A stretch of 64,000 bases of DNA from Bacteroidia bacterium. GTDB lineage: Bacteria > Bacteroidota > Bacteroidia > NS11-12g > UBA9320. The stretch lies in NCBI GenBank assembly GCA_965216465.1, contig CBDCFW010000006.1, positions 576,001 through 640,000 on the forward strand, given 5' to 3'. Both the position numbers and the translations under genes were made by a program. Position 1 is the stretch's first letter. Every line of letters begins with the position of its first letter. Below are positions 1 to 64,000 of this stretch, in pieces. The notes under the pieces are model-generated. The model worked only from the letters and a program-made list of their open reading frames with translations, was not told the origin of the DNA and ran no database searches.

Positions 1-1468
1 CATTTTGCAGGTCATTTTGTCTTCCCACAAAATTCCACATGAAGTAACGCATATACATCCACCCTATTTGGTAATTCCAGAAGAACTTCATGTTGTTTTT
101 GAACGACGGTTTGGTCATCCGAGCTTGTGCCAATTGTCGTTGTAACTCTTGGTCACCAGGGTTAGCTTTGGTTTGTTGTTCCAACACATTAATTCTTCGG
201 TACATGTCTTCCATTCCACTCCAAATTGGATAGAATTGGGCTTTCTCTGTCATATCTCCCATACGCGGGAATACGGTTGAGTATTTTTCATCCCATTTGT
301 AAGACAATTTATTTCCTATTTCTTCATATCCATCTTCGCCTCTTCTATATTGCATTCTACCCTCATCTATGGTAAGACCTTGACCCGTAAAATTGTAGTA
401 ATCTTGAACGGTCCAATATGGACCATAGAACAATGGTCTTTCTCCATATTGCTCACGATTGATATAGCTCATTAAGCTTTGAGCATCTTGAGGATCGTTC
501 ATGTTAATTGCAGGTTCTGCAGATGAACGAATTACTACCATAGAATAAGAAGAGAAACCTAGCATAATAAATGCAAAGCATAATAATGTAAGGTTTAAGA
601 TTGGCTTATGCATCTTCTTAGTGTAATACAATCCGAAGGCAATTAAACCTCCTAAGAGTACCATAAAGAACAATACTCCGGAGTTGTAAGGTAGGCCAAG
701 ACCATTTACAAATATCTTGTCGAAAAATGCAGCTACTGCTGGTGTCTTTGGTATAACAATAAACTGCAATAATCCAATAGATCCAAGTCCAATGGCAGCA
801 GCTTTGATAACATTCATTCGGTTAACCTCATACTTGTTTAAGAAGTAGTATAAGAAGACTGCTGGAACCACAAGTAAGTTCAATAAGTGAAGTCCAATAC
901 CTAATCCGACAACGTATGCCACAAAAACAATCCAACGATCTGAAGTTGGTTCATCTTTAACACACTCCCATTTCAAAATAGCCCAAAATGCAAGTGCCAT
1001 GAAACAAGATGAAGCGGCATAAACCTCTGCCTCAACAGCACTAAACCAGAATGTATCCATGAAAGTTACAGATAATGCTGCAACTAAACCAGAACCGATA
1101 ATCGCAATTGAATTTCCAAAATCAACACTAGTAGCATTTAAGTCAATGTTTAAAATCTTCTTAGCGAAGTGAGTGGTAATCCAAAACGTAAACATCACCG
1201 TAGCAGCACTTGCCACTACAGAAACCATATTCACTGCAATTGCAACTTCGTTCGTTCCTGCTTCAGCAAAAATCGCAAAAAATCGCCCGATCATCAAGAA
1301 AAGTGGAGCCCCGGGAGGGTGTACAATTTGAAGCTTATCGGATGCCGAGATAAACTCTCCACAATCCCATAAACTAACAGACTCTTCAATAGTAAAGATA
1401 TATACAACTAATGCGATCAGAAATGAAATCCAACCGAAGATGATATTAGTTCTCTTGAAATTATTCAT
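1..1468 (-). CDS. DUF2723 / TMEM260-like multi-pass membrane glycosyltransferase (3' end beyond window start)
   Basis: Not in ORF track because no stop falls in the window. Manual translation from ATG 1468: MNNFKRTNIIFGWISFLIALVVYIFTIEESVSLWDCGEFISASDKLQIVHPPGAPLF, with the WDCGEF and HPPG signature of DUF2723, then hydrophobic segments. Confidence 0.85.
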   Translation of the reverse strand, partial: MNNFKRTNIIFGWISFLIALVVYIFTIEESVSLWDCGEFISASDKLQIVHPPGAPLFLMIGRFFAIFAEAGTNEVAIAVNMVSVVASAATVMFTFWITTHFAKKILNIDLNATSVDFGNSIAIIGSGLVAALSVTFMDTFWFSAVEAEVYAASSCFMALAFWAILKWECVKDEPTSDRWIVFVAYVVGLGIGLHLLNLLVVPAVFLYYFLNKYEVNRMNVIKAAAIGLGSIGLLQFIVIPKTPAVAAFFDKIFVNGLGLPYNSGVLFFMVLLGGLIAFGLYYTKKMHKPILNLTLLCFAFIMLGFSSYSMVVIRSSAEPAINMNDPQDAQSLMSYINREQYGERPLFYGPYWTVQDYYNFTGQGLTIDEGRMQYRRGEDGYEEIGNKLSYKWDEKYSTVFPRMGDMTEKAQFYPIWSGMEDMYRRINVLEQQTKANPGDQELQRQLAQARMTKPSFKNNMKFFWNYQIGWMYMRYFMWNFVGRQNDLQN

Positions 1469-1645
1469 TCGTAAGTTAAAATTTAGGTGGCGAAAATAAA
1501 TATTTAGTTCATAATCTCCCTATTCTAGGGATATGAATGTAGACGAATTCAACAGAGAAAAAGTTCGTTGATTCGACGACGATAAATTAAATTCGACCAG
1601 CAAATGGTTTAGAAATTCTTTATTTGCACTGAATATTTACTGTAA

Positions 1646-2542
1646 TTGACTACTTCATTTAACATTAAAGCTTGTCCTGTTTGTGATAACACATCGTTTA
1701 ACAAACACCTCGATGTTCCTGATTGGCTTGTTTCTAAAAAAAGCTTCAAACTCAATGCCTGTGGGGCTTGCGGCTTTGTTTTTACCGCAGATGCTCCTAG
1801 TCCTGAAGAAATAGGACCATATTACAACAGTGAAGAATATGTAGAGCATAGTGACACTAAAAAAGGCTTGATTTATGGCATCTACCATTATGCTAGAAAG
1901 TTAATGTTGAACTACAAGCTTCGAATAATACGTAAGCTTGGAACAGGAAATAAAATTCTTGATGTGGGCTCAGGATCCGGATACTTCTTAAACCACATGA
2001 AGAAAAACGGCTATGATGTAACAGGAGTGGAGATCAGCGACAAAGCAATTCAGCTTTGTTCAGCTAATTTTGGAATTCAGGCCTTTAAACCAGAATATAT
2101 GCTCGAAGGCAAGCTTGATAATGACTATGACCTAATCACACTATGGCATGTATTTGAGCACGTATACAGCTACAACGAATATTTCGATATTTTCAATAAT
2201 TCACTTAGTAAAAATGGTAAATTGGTAATTGCTATGCCTAACCATGACAGCTTTGATAGCCAATTTTACAGAACCCATTGGGCGGCATATGATACCCCAC
2301 GACATATTTGGCATTTCACACCTAAAACCTTTGAGCAATTTGCGTCAAAGAGAGGCTTTAAAATGATTCAGAAATATCGACTGCCACTTGATCCATTCTT
2401 CAATTCAATGGTAAGTGCTTCTTACAAAGAGAAGTTCACTTTTCTTCCATTTACAGTATTGGTAGGATTTTGGTCTTATCTCAAATCGCTTGTTAATAAA
2501 AACAAGTCGAGCTCATTAATTTACATCCTCGAGAAAAAGTAA
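1646..2542 (+). CDS. Class I SAM-dependent methyltransferase with N-terminal Zn-ribbon
   Basis: CPVC...CGAC pair, LDVGSGSG motif I, ITLWHVFEHV, PRHIWHF. Confidence 0.85.
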   Translation: MTTSFNIKACPVCDNTSFNKHLDVPDWLVSKKSFKLNACGACGFVFTADAPSPEEIGPYYNSEEYVEHSDTKKGLIYGIYHYARKLMLNYKLRIIRKLGTGNKILDVGSGSGYFLNHMKKNGYDVTGVEISDKAIQLCSANFGIQAFKPEYMLEGKLDNDYDLITLWHVFEHVYSYNEYFDIFNNSLSKNGKLVIAMPNHDSFDSQFYRTHWAAYDTPRHIWHFTPKTFEQFASKRGFKMIQKYRLPLDPFFNSMVSASYKEKFTFLPFTVLVGFWSYLKSLVNKNKSSSLIYILEKK

Positions 2543-3328
2543 TTACAGTTTCACAAAAACTGTTGAAGACTGAGTGTGATGATCGTCTATTACAACGTGA
2601 TACATTCCCGAAGGTAATTCTGCAATATTCACAACCGGACTGAAGGCTTGGTTGAGTACGATTTTACCAAATGGGTCGATGAACTTAATATGGGCTCGTT
2701 CTGAGAACTTTCCAGCGATAAACAGTTGATTTTCAGACGGATTTGGAAACACCTTAACCGATACTCTTTCAAACTTAGGTGTGCTTGCTGTAAGATTTTC
2801 TACAATATCGAGTGTATCTACAAGAACAATATCTCCACCCGTTGTTTGGTTGTTGTTGGCAGCCAAAACAGCAATGTAGAGTTTCAGGGTGCCTGTACCT
2901 GCGGCTGGGGCTGTCCAATCGGTTTCCCAAGTTATTCCATCGCTTCCGAAACTGCTCGCAAATTTGTGAGTAGCTCTTACCCCATGGGCAGTAACGGCAG
3001 TATCTCCAACAAAGTTTCCTACTCCGGTACCACTCGAATCTTCTGCCATCATTTCAAAGCCAAAAACATCACGAGCACCTTGGGAGGCATTAATAGTTAT
3101 ACGATACGTTGAATCAGGGCTATAGCCTTTAGTAGGCACATTAATTGACAGCATTTCTTTTGATGTAGGGGGATTACCATTGTTATGACAACCTCCATTC
3201 GTTCCACATGTGCTGGCATCTGTTGAAGACCCCGACCTTCCTAATGGTGAGCCTCCTCGGTTACTCATTAAAACAACTGATAAAATCATTAAGCCAAGAG
3301 TGGATAGTAGTTTAAATTTCTTTTGCAT
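2543..3328 (-). CDS. Secreted Reeler-like / choice-of-anchor V domain protein with T9SS C-terminal sorting domain
   Basis: Signal peptide, TCGTNGGCH, FGFEM, WTAPAAGTG, AANNNQTTGGD; C-terminal VFPNPS...LPSGMYHV. Confidence 0.7.
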   Translation of the reverse strand: MQKKFKLLSTLGLMILSVVLMSNRGGSPLGRSGSSTDASTCGTNGGCHNNGNPPTSKEMLSINVPTKGYSPDSTYRITINASQGARDVFGFEMMAEDSSGTGVGNFVGDTAVTAHGVRATHKFASSFGSDGITWETDWTAPAAGTGTLKLYIAVLAANNNQTTGGDIVLVDTLDIVENLTASTPKFERVSVKVFPNPSENQLFIAGKFSERAHIKFIDPFGKIVLNQAFSPVVNIAELPSGMYHVVIDDHHTQSSTVFVKL

Positions 3329-3381
3329 GGTAGTGTAAGAGTTTCAAATTTAAGGTCTCTTTCCATATTCCTGAAGTTTCT

Positions 3382-3413
3382 TTTGCGAGATATCAACAAT
3401 TAGCTTAGATTTG
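3382..3413 (+). promoter_or_regulatory. Bacteroidota housekeeping promoter of rimP-nusA-infB
   Basis: -33 TTTG (3382-3385), 20-nt spacer, -7 TAGATTTG (3406-3413), matching the TTTG...TAnnTTTG consensus. Confidence 0.75.
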
Positions 3414-3431
3414 CACTGAAATATAGAAGTG

Positions 3432-3460
3432 AGAAAGGGGTTAAAAGCCCCTTTTTTCTT
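3432..3460 (+). promoter_or_regulatory. rimP leader: terminator-like attenuator hairpin
   Basis: AGAAAGGGG-TTAAAAG-CCCCTTTTTT, a GC stem plus U-tract between the promoter and the likely rimP start; same position as the known rimP leader. Confidence 0.7.
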
Positions 3461-3470
3461 ACCTAAAAAT

Positions 3471-3935
3471 TTGGATTTAAAAGCGTTCATAACAGAAATT
3501 ATCGAATCGGAACTAACCGGCTCTGATCACTTTTTGGTAAGTGTTGTAAGCAACGAGGCTGAAACCAGCTTTAAATTTTTCATTGATGGAAAAAATGGAG
3601 TCGACATTCAGCTTTGTGGCCGACTAAGCAGAAAGGTGTCGAGGTTGTTAGACGAAGAGGAGTACGACGATACTCCAATTCGATTTGAGATTTCTTCACC
3701 AGGTGCTGATCGACCTCTGATTGACAATCGTCAGTATAATCAGCATATAGGTCGCGACTTGGCCGTTGTGATGAACGATGAAAGTGAATTGGAAGGTGAA
3801 CTTCTAGAAGTAAATGAAGAAGGTATAGTATTAGAGACTATGGCTTCAAAACATAAAAAAGAAACAAATAATATTTTGTTTAACGACATTAATAATAGTA
3901 CCGTAAAAATATCCTTTAAACGTAAAAAGAAATGA
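3471..3935 (+). CDS. rimP: Ribosome maturation factor RimP
   Basis: DIQLCGRLSR, FEISSPGADRPL, YNQHIGR; upstream of nusA. Start moved from 3429 to in-frame TTG 3471 because 3429-3460 is the leader hairpin. Confidence 0.93.
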   Translation: MDLKAFITEIIESELTGSDHFLVSVVSNEAETSFKFFIDGKNGVDIQLCGRLSRKVSRLLDEEEYDDTPIRFEISSPGADRPLIDNRQYNQHIGRDLAVVMNDESELEGELLEVNEEGIVLETMASKHKKETNNILFNDINNSTVKISFKRKKK

Positions 3936-5167
3936 GCTTACAACTAGTAGAATCTTTCTCGGAATTCAAAGAATTTAAGAACATCGATAGAGCAACTATG
4001 ATGCGTGTTCTTGAAGACGTATTCAGAACCATGATTAGAAGAAAATATGGGTCTGATGACAACTTTGATGTAATTGTTAACACTGATAACGGAGACCTTG
4101 AGATTTATCGCAACAGAGAAATCGTTGACGAAGGTGAAGTTGAAGATCCAAACAAAGAAATTTCATTATCTGAAGCAAGAAAATTGGAAGACGATTATGA
4201 AATTGGTGAAGAGGCTATTGAAGAAATCAATATGGCTGACTTCGGAAGAAGAACGATTCTTACAGCTCGTCAAACCTTATTATCTAAGGTTCTTGAGCTT
4301 GAAAAAGACGAATTCTACAAAAAATACAAAGACCGTGTTGGAGAAATTGTTGTTGGAGAGGTTTATCAGATTTGGAAAAACGAGATCATGATTCTTGACG
4401 ACGAAGGAAATGAATTGATTCTTCCAAAACGAGAAATGATCCCGCGTGACTTTTTCAAAAAAGGTGATGCAGTTCGAGCGGTTGTTTTAAGAGTTGAAAT
4501 GTACAACTCAAACCCTAAGATTATTCTTTCAAGAACCGCTCCAGAATTCTTAGAGCGCTTGTTCGAATTGGAAGTTCCAGAAATCTTAGACGGATTAATT
4601 ACGGTTAAGAAAATTGTTCGTGAACCCGGAGAAAGAGCTAAGGTTGCGGTAGAAAGCTACGACGATCGAATTGATCCTGTCGGAGCTTGTGTGGGAATGA
4701 AAGGAAGTCGTATTCACGGTATTGTTCGTGAATTGAAAAATGAGAATATTGATGTGATTAACTTCACTGCCAATACACAATTATTGATTCAAAGAAGTTT
4801 GAGTCCTGCTAAAATCTCTTCTATCACATTGGATGATGAGAATGGAAAAGCGGATGTATTCCTTCCGGCGGATCAAGTATCACTTGCTATTGGTAAAGGA
4901 GGGCACAATATTAAACTTGCTGGTAAATTGGTTGGATACAGCATTGATGTTTATCGTGAGTCAAATGAGGACGAAGAAATGGATGTTGATTTGGACGAGT
5001 TTGCAGATGAAATTGATGAGTGGATCTTGGACGAATTGAAAGGTATCGGTCTAGATACAGCAAAAAGTGTATTAGACATGACTGACGATGATTTAGTTTC
5101 AAGAACCGAATTAGAGCAAGAAACTATAGAAGAAATTAAAAAAATATTAGAAGCGGAGTTTGAATAG
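3932..5167 (+). CDS. nusA: Transcription termination factor NusA
   Basis: FGRRTILTARQ, S1 domain, REPGERAKVAV, DPVGACVGMKGSRI, SLAIGKGGHN. Confidence 0.98.
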   Translation: MSLQLVESFSEFKEFKNIDRATMMRVLEDVFRTMIRRKYGSDDNFDVIVNTDNGDLEIYRNREIVDEGEVEDPNKEISLSEARKLEDDYEIGEEAIEEINMADFGRRTILTARQTLLSKVLELEKDEFYKKYKDRVGEIVVGEVYQIWKNEIMILDDEGNELILPKREMIPRDFFKKGDAVRAVVLRVEMYNSNPKIILSRTAPEFLERLFELEVPEILDGLITVKKIVREPGERAKVAVESYDDRIDPVGACVGMKGSRIHGIVRELKNENIDVINFTANTQLLIQRSLSPAKISSITLDDENGKADVFLPADQVSLAIGKGGHNIKLAGKLVGYSIDVYRESNEDEEMDVDLDEFADEIDEWILDELKGIGLDTAKSVLDMTDDDLVSRTELEQETIEEIKKILEAEFE

Positions 5168-5216
5168 TAAATACAATATGGATTAATGTATTATTTTCGA
5201 ACGCTGTGTAGCATAG

Positions 5217-7952
5217 ATGGCTGACAAGGGAAAGACATATAGAATTAATAAGGTAGCAACTGAGTTTAATGTTAGTTGGAAAACAATCGTTGAACATTTG
5301 CAAGAAAAGGGCTTTGAAGTAGAGTCTAAAATCACTGCAAAGATCAATGATGAGATGTACCAAGACTTAGTAGGTTTTTATCAAAAAGATAAGCAAGCTA
5401 AGGAAGAAGCGGAGCAGCTCGAAATTAACATTAGAAAAGATGCTCGTACTCAAGAAATTAAAGAGGTTAAGAAATCAACTCCTGTAACTGAAGAATTTCC
5501 TAAGGTTGAAACTATTTTAGTTAAAGACACCACACTTTCTACCAAAAAGGAAGATGAGGAAGAGAAACCAGAAGAAGTTGTAGCTGAGAAACCAGAAGTT
5601 GTTGAAGAGGAGAAGCCTGAAGAACCCAAAGAGGAAGAAAAACCGGAAACTGAAGAGGGGAAACTCAGTGGACCAAAAGTTCTTGGTACTATCGATATTA
5701 AACCTTCGAAGCCAGCTAAAAAAGAAGAAAAACCAGTTGAAGAAAAGCCTGAAGTAAAGGAAGAAAAACCGGTTGAAGCCAAAAAAGAAGATAGCCCAGA
5801 ACCAAGTGAAGAGGATAAGTTCAAACAAACTGAATACACCAAGCTTCAAGGTACTAAGGTTCTAGGAAATATAAAAATCACTAAGCCTGTTAAGAAGGAA
5901 CGTCCAAAAGACCGAGCTTCTGACGAACCTAAAAAGAAAAGAAAGCGTATTCGAGGCGAAAAGGTAACTGCCGAAAAGCTACGAAATGAGCGCATGAAGG
6001 ATCGTAAAAAAGGCGAAGAAAAGTCTGAAGTTTCTGAGAAAGAAATTCAAGACAAAATCAAAAAGACGCTTGCAAAAATGTCTTCATCAAACAAAGCACC
6101 ATCGCATGGTGGTAAAGTTAGAAAGAAGGCTAGAAAGTTCAGAAGACAAGAGCACAAGAAGAAGTGGGAAGAACAACAACTGCAAGAGCAAATTGAAAGC
6201 AAAATCTTAGATGTAACCGAGTTTGTTACGGCAAACGAGCTTGCAAATATGATGGACGTTAGTGTTAATGAAATTATCAGTGCTTGTTTTACACTTGGAA
6301 TGATGGTTTCGATCAACCAACGTCTGGATGCTGAAACTATTCAAATTGTAGCTGAAGAATTTGGATATGAAATCAACTTCGTAGATGCCGGTGAAACCAT
6401 CGAAATTGAGGAAGAAGAAGACGATCCAGAAAACCTATTGCCTCGTCACCCAATTGTTACCGTAATGGGACACGTTGACCACGGTAAAACTTCATTGCTA
6501 GATTATATCAGAAATGCGAATGTAATTGCTGGTGAGGCCGGTGGTATTACCCAGCACGTTGCTGCGTATGAGGTGGAGCTAAAAGATGGAAATCACATGA
6601 CTTTCATTGATACTCCAGGTCACGAAGCCTTTACAGCAATGAGAGCAAGGGGTGCACAGGTTACTGATATCGCGATTATTGTGATTGCTGCTGACGACGC
6701 CGTGATGCCTCAAACAAAAGAAGCAATTAGTCACGCTCAAGCGGCAGAAGTACCTATTGTATTTGCATTCAACAAAATTGATAAGGAAGGAGCTAACCCA
6801 GATAAAGTAAAAGAACAACTTTCAACCATGAATATTTTGGTTGAAGATTGGGGAGGTAAATATCAAAGCCAAGCAATCTCGGCAAAAACTGGATTGAACA
6901 TTGAAGAATTGCTTGAAAAAGTTCTTCTTGAGGCTGAATTACTAGAATTAAAAGCGAACCCAAATAGAAATGCCAAAGGAGCTGTTCTCGAATCTAAGCT
7001 TGAAAAAGGACGAGGTGTTGTAACCTCTATGCTTGTTCAAGAAGGTACACTTCGAATTGGTGACGCCATAGTTGCAGGTCAACATTTTGCAAGAGTAAAA
7101 GCGATGTTCAACGAGCGTGGTGTTGCGGTTCAAGAAGCAGGACCAGCATCTCCAGTATCTATACTTGGATTCTCAGGAACTCCAGCTGCAGGTGAAACCT
7201 TCCAGGTAATGACCGATGAGGCAACTGCTAAAGATATTGCCAATAAACGTGAGCAACTTCAAAGGGAGCAAGGTATTAGAGCGACTAAGCACCTAACGTT
7301 GAAAGAAATCGGAAGACGTTTAGCTGTAGGAAACTTTAAAGAGCTTAACCTGATTATTAAGGCTGATGTGGATGGCTCTGCTGAAGCGCTTTCAGATTCA
7401 TTGATTAAACTTTCTACCGAAGAAATTCAAATCAATGTAATTCATAAATCTGTTGGTCCAATTACAGATAATGACATCCTACTGGCAACAGCATCAGATG
7501 CCATTGTAATTGGTTTCCAAGTTAGACCGATGCCAAGTGCTAAGAAATTGGCAGAATCTGAAGAAATCGAAATTCGCTTGTACAGTGTAATCTATCAAGC
7601 CATTGAAGAAATTAAATCGGCAATGGAAGGACTTCTTGATCCTGATCTTGAAGAACAAATCACGGGTACTGCTGAAATTAGAGAAACATTTAAAATCACT
7701 AAAGTGGGTACAATCGCTGGTTGTATGCAGATTGAAGGTAAGATGTACCGCGATAACAAGGTACGCTTAATTCGTGAAGGTGTAGTTGTATATACTGGAG
7801 AACTTGAGTCTCTTAAACGTTTCAAAGACGACGTTAAAGAAGTGAACAAAGGTTACGAATGTGGTATGCAGATTAAAAACTACAACGATATTCAAATTGG
7901 TGATTTGATTGAAGGATTTAGAGAAGTTGAGGTTAAACGAAAACTGAAATAA
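5217..7952 (+). CDS. infB: Translation initiation factor IF-2
   Basis: [49 protein letters not shown]. Confidence 0.99.
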
Positions 7953-8014
7953 GTTTGACCGACAACCTTAACTAATTTTCCTCTTCCCCATTTTTTTCCT
8001 GTAAATTGCACGAT

Positions 8015-9019
8015 ATGAATAAGGCAATTATCAAAGGCTTAGGATTTTATGTGCCAGATCACGTGGTGACTAACAATGATCTATCTAAAATGATGGATAC
8101 CAATGATGCGTGGATTCAAGAAAGAACAGGCATTAAAGAAAGACGTTGGATCAAAGACAATAGTGATTCAACTACTTCAATGGGGGTTAAAGCTGCAATC
8201 AACGCAATTAACGACGCTCAAATCGATAAGACCGACATCGACTTTATCATTTTTGCCACACTGAGCCCTGATTATTATTTCCCTGGGCCTGGTGTTTCAG
8301 TACAAAAAGAGTTAGGTCTCGACACTGTCGGAGCATTAGATGTCAGAAACCAATGCAGTGGTTTTGTGTACGGCCTTTCAGTTGCTGACCAATACATCAA
8401 GTCTGGAATGTATAAGAACATCTTAGTCATCGGTTCAGAATTTCATAGCGGCGGTTTAGACAAAACAACTCGAGGTAGAGGTGTGACTGTAATTTTTGGT
8501 GATGGAGCTGGTGCTGCAGTAGTGTCAGCCACTTCTGATGAAAATAGAGGCGTACTTTCGACTCATCTACACTCAGACGGACAGCATGCTGAGGAATTAG
8601 CTTTGCTTGGTCCGAGCACGGCCCGCTGGGTTCCCGAAATTATTAAAAAAGCGGATGATGAAGACACCAGTTACTATCCTTATATGAATGGTAATTTTGT
8701 TTTTAAACATGCAGTTACCCGATTCCCTCAGGTAATTAACGAAGCTCTTGAACTTAATGGCTATAAAGCTGAAGATATTGACCTGCTCGTTCCACATCAG
8801 GCCAATTTGCGAATCGCTCAATTTATTCAGCGGTCGATGAAGCTAACCAATGATCAGGTGTATAACAACATTCAACGCTACGGTAATACCACAGCAGCCT
8901 CTATACCTATAGCTTTAGCAGAAGCCAAGCAAGAAGGTAGAATCAAAGAGGGTGATTTGGTGTGTTTAGCTGCCTTTGGAAGCGGTTTTACATGGGCGAG
9001 TGCACTAATTCGTTGGTAA
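8015..9019 (+). CDS. fabH: Beta-ketoacyl-ACP synthase III
   Basis: WIQERTGIKERR, NQCSGF (catalytic Cys), FGDGAGA, PHQANLRI, YGNTTAAS, AFGSGFTW. ATG 8015 preferred to TTG 8006. Confidence 0.93.
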   Translation: MNKAIIKGLGFYVPDHVVTNNDLSKMMDTNDAWIQERTGIKERRWIKDNSDSTTSMGVKAAINAINDAQIDKTDIDFIIFATLSPDYYFPGPGVSVQKELGLDTVGALDVRNQCSGFVYGLSVADQYIKSGMYKNILVIGSEFHSGGLDKTTRGRGVTVIFGDGAGAAVVSATSDENRGVLSTHLHSDGQHAEELALLGPSTARWVPEIIKKADDEDTSYYPYMNGNFVFKHAVTRFPQVINEALELNGYKAEDIDLLVPHQANLRIAQFIQRSMKLTNDQVYNNIQRYGNTTAASIPIALAEAKQEGRIKEGDLVCLAAFGSGFTWASALIRW

Positions 9020-9474
9020 TGGCAAAAAAGACTCTAGCGAAAAAACAAACAATAGGACTTAGTGACCAGCTAGATATTCCTAGTGCCAAGCTCATTAATG
9101 TTCCATGTAAAATAGATACAGGGGCATACAATTGTTCCATCGATTGTTCTAAATTTAGATTGGTTAAGATTCACGGGGTACCTACCCTTTTCTTTACACT
9201 TCTCGGAAAAGAATACAAGCAATTTTCAGGAGTCGAACTACAAACCACCCAGTTTGTCCAAAAAAAGGTAAAAAGCTCATCAGGACATAGCCAGTACCGT
9301 TATCAAATCATGTTAGAAATTGAGTTATTTGGAGAAATACACGAAGCTGCCTTTAATTTAAGTCGAAGACACAATATGAAATACCCGATTCTGCTGGGTC
9401 GAAAATTTCTGTCTAAAAGATTTGTCGTAGATGTTTCAAAGAAAAACCTAAGTCTAAAACTCAAATCGAAGTAG
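9019..9474 (+). CDS. RimK-associated retropepsin-like putative protease (RimK/LysX, 'Zn_protease' family)
   Basis: KIDTGA, VKSSSG, LSRRHNMKYPILLGRKFL. ATG 9019 overlaps the fabH stop (TAATG). Confidence 0.82.
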   Translation: MAKKTLAKKQTIGLSDQLDIPSAKLINVPCKIDTGAYNCSIDCSKFRLVKIHGVPTLFFTLLGKEYKQFSGVELQTTQFVQKKVKSSSGHSQYRYQIMLEIELFGEIHEAAFNLSRRHNMKYPILLGRKFLSKRFVVDVSKKNLSLKLKSK

Positions 9475-10320
9475 AGCTTCTATCATTAATTCAGGTTTTG
9501 AAAATGGAATAAAGTGGTCTTCTTCTGGATACCTGAATACTTCTACACTCTTTGCATTTACTAGCATTTTTTCAGCATAATCTTCGTTTCCAGCCGGAAC
9601 CAAATTGTCTTTCATTCCTTGAATGATTTTAACATCTTGAGTTATTCCTGACCAAAGAGGAGTCATCTTGTCAAGCTCTTCTTTAGCCGGCATAATCTCC
9701 TGATTACTAACAACAAAGCTTCTTGGCATGAGCCATCTTATCGGTCTGCGATTCAAGAACTTTCTCCATTTTTCTTGCGGCTCCAACTCAGGAGAAACAG
9801 AGCCCGCGACAATAAGTAGCGATTGAGCAATCGTAGAATCATTCATTACCATTCTACAGATTAACGGACCACCTAATGAATGTCCAACCAATACTATTTG
9901 CTTAAAGTTGAATTGACGCACAACTGCATTCATGAGATCGGCCTGTTTTTCCATACTGGGTTCAGAATTTCCAAAATCTGAGTAGCCGAACCCTGGACGA
10001 TCAATTAACAAAACATTGTAACGCGAAAGAAGCAACGAGTCCTTTGCAAACTGTAAAAAGTTACTTGAAGAGCCTGGAGATCCATGAATAAACACTGCAA
10101 GTGGCTTAGTTGTATCGTGACCCACCAAGGTATAATGAAGTTGTCGTTCGCCACCATTCTTAAGACCCAATTCAACCGGATATTGTAAGCTAATTTCTTT
10201 GAGTTCTTCGAGTTGCTTTTTGTCAGATTGCCTAAATTGGAAGCAACTTCCTACCAACATCCATAATCCAATAATTATAAAGGAGAATTTAAATCTTTTC
10301 CGTTTCCACCAGTTTTTCAT
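9454..10320 (-). CDS. Alpha/beta-fold hydrolase, membrane-anchored or exported
   Basis: FIHGSPG, DRPGFGYS, GHSLGG nucleophile elbow, D-x-LVP, HFIP. Confidence 0.88.
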   Translation of the reverse strand: MKNWWKRKRFKFSFIIIGLWMLVGSCFQFRQSDKKQLEELKEISLQYPVELGLKNGGERQLHYTLVGHDTTKPLAVFIHGSPGSSSNFLQFAKDSLLLSRYNVLLIDRPGFGYSDFGNSEPSMEKQADLMNAVVRQFNFKQIVLVGHSLGGPLICRMVMNDSTIAQSLLIVAGSVSPELEPQEKWRKFLNRRPIRWLMPRSFVVSNQEIMPAKEELDKMTPLWSGITQDVKIIQGMKDNLVPAGNEDYAEKMLVNAKSVEVFRYPEEDHFIPFSKPELMIEALLRFEF

Positions 10321-12037
10321 TTGCTAATGCATATACTTTATTGCACATCTTGAGCTCGTCATTTTTATGGGTAATAAAAACTGCAGTTTTACCTGCTTCT
10401 TTTAGCTTATTGATGGCTTCCAGTGTTTGTTGAACTGATTTAGTGTCCAAATTGTTTGTTGCCTCATCGAAAATAAACAGCTCTGCATCTTTATACAATG
10501 CCCGAGCTAAGGCAATTCGCTGACGTTGTCCGCCCGATATTTGGTTGCCCAATTCACCAACCGAAGTATCCAATCCTGATTCTAAGCCATCAACCCAATC
10601 CCAAAGATTTACTTGTTTCAAACACTCTTTAATTTTTTCGTGATCGATTTTATTTGGGTCTTGTAAAAAGGCAACATTTTCTAATATTGACCGATTAAGC
10701 ATAAAAACATCTTGCTTAACATACGAAAACAAATATCTATAGCCCTCAATATTCTCGTCAATAAGCTGACCGTCAATCTTAATCTCTCCTTTGTCTGGTT
10801 TAATCAGCGAAGCAATAACATTGACTAAGGTTGACTTTCCAGAACCACTCGGGCCAACAATACCGATAAAATCTCCTTTATTAATATCTACGCTGACCTC
10901 GTTCAGAATGGGTTCTTCTTCATGGTACGAAAAGCTCACATTTCTTAAGCTTATTTTCTCCTTAAATGGAATGTTGGTTATTGACTCACTGCTCGAATCA
11001 TAAGAGCTATTGTCGCTTGGTGTAAAGTAATCGAGAGCATAAGAGTTGGTTGCTAAGTTGTTTGATGACCCTAAAATTCGATTTACACTTGGAAGAAGTC
11101 GAAATGCCACACCAGCATATATTGAAATATACGTGATTAGGTTGTCGTTTCCTTTATTATAAATCAATGCAAAAAGCACTACGCATAAAATACCAGAAAT
11201 CGCCACCACCTCATAGATTCTCATCGGTATAAACTGCGAGCTAACATAAATAGACTGCTTCAAGTTAAATGACTCTTTCTTATTCTTATCGTACTCGTTA
11301 ATGAAATATTGAGTGCCATTCCATAGCTTGATATTAGCTATTCCATTGGTAAGTTGACTGATGTTTTCATAAATAACCGGATTGATTAAGTGCACCTTTT
11401 TGCCCTTCTTACCTAATCTACTTTTATTAAAATAAATCAATATCCCCGCTGTTGGTAAAATAGTAATGAAGGTAAAGAGAAATAAGAACGGTTTGTAAAT
11501 CAAAATTGCCCCTAGCATAAGCACTACGATTGCCAGTTCTGAAAGCAAAAGAATGCTCGGGATGATAACCATCTCCGGTAAAAATAGTGCAGCTCCAAAC
11601 AGCTCATTTATGATCTCCGAAGACTTTCTCTTTTTAAAATACAACAAGTCATTATGAGCAATCTCATGGTATCGTTTCGCCGAAATTTTATCGGTGGTTT
11701 CATAAGCAAACTTTACTTGAGCCTTATTAATTTGAACGATGATTATGTTCTTGAATACATATACTAAAAAGAGTAAACCTGTTATAATAGCCACAAATTG
11801 AATCTGGCTTTCTACTCCAAAAAGATTGGAAAGGTAGGCTGTAAATATGTTGTGTTGAATGAAGTTTGGTCGCAGAATAGAAAGTACCGTATGAAGTAAA
11901 ACTGAAATTCCGACAATCTCAAACAGGGCATTAAATACTCCCCAAAGCACCATAGTATAATAGCGGCGGCGTTGTTTAGGAGTGAATATGGCTAATAGAT
12001 TAACCCATATTTCGTTGATGCCTTTAAATCTGCTCAT
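10289..12037 (-). CDS. ABC exporter, fused TMD-NBD (PglK/MsbA-like)
   Basis: N-terminal TM helices, FRLLPSVNRI, Walker A GPSGSGKST, ISGGQRQRIALARA, FDEATNNLD. Confidence 0.9.
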   Translation of the reverse strand: MSRFKGINEIWVNLLAIFTPKQRRRYYTMVLWGVFNALFEIVGISVLLHTVLSILRPNFIQHNIFTAYLSNLFGVESQIQFVAIITGLLFLVYVFKNIIIVQINKAQVKFAYETTDKISAKRYHEIAHNDLLYFKKRKSSEIINELFGAALFLPEMVIIPSILLLSELAIVVLMLGAILIYKPFLFLFTFITILPTAGILIYFNKSRLGKKGKKVHLINPVIYENISQLTNGIANIKLWNGTQYFINEYDKNKKESFNLKQSIYVSSQFIPMRIYEVVAISGILCVVLFALIYNKGNDNLITYISIYAGVAFRLLPSVNRILGSSNNLATNSYALDYFTPSDNSSYDSSSESITNIPFKEKISLRNVSFSYHEEEPILNEVSVDINKGDFIGIVGPSGSGKSTLVNVIASLIKPDKGEIKIDGQLIDENIEGYRYLFSYVKQDVFMLNRSILENVAFLQDPNKIDHEKIKECLKQVNLWDWVDGLESGLDTSVGELGNQISGGQRQRIALARALYKDAELFIFDEATNNLDTKSVQQTLEAINKLKEAGKTAVFITHKNDELKMCNKVYALANEKLVETEKI

Positions 12038-12846
12038 TCAATAATTTTTAGCATTTTTAGTTCGACAAGAATAGGTGTATATCCAGCAACTTTACTATTG
12101 CCTTCAGGACCAAAGGCTTGGCTTGAAGGTACAACGGCTCTTATGCTCTCCCCTTCAGTTAACTGACTGACTAAAAATCGAATACCCGGTAGAATTGATT
12201 GGTCATCAACATCAAATATTAAGGGGTCCCCCTCTTTGCTAAACGCTATTAAATCTCTATTGATAGAAGTAATAGAGTATTCTATTTCAGCTTTCTGATA
12301 ATCTGTTTCTGTATCCTTAAAATCGTTTAGATACTCATAATAGATTCCAGTTGTAGAGTCTAAGCTACCATTCCATCTGTTTTGCTCAATAAACCTTTTA
12401 ATAGCTCCATCTTCATACGCTCGCTTATGTGCTAAATATTCGAAGGGATTCAATACATCTCTAACCCAAATTTTGACGGTTATTAATTCTTCTTTTTCCA
12501 ATGTCAATGGCACCACTCCTCCTAATGAGGTATAAAATTCATTCGCTGAAAGTTTAAGTTCAACAAAATCTTCGATACACGTTTGGCTAATAAGTTTAAA
12601 AACATTGGATGCAGTATCTATTAAGCTTTTACTTAATTCTACCTTACGATTTAAGTCGTTGGTGTTGAGATAAACAGAGTCATTGGCATCTGTTGAGGTA
12701 ATATCAATCAACCAATATTTCTTGTTCACATAATTGCAGGTATCGCCGCCTCGGTTGTATGATATTTCTCCTAGCTTCTGATCACCTTGCTCTTTACACG
12801 AAGCAATGGTCAATGCACAACAAAGTATAAACAGTAGTTTTTTCAT
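12034..12846 (-). CDS. FKBP-type peptidyl-prolyl isomerase lipoprotein (GldI-like)
   Basis: Lipobox TIASC; TGIYY; ILPGI...GESIRAVVPSSQAFG...YTPILVEL; downstream of a DHH gene as usual in Bacteroidota. Confidence 0.75.
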   Translation of the reverse strand: MKKLLFILCCALTIASCKEQGDQKLGEISYNRGGDTCNYVNKKYWLIDITSTDANDSVYLNTNDLNRKVELSKSLIDTASNVFKLISQTCIEDFVELKLSANEFYTSLGGVVPLTLEKEELITVKIWVRDVLNPFEYLAHKRAYEDGAIKRFIEQNRWNGSLDSTTGIYYEYLNDFKDTETDYQKAEIEYSITSINRDLIAFSKEGDPLIFDVDDQSILPGIRFLVSQLTEGESIRAVVPSSQAFGPEGNSKVAGYTPILVELKMLKIIE

Positions 12847-13853
12847 TTTAAATATCTATCGTAGGATTTGATTGCATTTCTAAATTTATCAAGAGTCTTA
12901 TCAAGACTTTCAGTGCTAGCTCCTCCAGCTGCATTCTTGTGCCCTCCACCATTAAAATATTCAGCAGAAAACTCATTGCATGGAAACACGTCTCTACTTC
13001 TAAAACTCATTTTCACCAGTGGTCCTCTATCAATTATCAAAGCACTCATTTGTACTCCTTTTATACCAAGGCCGTAATTAACGAATCCTTCTGTGTCACC
13101 AGTTTTTACATGAAACCTTTCCAATTCTTCTAAAGTCATGTGTGCAAGTGCCACTTTACCATCTTCAATAACTTCAATTTTATTACCCAAGAAATATCCA
13201 AGCAATTGCAATCTTTCTAATCGATTTTGATCAAACAAGCTTTCATAGATGTGCGATGGTTGAACTCCCAAATCCATCAGATCTGCAGCAGTTCTTATGG
13301 TTTCACTGGTGGTGCTCCCATAACGAAATGAACCGGTATCGGTAATCAAACCTGTATAAATGCATTCACCAGCTTCCTTGGTTAGCAATTCTTTGTTTAA
13401 ATGAGTAGTTATGTATCGATAAATTAGCTCACAAGTTGAACTCGCACCAATGTCTACCATTCGTTCGTTATCAAAATCTTGAGGATCTCGATGGTGATCA
13501 ATTAATACAACATTTGCTTGGCACTCTGCAATTTTCTCACCCATCTCATTAATTCGGCTGAGCGCATTAAAGTCGAGGCAATAAACAACCCCCGCCTCAG
13601 CAATTAATTGATTTGCTTCATCTTCGTTTCCATGGTAGATGAGCACCTCGTTGTTGCCTGGTAGCCACCACAAAAAATCTGCATAATCTGTAGGAGTTAT
13701 TACCTTCGATTCGATGCCTGCAGCTCGCAAATAGTTCATCAAGCCTAAACTCGAACCCATGGCATCACCATCGGGTTTATGATGAGTAGTTATAACTATG
13801 TTGCCTGAATGTTTTCTTAAGTCTTCTAAGTTATGGTTTATCGTATTTTGCAC
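12843..13853 (-). CDS. nrnA: Bifunctional oligoribonuclease / PAP phosphatase (DHH family)
   Basis: HHKPDGDAMGS, IDHH, TDTGSFRY, SFRS, GGGHKNAAG. Confidence 0.9.
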   Translation of the reverse strand: MQNTINHNLEDLRKHSGNIVITTHHKPDGDAMGSSLGLMNYLRAAGIESKVITPTDYADFLWWLPGNNEVLIYHGNEDEANQLIAEAGVVYCLDFNALSRINEMGEKIAECQANVVLIDHHRDPQDFDNERMVDIGASSTCELIYRYITTHLNKELLTKEAGECIYTGLITDTGSFRYGSTTSETIRTAADLMDLGVQPSHIYESLFDQNRLERLQLLGYFLGNKIEVIEDGKVALAHMTLEELERFHVKTGDTEGFVNYGLGIKGVQMSALIIDRGPLVKMSFRSRDVFPCNEFSAEYFNGGGHKNAAGGASTESLDKTLDKFRNAIKSYDRYLK

Positions 13854-13897
13854 CTATAAAATTTGAAGCAAAACTCGTAAAAAGAAAGAGATAATTC

Positions 13898-13905
13898 TAT
13901 TTTTG
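13898..13905 (+). promoter_or_regulatory. -7 promoter element of ndk
   Basis: TATTTTTG matches TAnnTTTG, 21 nt before the ATG. Confidence 0.55.
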
Positions 13906-13926
13906 CCGCCTTAATTCGAAAAAACA

Positions 13927-14343
13927 ATGTCAAACATCACATTTACAATGATTAAGCCGGATGCAGTGTCAAAAGGCTACACAGGAAAAATCATCAACGA
14001 TATTATTGAAGGAGGTTTTTCTATCAAAGCGATGAAGTATCTTCACCTTTCAAAAGATAAGGCTGAAGCGTTTTATGGTATCCACAGAGAAAGACCATTT
14101 TTCAATGACCTTGTTGAATACATGACATCTGGACCAATCGTTGCAGCTGTTCTTGGAAAAGATAATGCAGTTGCTGATTACAGAACTTTAATTGGAGCTA
14201 CAAACCCAGCTGAAGCAGCTGAAGGAACAATCAGAAACAAGTACGCTGAGTCAATTGAAGCAAATGCGGTTCACGGTTCTGACAGCGATGAGAACGCTAA
14301 AGGAGAAGCATCTTTCTTCTTCTCGGAATTTGAAATGTACTAA
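13927..14343 (+). CDS. ndk: Nucleoside diphosphate kinase
   Basis: [27 protein letters not shown]. Confidence 0.98.
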
Positions 14344-14364
14344 GAGATTTTTTAACTAAATATG

Positions 14365-14403
14365 AATGGGCTATTGACGTTTGTCGTTTTTAGCCCATTT
14401 TTT
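14365..14403 (+). terminator. Intrinsic terminator after ndk
   Basis: AATGGGCTA (14365-14373) pairs with TAGCCCATT (14391-14399), followed by a T run. Confidence 0.7.
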
Positions 14404-14457
14404 ATGGTTATTTATGTAGGCTCAACACAATTTTTCGTAATTTGAACCTTTATATAT

Positions 14458-16542
14458 ATGATGATGTTCAGAAACAAACTATTTATACTATTACCTTTCG
14501 TTTTTATTGCTTTTGGATTTTACCTCAAGGCTCAAGACGAAGGCGAAGATATTTTACTCCGGGCGGTTAATGTTAGCCTTCAAAATGCACACTACGATCC
14601 CGTAAAAATAGATGACAATTTCTCTGAAAAAGGTTTCGACTTATATCTCGATAACGTTGACCCTAATAAACGATTGTTTTTGAAATCAGATATTGAGGAG
14701 ATGACCAAACACAAGTACCTTCTCGATGAACAAACGCGAAATGGCACCTATGAGTTTTTTGATCTTTCGTTAAACATCATCAATCAAAGAACTGCACAAA
14801 CTGAAAAATTCTTCAATGAAATTTTAGCTCAGCCATTTGATTTTACACAAAATGAATCGGTTGATTTCAACGATAGTATGCCCTACGCTGCTTCAGAAGA
14901 CGAATTGTTCAATAGATGGCACAAATATTTGAAATACAATGTGCTAACTCGTTTGCATTCTGACATCCTCGCACAAGAAAAAGCAGTTGAAAATAACGAC
15001 TCTGGTTTTGTAGCTCAATCATTCGATTCACTTGAACGCAAGGCACGTAAAGGAGTGCTTAAAACTCATGTAGATTGGTACAAGCGTCTAAATCGTTTGG
15101 AGCGTAAAGATAGACTTGCCGTGTACATCAACAGTTTAACCACTGTTTACGATCCACATACGAACTACTTCCCTCCTGCAGATAAAGATAATTTCGATAT
15201 TCAAATGTCAGGAAGGCTGGAAGGAATTGGAGCTCAACTTCAAGATAAAGATGGCTATATTAGAATTACACGAATTATTCCTGGTGGACCTTCATCATTG
15301 CAAGGAGATCTTAAAGCCAATGATTTAATATTGGCTGTTGCACAAGAAGACGAAGATCCTGTTGATATAGTAGATTGGCGAATTGATGATGCCGTTAAAT
15401 TGATTCGAGGGAAAAAAGGAACTAAGGTTACACTAACCGTACGTAAGCCTGACGGGGCAGAACAAGATGTCACTATTACCAGAGACATTGTTGTACTTGA
15501 AGAAACCTACGCAAAATCGTTGATTATCAACGATGTAGATAATTTAAAGTCTGGATATATCTTCCTTCCTAGCTTCTATGCAGACTTTAGAAATCCTGCA
15601 GGAAGATTTAGTTGGAAAGATGTTAAAGCAGAGGTTGAAAAACTAAAAGCTGCTGGAGTACAAGGCATTATTCTAGACTTAAGAAACAATGGGGGCGGTT
15701 CACTCGATGATGTAGTGAAAATGGCCGGATTGTTTATCGACGAAGGACCAATTGTACAAGTAAAAGAAAAAGGTAGAAAAGCTCATGTGCTCGAAGATCG
15801 TAGATCTGGAGCTGAATGGGAAGGAGCACTGGTAATCATGGTTAATGAATTTAGTGCTTCTGCTTCTGAGATTATGGCTGCTGCAATGCAAGACTATAAT
15901 CGAGCAGTAATCATTGGATCGTCTTCTACACATGGTAAAGGCACCGTTCAACGCTTTTTACCTCTTAATCAGACGCTGAGAAGTAAAAACATCCCAGATT
16001 TAGGAAGTGTAAAATTAACTATCCAAAAGTTCTATAGAATTAATGGCGATGCCACCCAACTTAAAGGTGTAAGCTCAGATGTTCTGTTGCCTGACAACTA
16101 CATGTACTTGGAAACAGGTGAAAAAGAGCACGATTACCCCATGGAGTGGGATCAAATCTCAAGCTCAAGCTACGATAGTAGAGGCTATAGCGTACCAAAC
16201 AGAGTAATTAAAAAGAGTAAGGCAAGAGTTTCTGCAAATGAAACATTCAAGCTCATAGAAGAAAATGCTCAACGTTGGGAAGCTCAAAGAGAATCAACTT
16301 CTTACTCACTTAACTTCGAAGAGTATAAGTCTAATGAAGCAAAAGAAAAGGAAGAAGGAGAAAAATATAAGGCCATAGGAAAAGAACCTATTCCTGATTT
16401 CACTGTGGTTAATGTTCCTAGTGATGAAGAAGAGATCAACAAAGAAGAATCTCGTAAAAAAAGAAATGAAGAATGGATTAAAGGAGTACAAAAAGATCCT
16501 TACATCTATGAGGCTCTTCAAATCATTGAAGACTGGAATTAA
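14458..16542 (+). CDS. prc: Carboxy-terminal processing (tail-specific) protease, S41A
   Basis: DPHTNY, LEGIGAQL (PDZ), DLRNNGGG, SASASEI, GKGTVQ, KFYRING, TQLKGV. Confidence 0.92.
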   Translation: MMMFRNKLFILLPFVFIAFGFYLKAQDEGEDILLRAVNVSLQNAHYDPVKIDDNFSEKGFDLYLDNVDPNKRLFLKSDIEEMTKHKYLLDEQTRNGTYEFFDLSLNIINQRTAQTEKFFNEILAQPFDFTQNESVDFNDSMPYAASEDELFNRWHKYLKYNVLTRLHSDILAQEKAVENNDSGFVAQSFDSLERKARKGVLKTHVDWYKRLNRLERKDRLAVYINSLTTVYDPHTNYFPPADKDNFDIQMSGRLEGIGAQLQDKDGYIRITRIIPGGPSSLQGDLKANDLILAVAQEDEDPVDIVDWRIDDAVKLIRGKKGTKVTLTVRKPDGAEQDVTITRDIVVLEETYAKSLIINDVDNLKSGYIFLPSFYADFRNPAGRFSWKDVKAEVEKLKAAGVQGIILDLRNNGGGSLDDVVKMAGLFIDEGPIVQVKEKGRKAHVLEDRRSGAEWEGALVIMVNEFSASASEIMAAAMQDYNRAVIIGSSSTHGKGTVQRFLPLNQTLRSKNIPDLGSVKLTIQKFYRINGDATQLKGVSSDVLLPDNYMYLETGEKEHDYPMEWDQISSSSYDSRGYSVPNRVIKKSKARVSANETFKLIEENAQRWEAQRESTSYSLNFEEYKSNEAKEKEEGEKYKAIGKEPIPDFTVVNVPSDEEEINKEESRKKRNEEWIKGVQKDPYIYEALQIIEDWN

Positions 16543-16562
16543 TTCTCAACTAAAATATTGAA

Positions 16563-16598
16563 GCCCCCCCAAAGCTTTGGGGATGGGAGGACCTTTTT
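16563..16598 (+). terminator. GC-rich hairpin, probable terminator after prc
   Basis: Palindrome CCCCAAAGCTTTGGGG followed shortly by a T run; geometry is imperfect. Confidence 0.4.
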
Positions 16599-16675
16599 GT
16601 ATCTGGTCATTTCAGTTATAACGATTATAAATTCACTTTTCTCGTTTGCATCACGTGAATTTTCAAGGGTTTGAT

Positions 16676-16683
16676 TAAATTTG
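16676..16683 (+). promoter_or_regulatory. -7 promoter element of the AAA operon
   Basis: TAAATTTG matches TAnnTTTG, 25 nt before ATG 16709. Confidence 0.55.
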
Positions 16684-16708
16684 GGCAACTAATATTTTAA
16701 AACAAACT

Positions 16709-18073
16709 ATGTCAGATTCCTTTGATTTACTTGACCAACTAGGGGACCAAGAAAAAGTAGAAGCTCTAAAAGCAAAAATTGAAAAAAAGACCAGCACAGA
16801 TATCTCGTCTAAGCTGGACAAAATTGAACAAGAAATAGAAAAAGCAGTTGAAGAAAATCGCTCAACTGAAGATATCGTTTCGGGCATTATCAATGCCAAT
16901 TTTGAAACATTAAATGGAGATGTAAATGCTACTGAAGCTGATCTTCAAGAATTGATGCTCCACCTGAGATCGATGCTCGATAGTTGTGGGGGTGAATTTG
17001 CCAACTTACAAGAGTTGAATGATTCAGAATTAAAACTTATTGATAAGGCGACTAAAGCTCGTGAAGTTGCTGAAAAAGAAGCTAGCGATGCAGAGTCGAT
17101 GTCAAATGCATGGAATATCCTGTTTGGGTACAAGAACCGCAAGGTAAAAGCCACAAAAACCGATCTTACTAAAAAAATTGAGTTGTTAAAAGCTGCTGAA
17201 GCAGAGGCCCAAAGAAGATATCGTGAGCGTTTAAAAAATGCGGATATTGGTGAAAGTTTAAATCGAATCATTAGCCAAGTTCAAGGCATGGTTGGCATCG
17301 TAGAAAACATGATTGTTGATGTTGATGGCCAAATCGGTGCGTTGAAAAATCGTAAAGAGCTTGCATTCGATACCAAAGAGAAAGCAGCTCGAATAATGGA
17401 AGAGCGTAAAACAGACCTGGATGATGTTGAAGTTAAACTCAAAAGTGCTGAAGCCGAGTTAACAGAGTTAGCCAATAACAGCCCTGAGTACACCGAGCAA
17501 GAAAAGAAGATTGCAGATCTTAAAGAGATGCGTGCGAACCTTAAAGGTAAATTCAATATTGCTTTGGGTATTTTCCAGTCTAAAGAAAGATTCGTTGATC
17601 AAATTGTGGTTCACTTAGAAGCACAAACTACAACTAAGAATAACCTGAAACAATTAATTGGACAACTGAAGAGTGACACCGAAGAAAGGGTTACAACTTA
17701 CGAATCAGGCTTACAGCTTATCCAATCAGCAACTGCACAAGAAGCCGCTTCAATGTATGAAGAAGCAGGGGTTAAAACCGATCAGAAGATTACTGAAATT
17801 GCGGCTAAAGTTCTTGTTGGTTCTGAAAAAGATAGAATTGAGCGTGTGAAGAAACATCCTCAAAGAATGACTGAATTGCATAAGGTTCTTGTTGCCATGG
17901 CTGAAGCTACCGCAAAATATAAGGAAGAGGATGCAAAGCTAATGGAGGAACACAGCAAAAAATTTGGAATTAATGTAACTGAAACATTCTCTTCAAGCTA
18001 CGAAGGCAAGGCAGATACGCCAACTGAAGAGTCAAAAGGAAATGACAACTCTGTAGATAATTTAATGGATTAA
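16709..18073 (+). CDS. Uncharacterised all-helical coiled-coil protein
   Basis: 454 aa, K/E/A/L-rich heptads, very few Pro, one short amphipathic segment SNAWNILFGYK, no signal peptide. Confidence 0.75.
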   Translation: MSDSFDLLDQLGDQEKVEALKAKIEKKTSTDISSKLDKIEQEIEKAVEENRSTEDIVSGIINANFETLNGDVNATEADLQELMLHLRSMLDSCGGEFANLQELNDSELKLIDKATKAREVAEKEASDAESMSNAWNILFGYKNRKVKATKTDLTKKIELLKAAEAEAQRRYRERLKNADIGESLNRIISQVQGMVGIVENMIVDVDGQIGALKNRKELAFDTKEKAARIMEERKTDLDDVEVKLKSAEAELTELANNSPEYTEQEKKIADLKEMRANLKGKFNIALGIFQSKERFVDQIVVHLEAQTTTKNNLKQLIGQLKSDTEERVTTYESGLQLIQSATAQEAASMYEEAGVKTDQKITEIAAKVLVGSEKDRIERVKKHPQRMTELHKVLVAMAEATAKYKEEDAKLMEEHSKKFGINVTETFSSSYEGKADTPTEESKGNDNSVDNLMD

Positions 18074-18087
18074 CGCAGAGCATATAG

Positions 18088-19185
18088 GTGAAACCAATTG
18101 ACATAAATAATCATTTTACGTCCTTAGACCGAAGTGTCTTGGACGGAGAAAATGCCTATACTGCCTATTTCGGATATGTAAAAAATGCCTTAGATATTCT
18201 CTTAAGCTCATTTAACAGAATTCCAAGTCATAATCCTTTAGAGGTGGTTATGCTTAAGAAGTTTGCTCAAAAATTCTTGCATACCATTGAAGCCTTTCGG
18301 TTGAAGTATAACTTCGACGAGAATCAATCGATGTTGGTTGATTTAACGGAAAGTAGTTTTCCTAATTTCTTAGAATTTAAACGGTTACAAGATGACTTGC
18401 ACAAACGTGAGGCTCAGCTGAAGTCACTTCCGAACAAGGACACATTAAAGCAGAATATTTTAGATGCACTAATTCGAAATCATAAAGATCCGAATCGACT
18501 GCTTCAGCAGCTGAGTAAACGCAACTATTATTCGAGTTTAGAAATACATAAACTGTTTTTTGAGTTTACTCCTGGTAAAATTGAGTTAATCAAACAGCAC
18601 GATGATAAAGAAGAAACAAGAACCTACTTTTATTCTTGGGCTTCTTTTGACAGTGTTACCAACAAACCTTATGTATACACAATGGTGTTTGACAATCCAA
18701 CCAACACCAAGCATAGCGGTGGCGACATCAAGCGAGACCATGACTTTATCGAGGTCATAAAACGATGTACACACAACAGCGCACCGCTAAAAGTGGTTGC
18801 ATCAGATATTGATAATTCATACGAGAATATCTACCCAAAAGTGCTTAAACGAATTGAGTTGGGTCCAATTTATGGGAAGTATAGCCAAGACAAACATCCC
18901 TTTACGCTTATGCTTCGAAATCATTTTTCGGAAGAAGATTTCATTTTAACCTATCAAACCGAAATTGTTTTCTCGGTAGGTCAAAAGCGAACTTCCTCAT
19001 TTCTATCGAAGGGTGAATTGAGACAAGTATTTCATGTTGACGAGTCAAATAAAGACTGCATGGAAAAAATGATATCTCAACTCGACAAATATATGATTAC
19101 CTCGCATCGCGTACTGCAATACATTAACGATACTCAGCCAGAGGCATTAAAAGAACTTACTGTTCCTGCCTACGTATATAATTGA
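18088..19185 (+). CDS. Hypothetical cytoplasmic protein
   Basis: 365-aa ORF, GTG start 14 nt after the previous stop and ending 1 nt before the ATPase start; no motif recognised. Confidence 0.75.
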   Translation: MKPIDINNHFTSLDRSVLDGENAYTAYFGYVKNALDILLSSFNRIPSHNPLEVVMLKKFAQKFLHTIEAFRLKYNFDENQSMLVDLTESSFPNFLEFKRLQDDLHKREAQLKSLPNKDTLKQNILDALIRNHKDPNRLLQQLSKRNYYSSLEIHKLFFEFTPGKIELIKQHDDKEETRTYFYSWASFDSVTNKPYVYTMVFDNPTNTKHSGGDIKRDHDFIEVIKRCTHNSAPLKVVASDIDNSYENIYPKVLKRIELGPIYGKYSQDKHPFTLMLRNHFSEEDFILTYQTEIVFSVGQKRTSSFLSKGELRQVFHVDESNKDCMEKMISQLDKYMITSHRVLQYINDTQPEALKELTVPAYVYN

Positions 19186-19186
19186 T

Positions 19187-21148
19187 ATGGAAAAACAAGA
19201 ATCATCATTACTCAAAATAAAAGAAGAAGACTTATTAGAATATAAGGATGAAGTAACGGGATACCTCAAAACGGTAAGCTGGAAACCCGATCATAAAAAC
19301 TCGAATCAAAGTATTGATTTGAATTTTTTAAGTGATGTAACAAAGGCTCTCGATATTCAGAAAGAAGATGAGATTTCGATTATGAAAGCCGCAATTCGCA
19401 TTAGCAATGACCGGGTAATCCTTTCAAACCAATCGAACCACGTACTTAATGCCATTCGAACGGGGTTTTGTATTGGTAAATATGTTGCCTCGCTCTATTC
19501 TGATACCAGCGGATTAGAATTGCTGCATCAAAAGAATGTAAGTGGTTCGCTCCACCAATCTGAATTGCCTGAATTTCATGATAAGAGTCAAACACAGTCG
19601 GCTATTTTACTGTATAGTGCTGCCTCTTATATCAAATTTACATTGCAGGACTATCTGGCAGATGAAGTGTCGTCTATTCAAATCGACTTCGGGGGAATTC
19701 CTCAAGTAAGTTTAACACGACCAACAAAGGCCATCAAGTGTGCTTTGTATTACTATGCGGCATACCTTGAAAAGTCAGGAATTGTAAAAACTGATCTACA
19801 CTTCATAAAAATGACCTTGCTCTATTTCGAGCGGTTAATGGAAGAGATTCAGCTTCGTAAGAATGCGTTAAAATACACGACCGTATTTTCTGATAATCAC
19901 TACAAACTTGAGAATTCTGAGTTTGTAATTCAAGGGTTTGAACAAGCCTCTTTAGCAAGTGTTAAAGGAATGCAATTCAATCCAATCAGAATGGAGCAAA
20001 TTGTATCGAACAAACAAGCTAAGCACATGTTTAAGCGCTATGCGGATCGATTAATGTGCTTTGACTTTGAGGCGAAGAAAAATCCGATGAATGAATTGGG
20101 AGGACTTCCTTCAATCACTATGGCAGATGGTAAGCCAGGTACAGGAAAAAGTATGCTTATCGCGGCAACAGCAACCTTACTGCAGGAACGATGCGATCAG
20201 CTTGGTCACAACTTTTTATTTTGGCCTCTTCCTGAAAATATTGTTTCTACTTTTCAAGGTGGAACTGCAGAAAGAGCCATGGAATGGTTTAAACCCATGC
20301 AGGACACCAACAAAATTGTATTTGCACCTATCGACGACGCCGAAAACAATCTTGAAGAAAGAACCAGACAAGGAGTTTCGGCTGGTGTTAGGGAATTTAT
20401 CGGAGTGTTTTTAAGGAATACAGAAGGGGCTTACGCAGTAAACAATGGAAACCGATTAATCAGCTTGTTCACTAACATCCCAGACCAAATTGATAAAGCT
20501 GTACTCTCCAGAATCCAAATGAGAATCTCGATGGAAGGTGCATCAGATAAGTACGACTTTATTGACCAAGACTACCTCTGGTGGAATAAATATGCTCAAC
20601 TCGATCAGAATTTCATTGACAATACCGATCCTTCGAGTTATACCTACATGGAAGCTCAAAAATCTGTTAATTCAATTAACGATTTACTCAGCGACAAGTA
20701 CAAATTCACCAATGATAAGGTAAAAGACATTTACAAGGATTGCTTAGATGATGTAGATATCAATTCGCATGAATTTTTTGGTGTTTTTTACAGTGAGATT
20801 TTAAAGCAATATCCATTTTTCTCTTCTCGTGACCTTCGAAACATTCAGAAGGCTGTTGATGCTCGATTGATCGATTTTGATTTGCCAGAAGTGTGGTGGG
20901 AGAATCACGATGATTTCTTTAACAAAAATTATGACGACAAGTTGGTCATTCTTAAAGAACTGATGAAGGAAAACATGAAAGGAGCATCGTTTAGTCAAGT
21001 TCGCGTATTTGAAGCATTGAACTACATCGAAAATGCCATACGAATTAATGAAACTGGCATAAATAGAGACATCAAAGAGCGTGCGAAACAGATGTATATT
21101 CAAGAACAAGCAAGTAAAAAGTTAAGAAGCGGAGAGATACATGATTAA
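19187..21148 (+). CDS. AAA family ATPase with long N-terminal domain
   Basis: Walker A GKPGTGKS, pore loop VSTFQG, Walker B variant FAPIDDAE, SRH TNIPDQIDKAVLSRI, FSSRDLRNI lid motif. Confidence 0.88.
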   Translation: MEKQESSLLKIKEEDLLEYKDEVTGYLKTVSWKPDHKNSNQSIDLNFLSDVTKALDIQKEDEISIMKAAIRISNDRVILSNQSNHVLNAIRTGFCIGKYVASLYSDTSGLELLHQKNVSGSLHQSELPEFHDKSQTQSAILLYSAASYIKFTLQDYLADEVSSIQIDFGGIPQVSLTRPTKAIKCALYYYAAYLEKSGIVKTDLHFIKMTLLYFERLMEEIQLRKNALKYTTVFSDNHYKLENSEFVIQGFEQASLASVKGMQFNPIRMEQIVSNKQAKHMFKRYADRLMCFDFEAKKNPMNELGGLPSITMADGKPGTGKSMLIAATATLLQERCDQLGHNFLFWPLPENIVSTFQGGTAERAMEWFKPMQDTNKIVFAPIDDAENNLEERTRQGVSAGVREFIGVFLRNTEGAYAVNNGNRLISLFTNIPDQIDKAVLSRIQMRISMEGASDKYDFIDQDYLWWNKYAQLDQNFIDNTDPSSYTYMEAQKSVNSINDLLSDKYKFTNDKVKDIYKDCLDDVDINSHEFFGVFYSEILKQYPFFSSRDLRNIQKAVDARLIDFDLPEVWWENHDDFFNKNYDDKLVILKELMKENMKGASFSQVRVFEALNYIENAIRINETGINRDIKERAKQMYIQEQASKKLRSGEIHD

Positions 21149-22414
21149 GCTTGTACAAAACGGACTTTTTGGTAACAACCTGTATTCGGTTGATAGTCCT
21201 CCTATGGTTAAACGATACAATGAATGCTTGGAGGATATTGGTTTACAAAAAACGAAGCTTAAAAAGTTTCATATTGATGGCTGGGGATGGAGCCCAGAAA
21301 TAGCTGAAGAGCAAAAAAATCGATTCTATTTGTCACATGGCTTAGCCAATCCATTTGGGGTCATAATTTCACCTAAGCAGCAAAACGCTCCAATCTACAT
21401 GCCGTTTCATAGCTTCGACCGAGAAATTCATAAATACATTTTTAAAACATATAGTCAACAGATTGAAGATATCACAGCCACTTGTGGATTGTGGTTCGAA
21501 TTGGATCAAGAAATCTCAGCCTACCGTTCACCTCAAGATTTGTTAATGGTAGATTATATCAATGTCAATTTCTATTCGGTAGATCGAATCATGACTGCGG
21601 CAAGAGAACAAAGAGCATTGATTAGAGAGTTTCATGATGTGCCTCAAGCTTGGTCAAACGATGAATTGAGATTGAAGATTATAGAAAGCAGTCAAAAATA
21701 TGGGGATCTTAGGTTCCGAAAATTTGAAATCCCAAAGGTTCCGTTTAGTGCGGTAGAAAATTATTATACCCTAGGATTTAACGGGTTATACATTCTCAAA
21801 GGAAAGGGAAATGAGAAACCACTTTTAATCTTTAAAGATAACAGCTCAAAAGTTTCAGGTCAATTGGATAATTCGCACATTGAATTTAACATAGACGACC
21901 CTGGACTTTTAAGTTATTTATACAATAAATCGTTGATTTCCAACGATATTGACTTGTTTACAGATCACCCTAGCTTGATTGAAATCATGAAAGATTTCTT
22001 TCTCGTTAAGGCGGCTGTTGAACATAACGAAAAGGTTGAATTTAAAGACTTAAATACAGTACAAAAGAAGGGTTTGGTTAACAGAATGTTACAAGAAGAA
22101 CTACTGTCTGATGTTTACTTCGAATTGGAACGCTTGCTAAGTGCGTTGCAAAAGCAAGAGCAATTGGACCGATACATAACAAGCGAAACATTGCAACCTT
22201 ATTTGTTGCATCCTCACCCTAGTTTATCAACCCAAGAAAGCGGGTAATTTGGCACTTGTTGTGTAACATCAATGCACATTCACCAATGCTTACGTACTTG
22301 TTCGACAAACCTTCTTTCTACACCGCATATACTTCATGGCCGAAACAAGTACAGGTTTGGATCATTGAAAATATACTTCGACACAAAGAAATTTATAACG
22401 ACTTAATGAACTAA
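21141..22414 (+). pseudogene. DUF6638-like protein, frameshifted near 22242-22244 (real lesion or sequencing error)
   Basis: ORF stops at 22247 (AGC GGG TAA), but the -1 frame continues VIWHLLCNINAHSPMLTYLFDKPSFYTAYTSWPKQVQVWII...LMN to TAA 22412-22414, 2 nt before the next ATG. N-terminus (GLFGNNL..V.SP.MV.RYN..L; FHIDGWGWSPEI) resembles DUF6638 from memory. Confidence 0.7.
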
Positions 22415-22416
22415 TC

Positions 22417-22918
22417 ATGGATATTTTAATTTCACTCTTAATTGGATTTGCACTTGGTATTGTTTTCTTCATCTGGGATAACAAGAAAGGTAAAAAATGG
22501 CATCGTAGGTGGTATGACCTAAGTCACAAAACACCTTTGGCTGAAGATTCAGAGGATAGCTTTATTGTTAATCAGCCCTTCTCTAAGAAATTGATTCCGG
22601 CAGTGATTATTACCATTCTGTTTAGTTACGTGACATGGTCATTTGGTGACATCAATCCAATTCTGGCGATAATTTCTTCCTTAATTATGCTGGTAGCTGT
22701 ACTGATTGGGTTTTATGTTGGTCCATTCATGAGCAGAACTGTACCTAAAGGTTTAAATGAAGCAAACAAAACATTAAAAAAAGCTGGATGCGTTGGAGCA
22801 AGATATACTTCAAGACCAACCTGAAAAAGAGGTCATTGAAATTAAGCCTAAGGACGAAAATGAGCCCAAAAAAGATGATGATTGGAGAAAAGGAGTTAAA
22901 GACTTTTTAGATAAGTAA
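22417..22918 (+). pseudogene. Three-TM membrane protein, frameshifted in the A7 run at 22776-22782 (real lesion or sequencing error)
   Basis: ORF stops at 22824. The +1 frame after the A run reads KLDALEQDILQDQPEKEVIEIKPKDENEPKKDDDWRKGVKDFLDK to TAA 22916-22918, 3 nt before the next ATG. Confidence 0.7.
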
Positions 22919-22921
22919 ACT

Positions 22922-24511
22922 ATGGAACAAGCAGAAGAGTCAAGAAGCAGGATTTATTGGGTCCTTCATAACCTCCGCAAACGACTTGGGGGATTTATAA
23001 AACGTGCATTTAAGAATAGACCAATACTTAGCATCATTATATCCTTGGTTTTAGTTTATATGGTGTTTGTAAGCAGGGGCAGTTTTCAACCAGGCTTTCT
23101 ATTCCTAAGAAAATATTACTTGCTTGTTTTAGTCATTCTTTTGATCTTTTATTGGTTTGTTAAAACATGGGAAAGGCGAGAAACTAGAGGTAAAATCATA
23201 ACAACGGTTCTCATGCTGTTGGTAGCAACTGGCAGCTATTTTTATGGTGCTGGAGTATATCGTTATGTTAGCTTGTACTTTCATTACTCTCAAATTAATA
23301 AGGTCGAGCTAGATGAATTTCCCGAGACAGCTTTTGAGCGCATTCAGCCCATTAACTCTGTTCGAACATTAATCAATCAGGAAGGTCTTTCGGAAACAGA
23401 AGATGCTACTTTGCCTCGATTTGTGAGAGGTAGCGACAATGAATATTATTTCACCTGCGCGGTTGGACCTTCTCAGGAATACAAAGTACAACAGATGACC
23501 AAAAACATGTATGAGGTCATTCATATTCCAGCTGATTTGCCCGCTCCGGTGTTTTCAAAAAAATATCGAGAAGAAGTCAATTTTGATGTTGGAGAACTCT
23601 TACTTTTCAGCAAGAAAACTAAGTATGCAGTGGTAAAGAAATTTAACCTTCTGCAGTACTTTAATTATGAGATTGGATCTCCTATTTATGTGCCCAGCCA
23701 AGACAAAGGATGGTTGCAAGTTGTTCCACTTATTCGATGGAAGGGAGTTCTATTTCCTCGTCCTGTGTTTGGCGGGGTGATGGTAATCGATGAAACGACA
23801 TCAGAAGACAACTTTATGATGCGTATTCTATTTGGTGAAGGTCAATACTATACTCCTACTGAAATTCATAACATAGATGGCCTGCATGGGCAAAATTTGA
23901 TCCCTGAAAAAGTGGCCAAGTTCACAGCGGAGAGCTTCCGCTTTACAAATGGTTTTTTTGCTCCTTTACCTATGTATCACGAAGGTGATATACGTATTCC
24001 ATCGCTGCCTAATGACGTTGATCCTCAACCATTTACAGCATTTTTTAATATTAAAAATGATGAGAAGCTGTATAACTTCTTTGGACTAGAACCCTATCAA
24101 GAAAACAAGAAAGGATTGAGTTTAAGTCTCTTTATTCCTGGAGATGATGACAGCAAAGTATATTTTATAGACCACCGAAAATCGAACTTGTCTTACATCG
24201 GAAGCAGTGCAATTTCTGCTAAGATTATTGAAAGTAAAAAGAACTACGACTGGACTAAAAACTACCCAGCTGAAAGCAGACCATTTATTCGAAATGTGGA
24301 AGGAAAATCACGGTTATTCTGGTTAAGCACAATTGTTACCAAGGCAGGTGAAAATACTGGTGATTACATTGGAGGTAGTATCCCAGAAATTACCTTAACC
24401 GATGCCGTGCACGGTAAAGTTGTCTGGATCAACTCTGATTCGCTAATTCAAAATGATTCATGGATCAGACAAGCCCAAAGTGAATTACACAATTATTGGG
24501 AAAATGAATAA
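22922..24511 (+). CDS. Membrane protein with three N-terminal TM helices and a large soluble (probably periplasmic) domain
   Basis: 529 aa; hydrophobic stretches at about aa 35-50, 65-82 and 92-110, then a beta-rich domain. Confidence 0.75.
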   Translation: MEQAEESRSRIYWVLHNLRKRLGGFIKRAFKNRPILSIIISLVLVYMVFVSRGSFQPGFLFLRKYYLLVLVILLIFYWFVKTWERRETRGKIITTVLMLLVATGSYFYGAGVYRYVSLYFHYSQINKVELDEFPETAFERIQPINSVRTLINQEGLSETEDATLPRFVRGSDNEYYFTCAVGPSQEYKVQQMTKNMYEVIHIPADLPAPVFSKKYREEVNFDVGELLLFSKKTKYAVVKKFNLLQYFNYEIGSPIYVPSQDKGWLQVVPLIRWKGVLFPRPVFGGVMVIDETTSEDNFMMRILFGEGQYYTPTEIHNIDGLHGQNLIPEKVAKFTAESFRFTNGFFAPLPMYHEGDIRIPSLPNDVDPQPFTAFFNIKNDEKLYNFFGLEPYQENKKGLSLSLFIPGDDDSKVYFIDHRKSNLSYIGSSAISAKIIESKKNYDWTKNYPAESRPFIRNVEGKSRLFWLSTIVTKAGENTGDYIGGSIPEITLTDAVHGKVVWINSDSLIQNDSWIRQAQSELHNYWENE

Positions 24512-25186
24512 TTAGGCAGGTTCGCAGCATTCCATCTGCTCTTTTTCTGCATTGAAATCTGGGCTGATATAAGGAATACCTAAGCCTGCTGATCTTACTA
24601 CTAGCATCAACCCTACAAAAAGTAGAAGTTTGGGTGTATGCTTGTTAAGCTTTTGCATTATGCCTGCTTTACCAAATTGCGGCAAGTACGATATGGCCAA
24701 CAAAATAGGTAAGGTTCCCAAACCAAAAAGAATCATGTACAGTGACACATTGAGTGCACTTCCTGCATTGACTGAAAGAATTGCAGCACCAAAGGATAAG
24801 CCACATGGTAAAAGGCCGTTCAGTACCCCTAAAAATAAACTTCCCGTTCTGCCAGGATTGGTTTTTAGCATTCTGTTTGAAACCACTTTAGTTATCTTTT
24901 CAATTAGGCGATTAACCGGTTTGATGTAACCTTTTAAGGCATAGAGAATCAGCAATACTCCACTGGCTAAGCCGACATATTGTTGCATTTCAAAAACTTG
25001 AAGCGGAGATACTAAAAAATAGAAGAATATGGCCAAGGCTATGTATCCAATCCATCTACCAAGATGGTGAACCAGCAATGAAAACAGTGAATATTGTCGT
25101 GCCCCTAATCCTAACATAAATGGACCACACATCGCAGCGCAATGCAAGCTTCCTAATAGACCAAGTATGAAGGCTGACCACATCAT
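24512..25186 (-). CDS. DsbD_2 / TauE-SafE-like cbb3 oxidase assembly membrane protein
   Basis: GLLGSLHCAAMCGP, LNGLLPCGL, MILFGLGTLP; last gene of the cco cluster. Confidence 0.88.
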   Translation of the reverse strand: MMWSAFILGLLGSLHCAAMCGPFMLGLGARQYSLFSLLVHHLGRWIGYIALAIFFYFLVSPLQVFEMQQYVGLASGVLLILYALKGYIKPVNRLIEKITKVVSNRMLKTNPGRTGSLFLGVLNGLLPCGLSFGAAILSVNAGSALNVSLYMILFGLGTLPILLAISYLPQFGKAGIMQKLNKHTPKLLLFVGLMLVVRSAGLGIPYISPDFNAEKEQMECCEPA

Positions 25187-25608
25187 AATGCTAATTGTTG
25201 CTTTTTAAAGAATGGTTTTCCGTTTACCTCACCTTGCACTTCCATAATCCAATTTCCTTCTTCCAATTCTCCAAGTGCTATTTTAACATTTGAACTAGGA
25301 CTTGTATCGGTGAAAATAAGATCTCGATCCTGACTTTTATCTGCCAGATGTACCAGCTTAAAACTTGAAATCAGACCGATTGAATCAAACTGAAATAAAA
25401 ACTGATTATGATTTCTAATCAACTCGTAGCTCACATATTTCGCTTGAACTTCCATGTTCATTCGAGAGGCGTGTTCTTCACCTAATTCATAATAGTCTTC
25501 TTCATACAACTCTTGAGAAGATGTAGCCATTTTAATGCCCATTCCTACTATTAATAGAATGAAGCACACCATTGTGACTATCAATATTTTGGACCAATCA
25601 AATTTCAT
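25183..25608 (-). CDS. ccoH: FixH/CcoH family protein
   Basis: N-terminal W-x-K plus TM helix, LYEEDYYELG motif, GNW; between ccoG and the DsbD_2 gene. Confidence 0.78.
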   Translation of the reverse strand: MKFDWSKILIVTMVCFILLIVGMGIKMATSSQELYEEDYYELGEEHASRMNMEVQAKYVSYELIRNHNQFLFQFDSIGLISSFKLVHLADKSQDRDLIFTDTSPSSNVKIALGELEEGNWIMEVQGEVNGKPFFKKQQLAL

Positions 25609-27005
25609 TTTCGTACTGGAGCTAAGAATGTAGTTTCAAAACTACGTAGAAGCTCACCATCTACAAACAGGTCGAGGTGCATTTTATGCTCGTTTTGCGA
25701 AATATCTTTCGCTTGCATCTCAATGATAAAGACTTTTTTCTCTTCACTATTTGCTTCTAGCACTGAGTCTTGCTCGGCACGAGTCATTGTAGCATTATCA
25801 TCTTTCAACACAATTTTAAACTCAACATCATCGAAAGTTTTGTTCACCATCGAAAGGTTATATACGTTGGTAATTGTTCCGTCATCAGCTTCAGCATAGG
25901 TCATTCCAACTGCTCTAAGCACCTTTGCTTCTACACTTTTTCTATTGGCTAAAATGCCTACAGAAGCACCTAGAAGCAATACCATAACCAAGCTATAGGC
26001 AATAATTCTTGGCGTAAACTTGAAACCAACTTTGTTCTCGATGTTATTGGTTGAATCAATACGAATTAGTCCTCTCGGCTTTTTGATCTTGTCCATTACC
26101 GAATCACACGCATCCATGCATGCTGTACAGTTTACACATTCGAGTTGAGTGCCATTTCGGATATCAATTCCTGTAGGACAAACATCTACACAAATACCGC
26201 AGTCAACACAATCGCCCTTGTCTGCTTGACTTTCATTTTTTCTGATTTTGCCTCGTGGCTCCCCCCGAACATGATCGTAATTCACTACCATGCTATTGGG
26301 ATCAAGCATTACACCTTGTAAGCGACCGTAAGGGCAAATCATAATACACACCAACTCTCGAAGGCGTGCAAAAACGAGATAAAAGACAATTGTGAAAATA
26401 ACCAAGCCAATTAAGGTGACATAGTTTTCAGAGAATGGCCCAGTAATTTTAGCCCATAATTCTTCATAACCAATGAGGTACACTAAGAATGTATGAGCGA
26501 TTACAAATGATATTAAAAAGAAGATGCTATGCTTTGCTCCTTTCTTCAGGATTTTTTCCCGATTCCAAGGCATAGCATCTAATTTTCGTTGTTTGTTTGC
26601 GTTACCTTCAATCCAGTTTTCGACCTTTCTAAACACCATTTCCATGAATATGGTTTGTGGACAAGCCCATCCACACCATACTCTACCGAAAATTACGGTG
26701 AATAGAATAATGAAAACCAGAAGGGTGAGAGCGAGAAACACAAAAACGTGAAAGTCTTGTGGCCAAAATGGCTGTCCGAAAACTACAAACTTTCTTTCGA
26801 AAACATTGAGCAGTAAAAGTGGATATCCCCCAATTTTAACAAAAGGTGCTAGGAAAAAGAATGCTAAAAGAAACCAACTTAAATATGTTCTATACCTATA
26901 AAATGCTCCTTTTATTATCTTGGGATATATCCATATCCTTTTACCGCTCTCGGTCACATTAGCTAAATGCTCCCTAAAGTTCTCTGTATTTTTATGATCG
27001 CTCAT
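25605..27005 (-). CDS. ccoG: Cytochrome c oxidase accessory protein CcoG
   Basis: GRVWCGWACPQT, CIMICPYGRLQ, CVDCGICVDVCPTGIDIRNG, CVNCTACMDAC. Confidence 0.96.
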   Translation of the reverse strand: MSDHKNTENFREHLANVTESGKRIWIYPKIIKGAFYRYRTYLSWFLLAFFFLAPFVKIGGYPLLLLNVFERKFVVFGQPFWPQDFHVFVFLALTLLVFIILFTVIFGRVWCGWACPQTIFMEMVFRKVENWIEGNANKQRKLDAMPWNREKILKKGAKHSIFFLISFVIAHTFLVYLIGYEELWAKITGPFSENYVTLIGLVIFTIVFYLVFARLRELVCIMICPYGRLQGVMLDPNSMVVNYDHVRGEPRGKIRKNESQADKGDCVDCGICVDVCPTGIDIRNGTQLECVNCTACMDACDSVMDKIKKPRGLIRIDSTNNIENKVGFKFTPRIIAYSLVMVLLLGASVGILANRKSVEAKVLRAVGMTYAEADDGTITNVYNLSMVNKTFDDVEFKIVLKDDNATMTRAEQDSVLEANSEEKKVFIIEMQAKDISQNEHKMHLDLFVDGELLRSFETTFLAPVRK

Positions 27006-27020
27006 TGAGTAGGCTCAAAT

Positions 27021-27920
27021 TTAGCCTTCTACTTCTTCAGTTTCTGTAACTTCAGTTGCTTCTTCAGCAGCTTCCGTTTCAGGTTCTTCTTCAGGTGTCC
27101 AAATTTGACCTTCAGGTTCTTTCGCACCATCTGGGTTTGAACCTTCCAAGCTAATAATATAGCTTGTTACCTCTTGAATTTTCTGCGGACTTAGTTGATC
27201 TTGCCAAGCAGTCATCCCTTTATCGATTATACCATACTTTATCGATTTAAAGATGTTCTTAGCTCCACCACCGTGTTTCCAGTATTCATCTGTAAGGTTA
27301 GGCCCAACATTTCCTTTACCTCCTTTATCGTGACATACTTTACAGTTTTGAATGTAGATCTTTCTTCCGGCATCAATAGCTGCTGCATCGGTTAATGCTA
27401 CAACAGTATTCTCGTCTACAAAAGATGCTTCTTCTTCAAGATTCTCTGTTTTCTTTTCTGTTGCTGCTTCAATCTCAGCCGCGTATTCTTGTTCTTGGGT
27501 CATTCCAGAATCTGTAACACTGTATCTTACAAAATAGATAACAGCAAAAAGGATTGTACCGTAGAATAAGAACATAAACCAAGGTGGAGGAGGGTTATCT
27601 AACTCATAAATTCCATCGTGTGGTTCATTGATACGCGTATCTTGATCTGTTCCAACCGGCTTAAGCTGAAATAGCTTCTCCCAGGTTGTACGTTGATCGT
27701 ACATTTTTTGTTCTTCTGATTCGTATTCACCGCGTACGTACTTTTTCAAGCTAATCGTAACTCTATACAGTAAATAGGTTACCAAAAGTAGAAGACCAAC
27801 AATTATATATATGATCCATAACAAAGGCTCAGATAAGCCGCCTTGTGCCTCCCCTGACTGTGCAAACAGATTAAAGGAAGTTAAACTCGCTATTAGTGTT
27901 AGGGCAATTTTATTCTTCAT
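27021..27920 (-). CDS. ccoP: cbb3-type cytochrome c oxidase subunit III
   Basis: HDGIYELDNPPPPW, single CKVCH heme site, GPNLTDEYW, GMTAW. ATG 27920 overlaps the ccoQ end. Confidence 0.94.
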   Translation of the reverse strand: MKNKIALTLIASLTSFNLFAQSGEAQGGLSEPLLWIIYIIVGLLLLVTYLLYRVTISLKKYVRGEYESEEQKMYDQRTTWEKLFQLKPVGTDQDTRINEPHDGIYELDNPPPPWFMFLFYGTILFAVIYFVRYSVTDSGMTQEQEYAAEIEAATEKKTENLEEEASFVDENTVVALTDAAAIDAGRKIYIQNCKVCHDKGGKGNVGPNLTDEYWKHGGGAKNIFKSIKYGIIDKGMTAWQDQLSPQKIQEVTSYIISLEGSNPDGAKEPEGQIWTPEEEPETEAAEEATEVTETEEVEG

Positions 27921-28089
27921 GATTTTCAATTTTTGATGGTTTTAAGGGTAAATTAGATAACTCTGTTACTTGTTCTTTATTGAGTGAAAACATGTACACC
28001 GCAGCAAGAACAAATACCATTATAAAAATTAGAAGAGCGATAATCAAATAGACATCTGCACCTTCAACGTATCCTATCATTTTTCCCAT
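27910..28089 (-). CDS. ccoQ: cbb3-type cytochrome c oxidase subunit IV (59 aa, absent from ORF track)
   Basis: Manual translation MGKMIGYVEGADVYLIIALLIFIMVFVLAAVYMFSLNKEQVTELSNLPLKPSKIENHEE; single TM and a C-terminal LPL; between ccoNO and ccoP. Confidence 0.85.
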   Translation of the reverse strand: MGKMIGYVEGADVYLIIALLIFIMVFVLAAVYMFSLNKEQVTELSNLPLKPSKIENHEE

Positions 28090-28097
28090 AATTCTAA

Positions 28098-30245
28098 TTA
28101 TTTAGTTGCTTCCTCCTTATTATTAATATCTCGTCCTAATTTATGCAGATAAGCTATCAAAGCAATAATTTCTTTGTTCTTATCTACCTGGATTCCTTTC
28201 TCGTTTGATAAGAAATCAGCAATTTTTTGTGCTTGCTTATCAAGATCTTGCTGAGCGATTTGCTCGTAACCTTCAGGATAAGGTACTCCGAGTTTACGCA
28301 TCGCAGAAATCTTTCCTGCCAAATCTGAATAATCGCCATCTTCATCAATTAACCAAGGATAAGCTGGCATAATTGAACCATCTGAAGTTGATCGAGGATC
28401 TTTCATATGGCGATAATGCCAATCTGCAGTCTTGTAAACTTTAGAAGAGGTATTACCTGTTCTTGCCAAATCCGGACCGGTACGCTTACTACCCCATAAG
28501 AATGGATGGTCGTAAACATTCTCTCCAGATTTTGAATATTCACCATAACGAACAGTTTCAGATCTAAATGGTCTTACCTGTTGAGAGTGACAGTTGTTAC
28601 ATCCTTCTCTGATGTAAATATCACGTCCTTCTAACTCAAGTGGAGTATAAGGCTGAACATTCGGAATGGTCTGAACATTCGACTCAACTAAGAACGAAGG
28701 AACAAACTCTACTATAGTTCCAATACCAACAGCAAATAATGAGAAAACGAGCAGTTGAACTGGACGTTTTTCAATCCATCTGTGCCAGTAAGCATGTTCT
28801 ACCTTGCCCGGCTCGTCTTTAACCAATGGGTAAGCTTCTGCTGGCTCATCAGCAACAAGACTACCTTGGCCAATTGTTTTAGCTAAGTTCCAAACCATAA
28901 TAATGGCTCCAGATAAGTAAAGTAAACCACCAAAAGCTCTAATCATGTGCATTGGAAGAATCTCTAAAGTTGTATCTAAGAAGTTACCATATTTCAAGTA
29001 TCCGTCAGCAGTAAATTGGTTCCACATTTGACCTTGAGTAAATCCAGCAAAGTACATAGGAATTGCATAGAACAAGATTCCTAAAGTAGCGATCCAGAAG
29101 TGAGATGAAATCGCCTTCTTCGAGTAGATCTTAGTATTGTAGATTTTAGGGATGATGTAGTAAAGGATAGCAAAAGTTAGCAATCCATTCCATCCTAATG
29201 CTCCAACGTGAACGTGGGCTACAATCCAGTCTGTAAAGTGGGCAATGGCATTTACATTTTTAAGTGAAAGCATAGGTCCTTCAAAGGTTGCCATACCGTA
29301 AGCAGTAATACCAACAACCATAAATTTAAGAACCGCATCATCACGTACTTTATCCCATGCACCTCTTAAGGTCAACAGACCGTTTAACATACCTCCCCAT
29401 GATGGAGCGATAAGCATAATACTAAAGATTACACCTAATGTTTGTGCCCAACCTGGTAATGAAGTATACAACAAATGGTGAGGACCAGCCCAGATATACA
29501 AGAATATCAATGACCAGAAGTGAAGAATAGACAACTTGTAGGAGTAAATTGGTCTATTCGCCATCTTAGGCATGAAGTAGTACATCAATCCCAGGAATGG
29601 TGTTGTAAGGAAGAATGCTACTGCATTGTGACCATACCACCATTGCACCAAGGCATCTTGCACCCCTGCATACCAAGAGTAAGACTTAAGGAAGGTTACT
29701 GGCATCTCAAAGCTATTTACGATGTGTAATAGTGCTACCGTAACAAACGTTGCGATGTAGAACCAAATAGCCACATAAAGATGCTTTTCTCTTCTTTTGA
29801 TAATGGTACCTAACATATTCCAACCAAACACTACCCATATAACTGCAATGGCAATATCAATTGGCCATTCAAGCTCGGCATACTCCTTTGAAGTAGTAAT
29901 ACCAAATGGAAGGGTAAGTGCGGCTGCAACAATGATCAGTTGCCACCCCCAAAAGTGAATTTTACTTAAGGTGTCGCTAAACATTCTCGTTTTCAACAAA
30001 CGTTGCAATGAATAGTAAACACCCATAAACACAGCGTTACCCACAAAGGCAAAAATGATTGCGTTGGTGTGCAGTGGTCTCAAACGACCAAAGGTGATGT
30101 ACCGTGTGTTAAAATTAAAATAGGGGTCAAACAATTGCGTTGCAATTATTACCCCAACTAGCATACCAACCAGGCCCCAGACCATGGTGGCGATTGCAAA
30201 ATTTTTGACAATCCGATTGTCGTAATTAAAGGTCTCTTTTTGCAT
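28098..30245 (-). CDS. ccoN: cbb3-type cytochrome c oxidase fused subunits I/II (CcoN-CcoO)
   Basis: GRLRPLHTN, QWWYGHNAV, WAGPHHL, AHVHVGALGW; then CcoO GRDIYIREGCNNCHSQ, WGSKRTGPDL, SIMPAY. Confidence 0.98.
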   Translation of the reverse strand: MQKETFNYDNRIVKNFAIATMVWGLVGMLVGVIIATQLFDPYFNFNTRYITFGRLRPLHTNAIIFAFVGNAVFMGVYYSLQRLLKTRMFSDTLSKIHFWGWQLIIVAAALTLPFGITTSKEYAELEWPIDIAIAVIWVVFGWNMLGTIIKRREKHLYVAIWFYIATFVTVALLHIVNSFEMPVTFLKSYSWYAGVQDALVQWWYGHNAVAFFLTTPFLGLMYYFMPKMANRPIYSYKLSILHFWSLIFLYIWAGPHHLLYTSLPGWAQTLGVIFSIMLIAPSWGGMLNGLLTLRGAWDKVRDDAVLKFMVVGITAYGMATFEGPMLSLKNVNAIAHFTDWIVAHVHVGALGWNGLLTFAILYYIIPKIYNTKIYSKKAISSHFWIATLGILFYAIPMYFAGFTQGQMWNQFTADGYLKYGNFLDTTLEILPMHMIRAFGGLLYLSGAIIMVWNLAKTIGQGSLVADEPAEAYPLVKDEPGKVEHAYWHRWIEKRPVQLLVFSLFAVGIGTIVEFVPSFLVESNVQTIPNVQPYTPLELEGRDIYIREGCNNCHSQQVRPFRSETVRYGEYSKSGENVYDHPFLWGSKRTGPDLARTGNTSSKVYKTADWHYRHMKDPRSTSDGSIMPAYPWLIDEDGDYSDLAGKISAMRKLGVPYPEGYEQIAQQDLDKQAQKIADFLSNEKGIQVDKNKEIIALIAYLHKLGRDINNKEEATK

Positions 30246-30246
30246 A

Positions 30247-30408
30247 TTAGTTTTGATTTAATTGATTTGAATTTTTTTTATCTAGTACCCTCATTGAAGG
30301 TGATTCTAAGTCGTCGAATTGGCCTTTCTTCACGGCCAGATAGAAAGCATATAAAAAGCCGATGGCTAGCATCAAACTTACAGATATGAGTATGGCTATT
30401 ACTTTCAT
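30247..30408 (-). CDS. ccoS: cbb3 oxidase assembly protein CcoS (53 aa, absent from ORF track)
   Basis: Manual translation MKVIAILISVSLMLAIGFLYAFYLAVKKGQFDDLESPSMRVLDKKNSNQLNQN with the GQFDD-x3-P-x2-R signature; ATG overlaps the ccoI stop. Confidence 0.92.
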   Translation of the reverse strand: MKVIAILISVSLMLAIGFLYAFYLAVKKGQFDDLESPSMRVLDKKNSNQLNQN

Positions 30409-32750
30409 ATTAGATTTAATTTTTTAGCTTTTCTTCTTATTAATAGGGTATCCAATAGCACAACCGAAACTGAGCTAATTGGCATTAAAATCGCAGCAAT
30501 TATTGGCGTTAACAGTCCCATTACAGCAAATGCAACTCCAGTGATATTATACATCAAAGAGAACACTAAACTGATTTGCAACACTATTTTTGAGTAGCGT
30601 GTTAAATCCATGAAACTTGGTAGACTGGTAAAGCTTTCTGAAAGAATTACGGCATCTGCACCTGGATAAAATCCATTTAGATTGTCAGTAACTGCAATAC
30701 CAATATCCCCTTCTTGTATTGCTGAACTGTCGTTAAGTCCATCGCCAATCATCATAACAGGTTGATCCGAACTGATAGCTTTAATTTCTTTTGCTTTTTG
30801 ATTCGGTTTCAATCCAAAAATCATGCGTTCAAATCCACTAAACATGGCTTGCAATCTGCCTTTTTCAGAAGCGTTGTCTCCGCTCAGAACAGATATTGAA
30901 TATTTTTGACCCAGCTGTTCTAGAACTCGTGCCAAGCCTGAACGATATGCTGCAGTTATCAAATAGTGCCCAATTACCTCATCGTTGATTGAAATGTAAA
31001 CAGCAGAACCCTTCTGCGATTTTTCAAAGTTGCTTACCCATTCTGATGAGCCAATTTTAATGAAATATTTTCCGGCAAATCCAGATATTCCCTTTCCGGT
31101 TTCTTCCTCAAAATCATCAATTTCAATGGTTTTCTCATTAGCTAAGTGTTTAGCAAGAATCTGGCTCAACGGATGTGAACTTTGCGAAGCAAGAGATGCT
31201 ATGGCTTGTTTGAAGTATTCTGATAGTTCATTTCCGTTGTAGGTAATGTTCAATGCCTCTTTTTCAGTCAAGGTTCCTGTTTTGTCAAAAACAATATGCT
31301 GAATTCTATTTAAAGTAGAAACAGCATTCGACGATTTCAAGAAGAAGTTATTGCTTGAAAAAACACGTAAAATATTTCCGTAAGTAAATGGAGCACTCAA
31401 TGCAAGTGCACATGGGCACGCCACAATAAGCACAGAGCTGAATACAAATGCAGCTGTACTTGGATCTATAAATAACCAGTAAAGCCCTGAAATAAGGGCT
31501 ATTGAGATTACGCTAATTGTAAAGTACTTACTGATATGGTCCGTCCAATGGGTTTCAAATTCTTTCTGTTCAGATTTAGAATTCCAAGTTTCCCAAAGTT
31601 TGTCGATACTTGGTTTTTCATTGAGTTTAATCACCAAATCTCCTAGCTGCTGACATCCTCCAGCAAAAACCTTTTGGCCTTTGCTTGCCTTTTCTGGTAT
31701 CGTTTCGCCAGTGATAAAAGCATAGTCGATTAAACCCTTGCCTCGAACGAGACTGCCATTAACTGGAATAATTTCTCCGTGTTTAACTAAAACTTGATCA
31801 CCTGCATTTAGGCTATCTATACGTTGCCAGTTGATTTCATTTTCACCATTTACTTGACGAACAACAAGTGGAATGAAGTCTTGAATATTTCTGTGATAGG
31901 AAACCTGGTCGTACACTTTGTGTTGAAACCACTTTCCAATCAAAAGGAAAAAGATGAGTCCTGCTAACGAATCAAGATAGCCAACGCCAACTCCGCTAAA
32001 AATTTCATACAAACTCCAACCGAATAAACTTAATATTCCAATACTGATTGGAATATTCAAGTGTGATTTACCTGCGGCCAATGCTCGATAAGCTGAAGTA
32101 AGGTAATCTTTCCCAGAATAAAGAAGAACCGGTAAACTCAAAACGATAGAAAGTCCACTAAATAAAGTAGAGAAGAACTGATCTTCGGCCACGTGCAAGC
32201 CAAAGTAATGTGGCATGCTAAATAGCATAATGTTCCCAAAACAGAATCCAGCGACAGCTAGTTTTAGCAAATTAGACTTTGAGGTTTTCTTGTCGAGTTC
32301 TTTTGCCTTTTGGCTGATGCTAATTTGTGGTGGATAGCCAATATCGTCAAGTAACTGAGCTACAAACGAAAGCGGCGTGCTTTTTTGCGCGGTAACTGTA
32401 CATCTTCGTTGTTCAAAATTTACACGAGCTGAAAGAATACCCTCTTGAAATGAAGGAAGGTCTTCTAGAAGTTCTATACACGAAGAACAGTGAATTGCTG
32501 GCAATGAGATACTGATTCTATAAACATCACTATTCTCATAATCAACAAGTTGGCTAAAATTTTCTTCAAGGTCAAACTGCTTATACTTTAGGCTTACATC
32601 TGTTGTTCGATTCTGAATCTTAGCAACAACATCATCTAAGGTTGCACACCCATAGCAGCAATACACCTGATTGTTAATCTTAATCAGATCATTGTCGCAT
32701 TCCGTTCCACAATAGGAGCAAGATAAATCTATGGATGCGTGGTTTGTCAA
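30405..32750 (-). CDS. ccoI: Copper-translocating P1B-type ATPase CcoI
   Basis: CSYC...CCYGC, HCSSC HMA motif, TGET, ACPCAL, FDKTGT, SHPLS, GDGLND. Confidence 0.93.
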   Translation of the reverse strand: MTNHASIDLSCSYCGTECDNDLIKINNQVYCCYGCATLDDVVAKIQNRTTDVSLKYKQFDLEENFSQLVDYENSDVYRISISLPAIHCSSCIELLEDLPSFQEGILSARVNFEQRRCTVTAQKSTPLSFVAQLLDDIGYPPQISISQKAKELDKKTSKSNLLKLAVAGFCFGNIMLFSMPHYFGLHVAEDQFFSTLFSGLSIVLSLPVLLYSGKDYLTSAYRALAAGKSHLNIPISIGILSLFGWSLYEIFSGVGVGYLDSLAGLIFFLLIGKWFQHKVYDQVSYHRNIQDFIPLVVRQVNGENEINWQRIDSLNAGDQVLVKHGEIIPVNGSLVRGKGLIDYAFITGETIPEKASKGQKVFAGGCQQLGDLVIKLNEKPSIDKLWETWNSKSEQKEFETHWTDHISKYFTISVISIALISGLYWLFIDPSTAAFVFSSVLIVACPCALALSAPFTYGNILRVFSSNNFFLKSSNAVSTLNRIQHIVFDKTGTLTEKEALNITYNGNELSEYFKQAIASLASQSSHPLSQILAKHLANEKTIEIDDFEEETGKGISGFAGKYFIKIGSSEWVSNFEKSQKGSAVYISINDEVIGHYLITAAYRSGLARVLEQLGQKYSISVLSGDNASEKGRLQAMFSGFERMIFGLKPNQKAKEIKAISSDQPVMMIGDGLNDSSAIQEGDIGIAVTDNLNGFYPGADAVILSESFTSLPSFMDLTRYSKIVLQISLVFSLMYNITGVAFAVMGLLTPIIAAILMPISSVSVVLLDTLLIRRKAKKLNLI

Positions 32751-32767
32751 AAGTTTAAATTAAAGTT

Positions 32768-32833
32768 CAAATTTCTTGGTGTTTGGGGCTATTCATTTTG
32801 AGCAATATCAGGACTACCTATGATATTTAACCT
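32768..32833 (-). promoter_or_regulatory. Putative activator-dependent promoter of the cco operon with two CRP/FNR-like boxes
   Basis: -7 variant GAAATTTG (32775-32768), 22-nt gap, boxes (+ strand) TTGAGCAATATCAG at 32798 and ATGATATTTAACCT at 32820. Confidence 0.6.
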
Positions 32834-33621
32834 TTTGCAGGAATCACCAGTAAAGGTTGCTTGCATTTACCACAAATTGTGCGGGTTATGCTTCGATTAA
32901 ACAGATAATCGAGACGCGAATTATGTGAGTGGTATAAACCGAGAATATCGATCTCATTTTCATTTAAAAAATCGTTAATTCCATCAACTACTGAATCATT
33001 TTCTCGCAGCTCAACACCAAATTGATATCCCTTCAATGGAATGCTTTTCGGAAAGCCTCCTTCATGATTTTTTCGGATAATCGTCAAAACATCAATATGT
33101 GGATTAGACAATTTTAGGCTGTCGATAAACTGCTCTACAAAGTCTTGATTTTCAAGCACTTTTTTGTCAGTAGCTAGCACAAATCGATGAATGGGTCGGT
33201 CAACTTTGAGTTCAGGAATTGCCAAAATTGGAACCTTTGAAGTTCGAATAAGCGATTCGGTTACTGAGCCCATAATCTTTGACGAGACGTTGGTTGCTCC
33301 TTTCGTTCCCATAACAATAAGATCTATATCCATGCTTTCTGCATAGTTCTCGACCCAATTTTTGAGATGACCATATTTCAGTAAGTAATCCAACCGATTT
33401 CCATAAACTTCTTCAATCTTGTCGACCAATTGGAGCATCTCCTTTTGGGCGTCTTTCATCATTAATTGATCAAGACGAATGAGCACACCTGAAGTACTAT
33501 GTGGCTCTTTTATGGTGTGTATTAACTTGATATTCAACTTGCTTACATCAAAATGCTTGTGCACATAATTGATAGCATGTTTAGAATATTCAGAAAAATC
33601 GGTTGGAATTAATATGTTCAT
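32827..33621 (-). CDS. Universal stress protein (tandem USP domains)
   Basis: NILIPTDFSEYS, DLIVMGTKG, MGSVT, PILAIP, PLLVIP. Confidence 0.92.
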   Translation of the reverse strand: MNILIPTDFSEYSKHAINYVHKHFDVSKLNIKLIHTIKEPHSTSGVLIRLDQLMMKDAQKEMLQLVDKIEEVYGNRLDYLLKYGHLKNWVENYAESMDIDLIVMGTKGATNVSSKIMGSVTESLIRTSKVPILAIPELKVDRPIHRFVLATDKKVLENQDFVEQFIDSLKLSNPHIDVLTIIRKNHEGGFPKSIPLKGYQFGVELRENDSVVDGINDFLNENEIDILGLYHSHNSRLDYLFNRSITRTICGKCKQPLLVIPAKG

Positions 33622-33624
33622 ATA

Positions 33625-33993
33625 CTAGTGTCTTTTCAGGCTCTCCTCAGACATTTTCATTTGTTCTTTTAACGAATAGTGATCTGTTCGGGTTGTCTCT
33701 ATCCAGATATGACCCATTTTTCGAAACACCTGAACATGCAAGCCCAGTTGATCTTCAAATGCAGATTCCAATTCTGAAACTTTCATGCCCGGAGTTATAT
33801 GAAGTTCGTCGTTATGAATATCGGGATTTAACTTGGATAAAACAATTTCATCCATTACCATATCCTTTTTGGGAGACCCTTCGTTCTCTTCATGAGCTTT
33901 ATAAAAAAACTCAAGTTTGAGTCCTTTGTATTTGGTCGCAAATGCGGCCTTTACATCCGTTGTTGTATTCTCTTTTAATACTTTTAAGTCCAT
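33625..33993 (-). CDS. Hypothetical protein
   Basis: 122 aa, tightly packed in the operon; LKLEFF, MKVSELE..F...GLHVQVFRK.G..WIETT.TD. Confidence 0.75.
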   Translation of the reverse strand: MDLKVLKENTTTDVKAAFATKYKGLKLEFFYKAHEENEGSPKKDMVMDEIVLSKLNPDIHNDELHITPGMKVSELESAFEDQLGLHVQVFRKMGHIWIETTRTDHYSLKEQMKMSEESLKRH

Positions 33994-34004
33994 GATTATT
34001 GGGT

Positions 34005-34385
34005 TTATAATACTTCACTGAGGTAGGTAGTAAACTCCTGCTTCAGCTCCGCATAAATTTTATCAAACATTTTCATTCTATCAACTAAGGCTGGATTCTC
34101 ATCTGCCTTACGATGGTCTGTTGCCACATTATTTTCTTTGGCATTCACAACAATTTTATGCTCCTCAGCATTCACATCGTGGCGAAGTTCATCGATTACT
34201 TCATTGTGCCGGATAAACTGATTTTGGAAGTGCTCAGCCATGGCTAGAACTTCTGTTTTAGAATTTTTAGATACTACTTCTGCTAGTCTATTCTTAAATG
34301 TCTTAATCTCGTCTTTTACAAAGTCTAGATCTTTTAACCACTCTAAATGCTCTTGGTGTAACTCGCTTAAATACTTCTTTTCCAT
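34005..34385 (-). CDS. Hypothetical His/Glu-rich helical-bundle protein
   Basis: 126 aa, helical; LHQEHLEW, EHFQNQF, HDVNAEEH. Confidence 0.75.
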   Translation of the reverse strand: MEKKYLSELHQEHLEWLKDLDFVKDEIKTFKNRLAEVVSKNSKTEVLAMAEHFQNQFIRHNEVIDELRHDVNAEEHKIVVNAKENNVATDHRKADENPALVDRMKMFDKIYAELKQEFTTYLSEVL

Positions 34386-34406
34386 GATTATTTTTCTTTT
34401 AGTTTT

Positions 34407-35204
34407 TTAATTAAATATTAATACCGGTATTGCTGATTTATTCAATACCTCTTTTGTCGTACTGTGGTGGAATAGATTTTCAAAGAAGGTTCTGTGATGT
34501 CTCTTTACAGCCAAAACTTCAATTTGATGCCGTTTAACATACTCTTCAATTCCATTTTCTACTTCGTCTGACCATACGCATACCTCTTTCACTCCTCCTT
34601 CATCACACACGCATTCTTCTTCATACTGGTTGTGTTCTCTGCCGGCTTCAACTGATATAATGTCAATTTTTGTTGAACCTTGTTCAGTGATATTGTATAT
34701 GAAATCTAGTTGGGTAGAAATATTCTCTTGATGATCATTTGCAAAGGCAATATGGTTGAGTCCTTTAAACTCACTTCCATTTGGCACTACTAAAACAGGC
34801 ACCGCACTTCGTTTCACAACTCCGTAGCTTACCGTACCTAATAATTCATCAATCATATTAGAAGCACCATTGGTTCCCATAATAATCATGTTTGCACCTA
34901 ATTTTTCGGCGGTGTTGCCAATTACATCAACGGCCAACCCGAAATCAGAATCAAATGTTGCTTCTAGTCCTGTGGTTTCTAGAATTGTTTCACACGCAGC
35001 TTCGAGCTTGTTTCGTGACGCTATGCGTTGTGTTTCCATCAAGGTGTCTAGCACATTTGCTGCACTGTTCACATCAATCGCAGGAACATGCATCACATGA
35101 AGTAACATGAGCTTTGCATCAATCTCTTTTGCGATACGAGCTGCATAGATATTTGCATTTAGAGCTGTTTCAGAAAAATCGGTTGGGCTAATTATTAAAC
35201 TCAT
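34407..35204 (-). CDS. Universal stress protein (tandem USP domains)
   Basis: SPTDFSETALNA, MIIMGTNG, LGTVS, VPVLVVP, IPVLIF. Confidence 0.92.
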   Translation of the reverse strand: MSLIISPTDFSETALNANIYAARIAKEIDAKLMLLHVMHVPAIDVNSAANVLDTLMETQRIASRNKLEAACETILETTGLEATFDSDFGLAVDVIGNTAEKLGANMIIMGTNGASNMIDELLGTVSYGVVKRSAVPVLVVPNGSEFKGLNHIAFANDHQENISTQLDFIYNITEQGSTKIDIISVEAGREHNQYEEECVCDEGGVKEVCVWSDEVENGIEEYVKRHQIEVLAVKRHHRTFFENLFHHSTTKEVLNKSAIPVLIFN

Positions 35205-35224
35205 GACTGATCTATTTTATACTC

Positions 35225-35312
35225 CAAAGATGAAAGAAGAACACGCTCTGATTGCTGCCGAATCTCATTGCCCAGTATGATTTGTAGCAGACGAAGAACT
35301 GATATAGATTTT
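35225..35312 (-). promoter_or_regulatory. Putative promoter of the usp operon with three CRP/FNR-like boxes
   Basis: -7 variant CATCTTTG (35232-35225), 22-nt gap, boxes (+ strand) CTGCCGAATCTCAT at 35255, ATGATTTGTAGCAG at 35277, CTGATATAGATTTT at 35299. Confidence 0.6.
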
Positions 35313-35320
35313 AGGATGCC

Positions 35321-35626
35321 CTAAAGGGTTTGTTTGAAGAGGTAGTAATTTTCTTCAAAGAATTTTTTACAATCCTCACACTCAAGTTTTTTGTAGTAGT
35401 CCCACAAAGAAATTTTGTTCAACCGTTCATTGCAATGGCCACAATTTGTTGCGTGCGTACACCATTCAAAGAAATGTGCGTCACAGGTATAAATGCTATC
35501 CTGAACAAGTGATAAAGAGTCAAAAGAGCTGGGATTAACCTGTGCACTTACTTCTTGGCTTAAAACTAAAGTCAAGCAAACTGTAATCGATTTAATCAAT
35601 GTCTTTAGTAAACTACCGAATCCCAT
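35321..35626 (-). CDS. Small exported Cys-rich protein with a heavy-metal-binding-like motif
   Basis: Signal-like N-terminus ending VSA-Q; YTCDAH-x10-CGHC and a further CEDC. Confidence 0.55.
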   Translation of the reverse strand: MGFGSLLKTLIKSITVCLTLVLSQEVSAQVNPSSFDSLSLVQDSIYTCDAHFFEWCTHATNCGHCNERLNKISLWDYYKKLECEDCKKFFEENYYLFKQTL

Positions 35627-35919
35627 GTTGCAATTCCTCTGTCGATCATGAAAAGATTGTTAAATTCCAATTCCTTGAGCAATCGAACAGCAATTTTGCT
35701 TCGTGTTCCATCCTCGCAGTAAATTAGAATGGGAATGTTCTTATTCAGTTCAGAGAAGTATTCAATGAAATTATCTGCCATAAGGTCTAGTTGAATAGCC
35801 TTTGGCAAACTTCCATTCGACCGAGAGGTTTGATTTCGAATATCGATAATTAAGCCAGTTTCATGATCGAAACTGTTCAATAATTCTTCCTCATTATGAA
35901 TAATTACAAAACTTTCCAC
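35605..35919 (-). CDS. Rhodanese-like domain protein
   Basis: IIDIR, GSLPKAI, ILIYCEDGTRS, GIATW. Start moved to in-frame GTG 35919 because TTG 35937 lies within the -7 element. Confidence 0.8.
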   Translation of the reverse strand: MESFVIIHNEEELLNSFDHETGLIIDIRNQTSRSNGSLPKAIQLDLMADNFIEYFSELNKNIPILIYCEDGTRSKIAVRLLKELEFNNLFMIDRGIATWDSVVY

Positions 35920-35934
35920 ACCAATGTATAGGTG

Positions 35935-36000
35935 CAAGTTTCAGGCTTAATTCACTCAACACGGGTGATTTAAATTATGTTCAAATATGATTTTGTTCAG
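35935..36000 (-). promoter_or_regulatory. Putative promoter of the rhodanese gene with two CRP/FNR-like boxes
   Basis: -7 variant GAAACTTG (35942-35935), 22-nt gap, boxes (+ strand) GTGATTTAAATTAT at 35965 and ATGATTTTGTTCAG at 35987. Confidence 0.6.
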
Positions 36001-37007
36001 AAAGGAGAGTTTTTCAACTTTTCGTAGTCTAGAATGACAATTTCACTCGAATTGATGGAAATTAATTTGTCGTTTTTAAACTCCGATAACATACGTATGG
36101 CCGTTTCTACGGAAGTTCCGGCCATTGAGGCAATTAGCTCTCTGGGAATCTTCATTTTCAGCTGATTCTCTTTGCCATAGGTATTGCACATTTCAATGAG
36201 TGCATTTGCAATTCGCTTGCGAACAGATTCGTAGGCCATTTCCAAGATTTTATGCTCTTTAATAAGCAAGTTTTTCGAGAGGAGTTTTAGAAACGTTGTC
36301 GCAACCTCAGAATTATCTTCTACTTGCTTCCTGAAATCGTCGATTGGTATTAGCCACATTTCAGTATCTTCAATGGTTTCGGCTGTGTCACTTTGGTTTC
36401 CAGTTTCGAGCACACTCCAATAACCGAAGAAATCACCGGTATTGCATAGTTCAAAAATGACTTCTTTGCCATCACGGTTCATTTTCTGAATTTTCACCTT
36501 ACCAGAATGGATATAATATACATAAGAAGGTGTATCTCCTTCGCGATACACAATACTCTTTGCTCCATAATTTCGAACGAGTTTGTTCTCAAACATTGAA
36601 TTGAAATCTCCTTTTTTGATGGCAGGCACCATCTGGTTCTGCGATTTCTTAAGGCGATTCTCAATAGCCGTTAGCAAGTCTGACTCGTCGTACGGTTTTG
36701 TGATATAGTCATCCGCCCCGAGTGTCATTCCCTTTCTTACATCCAGCTTATCCGTTTTAGCAGTGAGGTAAATAAATGGAATGCGCAACGTCTCATCATG
36801 GCGACTCAGAATATGAAGAACGCCATAACCATCCAGCTTAGGCATCATAATATCACAAAGAATTAAGTCGGGCAAATGTTCTAACGCCAGTTTAACTCCT
36901 TCGTTTCCATCCTCTGCTTCGATGGTCTCATAGCCAGAGAGATTTAGCAGTTCTGCTATATTCTCGCGGATGTCTTGGTTGTCTTCAATTACTAGTATTG
37001 TGCTCAC
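35997..37007 (-). CDS. Response regulator with receiver domain fused to cNMP-binding and Crp-type HTH domains
   Basis: ILVIEDN, LCDIMMP, DDYITKP; then YREGD, SGKVK, GDFFG, SVRKRIA, RELIASMAGTSVETAIRMLSEF. Confidence 0.92.
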   Translation of the reverse strand: MSTILVIEDNQDIRENIAELLNLSGYETIEAEDGNEGVKLALEHLPDLILCDIMMPKLDGYGVLHILSRHDETLRIPFIYLTAKTDKLDVRKGMTLGADDYITKPYDESDLLTAIENRLKKSQNQMVPAIKKGDFNSMFENKLVRNYGAKSIVYREGDTPSYVYYIHSGKVKIQKMNRDGKEVIFELCNTGDFFGYWSVLETGNQSDTAETIEDTEMWLIPIDDFRKQVEDNSEVATTFLKLLSKNLLIKEHKILEMAYESVRKRIANALIEMCNTYGKENQLKMKIPRELIASMAGTSVETAIRMLSEFKNDKLISINSSEIVILDYEKLKNSPF

Positions 37008-38542
37008 GGTAAATTAAATTTTATTGAAAAGCTACTTCCTTCACCTAATTGGCTGTCAAAAATAACCTCTGCATTCATTATTTTGGCATATCGCCTTACT
37101 ATATTCAGGCCTAGACCTGTTCCTGGAATATTCCCTGCATTCGAAGCCCTAAAAAATCGATTAAATAAATTGGCTTGATCTTCTTCAGATATTCCTATTC
37201 CGCTGTCTTTCACAGTGATAAGCAGCGAATTGTTCTCTTCCTTGGTAAGCACCTCTACATCTTTTTTGCTGTATTTTGTTGCATTCGACAACAAGTTGTT
37301 CAGCGTGTTTCTGAGCAAAAATGGGTCAAGCAAGTAGGATTCTTTACGGTGTAAGTAAGTGCTCACTATTTTTTGGTTCTCCTTTAGTAGTGCAGAAGAT
37401 TCCTCGTTCAACTCGTCTAAGAATTGGCTTAGCTTTACTTCTTCTGGATTGTTTTTGATTAAACCTACTTCCATCTTTTCTAACGAGAGAAAATCGTTTA
37501 GAATCATGTTTAAGTTCTGTACATTCTTCTTAATTTTTTGAACGTGCTTTAGCCTATTTGTCTGTTGCTCTTCTTTTGTATACTTTTCAATCAATCCAGC
37601 TGAACTGAGAATTCCACTTAATGGAGTTCTAAATTCATGCGAAGCCATTGAAACAAATCGCGTCTTTAGCTCATTGAGGTGTTTTTCCTTTTGCAAGGCA
37701 TTGTAGATTTCATCTTCAGCTTGCTTCTCTTTGGTGATATTGGTCTCAACGAGCAACACTTGATCTATCTCCCCGTTGTGGTTGTACAAGGGAACACATC
37801 GAGCGCCGTACTTTCTGTTTTCTTGAGTAAAATCAAATGTTTGATCTACTCCGTTGAACACCTCTTCTACCTTCTCCTTAACCAAGTCTTGCACATCATT
37901 AGGAAGAATAGAAATGTAGTTTTCACCCAACAACTGGTCTGTACCATAACCTAACTTCTTCAGCTCACTACCTTCAATAAATACAATGTTAAGATTTCGG
38001 TCTAATACACTGATAGTTCCATTTGGGAAGTTGATTGCTATTGCTTCATAAAGCTTTTGACTTTCAATTAAGGCACTTTGCGCATTCTCCTTTAACTCGA
38101 TTTCCTGCTCAAGCAATTTTGTACGTTCGGCAACAGTCTGTTCGAGTTTCTCGGAATACTCTTTCACATACCGTTCGTGCTCCTTTTGTTTGGTTAAGTC
38201 GTGAACAATTCCGGTATAAAACCGATTTCCATTAAGCTCATACTGACTCACAGCCAGTCTAAAAGGGAACATTTCACCGTCCTTACGCTTTCCTTCGACC
38301 TCTCTTCCGATTCCGATAATCTTTGCCTTCTTGGTTTCTTCGTATCTTTTGATATAACCGTCGTGATTAGTACGATCTGGTTCTTTCATCAGCACACTCA
38401 CATTCTGCCCGACTAGTTCTTCTTTCTGATATCCAAATAACTTCAGTGCTGATGTATTAATTTCTTCAATTATCCCCCTTGATGAGATTACAATAATTCC
38501 ATCGATAGTGGTCTCAAAAACAGATTGGTAACGAGTAAGCAA
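37004..38542 (-). CDS. FixL-like PAS-domain sensor histidine kinase (soluble)
   Basis: Heme-PAS signature LMKEPDRTNHDGYIKRY..T....IIGIGREVEGKRKDG..FP; second PAS; ASHEFRTPL, NLLSNATKYS, DSGIGI, FFRA, GTGLGL. Confidence 0.9.
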   Translation of the reverse strand: MLTRYQSVFETTIDGIIVISSRGIIEEINTSALKLFGYQKEELVGQNVSVLMKEPDRTNHDGYIKRYEETKKAKIIGIGREVEGKRKDGEMFPFRLAVSQYELNGNRFYTGIVHDLTKQKEHERYVKEYSEKLEQTVAERTKLLEQEIELKENAQSALIESQKLYEAIAINFPNGTISVLDRNLNIVFIEGSELKKLGYGTDQLLGENYISILPNDVQDLVKEKVEEVFNGVDQTFDFTQENRKYGARCVPLYNHNGEIDQVLLVETNITKEKQAEDEIYNALQKEKHLNELKTRFVSMASHEFRTPLSGILSSAGLIEKYTKEEQQTNRLKHVQKIKKNVQNLNMILNDFLSLEKMEVGLIKNNPEEVKLSQFLDELNEESSALLKENQKIVSTYLHRKESYLLDPFLLRNTLNNLLSNATKYSKKDVEVLTKEENNSLLITVKDSGIGISEEDQANLFNRFFRASNAGNIPGTGLGLNIVRRYAKIMNAEVIFDSQLGEGSSFSIKFNLP

Positions 38543-38679
38543 CGTTCTTTAATTAGGTTGGTTCGAATATAATTGGTTGCTAACGATATGACTTAAAATT
38601 TGAGAATTTTGTTCAGTCAATTTTTCTTGTCGAGAGATTTATTAGACCATTTCAATGAAGCTTACGTTATTTGTAGGGT

Positions 38680-40092
38680 ATGATGAAAAAAACGATTTGG
38701 AGCCTTAGTATTCTTCTATTTATTGGAGCCTGTCAACTATCTCAAAAATCTACAAAATCAAAAGAAGTGGTAAGTTATAATGGCAACATTGAGCCACTTG
38801 TAACGTCGTATTGCACAACTTGTCACTCAGGCGATGCTCCTGCAGGCAAAATCGATTTAACCACTTATAAGTCTGTACGAAAGCAGGTAGAAGATGGCAA
38901 GCTACTTCATCGGATAAACAACAGTTTAGACCCTATGCCTCCACAAGGTATTTTGTCCAAAGAACAACGACAACTCTTCGATCAATGGGTAGAACAAGAC
39001 TATGTTATGGGATATGCTCCGTCGCCATATGATTCTATTTCATATCGATTTACTCCACCAAACATCGAACCTGTGCTTGTCACAAACGGAGGAATGAAAT
39101 TGCTAGAACTGATTGAAGGACACTGGATAGGAAAGATGAATATTATGGGTGAGAAATACCCTTGGTTCGCGTTCGATTATCGAGCAATCTCAGCCTCGCA
39201 TGTCCATGGAATTTTTGAAGGCGGGACCATGGGCAATCTTTTTACTTCATTTTTCATTGCTGATTTTAAAGGCGAACGCACCATAATGGCTCGAAATGGC
39301 GGCTTACTCAATGGAATTTACAGAACAAGCTATTTTATTCTCGACAAAGTTGAACTGTCTTCAACACGAAGCTATTTCAGATTGGTCGATGCCTATGGAG
39401 GAAAAGATATTATGTGGATGGAGTTAGAATTTAGTGGTGAACGTTTGAAATTTAACTCCTACACCAGTCGATTTGGTTTGGAGGGTAAGCCCAAAATTCA
39501 CATGCAATTTGATGCAAAAAGACATGGTATTGTTGGACCTGTAGATGCTTCATCCAAGCTCGGTTATCCATCAAATATTGCCTTCCATACTTTCTCTGAA
39601 GGCATGCCTAAGCCTGAATGGAGAACGAAGTACACAACCATTACATCTGCCAGTTATATTGCTCAAGATTCAAATTTAAGCTTGCATCAACTGGGTCTAA
39701 AAGCTCAGGACCCAATCACCATAAAAGACATACCGCATCTTAGCAAACTCACCGTAAATATGAAACTGCCTGAAAAGGTGAGAGACCATAAAGTCATGTT
39801 GTATTTATCAACTCAACCCCTTGTCTCCAATCAAGGAATGATTAAAAAGTACGATCATGTAGATGCAGAGCGATTCAATAGCATATGCTCTTTCCCTGAG
39901 CTCGTTCCAGGACAATCTTCTTTCACGTTCACTTACCTCCACCCAGGAAAATATTATGTTACGGCAGCTGCAGATCTCAATAACGATGGATTTCTTACTG
40001 AAGGCGATCTGGCCTTCCCGAGCAAGTTGATTACAGTTAATCCCGAATCGCAGCTCACTATTTCTTTGCAAAAAGACTTTATAGAATATTGA
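38680..40092 (+). CDS. Lipoprotein with N-terminal c-type cytochrome domain
   Basis: Lipobox FIGAC; CTTCH and a downstream MPP (candidate axial Met); C-terminal PGKYYV..AADLNNDG. Confidence 0.7.
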   Translation: MMKKTIWSLSILLFIGACQLSQKSTKSKEVVSYNGNIEPLVTSYCTTCHSGDAPAGKIDLTTYKSVRKQVEDGKLLHRINNSLDPMPPQGILSKEQRQLFDQWVEQDYVMGYAPSPYDSISYRFTPPNIEPVLVTNGGMKLLELIEGHWIGKMNIMGEKYPWFAFDYRAISASHVHGIFEGGTMGNLFTSFFIADFKGERTIMARNGGLLNGIYRTSYFILDKVELSSTRSYFRLVDAYGGKDIMWMELEFSGERLKFNSYTSRFGLEGKPKIHMQFDAKRHGIVGPVDASSKLGYPSNIAFHTFSEGMPKPEWRTKYTTITSASYIAQDSNLSLHQLGLKAQDPITIKDIPHLSKLTVNMKLPEKVRDHKVMLYLSTQPLVSNQGMIKKYDHVDAERFNSICSFPELVPGQSSFTFTYLHPGKYYVTAAADLNNDGFLTEGDLAFPSKLITVNPESQLTISLQKDFIEY

Positions 40093-40147
40093 AAGCCTCC
40101 TATCGTTCGAACTGATTTCAAATTGTCTCAAATGCTACTTTCGGAAG

Positions 40148-40858
40148 ATGAAACGGGCAATTATAGTTGGAGCAAGTTCAGGAATTGGAAAAGTGTTAGC
40201 CGAACATTTGGTTAAGGAAGGATATCAAGTCGGAATTACCGGAAGGCGTCAAGAAAAACTGCTTGAGCTTAAGACCTTATACCCCGACCAGATTGAAGTT
40301 TCTGCATTTGATTGCACCTCTGGCGATAATAGGTCAAAACTTCAAGCTTTGCTAGACCAACTTGGCGGTCTAGATTTGTTTATAGTCTCTTCAGGTACTG
40401 GAGATCTCAACCCTGAGCTGACCTATTCCGTTGAACACAATACCAACCTACTTAATGTGAACGCTTTTACTGAACTGGTTACTTGGGCTTTCCGCTTTTT
40501 TGAAGTACAGGGCCATGGACATTTGGTTGGAATCACTTCAGTTGGAGGATTGCGCGGTAACAAGATTGCTCCAGCATACAACGCATCTAAATCGTTCCAA
40601 ATCAACTATTTAGAAGGACTACGCCAAAAGGCAAATGAATATAAAAACATTCATGTGCTTGATTTTCGGCCGGGTTTTGTTGATACCGCAATGGCAAAGG
40701 GAGATGGAATTTTTTGGGTTGATAAAAAAGATGATGTTGCCAAGAAAATCTATCGCTCAATTCAAACCAAGAAAGGCGTTGGCTTTGGTAGTTTACGCTG
40801 GCGTGTATTGAGCAATGTGCTCAAAATCATTCCAAGAGGAATTTACCAACGGATGTAA
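40148..40858 (+). CDS. Short-chain dehydrogenase/reductase
   Basis: GASSGIG, YNASK, PGFVDT. Confidence 0.92.
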   Translation: MKRAIIVGASSGIGKVLAEHLVKEGYQVGITGRRQEKLLELKTLYPDQIEVSAFDCTSGDNRSKLQALLDQLGGLDLFIVSSGTGDLNPELTYSVEHNTNLLNVNAFTELVTWAFRFFEVQGHGHLVGITSVGGLRGNKIAPAYNASKSFQINYLEGLRQKANEYKNIHVLDFRPGFVDTAMAKGDGIFWVDKKDDVAKKIYRSIQTKKGVGFGSLRWRVLSNVLKIIPRGIYQRM

Positions 40859-40899
40859 AATTTATTTGAACTTTGCTTAACTAAAATTGTATTTAATCT

Positions 40900-41709
40900 A
40901 TGGGACAACGACTTGAAAATGCAAAGGCACTTTACCTTGAAGGAATTCGTGATGGTAATTATGAAGATGCTATCAATAAGTACACTGGAGACTTTTATAA
41001 ACAACACAGCACTGGTGTAAAAGACGGCAAAGACGGTTTTATAGAATTCTTCAGTGACTTTGTAAAGCGTAATCCAAAGAGAGACATCAAAATTGTGCGT
41101 GCTCTTGAAGACGACCGCTATGTTTTCGTACAAGCTTTTCAGGACATAAACGACGGTGAATGGCAATGGGTTACCACCGACTTTTTTGACTACGACAATC
41201 AAGATAAAATAATTGAGCACTGGGATGTGATTTCTGCATTTGAGGGGGTTAATGAAGTTAACGGGGTTAGTGGGGTTAATGAATCTGGCCGATCCACCAT
41301 CGATGGACCTACAGAAGTCGAGGACCTTGATAAAACATCAGCGAACAAAGCATTGGTGAGAAACTTTATTCAAGACGCTTTAATGAAAGGCGGTAATTCA
41401 TCAGACTTAGGCCGATACATTTCTTCTGAGCAATACATTCAGCACAATAAAGATGTACCTGATGGTCTTGAAGCTTTTCAAAAGCTTGCTTCAGCTCCAA
41501 ATCGTCCTTTAAATTATCAAGAGATCGTTTTATTGGTAGGCCAGGGAAACTTTGTTGCAACACTCTGTAAAGCCAACTGGAATGACGGCAAGACTAATCA
41601 GGATTATGCTCAGGTTGACCTCTTTCGCATTGAGAATGGTAAAATCGTTGAGCACTGGGATAATGTTGAGCCTGTTCCTGAAAATTCAGTAAACAGCGGT
41701 AAGTTTTAG
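40900..41709 (+). CDS. Tandem SnoaL/NTF2-like domain protein
   Basis: Two copies of Y-x-QH...DG...F and KI-x-EHWD. Confidence 0.85.
   Translation: MGQRLENAKALYLEGIRDGNYEDAINKYTGDFYKQHSTGVKDGKDGFIEFFSDFVKRNPKRDIKIVRALEDDRYVFVQAFQDINDGEWQWVTTDFFDYDNQDKIIEHWDVISAFEGVNEVNGVSGVNESGRSTIDGPTEVEDLDKTSANKALVRNFIQDALMKGGNSSDLGRYISSEQYIQHNKDVPDGLEAFQKLASAPNRPLNYQEIVLLVGQGNFVATLCKANWNDGKTNQDYAQVDLFRIENGKIVEHWDNVEPVPENSVNSGKF
41245..41283 (+). repeat. In-frame 9-bp tandem repeat, about 4.3 copies
   Basis: GGGGTTAAT GAAGTTAAC GGGGTTAGT GGGGTTAAT GAA, encoding GVN-EVN-GVS-GVN-E. Confidence 0.75.
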
Positions 41710-41819
41710 CGGCTCTCGCTAGATTTACTATATTTGTTAAAGGGGAACATTTATAGGTATTAACCTACATCCTTTCTCCAAAATTGGCTTCTGACTATAG
41801 ACGTTTTAGAAAAACATTA

Positions 41820-44800
41820 ATGATTGAAAACTTAAAATCTCTAATTTTTAAATTGGGGATGGTGCTAGCACTGTCCTTAATATGTACTTTTTCCTTTGCT
41901 CAATTATCTGGAACTTACACAATTAACAAGGGAGAGCCGCATACTTCGAGTAATTATACTTCCTTTCAACAGGCGTTTGATAGCTTGCATAAATACGGTG
42001 TCAGTGGTCCAGTTGTGTTTGAAGTAGTTGATACTTCAGGAACCTATGTTGGGTCAACGTGGCTTCATCGCATTCCAGGTACAAGTTCTGTTAACACTGT
42101 ACTCTTCAAAAATTCAAGTATTAATAACGGCCCAGCGACGATGGGTACAAGTAATTTCTGCTCTAGTGCTGTTTTAGCTATGGATAGTTGCAGCTATGTA
42201 ACTTTCGATGGCTTGAGAATAAACAACTTTGTTTCTTGTCAACCTATTTGGCTCTATGATCTAAATCATCATATTACTTTTAAGAATATGAAGTTTTTTG
42301 GACATGCAAATGGTACTTCAAGAGCAATTTATAAGCGAAGTACTGGAAAACCTCAACACGATATTCTAATAGACAGTTGTGAATTCTCACGATTTGGGAT
42401 TGCAATCTACTTCGACTCTTGGCTTGCATCGGTGGGTGGTGATTTAGACTCGAACAACACCGTAACAAATTGTTCATTTGATGGTACAGGATTTAATTGT
42501 ATCTATGAGAAAAATGGAAATTTCTCAAACAATAATATTTATATCAGCGATAGCTTCACATCATTTTCGGGTAATCCAACTTCAATGGGATTTCGCATTG
42601 AAGACATGGCTGGAGGAGTGATTGAAAAAAATAGGGTACATATACAAAGCAATGCTGGAGTCCGTGGAATACGTGTTCAACGTAGTGGTGGATACTATTC
42701 TAATATTCCCGTCCTCATTAAAAACAACGTGGTTACTATAGACAATCGAGGTACTTTTCTTCCAGCTTATGGTCTCTATATGTATCATCCAGACAGTGCA
42801 ACAATTTACCAAAACACCTTCGTCGTTAATAGTGATGCAGCCAACACTTCTGCTATTTGGATGTATTCTTTAGATACAACAAACTATTGCAGAATTAAAA
42901 ACAATATTTTTCATTTAGAAAAGGCAGGATCTAGTTTTTCAGGACCGAGTACTACAACATACCCAAACCATTGTGATTATAACAATTGGTATTTTGGAAG
43001 CTTCGACACAAGCTTGCTAAACATCGACACGGTTAAAAGCTTCCTTCGGTCACAGGGTATGGATTCAAATTCTACCTTTATTAATCCTTACTTTGATTCT
43101 GCTCATTTCAGACCATTCCATGCAGGTTTGAATGCTGCTGGTGTTTCTGGTCTAGGTATTACAGATGATTTTGATGATGATTTGAGAGGAAGCCCCCCAG
43201 ATATAGGAGCGGACGAATTTAATCCAGATCCAAATTCCGCGGCTTTGTTTGCTTTAGAAAATACAGTTTATTGTTCAGGCGTTGACTCTGTTTATGTGGA
43301 AGTTGAAAATGTTGGATCCAACATGTTAACTAGCTTAGAAATACTTTGGGAAAAAAGCATTAACGGGGGAAGCTGGAGTAGCCATGAAACGGTTAATTGG
43401 TCGGGTTCAGTTGCAAACAACAATCGAGCTATATTAAATCTTGGAGATTATTCTTTTAGTTGGTCCGACAAGGTCAAATTTCGGTACCTTATTAAGAAGG
43501 TGAATGGGTTGAATGTGAGCCAAAATCATATTAATTCCGATAGCACACCTGAATTGCATGTTGGTCTATCAGGAACCTATTCTGTTGGTCAACCAACTGA
43601 TGATTTTCCAACTCTAGACTCTGCCATTAATGTTTTGAATGACCGGGGAATTTGCTCTTCTATAATATTTGAATTATCGGACGGATATCATTATGGGCAC
43701 CATAAAGTAAATCGATTTATTACTAGGAATGATTACGATTCTGTTTTGTTCATTAGTAAAAATGAACACAAAGCTATACTCCATGATAGTACAACTTCTA
43801 GCCCTTTATCTGCCAAACTGCTTATAAACGGAGCAAAGAGTTTAACATTTCAGGATTTAAAATTTGAGCATATAGAACCTGTAAGTTATACCTATGTTGT
43901 TTTTGACTCCGCGTGTAGCAACATTCGATTTGACAACATCATTTTTGGAAAGAATAACTACGCTATTTCCAACAACATGAGTGCTCAAATTTCTAATCTT
44001 ACTATTACCAACTGCGTAGCCGATAGCTTCAATCACTTTGTGAGCTTATATGCAAACGATAGTGGTGAAAGGCATCGCAATATCTTGTTAGCTGGAAATT
44101 CTACTCGAGTTACCAATTTGTTCTTCTTCATTGAACAGGCTTCTAATGTAACTTTAGAACAAAATTCATTTGACAATCTATCTTTTGTAGGTCAGGGCAG
44201 AGAGTTTGGTGGTTTTAGAAACTGTGACAATATTATTTTATCACGCAACCTCATTAAGGTAAAAAGTTCGACAGCTCTATATGTAGATAATTATTACGCA
44301 GATAATCCTTCAGTGGTTCTTATAAACAATGATATTCAGCAACTTGAAAATACATCATATACCTATGACCATTCTGTGGTGTTTAGGTACTGCGACCTTC
44401 AACTGCTGCACAACTCTTTCACTTGCTACAAGAGCAAAATGGACGAATCCCTTGTTGATGCCTTTGGGTACACGAGTACATCTGTAATTCATGGCAATTC
44501 ATTCGTTAATTATGGAGATGGAATGAGTCTAAGTGTAGTCGATTATGACTCCTTGTCTTTAAGCTCTAATAACTTTTATTCAAATGGAAAGAGGCTCGTA
44601 CAACTCCGTGAATATGGTGAGCAATTTGTTGAATGGGTAACTCCAGATTCATTAAATATTAATGTAGATCCACTTTTCAGACCAGGTGAATCTTCTGTAT
44701 CAAACCACCCTAATTTTGTTGATGCGTTGGAGGCAACAATTCAGCTAGATCTGCACGGATCACCTAGGGATTCATTAACGGACATTGGCCCATATAACCT

Positions 44801-47800
44801 TGATTCAACTTTTGGAAATTTAGAATTATCTGGAATCCAGAAAGGATTTTGTGAAGGAGTAAATCCTATTCAATTTGAAGTTACGAACTTTGGCCTAGAC
44901 ACTGTCTCAAATTTTCAAGTACAAGCATACCAAAGATCAATCGATTCTATTACATGGAATCCCACTGGGAGTCAAATTTTAAGTTCAAGTATCCCTCCTG
45001 GAGAAAAACAGGAATTTAGTATTGATAGCTTCTCTATTGGTATTATGGATCAAAGAGAAATCAAGCTCGAGATTAAACAAGTAAATAGTTCTATCGACAG
45101 CATTGGCTTATTCAATGAGCTAATCTCTGATACGATAGTATCAGGCATAAGTGGAGATTTTATCGTGGGTGGAACTGTTCATGATTTTGTTAACCTATTT
45201 GATGCTCTCGACACCTTGTACAAGCGAGGTCTATGCGGACCGGTTAGACTGCTTGTAAGAGATACTATTTACAAAGAACAATTGAAGATATCTGCAATAA
45301 ATGGCTCAAGTAATATCAACACGCTAACCATAAAATCACATCCAGCTAATTCAGGCAAAGTTCGTTTTGAAGTTAAAGGAATTGATGAGGAAGAAAAATG
45401 TATAATTCATATTGACAATGCTGCCAATATAGTTTTTGACAGTCTTCATATAGAGAGTAAAGATGCAGGAATCGCCTCTGACCTAGTTTTCGCCTCATTA
45501 ATTAAAATGACCAACGTTGTAAAGAACATTGAGATATATAATACAACGCTTCAGGATATAAATACGACTGCATATAGAGCACACATTTGCTTAGGAGATT
45601 TCATCAGTGGATCCTTGTTTCATTGTAACAGACTAATAGTTAGTAATTGCGATTTTTCGAAAGGAACAAGTCCATTTAGATTTGGCCATTTTAGCCAATC
45701 ATGGTCAAACGATTATGTTAAAGTAACAGGTTCATCATTTTCTGACCACAAATCTTATGGTGGTGTTATACGCTGTGATAGTCTCTATTTTAATAATAAT
45801 AGATTTATAGACAACGGCTCTGGAACTTGCGGATTTAATCTTAGAGCACAGTATGGAGAAGTAGATGGCAACATATGGAATGCCAATAAGGGGCCAGTAG
45901 GAGGCAGTGTATTTACATTATTCCAAGACCGTGATATCGATTCAAATGGAGCTATTTGGGTGAAGAACAATATGATTAATCAGGTTGAAAACTCTACTGG
46001 TGTTCTTCGATCAAAAATGATTTATGCTCAATCGGGTAACGTGAATATTGTACACAATTCCATTCAATACAAGTCAAATTCAATTTTCGCTTCAAGTAAT
46101 GCATTGTTTCCAATGTACCACGAAGATGCAAACATCATGTTCATGAATAACAATGTGGTAGTTGATGCAATGAGACCTCTATTTGACTTTAACTTCAGGG
46201 ACTCAATTCAAATTATTGATCACAACAACTACCAGGTAGGTTTCAGTGGATCCAGCCCATATGACCTCAGATTTTGTCTAAGGCCAAATATTGAAAGCTT
46301 AAAAGAGTATAAAGATTCTTTAAGATTTGATTCCAATTCCATAAGTAAAGATCCTAAATTTCTATCCAATACCAACCTTAGGGCCTCAAGTCCTTATATC
46401 TGGGCCTCTGGAAAATTCATTGCTCATGCACATTTAGATATTGATAGTGCTGATCGCCAACAGGGATCTACCGACATTGGAGTTAATCAGGTTACAAGAT
46501 ACGATAGAAATGCGTCTCTATATTGGCATGACCCTCTCTTCTGTTCAGATACACAGGATATTGCAGTTGGAGTTATAAATGAAGGAGTTGACACAATTAC
46601 ATCCATCAATCTACACTGGGATTATCTTGATCACAATAATCAATGGCAATTAGGAGGATCAAAAATAATCACAACCAATCTAGCCACATTCGATTCAGCA
46701 GAACTGGTAATTAGCCGTTTCTTTATGCATGAAGATAGTTTCTATCAATTTAAGTTTGTTATAGACTCCATTAATCACGACACTGATCAGTTTAATGCCG
46801 AAGATTCTTTCGAGACTGAAGAATTTCAAATTGCACTTCATGGTATATATACCGTTGGTAATAACAATTCTGATTATTCGACAATAATTAAAGCTGTTGA
46901 AGCACTTGAAACAAGAGGAATTTGTGGTCCTACCTGGATGAATTTAGAGCCACGAGACTTCACCAAATTTCTTACCATCGGCTCTGTTCGGGGAACAAGT
47001 CAAGACAACCATTTAGTGTTCCAATCAGACCCAAATCTAGGTGGAAGAGCTCGATTTGTAACTAAGTTCAATTCAAGCTTTGATCCACCACTCGATGCAA
47101 GTGGACTTAGTTTTGCAGAATTTCGAAATCTATCTTTTGTAGGATTTGACAATAGAAATAGAACCCTGTGTTTTATAGAAGATTGTAAGAATGTGTCACT
47201 TCGCAATGACTCTATTTATTATGCTGATCCAGTCGTTGCTGGACCTTCAATTATTGTGGTTAATGGAGAGTGTCAATATATAACAATAGACTCTTGTATT
47301 ATACGTGAAAAGAGACTTGGAATTGAACTAAGACAAGACATACGCAAACCAGTAGACAATAATTTTGAAATAACTAACAACAGAATTGAACAGATTGGAC
47401 AGGCCATTATTGCCTATTCAACAAAAAACCTGCTTGTAAGAGAAAACGACATTTCAGTAACAGCAACTCCAGGTATTGGAATTGGCCAAGGACGGGGGAT
47501 TCGAGTAGAAAAGAATTCAATTTATGCCTCATACAATGGGCCTGTTAATGCACTAGACATTACATCATCTGCATTATTCCCCCATGATACAACTTATGTA
47601 ATTAACAACATGATTTCGGTTGCTGGAAATAGTACAGGAGGCTCCAAGGCACTAAATCTAGAACTTGAGGATGCCGTAGTGGCAAATAACAGTGCTTACC
47701 TTGGCTCGACAACCCAAAATTCTGCCGTAGCGGCATATTTCCACTTAGACCGAGACAGTGCAACAATTTTACACTACAATAACTCGTATCAAACCAATCA

Positions 47801-50798
47801 ATTTGGAGATGTTTTACATATCGACCTCGAAACTGGTGTGCAATCAAATTTCATTTCAGACAATAACAATTATCACTCCGGAAGAAGTAATCCATTTAAA
47901 CACGATGGATCTCGCTATACTTTAGCCAATTTTCGAAATACAACAACCTGGGATAGCAATAGCATTGAAGTAGATCCTATGTACTATAGCACCCGAGATC
48001 TTCACATTAACAGTAAAGACCTTAACGCAAAAGGTAAACCGCTTAGCTCAGTAACAGACGACTATGATAAACAGCTACGTGAGCCAACACCTGATATAGG
48101 TGCCGATGAAATTGAGGTGCATAACTTTGACTTAAGAGCCTTAGGCGTTGACTTAAGTACTTTAAAAGCATGTGGATGGAATGACCAAAGCATTGATGTA
48201 ATAGTAGACAATTTCGGCAACTCGCAGATTGACACTTTCGATGTTATCTGCATGGTTAAGGGACCGATTTCTGATACCATAACACAGACATTTAATGTGT
48301 CTGTAATTCCTGATCAAAGAGATACCTTCTCGGTTGATAGTTTTGATTTTAGTCAACCAGGTGAATATTCTATACAATTTGTCGTTCGTGATAATCTCGA
48401 TAGCGCGTTCTTTAACGACACATTTACTACTTCTTACACCTCAACACGAAACACGGGACCAATTGTATCAGGATATGAAGGCTGCGAAAACAAATCGTAT
48501 ATTGTTACTTTCTATGGCCCTTTAGGTTACAACTCATATAACTGGTATAATAATCCTTTCGGAGGTTCTAGTATTTCATCATCAAGAATTTTTTCAAATG
48601 TTGGTGTAAAAACTAAATCCGACTCATTCTATCTTGAGTTGGGGTCAAGTAATTTAGACTCTTTAGGCCCAATTAATGATGGTACAGGAAGCAAATACAA
48701 CTCAACCGAACTTTCAAAAGGGTTGAAATTTGACGTACTCGAGGCTTCCATTCTGAATAGTCTAAATGTAAAATTGGCTAGCCTGAATGAAGTTGTACAA
48801 ATCAATATCGTTAACGACGACGGAATTCTGGCATATCAAAAAACGTTTAATGCAACTCAAGTTGGATGGAACACATTAAACCTACAAGCGTATCTCCCAA
48901 AAGGACAAAACTATGTTATTACAGCTACTGGAACTAAAGCAGGAACGATGATGGTTAACACATCTGGATTATCCTATCCATATCACAACCAAGATTCTAG
49001 CTTTGTATTAAAATCGGATGCGGATGGAACACTAACCGAATATCCTTTCTTCTACAATTGGAAGGTGTCTAAAGCATCTTGTTTTGACCGTGTTCCTGTG
49101 ATAATGTCAATCCTCAAAAAACCGGAAACCCCACTAATTTTTGTGGATTCAATTTGCGCAGGAGATGACTTGGTTGCTTATACCAACGATACAGCAAATA
49201 CACACAACTGGTATACATCATCAACACAGACTACACCTTTCACTACGAATGATACAGCAACGTTGCTTAGCAGAACCAGCTCAGGAAAAATTTATGTTCA
49301 AGTTGACAGTTCAAATACATGTCAATCTGATCGTGCGGAGGCTACTTATATAGTAAACTTGAAGCCCGACAGTCCTTTAACAATTGATAGCTCAAACTGT
49401 TCTGGTGATTCTATTGTTCTAAACTACCAGTCTGACAGTTTAACCTGGCTGTGGCATGCTGACAGCTTAAGACAACAGTTAATTCTAACGGGTAATTACC
49501 TTGTAATACATACTGCAAATGATACCGTTTTATGGGCTAGCCGAAGTTCAAATAACTGTTTAAGCGAGCCAAGTAAAATTAGCATACAAAGCACTTCGTT
49601 GCCCTCACCTCCAATTATTAATGGAGATACTACATATTGTTTCAACGATTCATTGAAATTTAATAGTGTCGATGGTAGGTCCTACCTGTGGAATTATGAT
49701 AGCGATTACACACTAGATTCAAATAGTACATTCAAATCAACTCATCAAAACACCGGATTTCATCAACTTAATATCTCAATTGCAATTGGTAACTGCATCA
49801 GCTCAATTACAAAAACAATCGAAGTTAAAGCCAATCCAATAGCACCACCAGCAATTGATGACAGTTTATGTGTTGGCTCGGATATTGTGTTGAGTGGTAA
49901 TTCCAACTACACCAATTTCTGGTACATAAGTAATTCTTCTTCAAGCTTCGATTCGAGCTTAAATTTACAACTCCAGAATTTATCCGGTGATACCACTTTG
50001 TACTTAGAACATGATAGTCTTGGATGCCGAAGTGATCGCGTTGCTCAAACGCTTATAGTTCGCGATACCTTTGCTCCAAAAGTAAATGATATCTATAGCG
50101 ACAGTGCTTGTATCGGTGATTCTATCACCCTAAACTTAGACCCATCTTCTGGAAGTGGACATTGGTATAAGGAATCATTTAGCTCAGATTCACTATCCAC
50201 AGGAAGTTCAAAGGTGTTTTATCAAACATCTCAATCTGGGAAGTACTTGGTCTTTGCATCTAACCAATACTGTTCAAGCGATACGCAAGAAATAAACATG
50301 GCTATTCATCCTATTCCCAATGCAAGTTTCAACTATTCAATTAGTGGCAATACCTTACACCTTAGGTCTGATTCTACTCATCCAAACTTTAGCCATACTT
50401 GGGAAATTGAAGGTCAAGATGAAGGCAGTGAAGACTCCCTAGAATATATCGCTTCAACAAATGGAACGTATCAAGTTATTCATACAATCATAGATCAAAT
50501 TACAGGATGTGAGATTAGTGATACTCAATCCGTCCAAATGGATCGAGTTGGCGTTCATGGTGTTCAAACGAACATCACAACGTTGTATCCAAACCCAGCG
50601 AATGAATGGTTTTCAATCAAGTTTACAAAACTTCCAAAGACGCTTTATCTGTATGATCAATATGGAAAATTGGTTAAAGAATACAATTTAGAAGATGGTA
50701 ATCGATTTGACATTAAGGGGTTAGCGTCAGGTATTTATGTTATAACCTATGAAATTGATAATAGGATTTACCAGGCCAAATTGGTTAAAAGGCAGTAG
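41820..50798 (+). CDS. Giant T9SS-secreted protein: four beta-helix + CARDB-like modules, Ig-like repeats, PKD-like domain, CTD
   Basis: Signal ending SFA-Q; four modules opening with (L/I)SG-x-Y-x-(V/I)...G(V/I/L)-x-GP and closing with DIG(A)DE-like; Cys-containing Ig-like repeats; LYPNPA...LASGIY CTD. ATG 41820 preferred to TTG 41784. Confidence 0.85.
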   Translation: MIENLKSLIFKLGMVLALSLICTFSFAQLSGTYTINKGEPHTSSNYTSFQQAFDSLHKYGVSGPVVFEVVDTSGTYVGSTWLHRIPGTSSVNTVLFKNSSINNGPATMGTSNFCSSAVLAMDSCSYVTFDGLRINNFVSCQPIWLYDLNHHITFKNMKFFGHANGTSRAIYKRSTGKPQHDILIDSCEFSRFGIAIYFDSWLASVGGDLDSNNTVTNCSFDGTGFNCIYEKNGNFSNNNIYISDSFTSFSGNPTSMGFRIEDMAGGVIEKNRVHIQSNAGVRGIRVQRSGGYYSNIPVLIKNNVVTIDNRGTFLPAYGLYMYHPDSATIYQNTFVVNSDAANTSAIWMYSLDTTNYCRIKNNIFHLEKAGSSFSGPSTTTYPNHCDYNNWYFGSFDTSLLNIDTVKSFLRSQGMDSNSTFINPYFDSAHFRPFHAGLNAAGVSGLGITDDFDDDLRGSPPDIGADEFNPDPNSAALFALENTVYCSGVDSVYVEVENVGSNMLTSLEILWEKSINGGSWSSHETVNWSGSVANNNRAILNLGDYSFSWSDKVKFRYLIKKVNGLNVSQNHINSDSTPELHVGLSGTYSVGQPTDDFPTLDSAINVLNDRGICSSIIFELSDGYHYGHHKVNRFITRNDYDSVLFISKNEHKAILHDSTTSSPLSAKLLINGAKSLTFQDLKFEHIEPVSYTYVVFDSACSNIRFDNIIFGKNNYAISNNMSAQISNLTITNCVADSFNHFVSLYANDSGERHRNILLAGNSTRVTNLFFFIEQASNVTLEQNSFDNLSFVGQGREFGGFRNCDNIILSRNLIKVKSSTALYVDNYYADNPSVVLINNDIQQLENTSYTYDHSVVFRYCDLQLLHNSFTCYKSKMDESLVDAFGYTSTSVIHGNSFVNYGDGMSLSVVDYDSLSLSSNNFYSNGKRLVQLREYGEQFVEWVTPDSLNINVDPLFRPGESSVSNHPNFVDALEATIQLDLHGSPRDSLTDIGPYNLDSTFGNLELSGIQKGFCEGVNPIQFEVTNFGLDTVSNFQVQAYQRSIDSITWNPTGSQILSSSIPPGEKQEFSIDSFSIGIMDQREIKLEIKQVNSSIDSIGLFNELISDTIVSGISGDFIVGGTVHDFVNLFDALDTLYKRGLCGPVRLLVRDTIYKEQLKISAINGSSNINTLTIKSHPANSGKVRFEVKGIDEEEKCIIHIDNAANIVFDSLHIESKDAGIASDLVFASLIKMTNVVKNIEIYNTTLQDINTTAYRAHICLGDFISGSLFHCNRLIVSNCDFSKGTSPFRFGHFSQSWSNDYVKVTGSSFSDHKSYGGVIRCDSLYFNNNRFIDNGSGTCGFNLRAQYGEVDGNIWNANKGPVGGSVFTLFQDRDIDSNGAIWVKNNMINQVENSTGVLRSKMIYAQSGNVNIVHNSIQYKSNSIFASSNALFPMYHEDANIMFMNNNVVVDAMRPLFDFNFRDSIQIIDHNNYQVGFSGSSPYDLRFCLRPNIESLKEYKDSLRFDSNSISKDPKFLSNTNLRASSPYIWASGKFIAHAHLDIDSADRQQGSTDIGVNQVTRYDRNASLYWHDPLFCSDTQDIAVGVINEGVDTITSINLHWDYLDHNNQWQLGGSKIITTNLATFDSAELVISRFFMHEDSFYQFKFVIDSINHDTDQFNAEDSFETEEFQIALHGIYTVGNNNSDYSTIIKAVEALETRGICGPTWMNLEPRDFTKFLTIGSVRGTSQDNHLVFQSDPNLGGRARFVTKFNSSFDPPLDASGLSFAEFRNLSFVGFDNRNRTLCFIEDCKNVSLRNDSIYYADPVVAGPSIIVVNGECQYITIDSCIIREKRLGIELRQDIRKPVDNNFEITNNRIEQIGQAIIAYSTKNLLVRENDISVTATPGIGIGQGRGIRVEKNSIYASYNGPVNALDITSSALFPHDTTYVINNMISVAGNSTGGSKALNLELEDAVVANNSAYLGSTTQNSAVAAYFHLDRDSATILHYNNSYQTNQFGDVLHIDLETGVQSNFISDNNNYHSGRSNPFKHDGSRYTLANFRNTTTWDSNSIEVDPMYYSTRDLHINSKDLNAKGKPLSSVTDDYDKQLREPTPDIGADEIEVHNFDLRALGVDLSTLKACGWNDQSIDVIVDNFGNSQIDTFDVICMVKGPISDTITQTFNVSVIPDQRDTFSVDSFDFSQPGEYSIQFVVRDNLDSAFFNDTFTTSYTSTRNTGPIVSGYEGCENKSYIVTFYGPLGYNSYNWYNNPFGGSSISSSRIFSNVGVKTKSDSFYLELGSSNLDSLGPINDGTGSKYNSTELSKGLKFDVLEASILNSLNVKLASLNEVVQINIVNDDGILAYQKTFNATQVGWNTLNLQAYLPKGQNYVITATGTKAGTMMVNTSGLSYPYHNQDSSFVLKSDADGTLTEYPFFYNWKVSKASCFDRVPVIMSILKKPETPLIFVDSICAGDDLVAYTNDTANTHNWYTSSTQTTPFTTNDTATLLSRTSSGKIYVQVDSSNTCQSDRAEATYIVNLKPDSPLTIDSSNCSGDSIVLNYQSDSLTWLWHADSLRQQLILTGNYLVIHTANDTVLWASRSSNNCLSEPSKISIQSTSLPSPPIINGDTTYCFNDSLKFNSVDGRSYLWNYDSDYTLDSNSTFKSTHQNTGFHQLNISIAIGNCISSITKTIEVKANPIAPPAIDDSLCVGSDIVLSGNSNYTNFWYISNSSSSFDSSLNLQLQNLSGDTTLYLEHDSLGCRSDRVAQTLIVRDTFAPKVNDIYSDSACIGDSITLNLDPSSGSGHWYKESFSSDSLSTGSSKVFYQTSQSGKYLVFASNQYCSSDTQEINMAIHPIPNASFNYSISGNTLHLRSDSTHPNFSHTWEIEGQDEGSEDSLEYIASTNGTYQVIHTIIDQITGCEISDTQSVQMDRVGVHGVQTNITTLYPNPANEWFSIKFTKLPKTLYLYDQYGKLVKEYNLEDGNRFDIKGLASGIYVITYEIDNRIYQAKLVKRQ

Positions 50799-51056
50799 TT
50801 AATTTCTGAAATACCCGTATAGTTTTATAACTACAAAACCAAGACCAAGAATATTTAAAATCACCCATACTCCATAGCAGAAGTAAGCAACCCTCTCCGA
50901 TGCAGTCATGCTCTCTAGGCTGTAAAAAGTTCCTTCAGAAGGCTCATAAAAATCTTCATAATTGAGCAGCAACAATCCAAGGAAAATATAAATCCCGAGG
51001 TCAACTAGGACCACAAGAATTATAATTAACACCCGCTTTAAAATTCCTTGCTGCAT
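50799..51056 (-). CDS. Small two-TM hypothetical protein
   Basis: 85 aa, two hydrophobic helices flanking YEDFYEPSEG. Confidence 0.65.
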   Translation of the reverse strand: MQQGILKRVLIIILVVLVDLGIYIFLGLLLLNYEDFYEPSEGTFYSLESMTASERVAYFCYGVWVILNILGLGFVVIKLYGYFRN

Positions 51057-51156
51057 CTACTGCAAGTTCCTTGAACAAAAAGCTTAGAACAACTATTTTC
51101 GATTATTGAAAGCAAATAGAGTACGAAACGTAATCTATATTTGTGCAAACCGACTT

Positions 51157-51927
51157 ATGCAGCTACCCATCAACATTAATTTCCTTATCGGATCAACACA
51201 AGCGAGGTTAAAGATGATTGGTTACATCCTTCTGGCACAAACCATGTTTTACGTGATTGTAAGGCCCTTTTACATGGTGCACTATGAGCTAAAGGACTAT
51301 GTCATTGTGAATGCCGCTTATTTTGCAATTAGTGCATTGGTGCTATCTTTTGCTTTCTTGGTTATCCCAAGTTTATTTGAATCATGGTACAATAAACAAT
51401 TACAGCATTCAAAACGTAGGATGTGGTTCATTGGTTCTGCAATAGGCTTAATTGGCATACTTATATTTACATTTAAAATTGGCTTTGGCTATTATGAGTT
51501 TACCGCCGAAAGAGTGGTAACTGGTGCGCTGAGTTTAGCATTTTTAGGTGCTATTCCGTTAATCATTCTTCACCTTGCAAATAAGCATCCAAACGCCATC
51601 AATAATCAGCACATCGATCGTAAAATAGAAATAGGAAACGAATTAATTCCTGTTTCAAAGATCATCTATTTCTCGACCGACCGGAATAATCTGCATTTTC
51701 AAATTCTGGAAGATCAAATTCGCGAGATTAGACTTAGGTCAACGTTAAAATCATTCTTATCTAAACTGAATCAAGAAGATTGTTTTGTGCAAGTTCACCG
51801 AGCATTTGTCGTCAATAAATCAATGATTAAATCTATGCACTTAAAGGGTAAGAACAAACATGTGGTGCTTGATGGAATAGATGGCAAAATCCCCGTAGGA
51901 GATTCCTTCGTTTCAAATTTGAAATAA
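51157..51927 (+). CDS. Membrane-anchored LytTR-domain transcriptional regulator
   Basis: Four TM segments, then IIYF, LRSTLK, FVQVHRAFVVN, IPVG. ATG 51157 follows TATATTTG at 51136-51143. Confidence 0.85.
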   Translation: MQLPININFLIGSTQARLKMIGYILLAQTMFYVIVRPFYMVHYELKDYVIVNAAYFAISALVLSFAFLVIPSLFESWYNKQLQHSKRRMWFIGSAIGLIGILIFTFKIGFGYYEFTAERVVTGALSLAFLGAIPLIILHLANKHPNAINNQHIDRKIEIGNELIPVSKIIYFSTDRNNLHFQILEDQIREIRLRSTLKSFLSKLNQEDCFVQVHRAFVVNKSMIKSMHLKGKNKHVVLDGIDGKIPVGDSFVSNLK

Positions 51928-51939
51928 CAATTTTCCATC

Positions 51940-51967
51940 TTTATCCCTCAAAATGCGTATTCATCCC
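51940..51967 (+). promoter_or_regulatory. Putative LytTR direct-repeat operator
   Basis: TTTATCCC (51940-51947) and TTCATCCC (51960-51967), 20-bp period, between the LytTR gene and the next gene. Confidence 0.55.
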
Positions 51968-52021
51968 ACCGGTTAGAATTACTGCTTTCGTGCATATAAA
52001 TTAGCTCAACAAAATGCTTTT

Positions 52022-53071
52022 ATGATGCACAGATTTAAGCCACTTCTTGCACTGCTCTTATTCTCCCAAACGCTTTTTGCTCAACCAGATAGTTCTGGTC
52101 TGCTCAAGAATTTTCTAACGCGAAACTTTAATGTTGGAATTAGTGCCGGTATCGGTTCAGGCCATGCCGGATATGTACTGCCTAGCCCAGTAATAAAGCT
52201 CGGCAGACTTGAGCTTCAAGGGAGTCAAATCCAATCCAGATTAACTGATATTTCTGGGTTTCAGGCTGAATTGAATGCAATTCCTATCGAAACTAAATCG
52301 CAAACCGAACAATACTTCTGTTTGGCCTTTGGCTCTATGTTGAATAGAAACTTTCCCATTCGTGATAGGCAAATTTGGAGCAATGAGGTGCTGGTCGGTT
52401 ACAATCGTTTCAAGCTGAATAAACGAACTAAATTCTCCGCAAAAATTGGAATTGGTTTCACAAGAATTGACAATCTACAAGACAGATACAAAGGGGACCA
52501 CATTCATCCCACAATGGAGCTTTCTTATACATGGAGTGCACTGAAGTATATTCCAAAAGATAACGCTATACTTAGCAAACATGTTTACCAATGGAGGATG
52601 CAAAAATTAAGACCTTGGTTAGCCCATTACTTCAATCCATATATCTCTCTTGGAGTTGGTGCTGATCGATTTATAGCCATGCCCGCAATTGGCATCAGAT
52701 CAGGACGAGTGGGCACGAAACTAAGTCTCTTTAACGATGGTACTGCCGGAGCTGGTGGTGGAATTGGAATTGATGTAGATCTAAAACCGCTAAAACCGAG
52801 ATCAAACTATAGTCAAAACTTGAGTATAATGCTCTCTTCGATGTCGTATGGTATTGCAGATGGAGGTCAAGATGGCTACTTCTATGTTCATGGTCTGTCA
52901 ATCGGAAAATCAATGATTAAAAAGGAAGGTAGACACCGTTTAGCATTTCACGTTGGAATTGGAAGATACGATCACGATATTTATACTGCAGAACCTTTCT
53001 TTACTAAAAAACTTCCAAGTATTACCCCTTTGGCTGACTTTTCGTATGACGTTTATCTATTCAACCCCTAA
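52022..53071 (+). CDS. Exported protein, probable outer-membrane beta-barrel with internal duplication
   Basis: Signal ending LFA-Q; alternating hydrophobic strands; two similar halves. Confidence 0.6.
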   Translation: MMHRFKPLLALLLFSQTLFAQPDSSGLLKNFLTRNFNVGISAGIGSGHAGYVLPSPVIKLGRLELQGSQIQSRLTDISGFQAELNAIPIETKSQTEQYFCLAFGSMLNRNFPIRDRQIWSNEVLVGYNRFKLNKRTKFSAKIGIGFTRIDNLQDRYKGDHIHPTMELSYTWSALKYIPKDNAILSKHVYQWRMQKLRPWLAHYFNPYISLGVGADRFIAMPAIGIRSGRVGTKLSLFNDGTAGAGGGIGIDVDLKPLKPRSNYSQNLSIMLSSMSYGIADGGQDGYFYVHGLSIGKSMIKKEGRHRLAFHVGIGRYDHDIYTAEPFFTKKLPSITPLADFSYDVYLFNP

Positions 53072-53180
53072 AGGCAGCGCTTATCTAGACAATATTTTCA
53101 ACCCTTATTTGGATCTAAAGAAATAGAAAAATTCTAGTTACATGAACGCTTGAATAAGCCTATCCTTTGATAGTTACCAC

Positions 53181-53873
53181 TTAAACATCTTCTAACATGA
53201 CGCCTATACCTGTTCCATGAATTGAAAACTCAGGATAATCAAACGAATCAGATTCAACAATGTGCCTTGGATAGTGTTCTTTATCAATGAGATGAAATTT
53301 CTCAATACTGTACCGCTGCGTTTTCTTGTTTATCGGGTTTAACAGCTTATTGAGGTCTTTATCTAGAGTGGAGTTTAAGAGAAAAGTGTCTAATTGGTCA
53401 TAATCAATTCTGTTCCTTCCAAACTGACTTTCATATTGTTCTGAAAGTTCTCTCGCCAAATCGACATATCTCAGAGGAGATTGTAAGTAAATTCTTCTAA
53501 GTCTACTTAAATCAAAATCCTCTTTTATAACACTGAAGCAGCCTTGAAGACTATTCAACTCAAATTCTAGGTAAGTGGGCTCTCCTTCTATAGTTCTCGT
53601 TGAAACCGTTAGCGAACTATCAGCTCGTATATCTGAAACAGAAACTATTAGATCCAATGTATCTTGACCAGAAACCAAATAATAAAGGCAAACTTGAGAA
53701 TAAAAATCCTTCTCAAAAGAGCTTCTAAGTTCCTTTTCTACTTTTACAACGGTGGTATCATTTTCGACTGATTCACCATTTGCCTTGGCACTATTGTCCA
53801 TATTTGAGCATGACTGCAAGCCAAAAATAATTACGACGGCACTATAGATGAGATAATTTTGATAGAGTTTCAT
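53181..53873 (-). CDS. Hypothetical lipoprotein
   Basis: From ATG 53873: hydrophobic stretch and lipobox LQSC. Confidence 0.65.
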   Translation of the reverse strand: MKLYQNYLIYSAVVIIFGLQSCSNMDNSAKANGESVENDTTVVKVEKELRSSFEKDFYSQVCLYYLVSGQDTLDLIVSVSDIRADSSLTVSTRTIEGEPTYLEFELNSLQGCFSVIKEDFDLSRLRRIYLQSPLRYVDLARELSEQYESQFGRNRIDYDQLDTFLLNSTLDKDLNKLLNPINKKTQRYSIEKFHLIDKEHYPRHIVESDSFDYPEFSIHGTGIGVMLEDV

Positions 53874-53963
53874 TATGGTGCAAGTTAACAAAAACCAAAG
53901 TAGTCTGCATTATAGCATTTAATAATCTACTTATTATCAATATATTGCAACCACAATCAATCT

Positions 53964-55310
53964 ATGAAAAACATTATTCTCAGCTTATGCACTCTCCTAA
54001 TCGGATTTAATAGTCTAGCTCAAACTGTGGTTTCCTCTGATGCAACCGCACAGAAATATTCTAATTCTGGAATGGTCAACCTCGGCAATGACGCCTTCGT
54101 AACTTGGTACCAAGGTTATGGCACTTCTACTAAGCAACAAACAAGTGCTGTTCAGCTTATTAGGGGTGGTGAGCAGGCCTGGATGCTAGAGCTTGATTTT
54201 GATGATAATTTCTACTTTGATGGAATTTGCACAGGGTCTCCAGGAGGAAAATACACCTACTTAATTCTACAAAATCGCAAAGAAGAAGGATTGATAGTTC
54301 AAGTAGATAACGCGGGCGATTTAGTTGAAAGTGTTGTTGAAGTTCCTAGTCATTTTAACAATATTAAAGCAGCTGTTTGTGATGAAAACAATCTCTATCT
54401 AATCTGTGATACTTATGACAAAACGCCAAGTGTAAAGGAGTCATTTAGCAAGTTTGACCCAAAGCTAATTACTTATAGTCACGAAGATGGTCTTCAAGAA
54501 ACATCGTCAATTGAACTCGAATACGTAGAATATAACAACAGCAATTCTCAATGGCAATTTCGAGATTTCGATGATGGCTTGTTCTATTTCTCAAAAACCG
54601 AGGTTTATAAAGACCAAATAAAATGGACATTAGCTGCAGTGAATACTGATGGCACCAAAGAATCCTCAATCACAAAAGCAATTAACATTGAAAATCTTCA
54701 GATTAGAGGCTTAAGCATTGAAGGCTCAAAAGCCAACAATATAAAATGCATGTACATTAAGCCTAATGAAACTGTTACATCAAGTGGAATTTTAAGACCA
54801 GGTAGCTTCGAGCATATTGAAGTCGATGCAGAGAACAATCGAATTTTTGTTATGTGGCAGGAGGGAAAGAAATCTAAACCAACTCTCGCAATTCATTCTT
54901 ATGATCTTTCAGGGGAACCAATAAAACGTATCGGCGATATAAAAATTAAGCTAAACGCCGCAGGAGGAACATCAGCTTTCAATATTGTTCAGGTCGATTT
55001 GAAACATGATGGAGGGATTATAGTCGACTCAAAACTTGGAGAAGCACTCATAATCGAATCAGAAGGCAGCACTAAGACTATAGAACTTGATGCAGAGAAA
55101 ATTGCCAAAATAGTCATGCCATTGCAGATTGAACTTTATGAAAGCAACTGCAAAGCATTTGTTCTAGGAAAAGGTTCAAAACTTATTAAGTGGCCTTTGA
55201 GTCGAGCCCTTTTTGAGCCGCATATAATTATCACTGAAGATTACGAATATCTGTTCTTTATGAACGAATCGTCTAAAAGTGCAGAGGTCCTGCAGTTTAA
55301 GCGAAGCTAA
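53964..55310 (+). CDS. Exported beta-rich hypothetical protein
   Basis: Signal ending SLA-Q; short beta strands, possibly a propeller; no CTD recognised. Confidence 0.65.
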   Translation: MKNIILSLCTLLIGFNSLAQTVVSSDATAQKYSNSGMVNLGNDAFVTWYQGYGTSTKQQTSAVQLIRGGEQAWMLELDFDDNFYFDGICTGSPGGKYTYLILQNRKEEGLIVQVDNAGDLVESVVEVPSHFNNIKAAVCDENNLYLICDTYDKTPSVKESFSKFDPKLITYSHEDGLQETSSIELEYVEYNNSNSQWQFRDFDDGLFYFSKTEVYKDQIKWTLAAVNTDGTKESSITKAINIENLQIRGLSIEGSKANNIKCMYIKPNETVTSSGILRPGSFEHIEVDAENNRIFVMWQEGKKSKPTLAIHSYDLSGEPIKRIGDIKIKLNAAGGTSAFNIVQVDLKHDGGIIVDSKLGEALIIESEGSTKTIELDAEKIAKIVMPLQIELYESNCKAFVLGKGSKLIKWPLSRALFEPHIIITEDYEYLFFMNESSKSAEVLQFKRS

Positions 55311-55467
55311 TAGTTTCAAGCAATCAACTATTGCGCTAAGTCCCTTTTTTTCCTTACTTTGTAGATGCCGGTAAGATTCTGAACTTAGTACCCATTAAAT
55401 TTCAAAGAATTACTACGCGCATGAATTATTAGCTTCAGTATCTAACCGCCACTCAAAATCGCGCGTT

Positions 55468-57582
55468 ATGAAAAGATTATTGTTTGGCCTTGCCTTGGCC
55501 TTATTTTCGCTTGCATCCTTTGCACAGGTTGGAATTTCTGAATCGACAATCACTCCAGATGCCAGCTCTATATTGGAGTTGAACACCAATTCAAAAGGTA
55601 TTCTAATACCACGTATGACGGCCAGTCAGAAGTTAAGCATAAGCTCTCCAGCTCAGGGTTTAATGATTTACCAAACTGACGTAGACACCGGATTTTGGTA
55701 TTATAAAGGCAGTCAATGGGTAGCTCTTCTGAGCGACTTCGACGACGATTGGGTAAAGACCTCTTCAACCGTATATAATGCCAATGATTCTGTGGCGATT
55801 GGACGAACTACGCCCTATACAGATTTCCATATTGCATCAGCTAAAAATGTTCTATATGGAGATTCATTGTCGGGTTCAGGATTTAAACAGATTTACTATG
55901 CACAAAAAGGAGCTTTTCGCGTGGGCTATTTAAACAATCCTTTCGGCGGATATAACTATGATCGATTTTGGGACTACGACTCTGTTGGCTATTATTCGTT
56001 CGCTGCTGGACAGAATTCCCGTGCAAAAGGCTTCGGTGCTTTCGCATTTGGTTCGTTTGGATGGGCAGATGGAAGCGGATCTGTTGCCTTTTTTGGAAAC
56101 GCAAAAGGAAACAATAGCTTTACGTTTGGAGGCTCTTCAAAAGGAAGAGGTTCAATAACCTTTGAGGGTGTTGCGGATGAAGAAGGAGGTATAGCCATGT
56201 ACGGTTATACCGGAGGACGTTATGGTGTTTCAATTGGTGGAGGATCAACCGGTTTAGGAGCATCTTCTTCTCGTGAAGATTATGCTATAGCAATTGGTTG
56301 GAATTCTGACGCACGTGGACAAGCTTCCATTGCTCTTGGACCAAGTGACGCCTACGGATACAACTCATTTTCAACAGGTTGGGTTACAGAAGCACGTGGA
56401 AACTACTCCTCAACTTTTGGCTATCAAACCAATTCATACCCCTATGCATCAATGGCCCTAGGACGATTTAATGTTGTAACAGGTGATAGTGCTGCATGGG
56501 TTTCAACAGATCCTATATTCATGGTTGGTGATGGAACGAATAACTCTAGCCGATCCAATTCATTTACAATTCTGAAAAATGGACAGACTGCTGTTGGATA
56601 CAATACCCCTACAGGAATGTTAAACGTAAGTACGGCATTAGGAAGCGTTAGCACCCCAGTAGATGCTACAAATGCTGCTATTCTAATTGGAACTTCCTCA
56701 ACCGGAATGGCATTCGACGCCAATCAGATTGAGACGATTGGCGATGAACTTCATCTCAACTACGGCTCTACCCAAGATATAAGAATGGTTGAAGGAGGTG
56801 GAGATGTAGGAATTGGGGGTGTTCCTACCACAAAGTTGGATGTTATAGGAACAGGCTGGCAATTTAGGTTAAATAACACAGGTACAGGAGGCGGAGATTT
56901 CTATGTTGGTTCTAGCCAAACTTCATGGGCTTCCGGTGGAGGGCGGTTTTTAATCAGTTCAACTTCGACATCAAGTAATGCTGAATTTGTTATTGATGGA
57001 GCAGATGGACAAATAGGAATGGGAACTATGAGTCCTTCAGATAAACTGCATATCAACTCAGGTTCAGGTGAGCCTGCTTTACGCGTGCAGGTTAACAGCA
57101 CAACTCGGTTTCGCGTACACACAAATGGCGGGGTAAGCATTGGAGCAAACGTAACGCCTCCTGCTGAAGGAATGTATGTAGATGGTGAAAGCGAGTTTAA
57201 TGGAGACATCTTGCCAGATGATAATAACACTTACAGCATTGGCGATGGTACATTTCGTTGGACCACGGTTTATGCTACCAATGGTGTAATCAACACCAGC
57301 GATAAACGAGATAAAGAGCAAATTAAAGACTTAGGCTATGGGCTTGAAGAAGTACTTCAGTTCAGACCCGTAAGCTTTACTTGGAAAGGTGGATCACAGC
57401 AAAACAATAAAATAGGATTACTTGCTCAAGATCTTCAGCAAGTTGTTCCAGAAGTGGTGCAAGACGGAGAACGACTTGGAGTATACTATAGCGATCTAAT
57501 TCCTGTTCTTATAAATGCAATTCAAGAACAGCAAGCGATTATTGATGATTTAGAAAAAAGAATCGAGAAGTTGGAGGATTAG
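55468..57582 (+). CDS. Tail-fibre-like trimeric protein with C-terminal intramolecular chaperone (peptidase S74)
   Basis: Signal, QVGI...P.ASSILEL...KGILIPRMT; Gly-rich YadA-head-like repeats; GIG..P..KL repeats; SDKRDKEQI..L.YGL, GLLAQDLQ..VPEVV, YSDLIPVLINAIQEQQ coiled coil. Confidence 0.85.
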   Translation: MKRLLFGLALALFSLASFAQVGISESTITPDASSILELNTNSKGILIPRMTASQKLSISSPAQGLMIYQTDVDTGFWYYKGSQWVALLSDFDDDWVKTSSTVYNANDSVAIGRTTPYTDFHIASAKNVLYGDSLSGSGFKQIYYAQKGAFRVGYLNNPFGGYNYDRFWDYDSVGYYSFAAGQNSRAKGFGAFAFGSFGWADGSGSVAFFGNAKGNNSFTFGGSSKGRGSITFEGVADEEGGIAMYGYTGGRYGVSIGGGSTGLGASSSREDYAIAIGWNSDARGQASIALGPSDAYGYNSFSTGWVTEARGNYSSTFGYQTNSYPYASMALGRFNVVTGDSAAWVSTDPIFMVGDGTNNSSRSNSFTILKNGQTAVGYNTPTGMLNVSTALGSVSTPVDATNAAILIGTSSTGMAFDANQIETIGDELHLNYGSTQDIRMVEGGGDVGIGGVPTTKLDVIGTGWQFRLNNTGTGGGDFYVGSSQTSWASGGGRFLISSTSTSSNAEFVIDGADGQIGMGTMSPSDKLHINSGSGEPALRVQVNSTTRFRVHTNGGVSIGANVTPPAEGMYVDGESEFNGDILPDDNNTYSIGDGTFRWTTVYATNGVINTSDKRDKEQIKDLGYGLEEVLQFRPVSFTWKGGSQQNNKIGLLAQDLQQVVPEVVQDGERLGVYYSDLIPVLINAIQEQQAIIDDLEKRIEKLED

Positions 57583-57594
57583 AATGGATGCTAT

Positions 57595-59643
57595 TTAATT
57601 CACGGTAATTAATTTCCTACCTGTTCCTTTTTCAGAAACTAATCGAATGTAATAGTTTCCTGAAACGTGTAAATTGAAATCCGTTTTATTGATCTGCTTG
57701 AGGATTAGCTTTCCTCGCATATCATAAATCTCTATTGAAAAGTTAATGGCATCTACTTCAACCTCAAAATTGCCAGAACTCGGATTTGGATAAACATTGA
57801 AATTAATCTTAGGCCCCGTCATTTGAGGAACTTGTGCAAAATCAACCAAAAAACTGTCACTTTTCTCACTTTCACAGCCATGTTCACTAAGAAGTTGAAC
57901 TTGGTAATATCCATTTCTTAAAGGATCTAGAGCTTTTCCTGTTGTATCCAAATACAAAGTATCACTGATAAACCAGCGGTACTTGTGAGATTCAACTGTG
58001 CTGGCAACATTTCCCGAGTTTTTACTGATACTTGGCTTAACTGGTCGCACATCTTCATAAATTGTTATGGTGTCCCAAGCTTGGCAGAATGTTTTGTTCG
58101 TAAGTTTGATGCTATAAACTCCTGCTGTATCGGCTACTAAGCTATCAACATGAAAATGGTCGTAATCAATTATTTTACCTCTTATTGAGTCTAAGTTTGG
58201 TTCTTCACCATCCCAGTGCACACAATGCATATCTTTTGGTGACCTCAGCACAACTCTAAATGAATCCCCTTTACAATAGAATGTGTCTCTGCCCAAAACA
58301 TCTTGCCTAAACCTTTGGCGAATAGTTAAGACTTTGGTTACCGTATCTGATCTACTTCCATTTTTTGCGATGTGGCTAACAGTCCATCTCCCTGTATCTG
58401 GGAAAACATAATTGCAGTGTTTTGTTAGGACACTGTCCTTTACGCTTCCTTTTTGAAAGTACCATTTCCAACTGTTCGCATTTATAGTATCTCTACCTTC
58501 AAATTGATAGTTGTGGTTCCAGCAATCCTCAGTGTATGCAAAATCAATGCTTGGGGTATAGAAATAACTTTGGTTGAAATTAGGTAACCCATTTTGTACC
58601 ACTCCGTGATTTAAAGTAATTGCATTGGAATCATAACCGCAATTAATTCCTTCACGATTTGGGTAAGTTATTACGTCAAGATGATTTGTTCTCCATTTAG
58701 AAACATAAATCTTGCCATCAGGGCCTAATTGTATTGGACCAATGCTATCGTTCCAATCCATGTTCAATGCAGTTCTAGATGATAAAATAGATCCAACACT
58801 AATCTGGTTTAAATCATATTGAAAAACTCTATTTTGTGAAATATACAGCTTACTCCCATCAGGCGAGAATTCAGCAGACCAAGGAGCTCCAAATTTATTA
58901 CTAAACCAGTGTTCCAATTGTCCAATTTCATTGTCAAATCGAAATAATTGAAATTTTCCAGCAGTTGACATCTGGCTGCACAGGTATTCACCTGCCGGAC
59001 TAAATTTTAAAGTAGAACCTACCGTATAAATTACAGAATTGGAATGATATGAATCACCAGCTTCTATAATCCTAGGGCAACAAAGCATTCCTTGTTTCTT
59101 TACGAGGAAAACGTAAAAAGAATCTGTAATAGAGTGATGGGATGCGATCCAAACATCTCTGTTATTTCTATGACTTGAAGCATTGAGCTGTTCAGTGGCC
59201 AGATTTAGAACTATTTTATTCTCGGTTCTAAACGAGTCCAAGTCTATAAAATGGTTGTAGTAAAGCGATATGGCCTGACTCCCCAGCACGTCATCTGTTG
59301 ACAGAAAATGGTACATTGAATCATCTATATGTTTCAATAACAACGAACCTTGTGCCGAGGATGAATGCCCTTTAACCGTGACAACATTCCCGCTAAGGTC
59401 AAACAACTGCTCTGGGTTACTATAAAACAAAAGATTACCGTCCAGATCTGAGATGGACGAAGAAGCTTCGGGTGCTAAAAAATCTAAGGTGTCTGTGATT
59501 ACAGAATCACCTTTAAAAGTTAGTAAAACACCTTCCCCTAAAACCCAATTTGACGCTGTATTGCAATTTGGATTTGTTCCTGGGCATTGAGCTTGGCTGA
59601 ACAAGCTCATTGTGATGAACACTAGACTGAAAATAGCCTTCAT
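57595..59643 (-). CDS. T9SS-secreted protein with beta-propeller and PKD-like domains
   Basis: Signal from ATG 59643; SSAQG, KFSPAG, EFSPDGSKLY, IQLGPDGKIY, GLPNF; VYPNPSSG CTD. Confidence 0.82.
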   Translation of the reverse strand: MKAIFSLVFITMSLFSQAQCPGTNPNCNTASNWVLGEGVLLTFKGDSVITDTLDFLAPEASSSISDLDGNLLFYSNPEQLFDLSGNVVTVKGHSSSAQGSLLLKHIDDSMYHFLSTDDVLGSQAISLYYNHFIDLDSFRTENKIVLNLATEQLNASSHRNNRDVWIASHHSITDSFYVFLVKKQGMLCCPRIIEAGDSYHSNSVIYTVGSTLKFSPAGEYLCSQMSTAGKFQLFRFDNEIGQLEHWFSNKFGAPWSAEFSPDGSKLYISQNRVFQYDLNQISVGSILSSRTALNMDWNDSIGPIQLGPDGKIYVSKWRTNHLDVITYPNREGINCGYDSNAITLNHGVVQNGLPNFNQSYFYTPSIDFAYTEDCWNHNYQFEGRDTINANSWKWYFQKGSVKDSVLTKHCNYVFPDTGRWTVSHIAKNGSRSDTVTKVLTIRQRFRQDVLGRDTFYCKGDSFRVVLRSPKDMHCVHWDGEEPNLDSIRGKIIDYDHFHVDSLVADTAGVYSIKLTNKTFCQAWDTITIYEDVRPVKPSISKNSGNVASTVESHKYRWFISDTLYLDTTGKALDPLRNGYYQVQLLSEHGCESEKSDSFLVDFAQVPQMTGPKINFNVYPNPSSGNFEVEVDAINFSIEIYDMRGKLILKQINKTDFNLHVSGNYYIRLVSEKGTGRKLITVN

Positions 59644-59876
59644 ATGTTTACATAATTGGAACACGTATTTTTAAGACCACTGTTAACCAATTGTTGTTGC
59701 TTAGTGGACAAGCTGGTGGTCGACAATAATAGCAGTTTTTAAATGATAAGAATGCTACAAAATCAGGACATTTATGTATAGAGTACCGAAAGTTTAGCAG
59801 AGCATAGTGAGGAGTTGAAGGGTTCGGTTAGAGAGAATCAATCTGAAAGGTTCCCTTATCTTGTGTTTCGAATACT

Positions 59877-59912
59877 AAAAGCCCCTGCAGGTTTATCTGC
59901 AGGGGCTTATTT
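59877..59912 (-). terminator. Intrinsic terminator downstream of the YceI gene (possibly bidirectional)
   Basis: AAGCCCCTGCAG-GTTTAT-CTGCAGGGGCTT perfect 12-bp stem with A/T tails on both sides. Confidence 0.8.
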
Positions 59913-59980
59913 ATTGGCCAACCAGCCAGGGTGTAATCGAGACAAGACAAAGACCATTTATTGCTAAAAAAGCACCTCTC

Positions 59981-60520
59981 TTACTTCTTCTTAGTATTCA
60001 ACACAAGATTCACGGTCACGTTATCCCCTAAAGTCCAGCTTGAAGAACCAACATTATAGTCAAGACGATTCAACTTGAATTTGCCTTTGAACTTTCCGGT
60101 AGAACCCGATGAAGTGAATGTAAATGGGATGTTAACCGTCTTTGTCACATCCTTCATAGTCAGTTGAAATTTACCGTTATAACTGTTTGCACCTGTCTTG
60201 GTAAATGACACCGACTTCATAGAAATTCTTGGGTACTTCTCTACATCAAAATAGTCTTTAGACCTCAAATGCCTGTCTCGCATGGCAATTCCGGTTTTAA
60301 TTGTATTCGCTGCAACTGAAGCAGAAATACTCGCCTTTGCCAGATTCGCTGGATCAAAGGTTGCTGATGCTCTAACACCGCTCAGCGAACCGTCAACATC
60401 AACCCCCGCATTTGTGATAGTAAAGCCGACTGTTGCCGTTGTTGGTGCCCAGTCTTGCGCTGCCACCCATGTTAAACTTAATAAGCCAATAACCAATCCT
60501 GTAAATAATAATTTCCTCAT
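59981..60520 (-). CDS. YceI family lipid/polyisoprenoid-binding protein
   Basis: Signal peptide; IKTGIAMRDRHLRSKDYFDVEKYP, LNRLDYNVG. Confidence 0.92.
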   Translation of the reverse strand: MRKLLFTGLVIGLLSLTWVAAQDWAPTTATVGFTITNAGVDVDGSLSGVRASATFDPANLAKASISASVAANTIKTGIAMRDRHLRSKDYFDVEKYPRISMKSVSFTKTGANSYNGKFQLTMKDVTKTVNIPFTFTSSGSTGKFKGKFKLNRLDYNVGSSSWTLGDNVTVNLVLNTKKK

Positions 60521-60533
60521 TCTAAAAATTTCC

Positions 60534-61268
60534 TCATTTTTTAAATGGTTTGTAACTAACTGCGACCATGCCCATCAACGATTTGTATCTAAAGCGGTCA
60601 TTATCAAAATTGAAAGCAATCTCTTGATTTGTAGTGTATTCTGTAAACTCAAACGTAAAACCTAACCTGAAGCCTAATTGATCGTTCATATTATACTTTG
60701 CATAAAGTTCGCTGTTCAGCATTCCGATGTCATTGTCGCTGATAAGCAAAACATTTGGCGAAGTTGGTGATGCTTTGATCTCCATGTCTTCAAAACCAGC
60801 TGGAGCATCTGAAGAAATGATGTTTCCACTAATCTCCGGCCCAAAGCTTATGCCAACCGCGTCAATATTAAAACCAACGCCCCAAGTCTCATTGAATTCG
60901 TATTCCAAATAGATGGCTGCATTGATCGAGTGATGCGATGCATTTCCTACCCTGAAGGTATCAATATTTTCGGGGAAAGTTTCTGAAAAGAAGACCCCAG
61001 GGCCGGTCATTTTAGAAGTCAATTCTGCAGGTGCTGTAGTGTAATCTTTATCCGTACCCCCGTAAAGATTGTATCTAACTCCATAACCTAGCTTGAATTT
61101 CTTATTCTTGAATACGCCATGCGTTTGATTCCAAGATAAGGCAACATTGTACTCTTGGGACCCTGCCGACAAGGCAAGTCCAAAATTGTGGTTTTCATTG
61201 AATGGAACTTGGGCTTTTGCTGCAAAGCCTAGTGCTCCAATTGCGATGAGTGTAAGTATATATTTCAT
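60534..61268 (-). CDS. Exported protein, probable outer-membrane beta-barrel
   Basis: Signal from ATG 61268 (MKYILTLIAIGALGFAAKA-Q); amphipathic strands; C-terminal SYKPF. Confidence 0.65.
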   Translation of the reverse strand: MKYILTLIAIGALGFAAKAQVPFNENHNFGLALSAGSQEYNVALSWNQTHGVFKNKKFKLGYGVRYNLYGGTDKDYTTAPAELTSKMTGPGVFFSETFPENIDTFRVGNASHHSINAAIYLEYEFNETWGVGFNIDAVGISFGPEISGNIISSDAPAGFEDMEIKASPTSPNVLLISDNDIGMLNSELYAKYNMNDQLGFRLGFTFEFTEYTTNQEIAFNFDNDRFRYKSLMGMVAVSYKPFKK

Positions 61269-61272
61269 ATTG

Positions 61273-62340
61273 TTAAAATGCTTCTCCATAAACAATGTAC
61301 AAGCCTTGGCTGTCCATTGTTCTTCCATAGTCAATTCTTATGTTTGCTTGTGAGGCTTCGTCTATCTTAAAGCGAAGACCTGCCCCGTAGTTGTAGTGAA
61401 ATCTATCTGTTCCAAAGTCATTTAGACTTGAATACACCTGGCCAACGCCAGAAAAACAGGCCAGTGAAACACGCCAGAATATGGGTTTTCTTACTTCAAG
61501 TTGTCCCAGTAGTAAATTCTTATCTCTAAATCGTCCGTAATAATATCCCCTCAGAAAGCGAGGTCCACCAATTACCGGCATCATCCGAAAAGGGATGTCG
61601 CCAAAGGTCTCTACACCTACCACGTTGGTGTTTATCACCCAATCCTCTCCCAGTGTTTTATAGTATCGCAAATCTTGAACCAATTGAAGATAATTACGGT
61701 TGTCCGTATGAGAAAAATAGGGAGTTAACCCCAACTCAATGTACTTGCCATTTTGCGGATTGAGTAAATAATCGCGCTGATCGATCAAGGCTTCAATGCC
61801 TATACCACTAAAACTGTAATCCATTAACGCTCCATGAGTAAGCCCAGAATTTGGTTTATGCACATTGTGGATGGTTTGGTGATGTAGTTGAACACCTAGG
61901 TAGTGGCTATCCTTAAGCATTTTAAACACTTTGAGATTAGCATTGTAAAGATTCAAGTCAATGGCACATGCGTCATCAAGCACACTTTCATTTCCAATGC
62001 CGTAAAAGATTTCTGGGAAACGAGAAATGTCATGCGACCATTTGATGTATAATTTATTGCTCTTTGTAAACCAATTCAAATCGCTCTGAAATTGAAATTG
62101 TCTGTTTAACGTGACATCAAGAAAAACCTGAGCATTCGAGCTATTGGTCAAAGAATCAGGAGCACGTCTATATAAGAGTCCTATCAGTCCTACCCCGATG
62201 TTCGTTTCAGGTGTAAAGAACCCGCTTGGCAACACTTGAAACCGATAAGCCTTTTGATCTGGTTCTTGTGCAAAGCTTGGATTGATTGCAAGTACCAAGC
62301 ATAGCATAAGCACGAAATGAAGGCCAAATCGGGTAAACAT
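61273..62340 (-). CDS. Omp85 (BamA/TamA-like) barrel-only outer membrane protein
   Basis: FTPET, FYGIGN, LRGYYYGRFRD, YGAGLRF, NIRIDYG, C-terminal GEAF. Confidence 0.85.
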   Translation of the reverse strand: MFTRFGLHFVLMLCLVLAINPSFAQEPDQKAYRFQVLPSGFFTPETNIGVGLIGLLYRRAPDSLTNSSNAQVFLDVTLNRQFQFQSDLNWFTKSNKLYIKWSHDISRFPEIFYGIGNESVLDDACAIDLNLYNANLKVFKMLKDSHYLGVQLHHQTIHNVHKPNSGLTHGALMDYSFSGIGIEALIDQRDYLLNPQNGKYIELGLTPYFSHTDNRNYLQLVQDLRYYKTLGEDWVINTNVVGVETFGDIPFRMMPVIGGPRFLRGYYYGRFRDKNLLLGQLEVRKPIFWRVSLACFSGVGQVYSSLNDFGTDRFHYNYGAGLRFKIDEASQANIRIDYGRTMDSQGLYIVYGEAF

Positions 62341-62375
62341 ACTTTTGGAAACGAACTGAGTATATGGTCCTTACA

Positions 62376-63458
62376 TTAATAATCGTTTCCTTGCATTTTT
62401 CTGACAATTCGCTGCTTCAAGCCAGGCAATCGATTTAAGGTTCGAAGTACCATGTGGTGCGATGAAGGGTTCAACATTACAGCATTAAGCATACGTGCTC
62501 CGGCAATACGAGAGCCAAAAGCAGAACGCCAATTGGTAGAGTAATGCTTTCTTACAGCATTAGGTTGTTGCAATATGGCTTCTGCCAAGATCTTAGATCC
62601 GTGCAGTGCCATGCTCATACCATTACCAGATAGCGGACTTATAGCTCCTGCTGCGTCTCCGACAAAAAGGAAATTATGATCAAAAAGGGCTTTTCTGCTA
62701 AACTGTATGTTACTAATAGTCAACGGCTTGTTGAAAATAAATTCTGCTCCTTTCCAAATTTTCTTAAGCTGATTATTCTTCCAAAGTACAGCTTCTTCAA
62801 CAGCTGCAATCCCTCCTTCCGCCCTGATCAAACTAGAATCTATCAGGTAGCACAAACAAGAAACATCTTCTTCAATTTTGCTCATACCACAATATCCACC
62901 TTGAAAAGAATGCAAGGCTATTTCATCACTGGGATGATCATATTTGATGTGATACTTGACCCCGACAAAATTTCGTGTTTTTTTCGGGACACCACCGGCA
63001 TAGCTTGGCGGATACTTGCCGTAACTAGCCACAACCAAGTCACAATTATATTGTTGACCGTTGATGTGCATTGAATTGACACTGGCGTCTTCCACTTTGC
63101 TTTGATCTAGGTAAGTGATGTCTTCTTGCTTGACCAAATCACAGAGAAGATCATCTAACATGAATCTACTGATTCCAATCCCGCCGACATCTAAATTAGC
63201 CCGGGTTTCAGCCCCTTTTTCGGAACTTAGAACAAGTTTATTAATCTGAGGCAGGTTCATTTGCGAAAGCGGAATACCCAGCCGCTCAAGAAATCCAAGA
63301 GATTCCATACTTAGAAACTCACCACAAACCTTATGTCTGGGATACGTTCCTTGTTCCGCAAGCAAGACTTTCTTTCCTGCTCGAGAAAGCTGTAAAGCAA
63401 GACTCATACCCGCTAAACCTGCACCAATTATGCCTACATCATAGCGTTCCATTGACAA
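62376..63458 (-). CDS. FAD-dependent oxidoreductase (geranylgeranyl reductase / monooxygenase-like)
   Basis: IIGAGLAG, RHKVCGEFLS, GISRF.LD, VGDAAGAISPLSGNGMSMAL. Confidence 0.88.
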   Translation of the reverse strand: MSMERYDVGIIGAGLAGMSLALQLSRAGKKVLLAEQGTYPRHKVCGEFLSMESLGFLERLGIPLSQMNLPQINKLVLSSEKGAETRANLDVGGIGISRFMLDDLLCDLVKQEDITYLDQSKVEDASVNSMHINGQQYNCDLVVASYGKYPPSYAGGVPKKTRNFVGVKYHIKYDHPSDEIALHSFQGGYCGMSKIEEDVSCLCYLIDSSLIRAEGGIAAVEEAVLWKNNQLKKIWKGAEFIFNKPLTISNIQFSRKALFDHNFLFVGDAAGAISPLSGNGMSMALHGSKILAEAILQQPNAVRKHYSTNWRSAFGSRIAGARMLNAVMLNPSSHHMVLRTLNRLPGLKQRIVRKMQGNDY

Positions 63459-63999
63459 TGATTCGATGTCTAAAAGCCCATTTATTCTCGATGGTATAAT
63501 TCTCGATACCTGCTTGCTTCATCATACTTTGCCATTCCTTCTTTTTAAATCCTCGACGGACCGACAAGGGTGCATCATTCTTAACCAAATACGACTTTGA
63601 GAACAGGCTGCTTAGAATTTTGATTCCATAATACGCCAATCGATTCCTTTCCAAATCGTTGATTATCAACAATTTTCCTTTAGCATTTACCTCTTGAAGA
63701 AAAGCAACAATATCCTCCTCTTCGAAATGATGAAAAAAGAGGCAAGCATGTATCACATTCACTTGGGGCAATTCAAGAACCACTTTGAAGTCATCCTGAA
63801 TCAAAGTCACCTGATCATTCGCACAGACCTCATTGGCATAGGCCACACATTCTGTTTTGATATCTATTCCAACCAATTTTGCTTCTGGCAATGCCTTCCT
63901 AAATTCGGAGAGGAAGTGACCTCCTCCACAACCAATGTCAGCAAGACCAGTGATCTTTTGTTCAATTTTGGGTAGTGCTTTTATAGATAATGCATAACC
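63439..63999 (-). CDS. SAM-dependent methyltransferase (5' end beyond window end)
   Basis: Frame is open to the window edge: GYALSIKALPKIEQKITGLADIGCGGG, then LVGIDI, CLFFHHF, INDLER, NDAPLSVRRGF, WAFR. Confidence 0.85.
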   Translation of the reverse strand, partial: GYALSIKALPKIEQKITGLADIGCGGGHFLSEFRKALPEAKLVGIDIKTECVAYANEVCANDQVTLIQDDFKVVLELPQVNVIHACLFFHHFEEEDIVAFLQEVNAKGKLLIINDLERNRLAYYGIKILSSLFSKSYLVKNDAPLSVRRGFKKKEWQSMMKQAGIENYTIENKWAFRHRIIVNGTL

Positions 64000-64000
64000 T

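Follow-up and report, generated by a model that had tools for sequence, protein, structure and literature searches.

Classical-clade AAA ATPases are found beside helical, probably membrane-acting proteins in two sets of described systems, namely, Vps4/CdvC with ESCRT-III proteins (Snf7 and CdvB) and the PspA-AAA pairs of bacteria. Vps4 carries MIT and Vps4_C domains, and ESCRT-III proteins bear flexible MIM tails. The bacterial gene pairs are noted in passages of Ravi et al. 2024 (PMC11237479), where the PspA-linked ATPases are described as having two AAA domains, the first of which is inactive. We analyzed a six-gene cassette (g1 to g6) with a similar pairing in a 64,000-nucleotide stretch of a Bacteroidia genome (here, the window). 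Its ATPase, g3, has one AAA domain and lacks both Vps4 domains, Pfam matching nothing in it beyond the AAA core. The flexible terminal tail of the helical protein g1 includes a conserved peptide, as do the MIM tails of ESCRT-III proteins. The products of g2, g4, g5, and g6 have no counterpart in Vps4/ESCRT-III or in the PspA-AAA pairs. The cassette is a real operon around an unusual protein-unfolding ATPase; neither a description of its role nor a characterized pathway for this gene set was found, as a preliminary description of the locus had supposed.

Layout and conservation of the six-gene cassette

ORF calling on the window gave six co-oriented genes on the + strand (16709-24511; Table 1), and their coordinates reproduce the gaps first reported (14, 1, -8, 2, and 3 nt, using the shifted ends 22414 and 22918). 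The proposed promoter element, TAAATTTG, is present, its promoter role being that of a candidate; it is the sole + strand occurrence in 16401-24600 of TAnnTTTG, which we take to be the Bacteroidota -7 promoter consensus. The same pattern falls within -150 to +60 of the called start at 13 of 69 orthologous loci, versus 686 of 6,625 background windows.

Table 1. Features of the cassette and its upstream region in the window
Feature	Position	Strand	Basis
TAAATTTG, candidate Bacteroidota -7 promoter element	16676..16683	+	Read directly; 25 nt 5' of g1 ATG
g1, 454-aa all-helical rod protein (predicted)	16709..18073	+	ORF, AF2 model, motif counts
g2, 365-aa soluble protein, GTG start	18088..19185	+	ORF; stand-alone family
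g3, 653-aa single-domain classical-clade AAA ATPase	19187..21148	+	PF00004 and motifs
g4, DUF6638 protein, frameshifted	21141..22414	+	PF20343; first-frame ORF 21141-22247 (368 aa), rest in 22223-22414
g5, small 3-TM protein, frameshifted	22417..22918	+	Hydropathy; first-frame ORF 22417-22824 (135 aa), continues in 22778-22918
g6, 529-aa 3-TM protein, large external domain	22922..24511	+	ORF, hydropathy, AF2 model

The six genes are inherited together, in a fixed order, across several phyla. All six families occur in the same order and on the same strand in 65 of the 80 loci fetched with the ATPase, so that the set does co-occur in other genomes as one unit, and 11 of the remaining 15 loci are cut by contig ends. 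Gene g2 is present in 77 of the 80 loci, and any further family is found in at most 24 of them. A cytoplasmic core of four genes, g1 to g4, occurs with no membrane pair beside it in Desulfonema, one Trueperaceae genome, Vibrio, and Sinorhizobium, and in the first two (Desulfonema magnum and the Trueperaceae member, both large genomes) g6 is found nowhere in the genome. The membrane pair is therefore not essential to the core activity, and the membrane anchors of the earlier proposal are not obligatory.

Within this core, g2 matched nothing in Pfam, NCBIfam, PADLOC, or PHROGs and had no PDB match by profile; its family comprises 512 representatives at an E value of ≤0.001, and the 150 listed span 145 to 415 aa. 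The description of g4 as DUF6638-like is borne out by PF20343, whose gathering score of 27 bits is exceeded both by g4 (112.8 bits) and by its Sinorhizobium orthologue (256 bits). PF20343 scores above the cut-off in 5 of 41 related genomes, and all 120 of the listed relatives of g4 carry DUF6638 as their only domain. DUF6638 is a family without assigned function, and a literature search found no paper mentioning the name. Both the g2 and g4 families are well conserved and globular, with invariant polar residues. These properties, together with the four-gene forms and the 8-nt overlap between the start of g4 and the end of g3, are among the grounds for regarding g1 to g4 as the conserved unit, in which the ATPase would be a chaperone that assembles, activates, or resets a g2/g4 enzyme or sensor, g1 would be a scaffold, and g5 and g6 would be a lineage-specific localizing add-on. 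Rubisco activase and Bcs1-type AAA proteins act on their partners in this manner. We consider such a role rather unlikely for g3, given that profile searches recognized no catalytic family or motif in g2 or g4, that no fused forms were found, and that the strict pore loop of g3 and the tail of g1 suit threading of g1 as well.

The AAA ATPase g3

Only g3 among the six proteins has characterized relatives, the other five having no characterized homologue, and none of the six matched NCBIfam. Searches of Pfam, NCBIfam, PADLOC, and PHROGs likewise agree with the initial report of no nuclease, protease, or transporter motif, and they revealed no defence family either; in PADLOC-DB 2.0, g3 matched IetA (E value of 0.0027) over the generic ATPase core, and the other five proteins matched nothing. 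The protein consists of an N-domain (residues about 1-300), an AAA core (305-450), and a C-terminal extension of about 200 aa, and neither the N-domain nor the extension matches anything. Its assignment to the classical clade is upheld by the PF00004 match, which covers residues 315-448 and scores 36.1 bits (cut-off, 21.2). The Walker A motif G-x-P-G-T-G-K-S (315-322) is invariant in 81 of 81 sequences except for S/T; the pore loop F356-Q-G358 has F (67 sequences) or Y (14 sequences), then Q, then G, in all 81, so that the aromatic and Gly residues are retained around a central Gln; and sensor-1 N430 and R442 are found in 81 of 81 sequences and R446 in 80 of 81. From the alignment to Rpt4 and general knowledge, R442 and R446 are presumably the arginine fingers. 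By sequence, g3 keeps every motif for nucleotide binding, intersubunit arginine sensing, and substrate threading. With its single AAA domain and its intact pore loop and arginines, it is therefore not an obvious pure oligomerization module, and NSF was not among the matches in any of the searches.

The best AAA-core sequence matches of g3 are the classical unfoldases Yme1/FtsH, Afg2/Cdc48, PAN/Rpt, and fidgetin-like 1. Among solved structures, the best relatives of the g3 orthologues are the Yme1 ATPase domain, Afg2, PAN, Rpt subunits, and fidgetin-like 1. These matches are weak (best E values of 7.8e-06 for the Sinorhizobium orthologue and 0.007 for the g3 of the window), and a search with a 14-orthologue profile gave no match at 0.001. 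With these unfoldases g3 shares Walker A, the aromatic and Gly residues of pore loop 1, the sensor-1 Asn, and the two arginines of the second region of homology. It differs from them in having D-D rather than D-E in Walker B and Gln rather than a hydrophobic residue in the middle of the pore loop, and it has no protease domain. The Walker B pair D383-D384 is found in 81 of 81 sequences and aligns with the D-E of Rpt4, D384 standing opposite the Glu; the catalytic Glu of the canonical hhhhDE motif is thus absent, and E386, two residues past D384, is invariant. Because this Asp replaces the Walker B Glu in every sequence, hydrolysis by g3 may be very slow or absent.

The helical protein g1

In its AF2 model (pLDDT of 69.6; pTM of 0.44), g1 is an elongated rod with helices of up to 111 residues, which carries an aromatic-basic tip and ends in an acidic, disordered tail. 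The tip (AWNILFGYKNRK, residues about 134-145) corresponds to a W..L[FW]G motif with basic residues on either side, which was found in 64 of 74 orthologues, and the tail (425-454) has a pLDDT of <50 and a net charge of -6. An N-terminal motif, FDLL(D/E), and a C-terminal acidic-hydrophobic motif are each found in 63 of 74 orthologues, the tail of the window's protein ending in D-N-L-M-D. No Pfam family was assigned to this protein, and hydropathy indicated neither a signal peptide nor a TM segment. An analogy with PspA/ESCRT-III or TelA had been proposed for g1. In a family scan of the 22 orthologues (E value of ≤1; 37 families matched), neither PspA_IM30/Snf7 nor TelA (PF05816) is among the 25 families listed, and no ESCRT-III/PspA/Vipp1 fold is among the 38 Foldseek PDB matches listed (ranks 1 to 49), and the analogy is not supported. 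Bacillus_HBL was matched by 1 of the 22 orthologues (E value of 0.0028).

The weak Foldseek neighbors of g1 are the ClyA-family toxins AhlC, MakA, XaxB, and PaxB and F-BAR domains (best E value of 0.022). For AhlC, the E value is 0.036, with TM scores of 0.30 (query) and 0.52 (target); MakA (0.035) and XaxB (0.15) were matched with the same query model of moderate pTM. Like g1, these proteins are elongated antiparallel helical bundles that carry a short element, hydrophobic or aromatic, at one of their ends, and they bind or enter membranes, but the fold similarity is not significant and there is no sequence relation. In addition, g1 is cytoplasmic by context and lacks a secretion signal, unlike the ClyA-family toxins.

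The toxin-like neighbors raise the question of an antiphage or stress-triggered suicide module, in which g1 would be a ClyA-like effector kept harmless until g2/g4 or g6 sensed a signal and the ATPase then released or unfolded it into the inner membrane. The patchy distribution of the cassette speaks for such a module: DUF6638 was found in 4 of the 24 other genomes from the genus, in 0 of 16 from the sister family, and in 4 of 401 phylum-wide, a set that includes the genome studied here; the cassette recurs in several phyla and lies on large Vibrio and Rhizobium replicons. A STAND NTPase adjoins the Trueperaceae copy. We nonetheless regard this role as improbable. Apart from the generic IetA match, no PADLOC family was found; phage records, IMG/VR, and PHROGs contained no match to the cassette; the toxin fold matches (E values of ≥0.035) are not significant; and the genes flanking the cassette in the window are housekeeping genes (NDK, an S41 protease, and cbb3 oxidase assembly). 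Moreover, flanking genes in the Flavobacteriaceae are common to 15 to 19 loci, and the ATPase tree there, with monophyletic genera and short end branches, shows vertical, conserved inheritance, unlike that of fast-turnover defence genes.

A complex of g1 with g3 was predicted with an ipSAE of 0.47 (best control, 0.00), which weakly hints that g3 may bind g1, as the original proposal would have it. We consider g1 a candidate client because of its low-pLDDT acidic tail, its conserved terminal motifs, and its aromatic-basic tip.

Membrane proteins, frameshifts, and a possible threading cycle

Hydropathy revealed three TM segments each in g5 and g6 and none in g1 to g4, in line with the two 3-TM proteins, one with a large external domain, of the preliminary description; g5 and g6 are inner-membrane proteins. 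The segments of g5 lie at residues 1-19, 59-77, and 82-100, and its C-terminal tail ends in a basic motif (DWRKGVKDFLDK), the tail motif being found in 52 of 68 orthologues. A hint of XpaC in g5 proved to be noise: Halogen_Hydrol/XpaC (PF10112) was matched by 1 of 18 orthologues (E value of 0.028) and by the window's piece at 0.052, both below the cut-off of 29.8 bits. The g6 protein starts with a K/R-rich segment, followed by three TM helices and by an external, beta-rich domain of about 400 aa that has no solved relative. In its AF2 model (pLDDT of 85.1; pTM of 0.85), the best PDB fold matches have TM scores of ≤0.19, and sequence searches of PDB and Pfam with g6 gave nothing. By the positive-inside rule, charge counts place both the tail of g5 and the N-terminus of g6 on the cytoplasmic side, with the large g6 domain on the outside. 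A threading motor encoded with two such proteins could serve as an export or membrane insertion device, the ATPase unfolding g1 or another client and feeding it to a g5-g6 channel or insertase, with the helical protein ending in or beyond the inner membrane and its conserved terminal peptides serving as possible targeting signals. This role seems very improbable, since three plus three TM helices would form a small channel at best, no secretion system family was matched, g5 and g6 are wholly absent from the four-gene forms, and g1 itself lacks both a signal peptide and TM segments.

The two single-base frameshifts reported in g4 and g5 are real relative to four relatives of the same genus (L006 to L009), which carry six intact genes, with g4 and g5 each in one frame; the intact ORFs of L006 and L007 encode 422 and 423 aa (g4) and 171 and 177 aa (g5). 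Alignment to L007 shows that g4 lacks one base at or near the AAA run 22237-22239 and that g5 has a surplus A within the A7 run 22776-22782. The first piece of g4 aligns with positions 2-328 of the 439-position DUF6638 profile (E value of 2.4e-32), and the shifted piece aligns with positions 346-393 (E value of 0.019). Contigs from run X1 (depth of about 2) have zero mismatches to the window, their only two inner breaks are at the frameshift sites (22218/22237 and 22780/22778), and no X1 contig piece bridges either site. Because the breaks fall exactly at both sites, the reads may disagree with the assembly there.

Since g4 and g5 are frameshifted, the window's own copy may be out of use. A further reading, that the cassette has lost its function and is decaying in this genome, whatever its role elsewhere, seems doubtful to us. 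In its favor, two independent shifts leave g4 with 368 residues instead of about 423 and g5 with 135 instead of about 171, kin of the same genus keep both genes intact, and most of the genus can dispense with the cassette, which was missing from the matches in 20 of 24 other genomes. However, both shifts lie within A runs, as is typical of assembly or polishing errors, they coincide with the contig breaks, and g1, g2, g3, and g6 are intact and 65 to 88% identical to those of kin.

Our preferred reading, held tentatively, is that an AAA ring and two cofactors thread and recycle a membrane-binding helical rod at the inner membrane. We count for it the linkage and tight spacing of the genes, their vertical inheritance in the Flavobacteriaceae, the motor motifs, the tail, terminal motifs, and tip of g1, the membrane-active helical bundles among its weak fold neighbors, and the topology of g5 and g6; we count against it the five proteins with no characterized homologue, the Walker B Asp, a g1 model of moderate quality whose fold matches all have E values of >0.02, the forms with g1 to g4 only, and the two frameshifts. 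The six genes would specify one dedicated machine around a hexameric classical-clade AAA ATPase, g3, with g2 and g4 perhaps assisting the ring as soluble cofactors or adaptors. The tip of g1 would hold this protein to the inner membrane from the cytoplasmic side, and in the six-gene form the tail of g5, together with the g5/g6 pair, would position it there. The ring would grip a terminal tail of g1 and pull the protein through its pore, which would release g1 from the membrane or from an assembly and make it reusable. The Asp-for-Glu Walker B would make for a slow or tightly regulated motor, and the external domain of g6 may couple this cycle to the periplasm or the cell envelope.

Organization of the cassette and frameshifts in g4 and g5

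Six plus-strand ORFs (g1 to g6) occupy positions 16709 to 24511 and are flanked by housekeeping genes: NDK and tail-specific S41 protease genes upstream, and DsbD_2, FixH, FixG, and CcoP-type genes on the opposite strand downstream. The gaps of 14, 1, -8, 2, and 3 nt given in the preliminary description were reproduced when the shifted ends of g4 and g5 were used. A candidate promoter element, TAAATTTG, is the sole TAnnTTTG match on the plus strand of the region. A scan for sigma-70 promoters returned 17 sites (shuffle mean, 23.3) and a terminator scan returned 8 (5.4 in shuffles), neither being judged an excess. The S41 protease stop codon is followed, 25 nt on, by a perfect palindrome of 16 nt, CCCCAAAGCTTTGGGG, with a T5 run 11 nt further on; the two possibly form a terminator insulating the protease gene from the cassette, and the palindrome is absent from the list of the terminator scan. 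At the other end, the g6 stop codon TAA (24509-24511) directly abuts that of the convergent DsbD_2 gene (24512-24514), leaving no intergenic room for a terminator. The downstream genes make up a cbb3-type cytochrome oxidase maturation set, which is syntenic in L007, the same-genus relative used as the alignment reference.

Features of the cassette region and occurrence of each gene family among the best 80 loci
Feature	Position	Strand	Description	Loci with family (best 80)
Palindrome CCCCAAAGCTTTGGGG	16567-16582		perfect, 16 nt	
TAAATTTG	16676-16683	+	candidate promoter element	
g1	16709-18073	+	ORF, 454 aa	74/80
g2	18088-19185	+	ORF, 365 aa, GTG start	77/80
g3	19187-21148	+	ORF, 653 aa	80/80
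g4	21141-22247	+	ORF, 368 aa; other-frame continuation 22223-22414	76/80
g5	22417-22824	+	ORF, 135 aa; other-frame continuation 22778-22918	68/80
g6	22922-24511	+	ORF, 529 aa	66/80
cbb3 maturation set	24512-27929	-	DsbD_2, FixH, FixG/CcoG-like ferredoxin, CcoP-like cytochrome c	

Both of the frameshifts first proposed from the sequence are present in the window. The first piece of g4 matches positions 2-328 of the 439-position DUF6638 profile of Pfam (E 2.4e-32), and its shifted piece matches positions 346-393 (E 0.019). The same genes are found at the same place, after NDK and the S41 protease, in four same-genus relatives, in all of which g4 and g5 each occupy a single frame; in the two relatives that were parsed, the intact g1 to g6 ORFs encode 465/457, 365/366, 653/653, 423/422, 171/177, and 531/529 aa. 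By alignment to L007, g4 lacks one base in or close to the AAA run at 22237-22239, and g5 carries one surplus A within the A7 run at 22776-22782. Contigs of a public sequencing run (depth of ~2) span 21917-22991 with zero mismatches to the window. Their only two inner breaks, between 22218 and 22237 and between 22780 and 22778, fall exactly at the frameshift sites, and no contig piece spans either site. This is the pattern that A-run length variation among reads would give, a depth of ~2 proving nothing. The two shifts could also mean that the copy in the window is a broken remnant, a question separate from the mechanism of the cassette; we consider this somewhat doubtful. As to expression, no RNA data set is among the sequencing runs listed as holding the stretch.

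Conservation and distribution of the cassette

Scanning the ATPase alignment against one genome per species yielded at least 306 related stretches among at least 592 pattern matches, and all ORFs of the best 80 of these stretches were clustered. The cassette genes are linked: all six families occur together in 65 of the best 80 loci, and the order and strand of the genes present are constant in all 80. The next commonest family, a NUDIX gene that some Flavobacteriaceae carry between g3 and g4, is found in 24. Among the 15 incomplete loci, 11 are truncated by contig ends, leaving 4 real departures. At locus L019, g6 is on a different contig of the same genome, and at L025 g1 and g2 are absent within 10 kb; Desulfonema magnum and a Trueperaceae genome carry g1 to g4, and genome-wide searches of both returned no g6 relative. 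The cassette is loosened in the Flavobacteriaceae loci (L040-L089): small, unrelated genes (the NUDIX gene, an S26 signal peptidase, SnoaL-like proteins, and a 23S rRNA intervening-sequence protein) sit in gaps of 0.6-5.7 kb that separate g4 from g3 and from g6, and the g1-to-g6 span runs from 6953 to 15053 nt.

In Vibrio parahaemolyticus and V. vulnificus, large replicons carry a more distant four-gene form with the same order, which also appears in Sinorhizobium, Rhizobium, and Shinella records. Its g3 shares 24-27% identity with that of the six-gene form over >80% of the length, and the other genes are related at E values of 1e-23 to 1e-27 (g2) and 7e-15 to 8e-28 (g4) and at 97.5-98% probability in profile comparison (g1). 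Because g1-g4 forms without g5 and g6 exist, the unit is best described as a cytoplasmic four-gene core joined by a membrane pair in most lineages. In Sinorhizobium meliloti Ak57 (L100; CP090106.1), an endonuclease-domain gene and an ISRm16 transposase (10920-12665) lie between the AAA and DUF6638 genes, and a DUF2333 protein gene (14154-15377) directly follows DUF6638. The DUF2333 protein was considered as a g6 counterpart and rejected, hhalign finding no relation; the literature on DUF2333 yielded only a type VI secretion system (T6SS) locus unrelated to the cassette. CP090106.1 (3.7 Mb) is labelled pSymB, yet it is chromosome-sized.

DUF6638 was detected in 5 of 41 close genomes including the window's own (4 of 24 other same-genus genomes and 0 of 16 sister-family genomes) and, phylum-wide, in 4 of the 401 genomes that are at least 90% complete, a count that also includes the window's own. 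The best 80 loci include Flavobacteriaceae (Kordia, Polaribacter, Tenacibaculum, Dokdonia, Winogradskyella, Algibacter, Olleya, and others), other Bacteroidota (Cryomorphaceae, Owenweeksia, Chitinophagales, and Saprospiraceae), and, outside the phylum, two Desulfobacterota, the Trueperaceae genome, and bins labelled Patescibacteria and Saccharospirillaceae. An ATPase tree, built by a quick method with rows of <600 aa excluded and a midpoint root for drawing only, comprises three clades: the non-Bacteroidota rows, a Bacteroidota clade (28 rows, including the window), and a Flavobacteriaceae clade (49 rows) in which genera cluster together on short branches. The tree looks like long vertical descent within the Flavobacteriaceae with occasional transfer elsewhere. 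Three kin lacking the cassette have the S41 protease gene, and in none of them do the window's downstream genes lie within ~10 kb, so no clean empty site was obtained. As for mobile elements, g3 had no match in phage records and g6 no relative in IMG/VR; 14 IMG/VR loci match g3 in the generic AAA core only (24% over residues 305-483).

Predicted properties of the encoded proteins

g3 is a classical-clade AAA protein (PF00004, 36.1 bits against a cut-off of 21.2). Its best solved relative is Rpt4, and those of the Sinorhizobium orthologue are the Yme1 ATPase domain, Afg2, PAN, Rpt subunits, and fidgetin-like 1; the g3 profile gave zero matches to PDB sequences at 0.001. Walker A, the F/Y-Q-G pore loop, sensor-1 N430, R442, and E386 are present in all 81 orthologues and R446 in 80, and Walker B reads D383-D384 instead of D-E in 81 of 81. 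By these motifs, the threading apparatus appears intact and the catalytic acid altered. Neither the N-domain (~300 aa) nor the C-extension (~200 aa) had matches in Pfam or in the PDB profile search, and a search for fusions returned no related protein of at least 1144 aa, which is weak evidence by the search tool's own caveat.

In its model (pLDDT 69.6, pTM 0.44), g1 forms a rod made entirely of helices, the longest of 111 residues; the last 30 residues are disordered, with a net charge of -6. Orthologues share an N-terminal [FY]DLL[DE] start (63/74), a W..L[FW]G element (64/74) that the model places at a helix-helix turn next to basic residues, and a C-terminal acidic-acidic-hydrophobic-hydrophobic peptide of the DDLL type (63/74). 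g1 is thus modelled as helical, tipped by aromatic and basic residues and trailing a flexible acidic tail. Its fold matches are all weak (best E 0.022), comprising ClyA-family toxins and F-BAR domains, and its profile hit only keratin and ClpC coiled coils among PDB sequences. The early analogy of g1 to ESCRT-III/PspA was not borne out, neither being among these fold matches and no Pfam family fitting, and tests of g1 for TelA and of g5 for XpaC were negative. The ClyA-type matches raise the alternative that g1 is the effector of a defence or suicide module, for which PADLOC returned no system match and only a generic IetA match; we regard it as improbable.

Complex prediction of g3(1-300) with g1 gave an ipSAE of 0.47 (runs of 0.48, 0.39, and 0.47; rated "weak support"), the best of three controls reaching 0.00; at least 50% of contacts agreed between runs, and the partner pLDDT was at least 58. 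In the calibration of the tool, 58 of 80 solved complexes and 2 of 110 mismatched pairs attained the mark, counts that hold only roughly here since the run used custom alignments. Passes at ≤0.60 comprise only 7 of the 80 complexes and both mismatches, so that a pass in this range is wrong more often than it is right, except where the pairing is likely beforehand. We tentatively favor a reading in which the g3 ring, with g2 and g4 as cofactors, would engage g1 and strip it off the membrane or out of an assembly, while g5 and g6 would position this cycle at the inner membrane and tie it to the envelope.

g2 belongs to a stand-alone family, for which 512 representatives were counted at 50% identity (145-415 aa among the 150 listed), and g4 has 1180 relatives, DUF6638 being the only domain in all 120 listed. 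By hhalign, g2 and g4, g3 and g2, and g3 and g4 are all unrelated. The g2 and g6 profiles had no matches among PDB sequences and that of g4 only OspC (E 0.14); in the ESM Atlas, g4 orthologues scored at most 0.85, to unnamed clusters. g3 could alternatively be an assembly chaperone for a g2/g4 complex; this is unlikely in our estimation.

Under the favored stripping cycle, the envelope link would fall to g5 and g6, whose membrane topology is assigned by the positive-inside rule: g5 with three TM helices and a cytoplasmic tail, its basic end conserved in 52 of 68 orthologues, and g6 with three TM helices and an external domain (model pLDDT 85.1, pTM 0.85). The best PDB fold matches of this domain have TM scores of at most 0.19, so it lacks a solved counterpart. 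A single strong fold match to the g6 model turned up among predicted viral proteins, the unnamed BFVD entry A0A6G5YLZ4 (588 aa; E 2.1e-15, probability 1.00, TM 0.58/0.53 over 557 columns, 13% identity), with which no PHROG, IMG/VR locus, or paper is associated. Two membrane proteins beside an ATPase might also point to an export device, a reading to which the g1-g4 forms lacking them are ill suited and which we judge very improbable.

Comparison with known systems and implications

None of the six proteins scored above the NCBIfam cut-offs, and PHROGs gave no system match, only generic ATPase or membrane matches. A literature search, covering main texts and including the terms DUF6638 and AAA ATPase/coiled-coil/Flavobacteriia, found no description of the cassette. 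SMc02733 of S. meliloti, considered as a candidate cassette gene, is not counted as evidence, no anchors having been found. An intragenic ChvI-binding fragment in SMc02733 is a table entry in one report (PMC3687685). The systems closest in proposed working mode are Vps4 with ESCRT-III and the PspA-AAA gene pairs, the latter noted computationally in a 2024 study (PMC11237479). The cassette is a member of neither, in that g1 belongs to neither the ESCRT-III nor the PspA family, g3 has a single AAA domain without an MIT domain, and g2, g4, g5, and g6 are without counterpart.

On the favored reading, the cassette could be a third independent way in which bacteria use ATP to remodel or repair membranes, alongside dynamin-like proteins and the pairing of ESCRT-III/PspA with Vps4-type ATPases. 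A non-ESCRT rod would wedge aromatics into the inner membrane and be recycled by a dedicated single-ring AAA with an Asp-Asp Walker B, aided by two new cofactor families; in most lineages, a membrane protein with a new-fold external domain would wire this cycle to the envelope. We offer this broader claim as speculation that is probably too far-reaching.

The present analysis contributes the g4 and g5 frameshifts with the contig evidence on them, the Vibrio/Rhizobiaceae four-gene core, the motif counts (81, 74, and 68 orthologues), the g1 and g6 folds, the negative TelA and XpaC tests, the ATPase tree, and the viral g6 fold match. Five co-travelling protein families without assigned function occur in several bacterial phyla. 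Among the carriers are cultured marine members of the Flavobacteriaceae (Polaribacter, Dokdonia, Kordia, Tenacibaculum, and Winogradskyella), as well as Sinorhizobium meliloti and Vibrio, which hold the four-gene core. Since the core is present in genetically tractable species, its function is directly testable. Only one part is recognizable, a motor that unfolds proteins and whose catalytic site is unusual; finding the client of this motor would give bacterial cell biology a new AAA machine and could also reveal a new handling of membrane-bound helical proteins.
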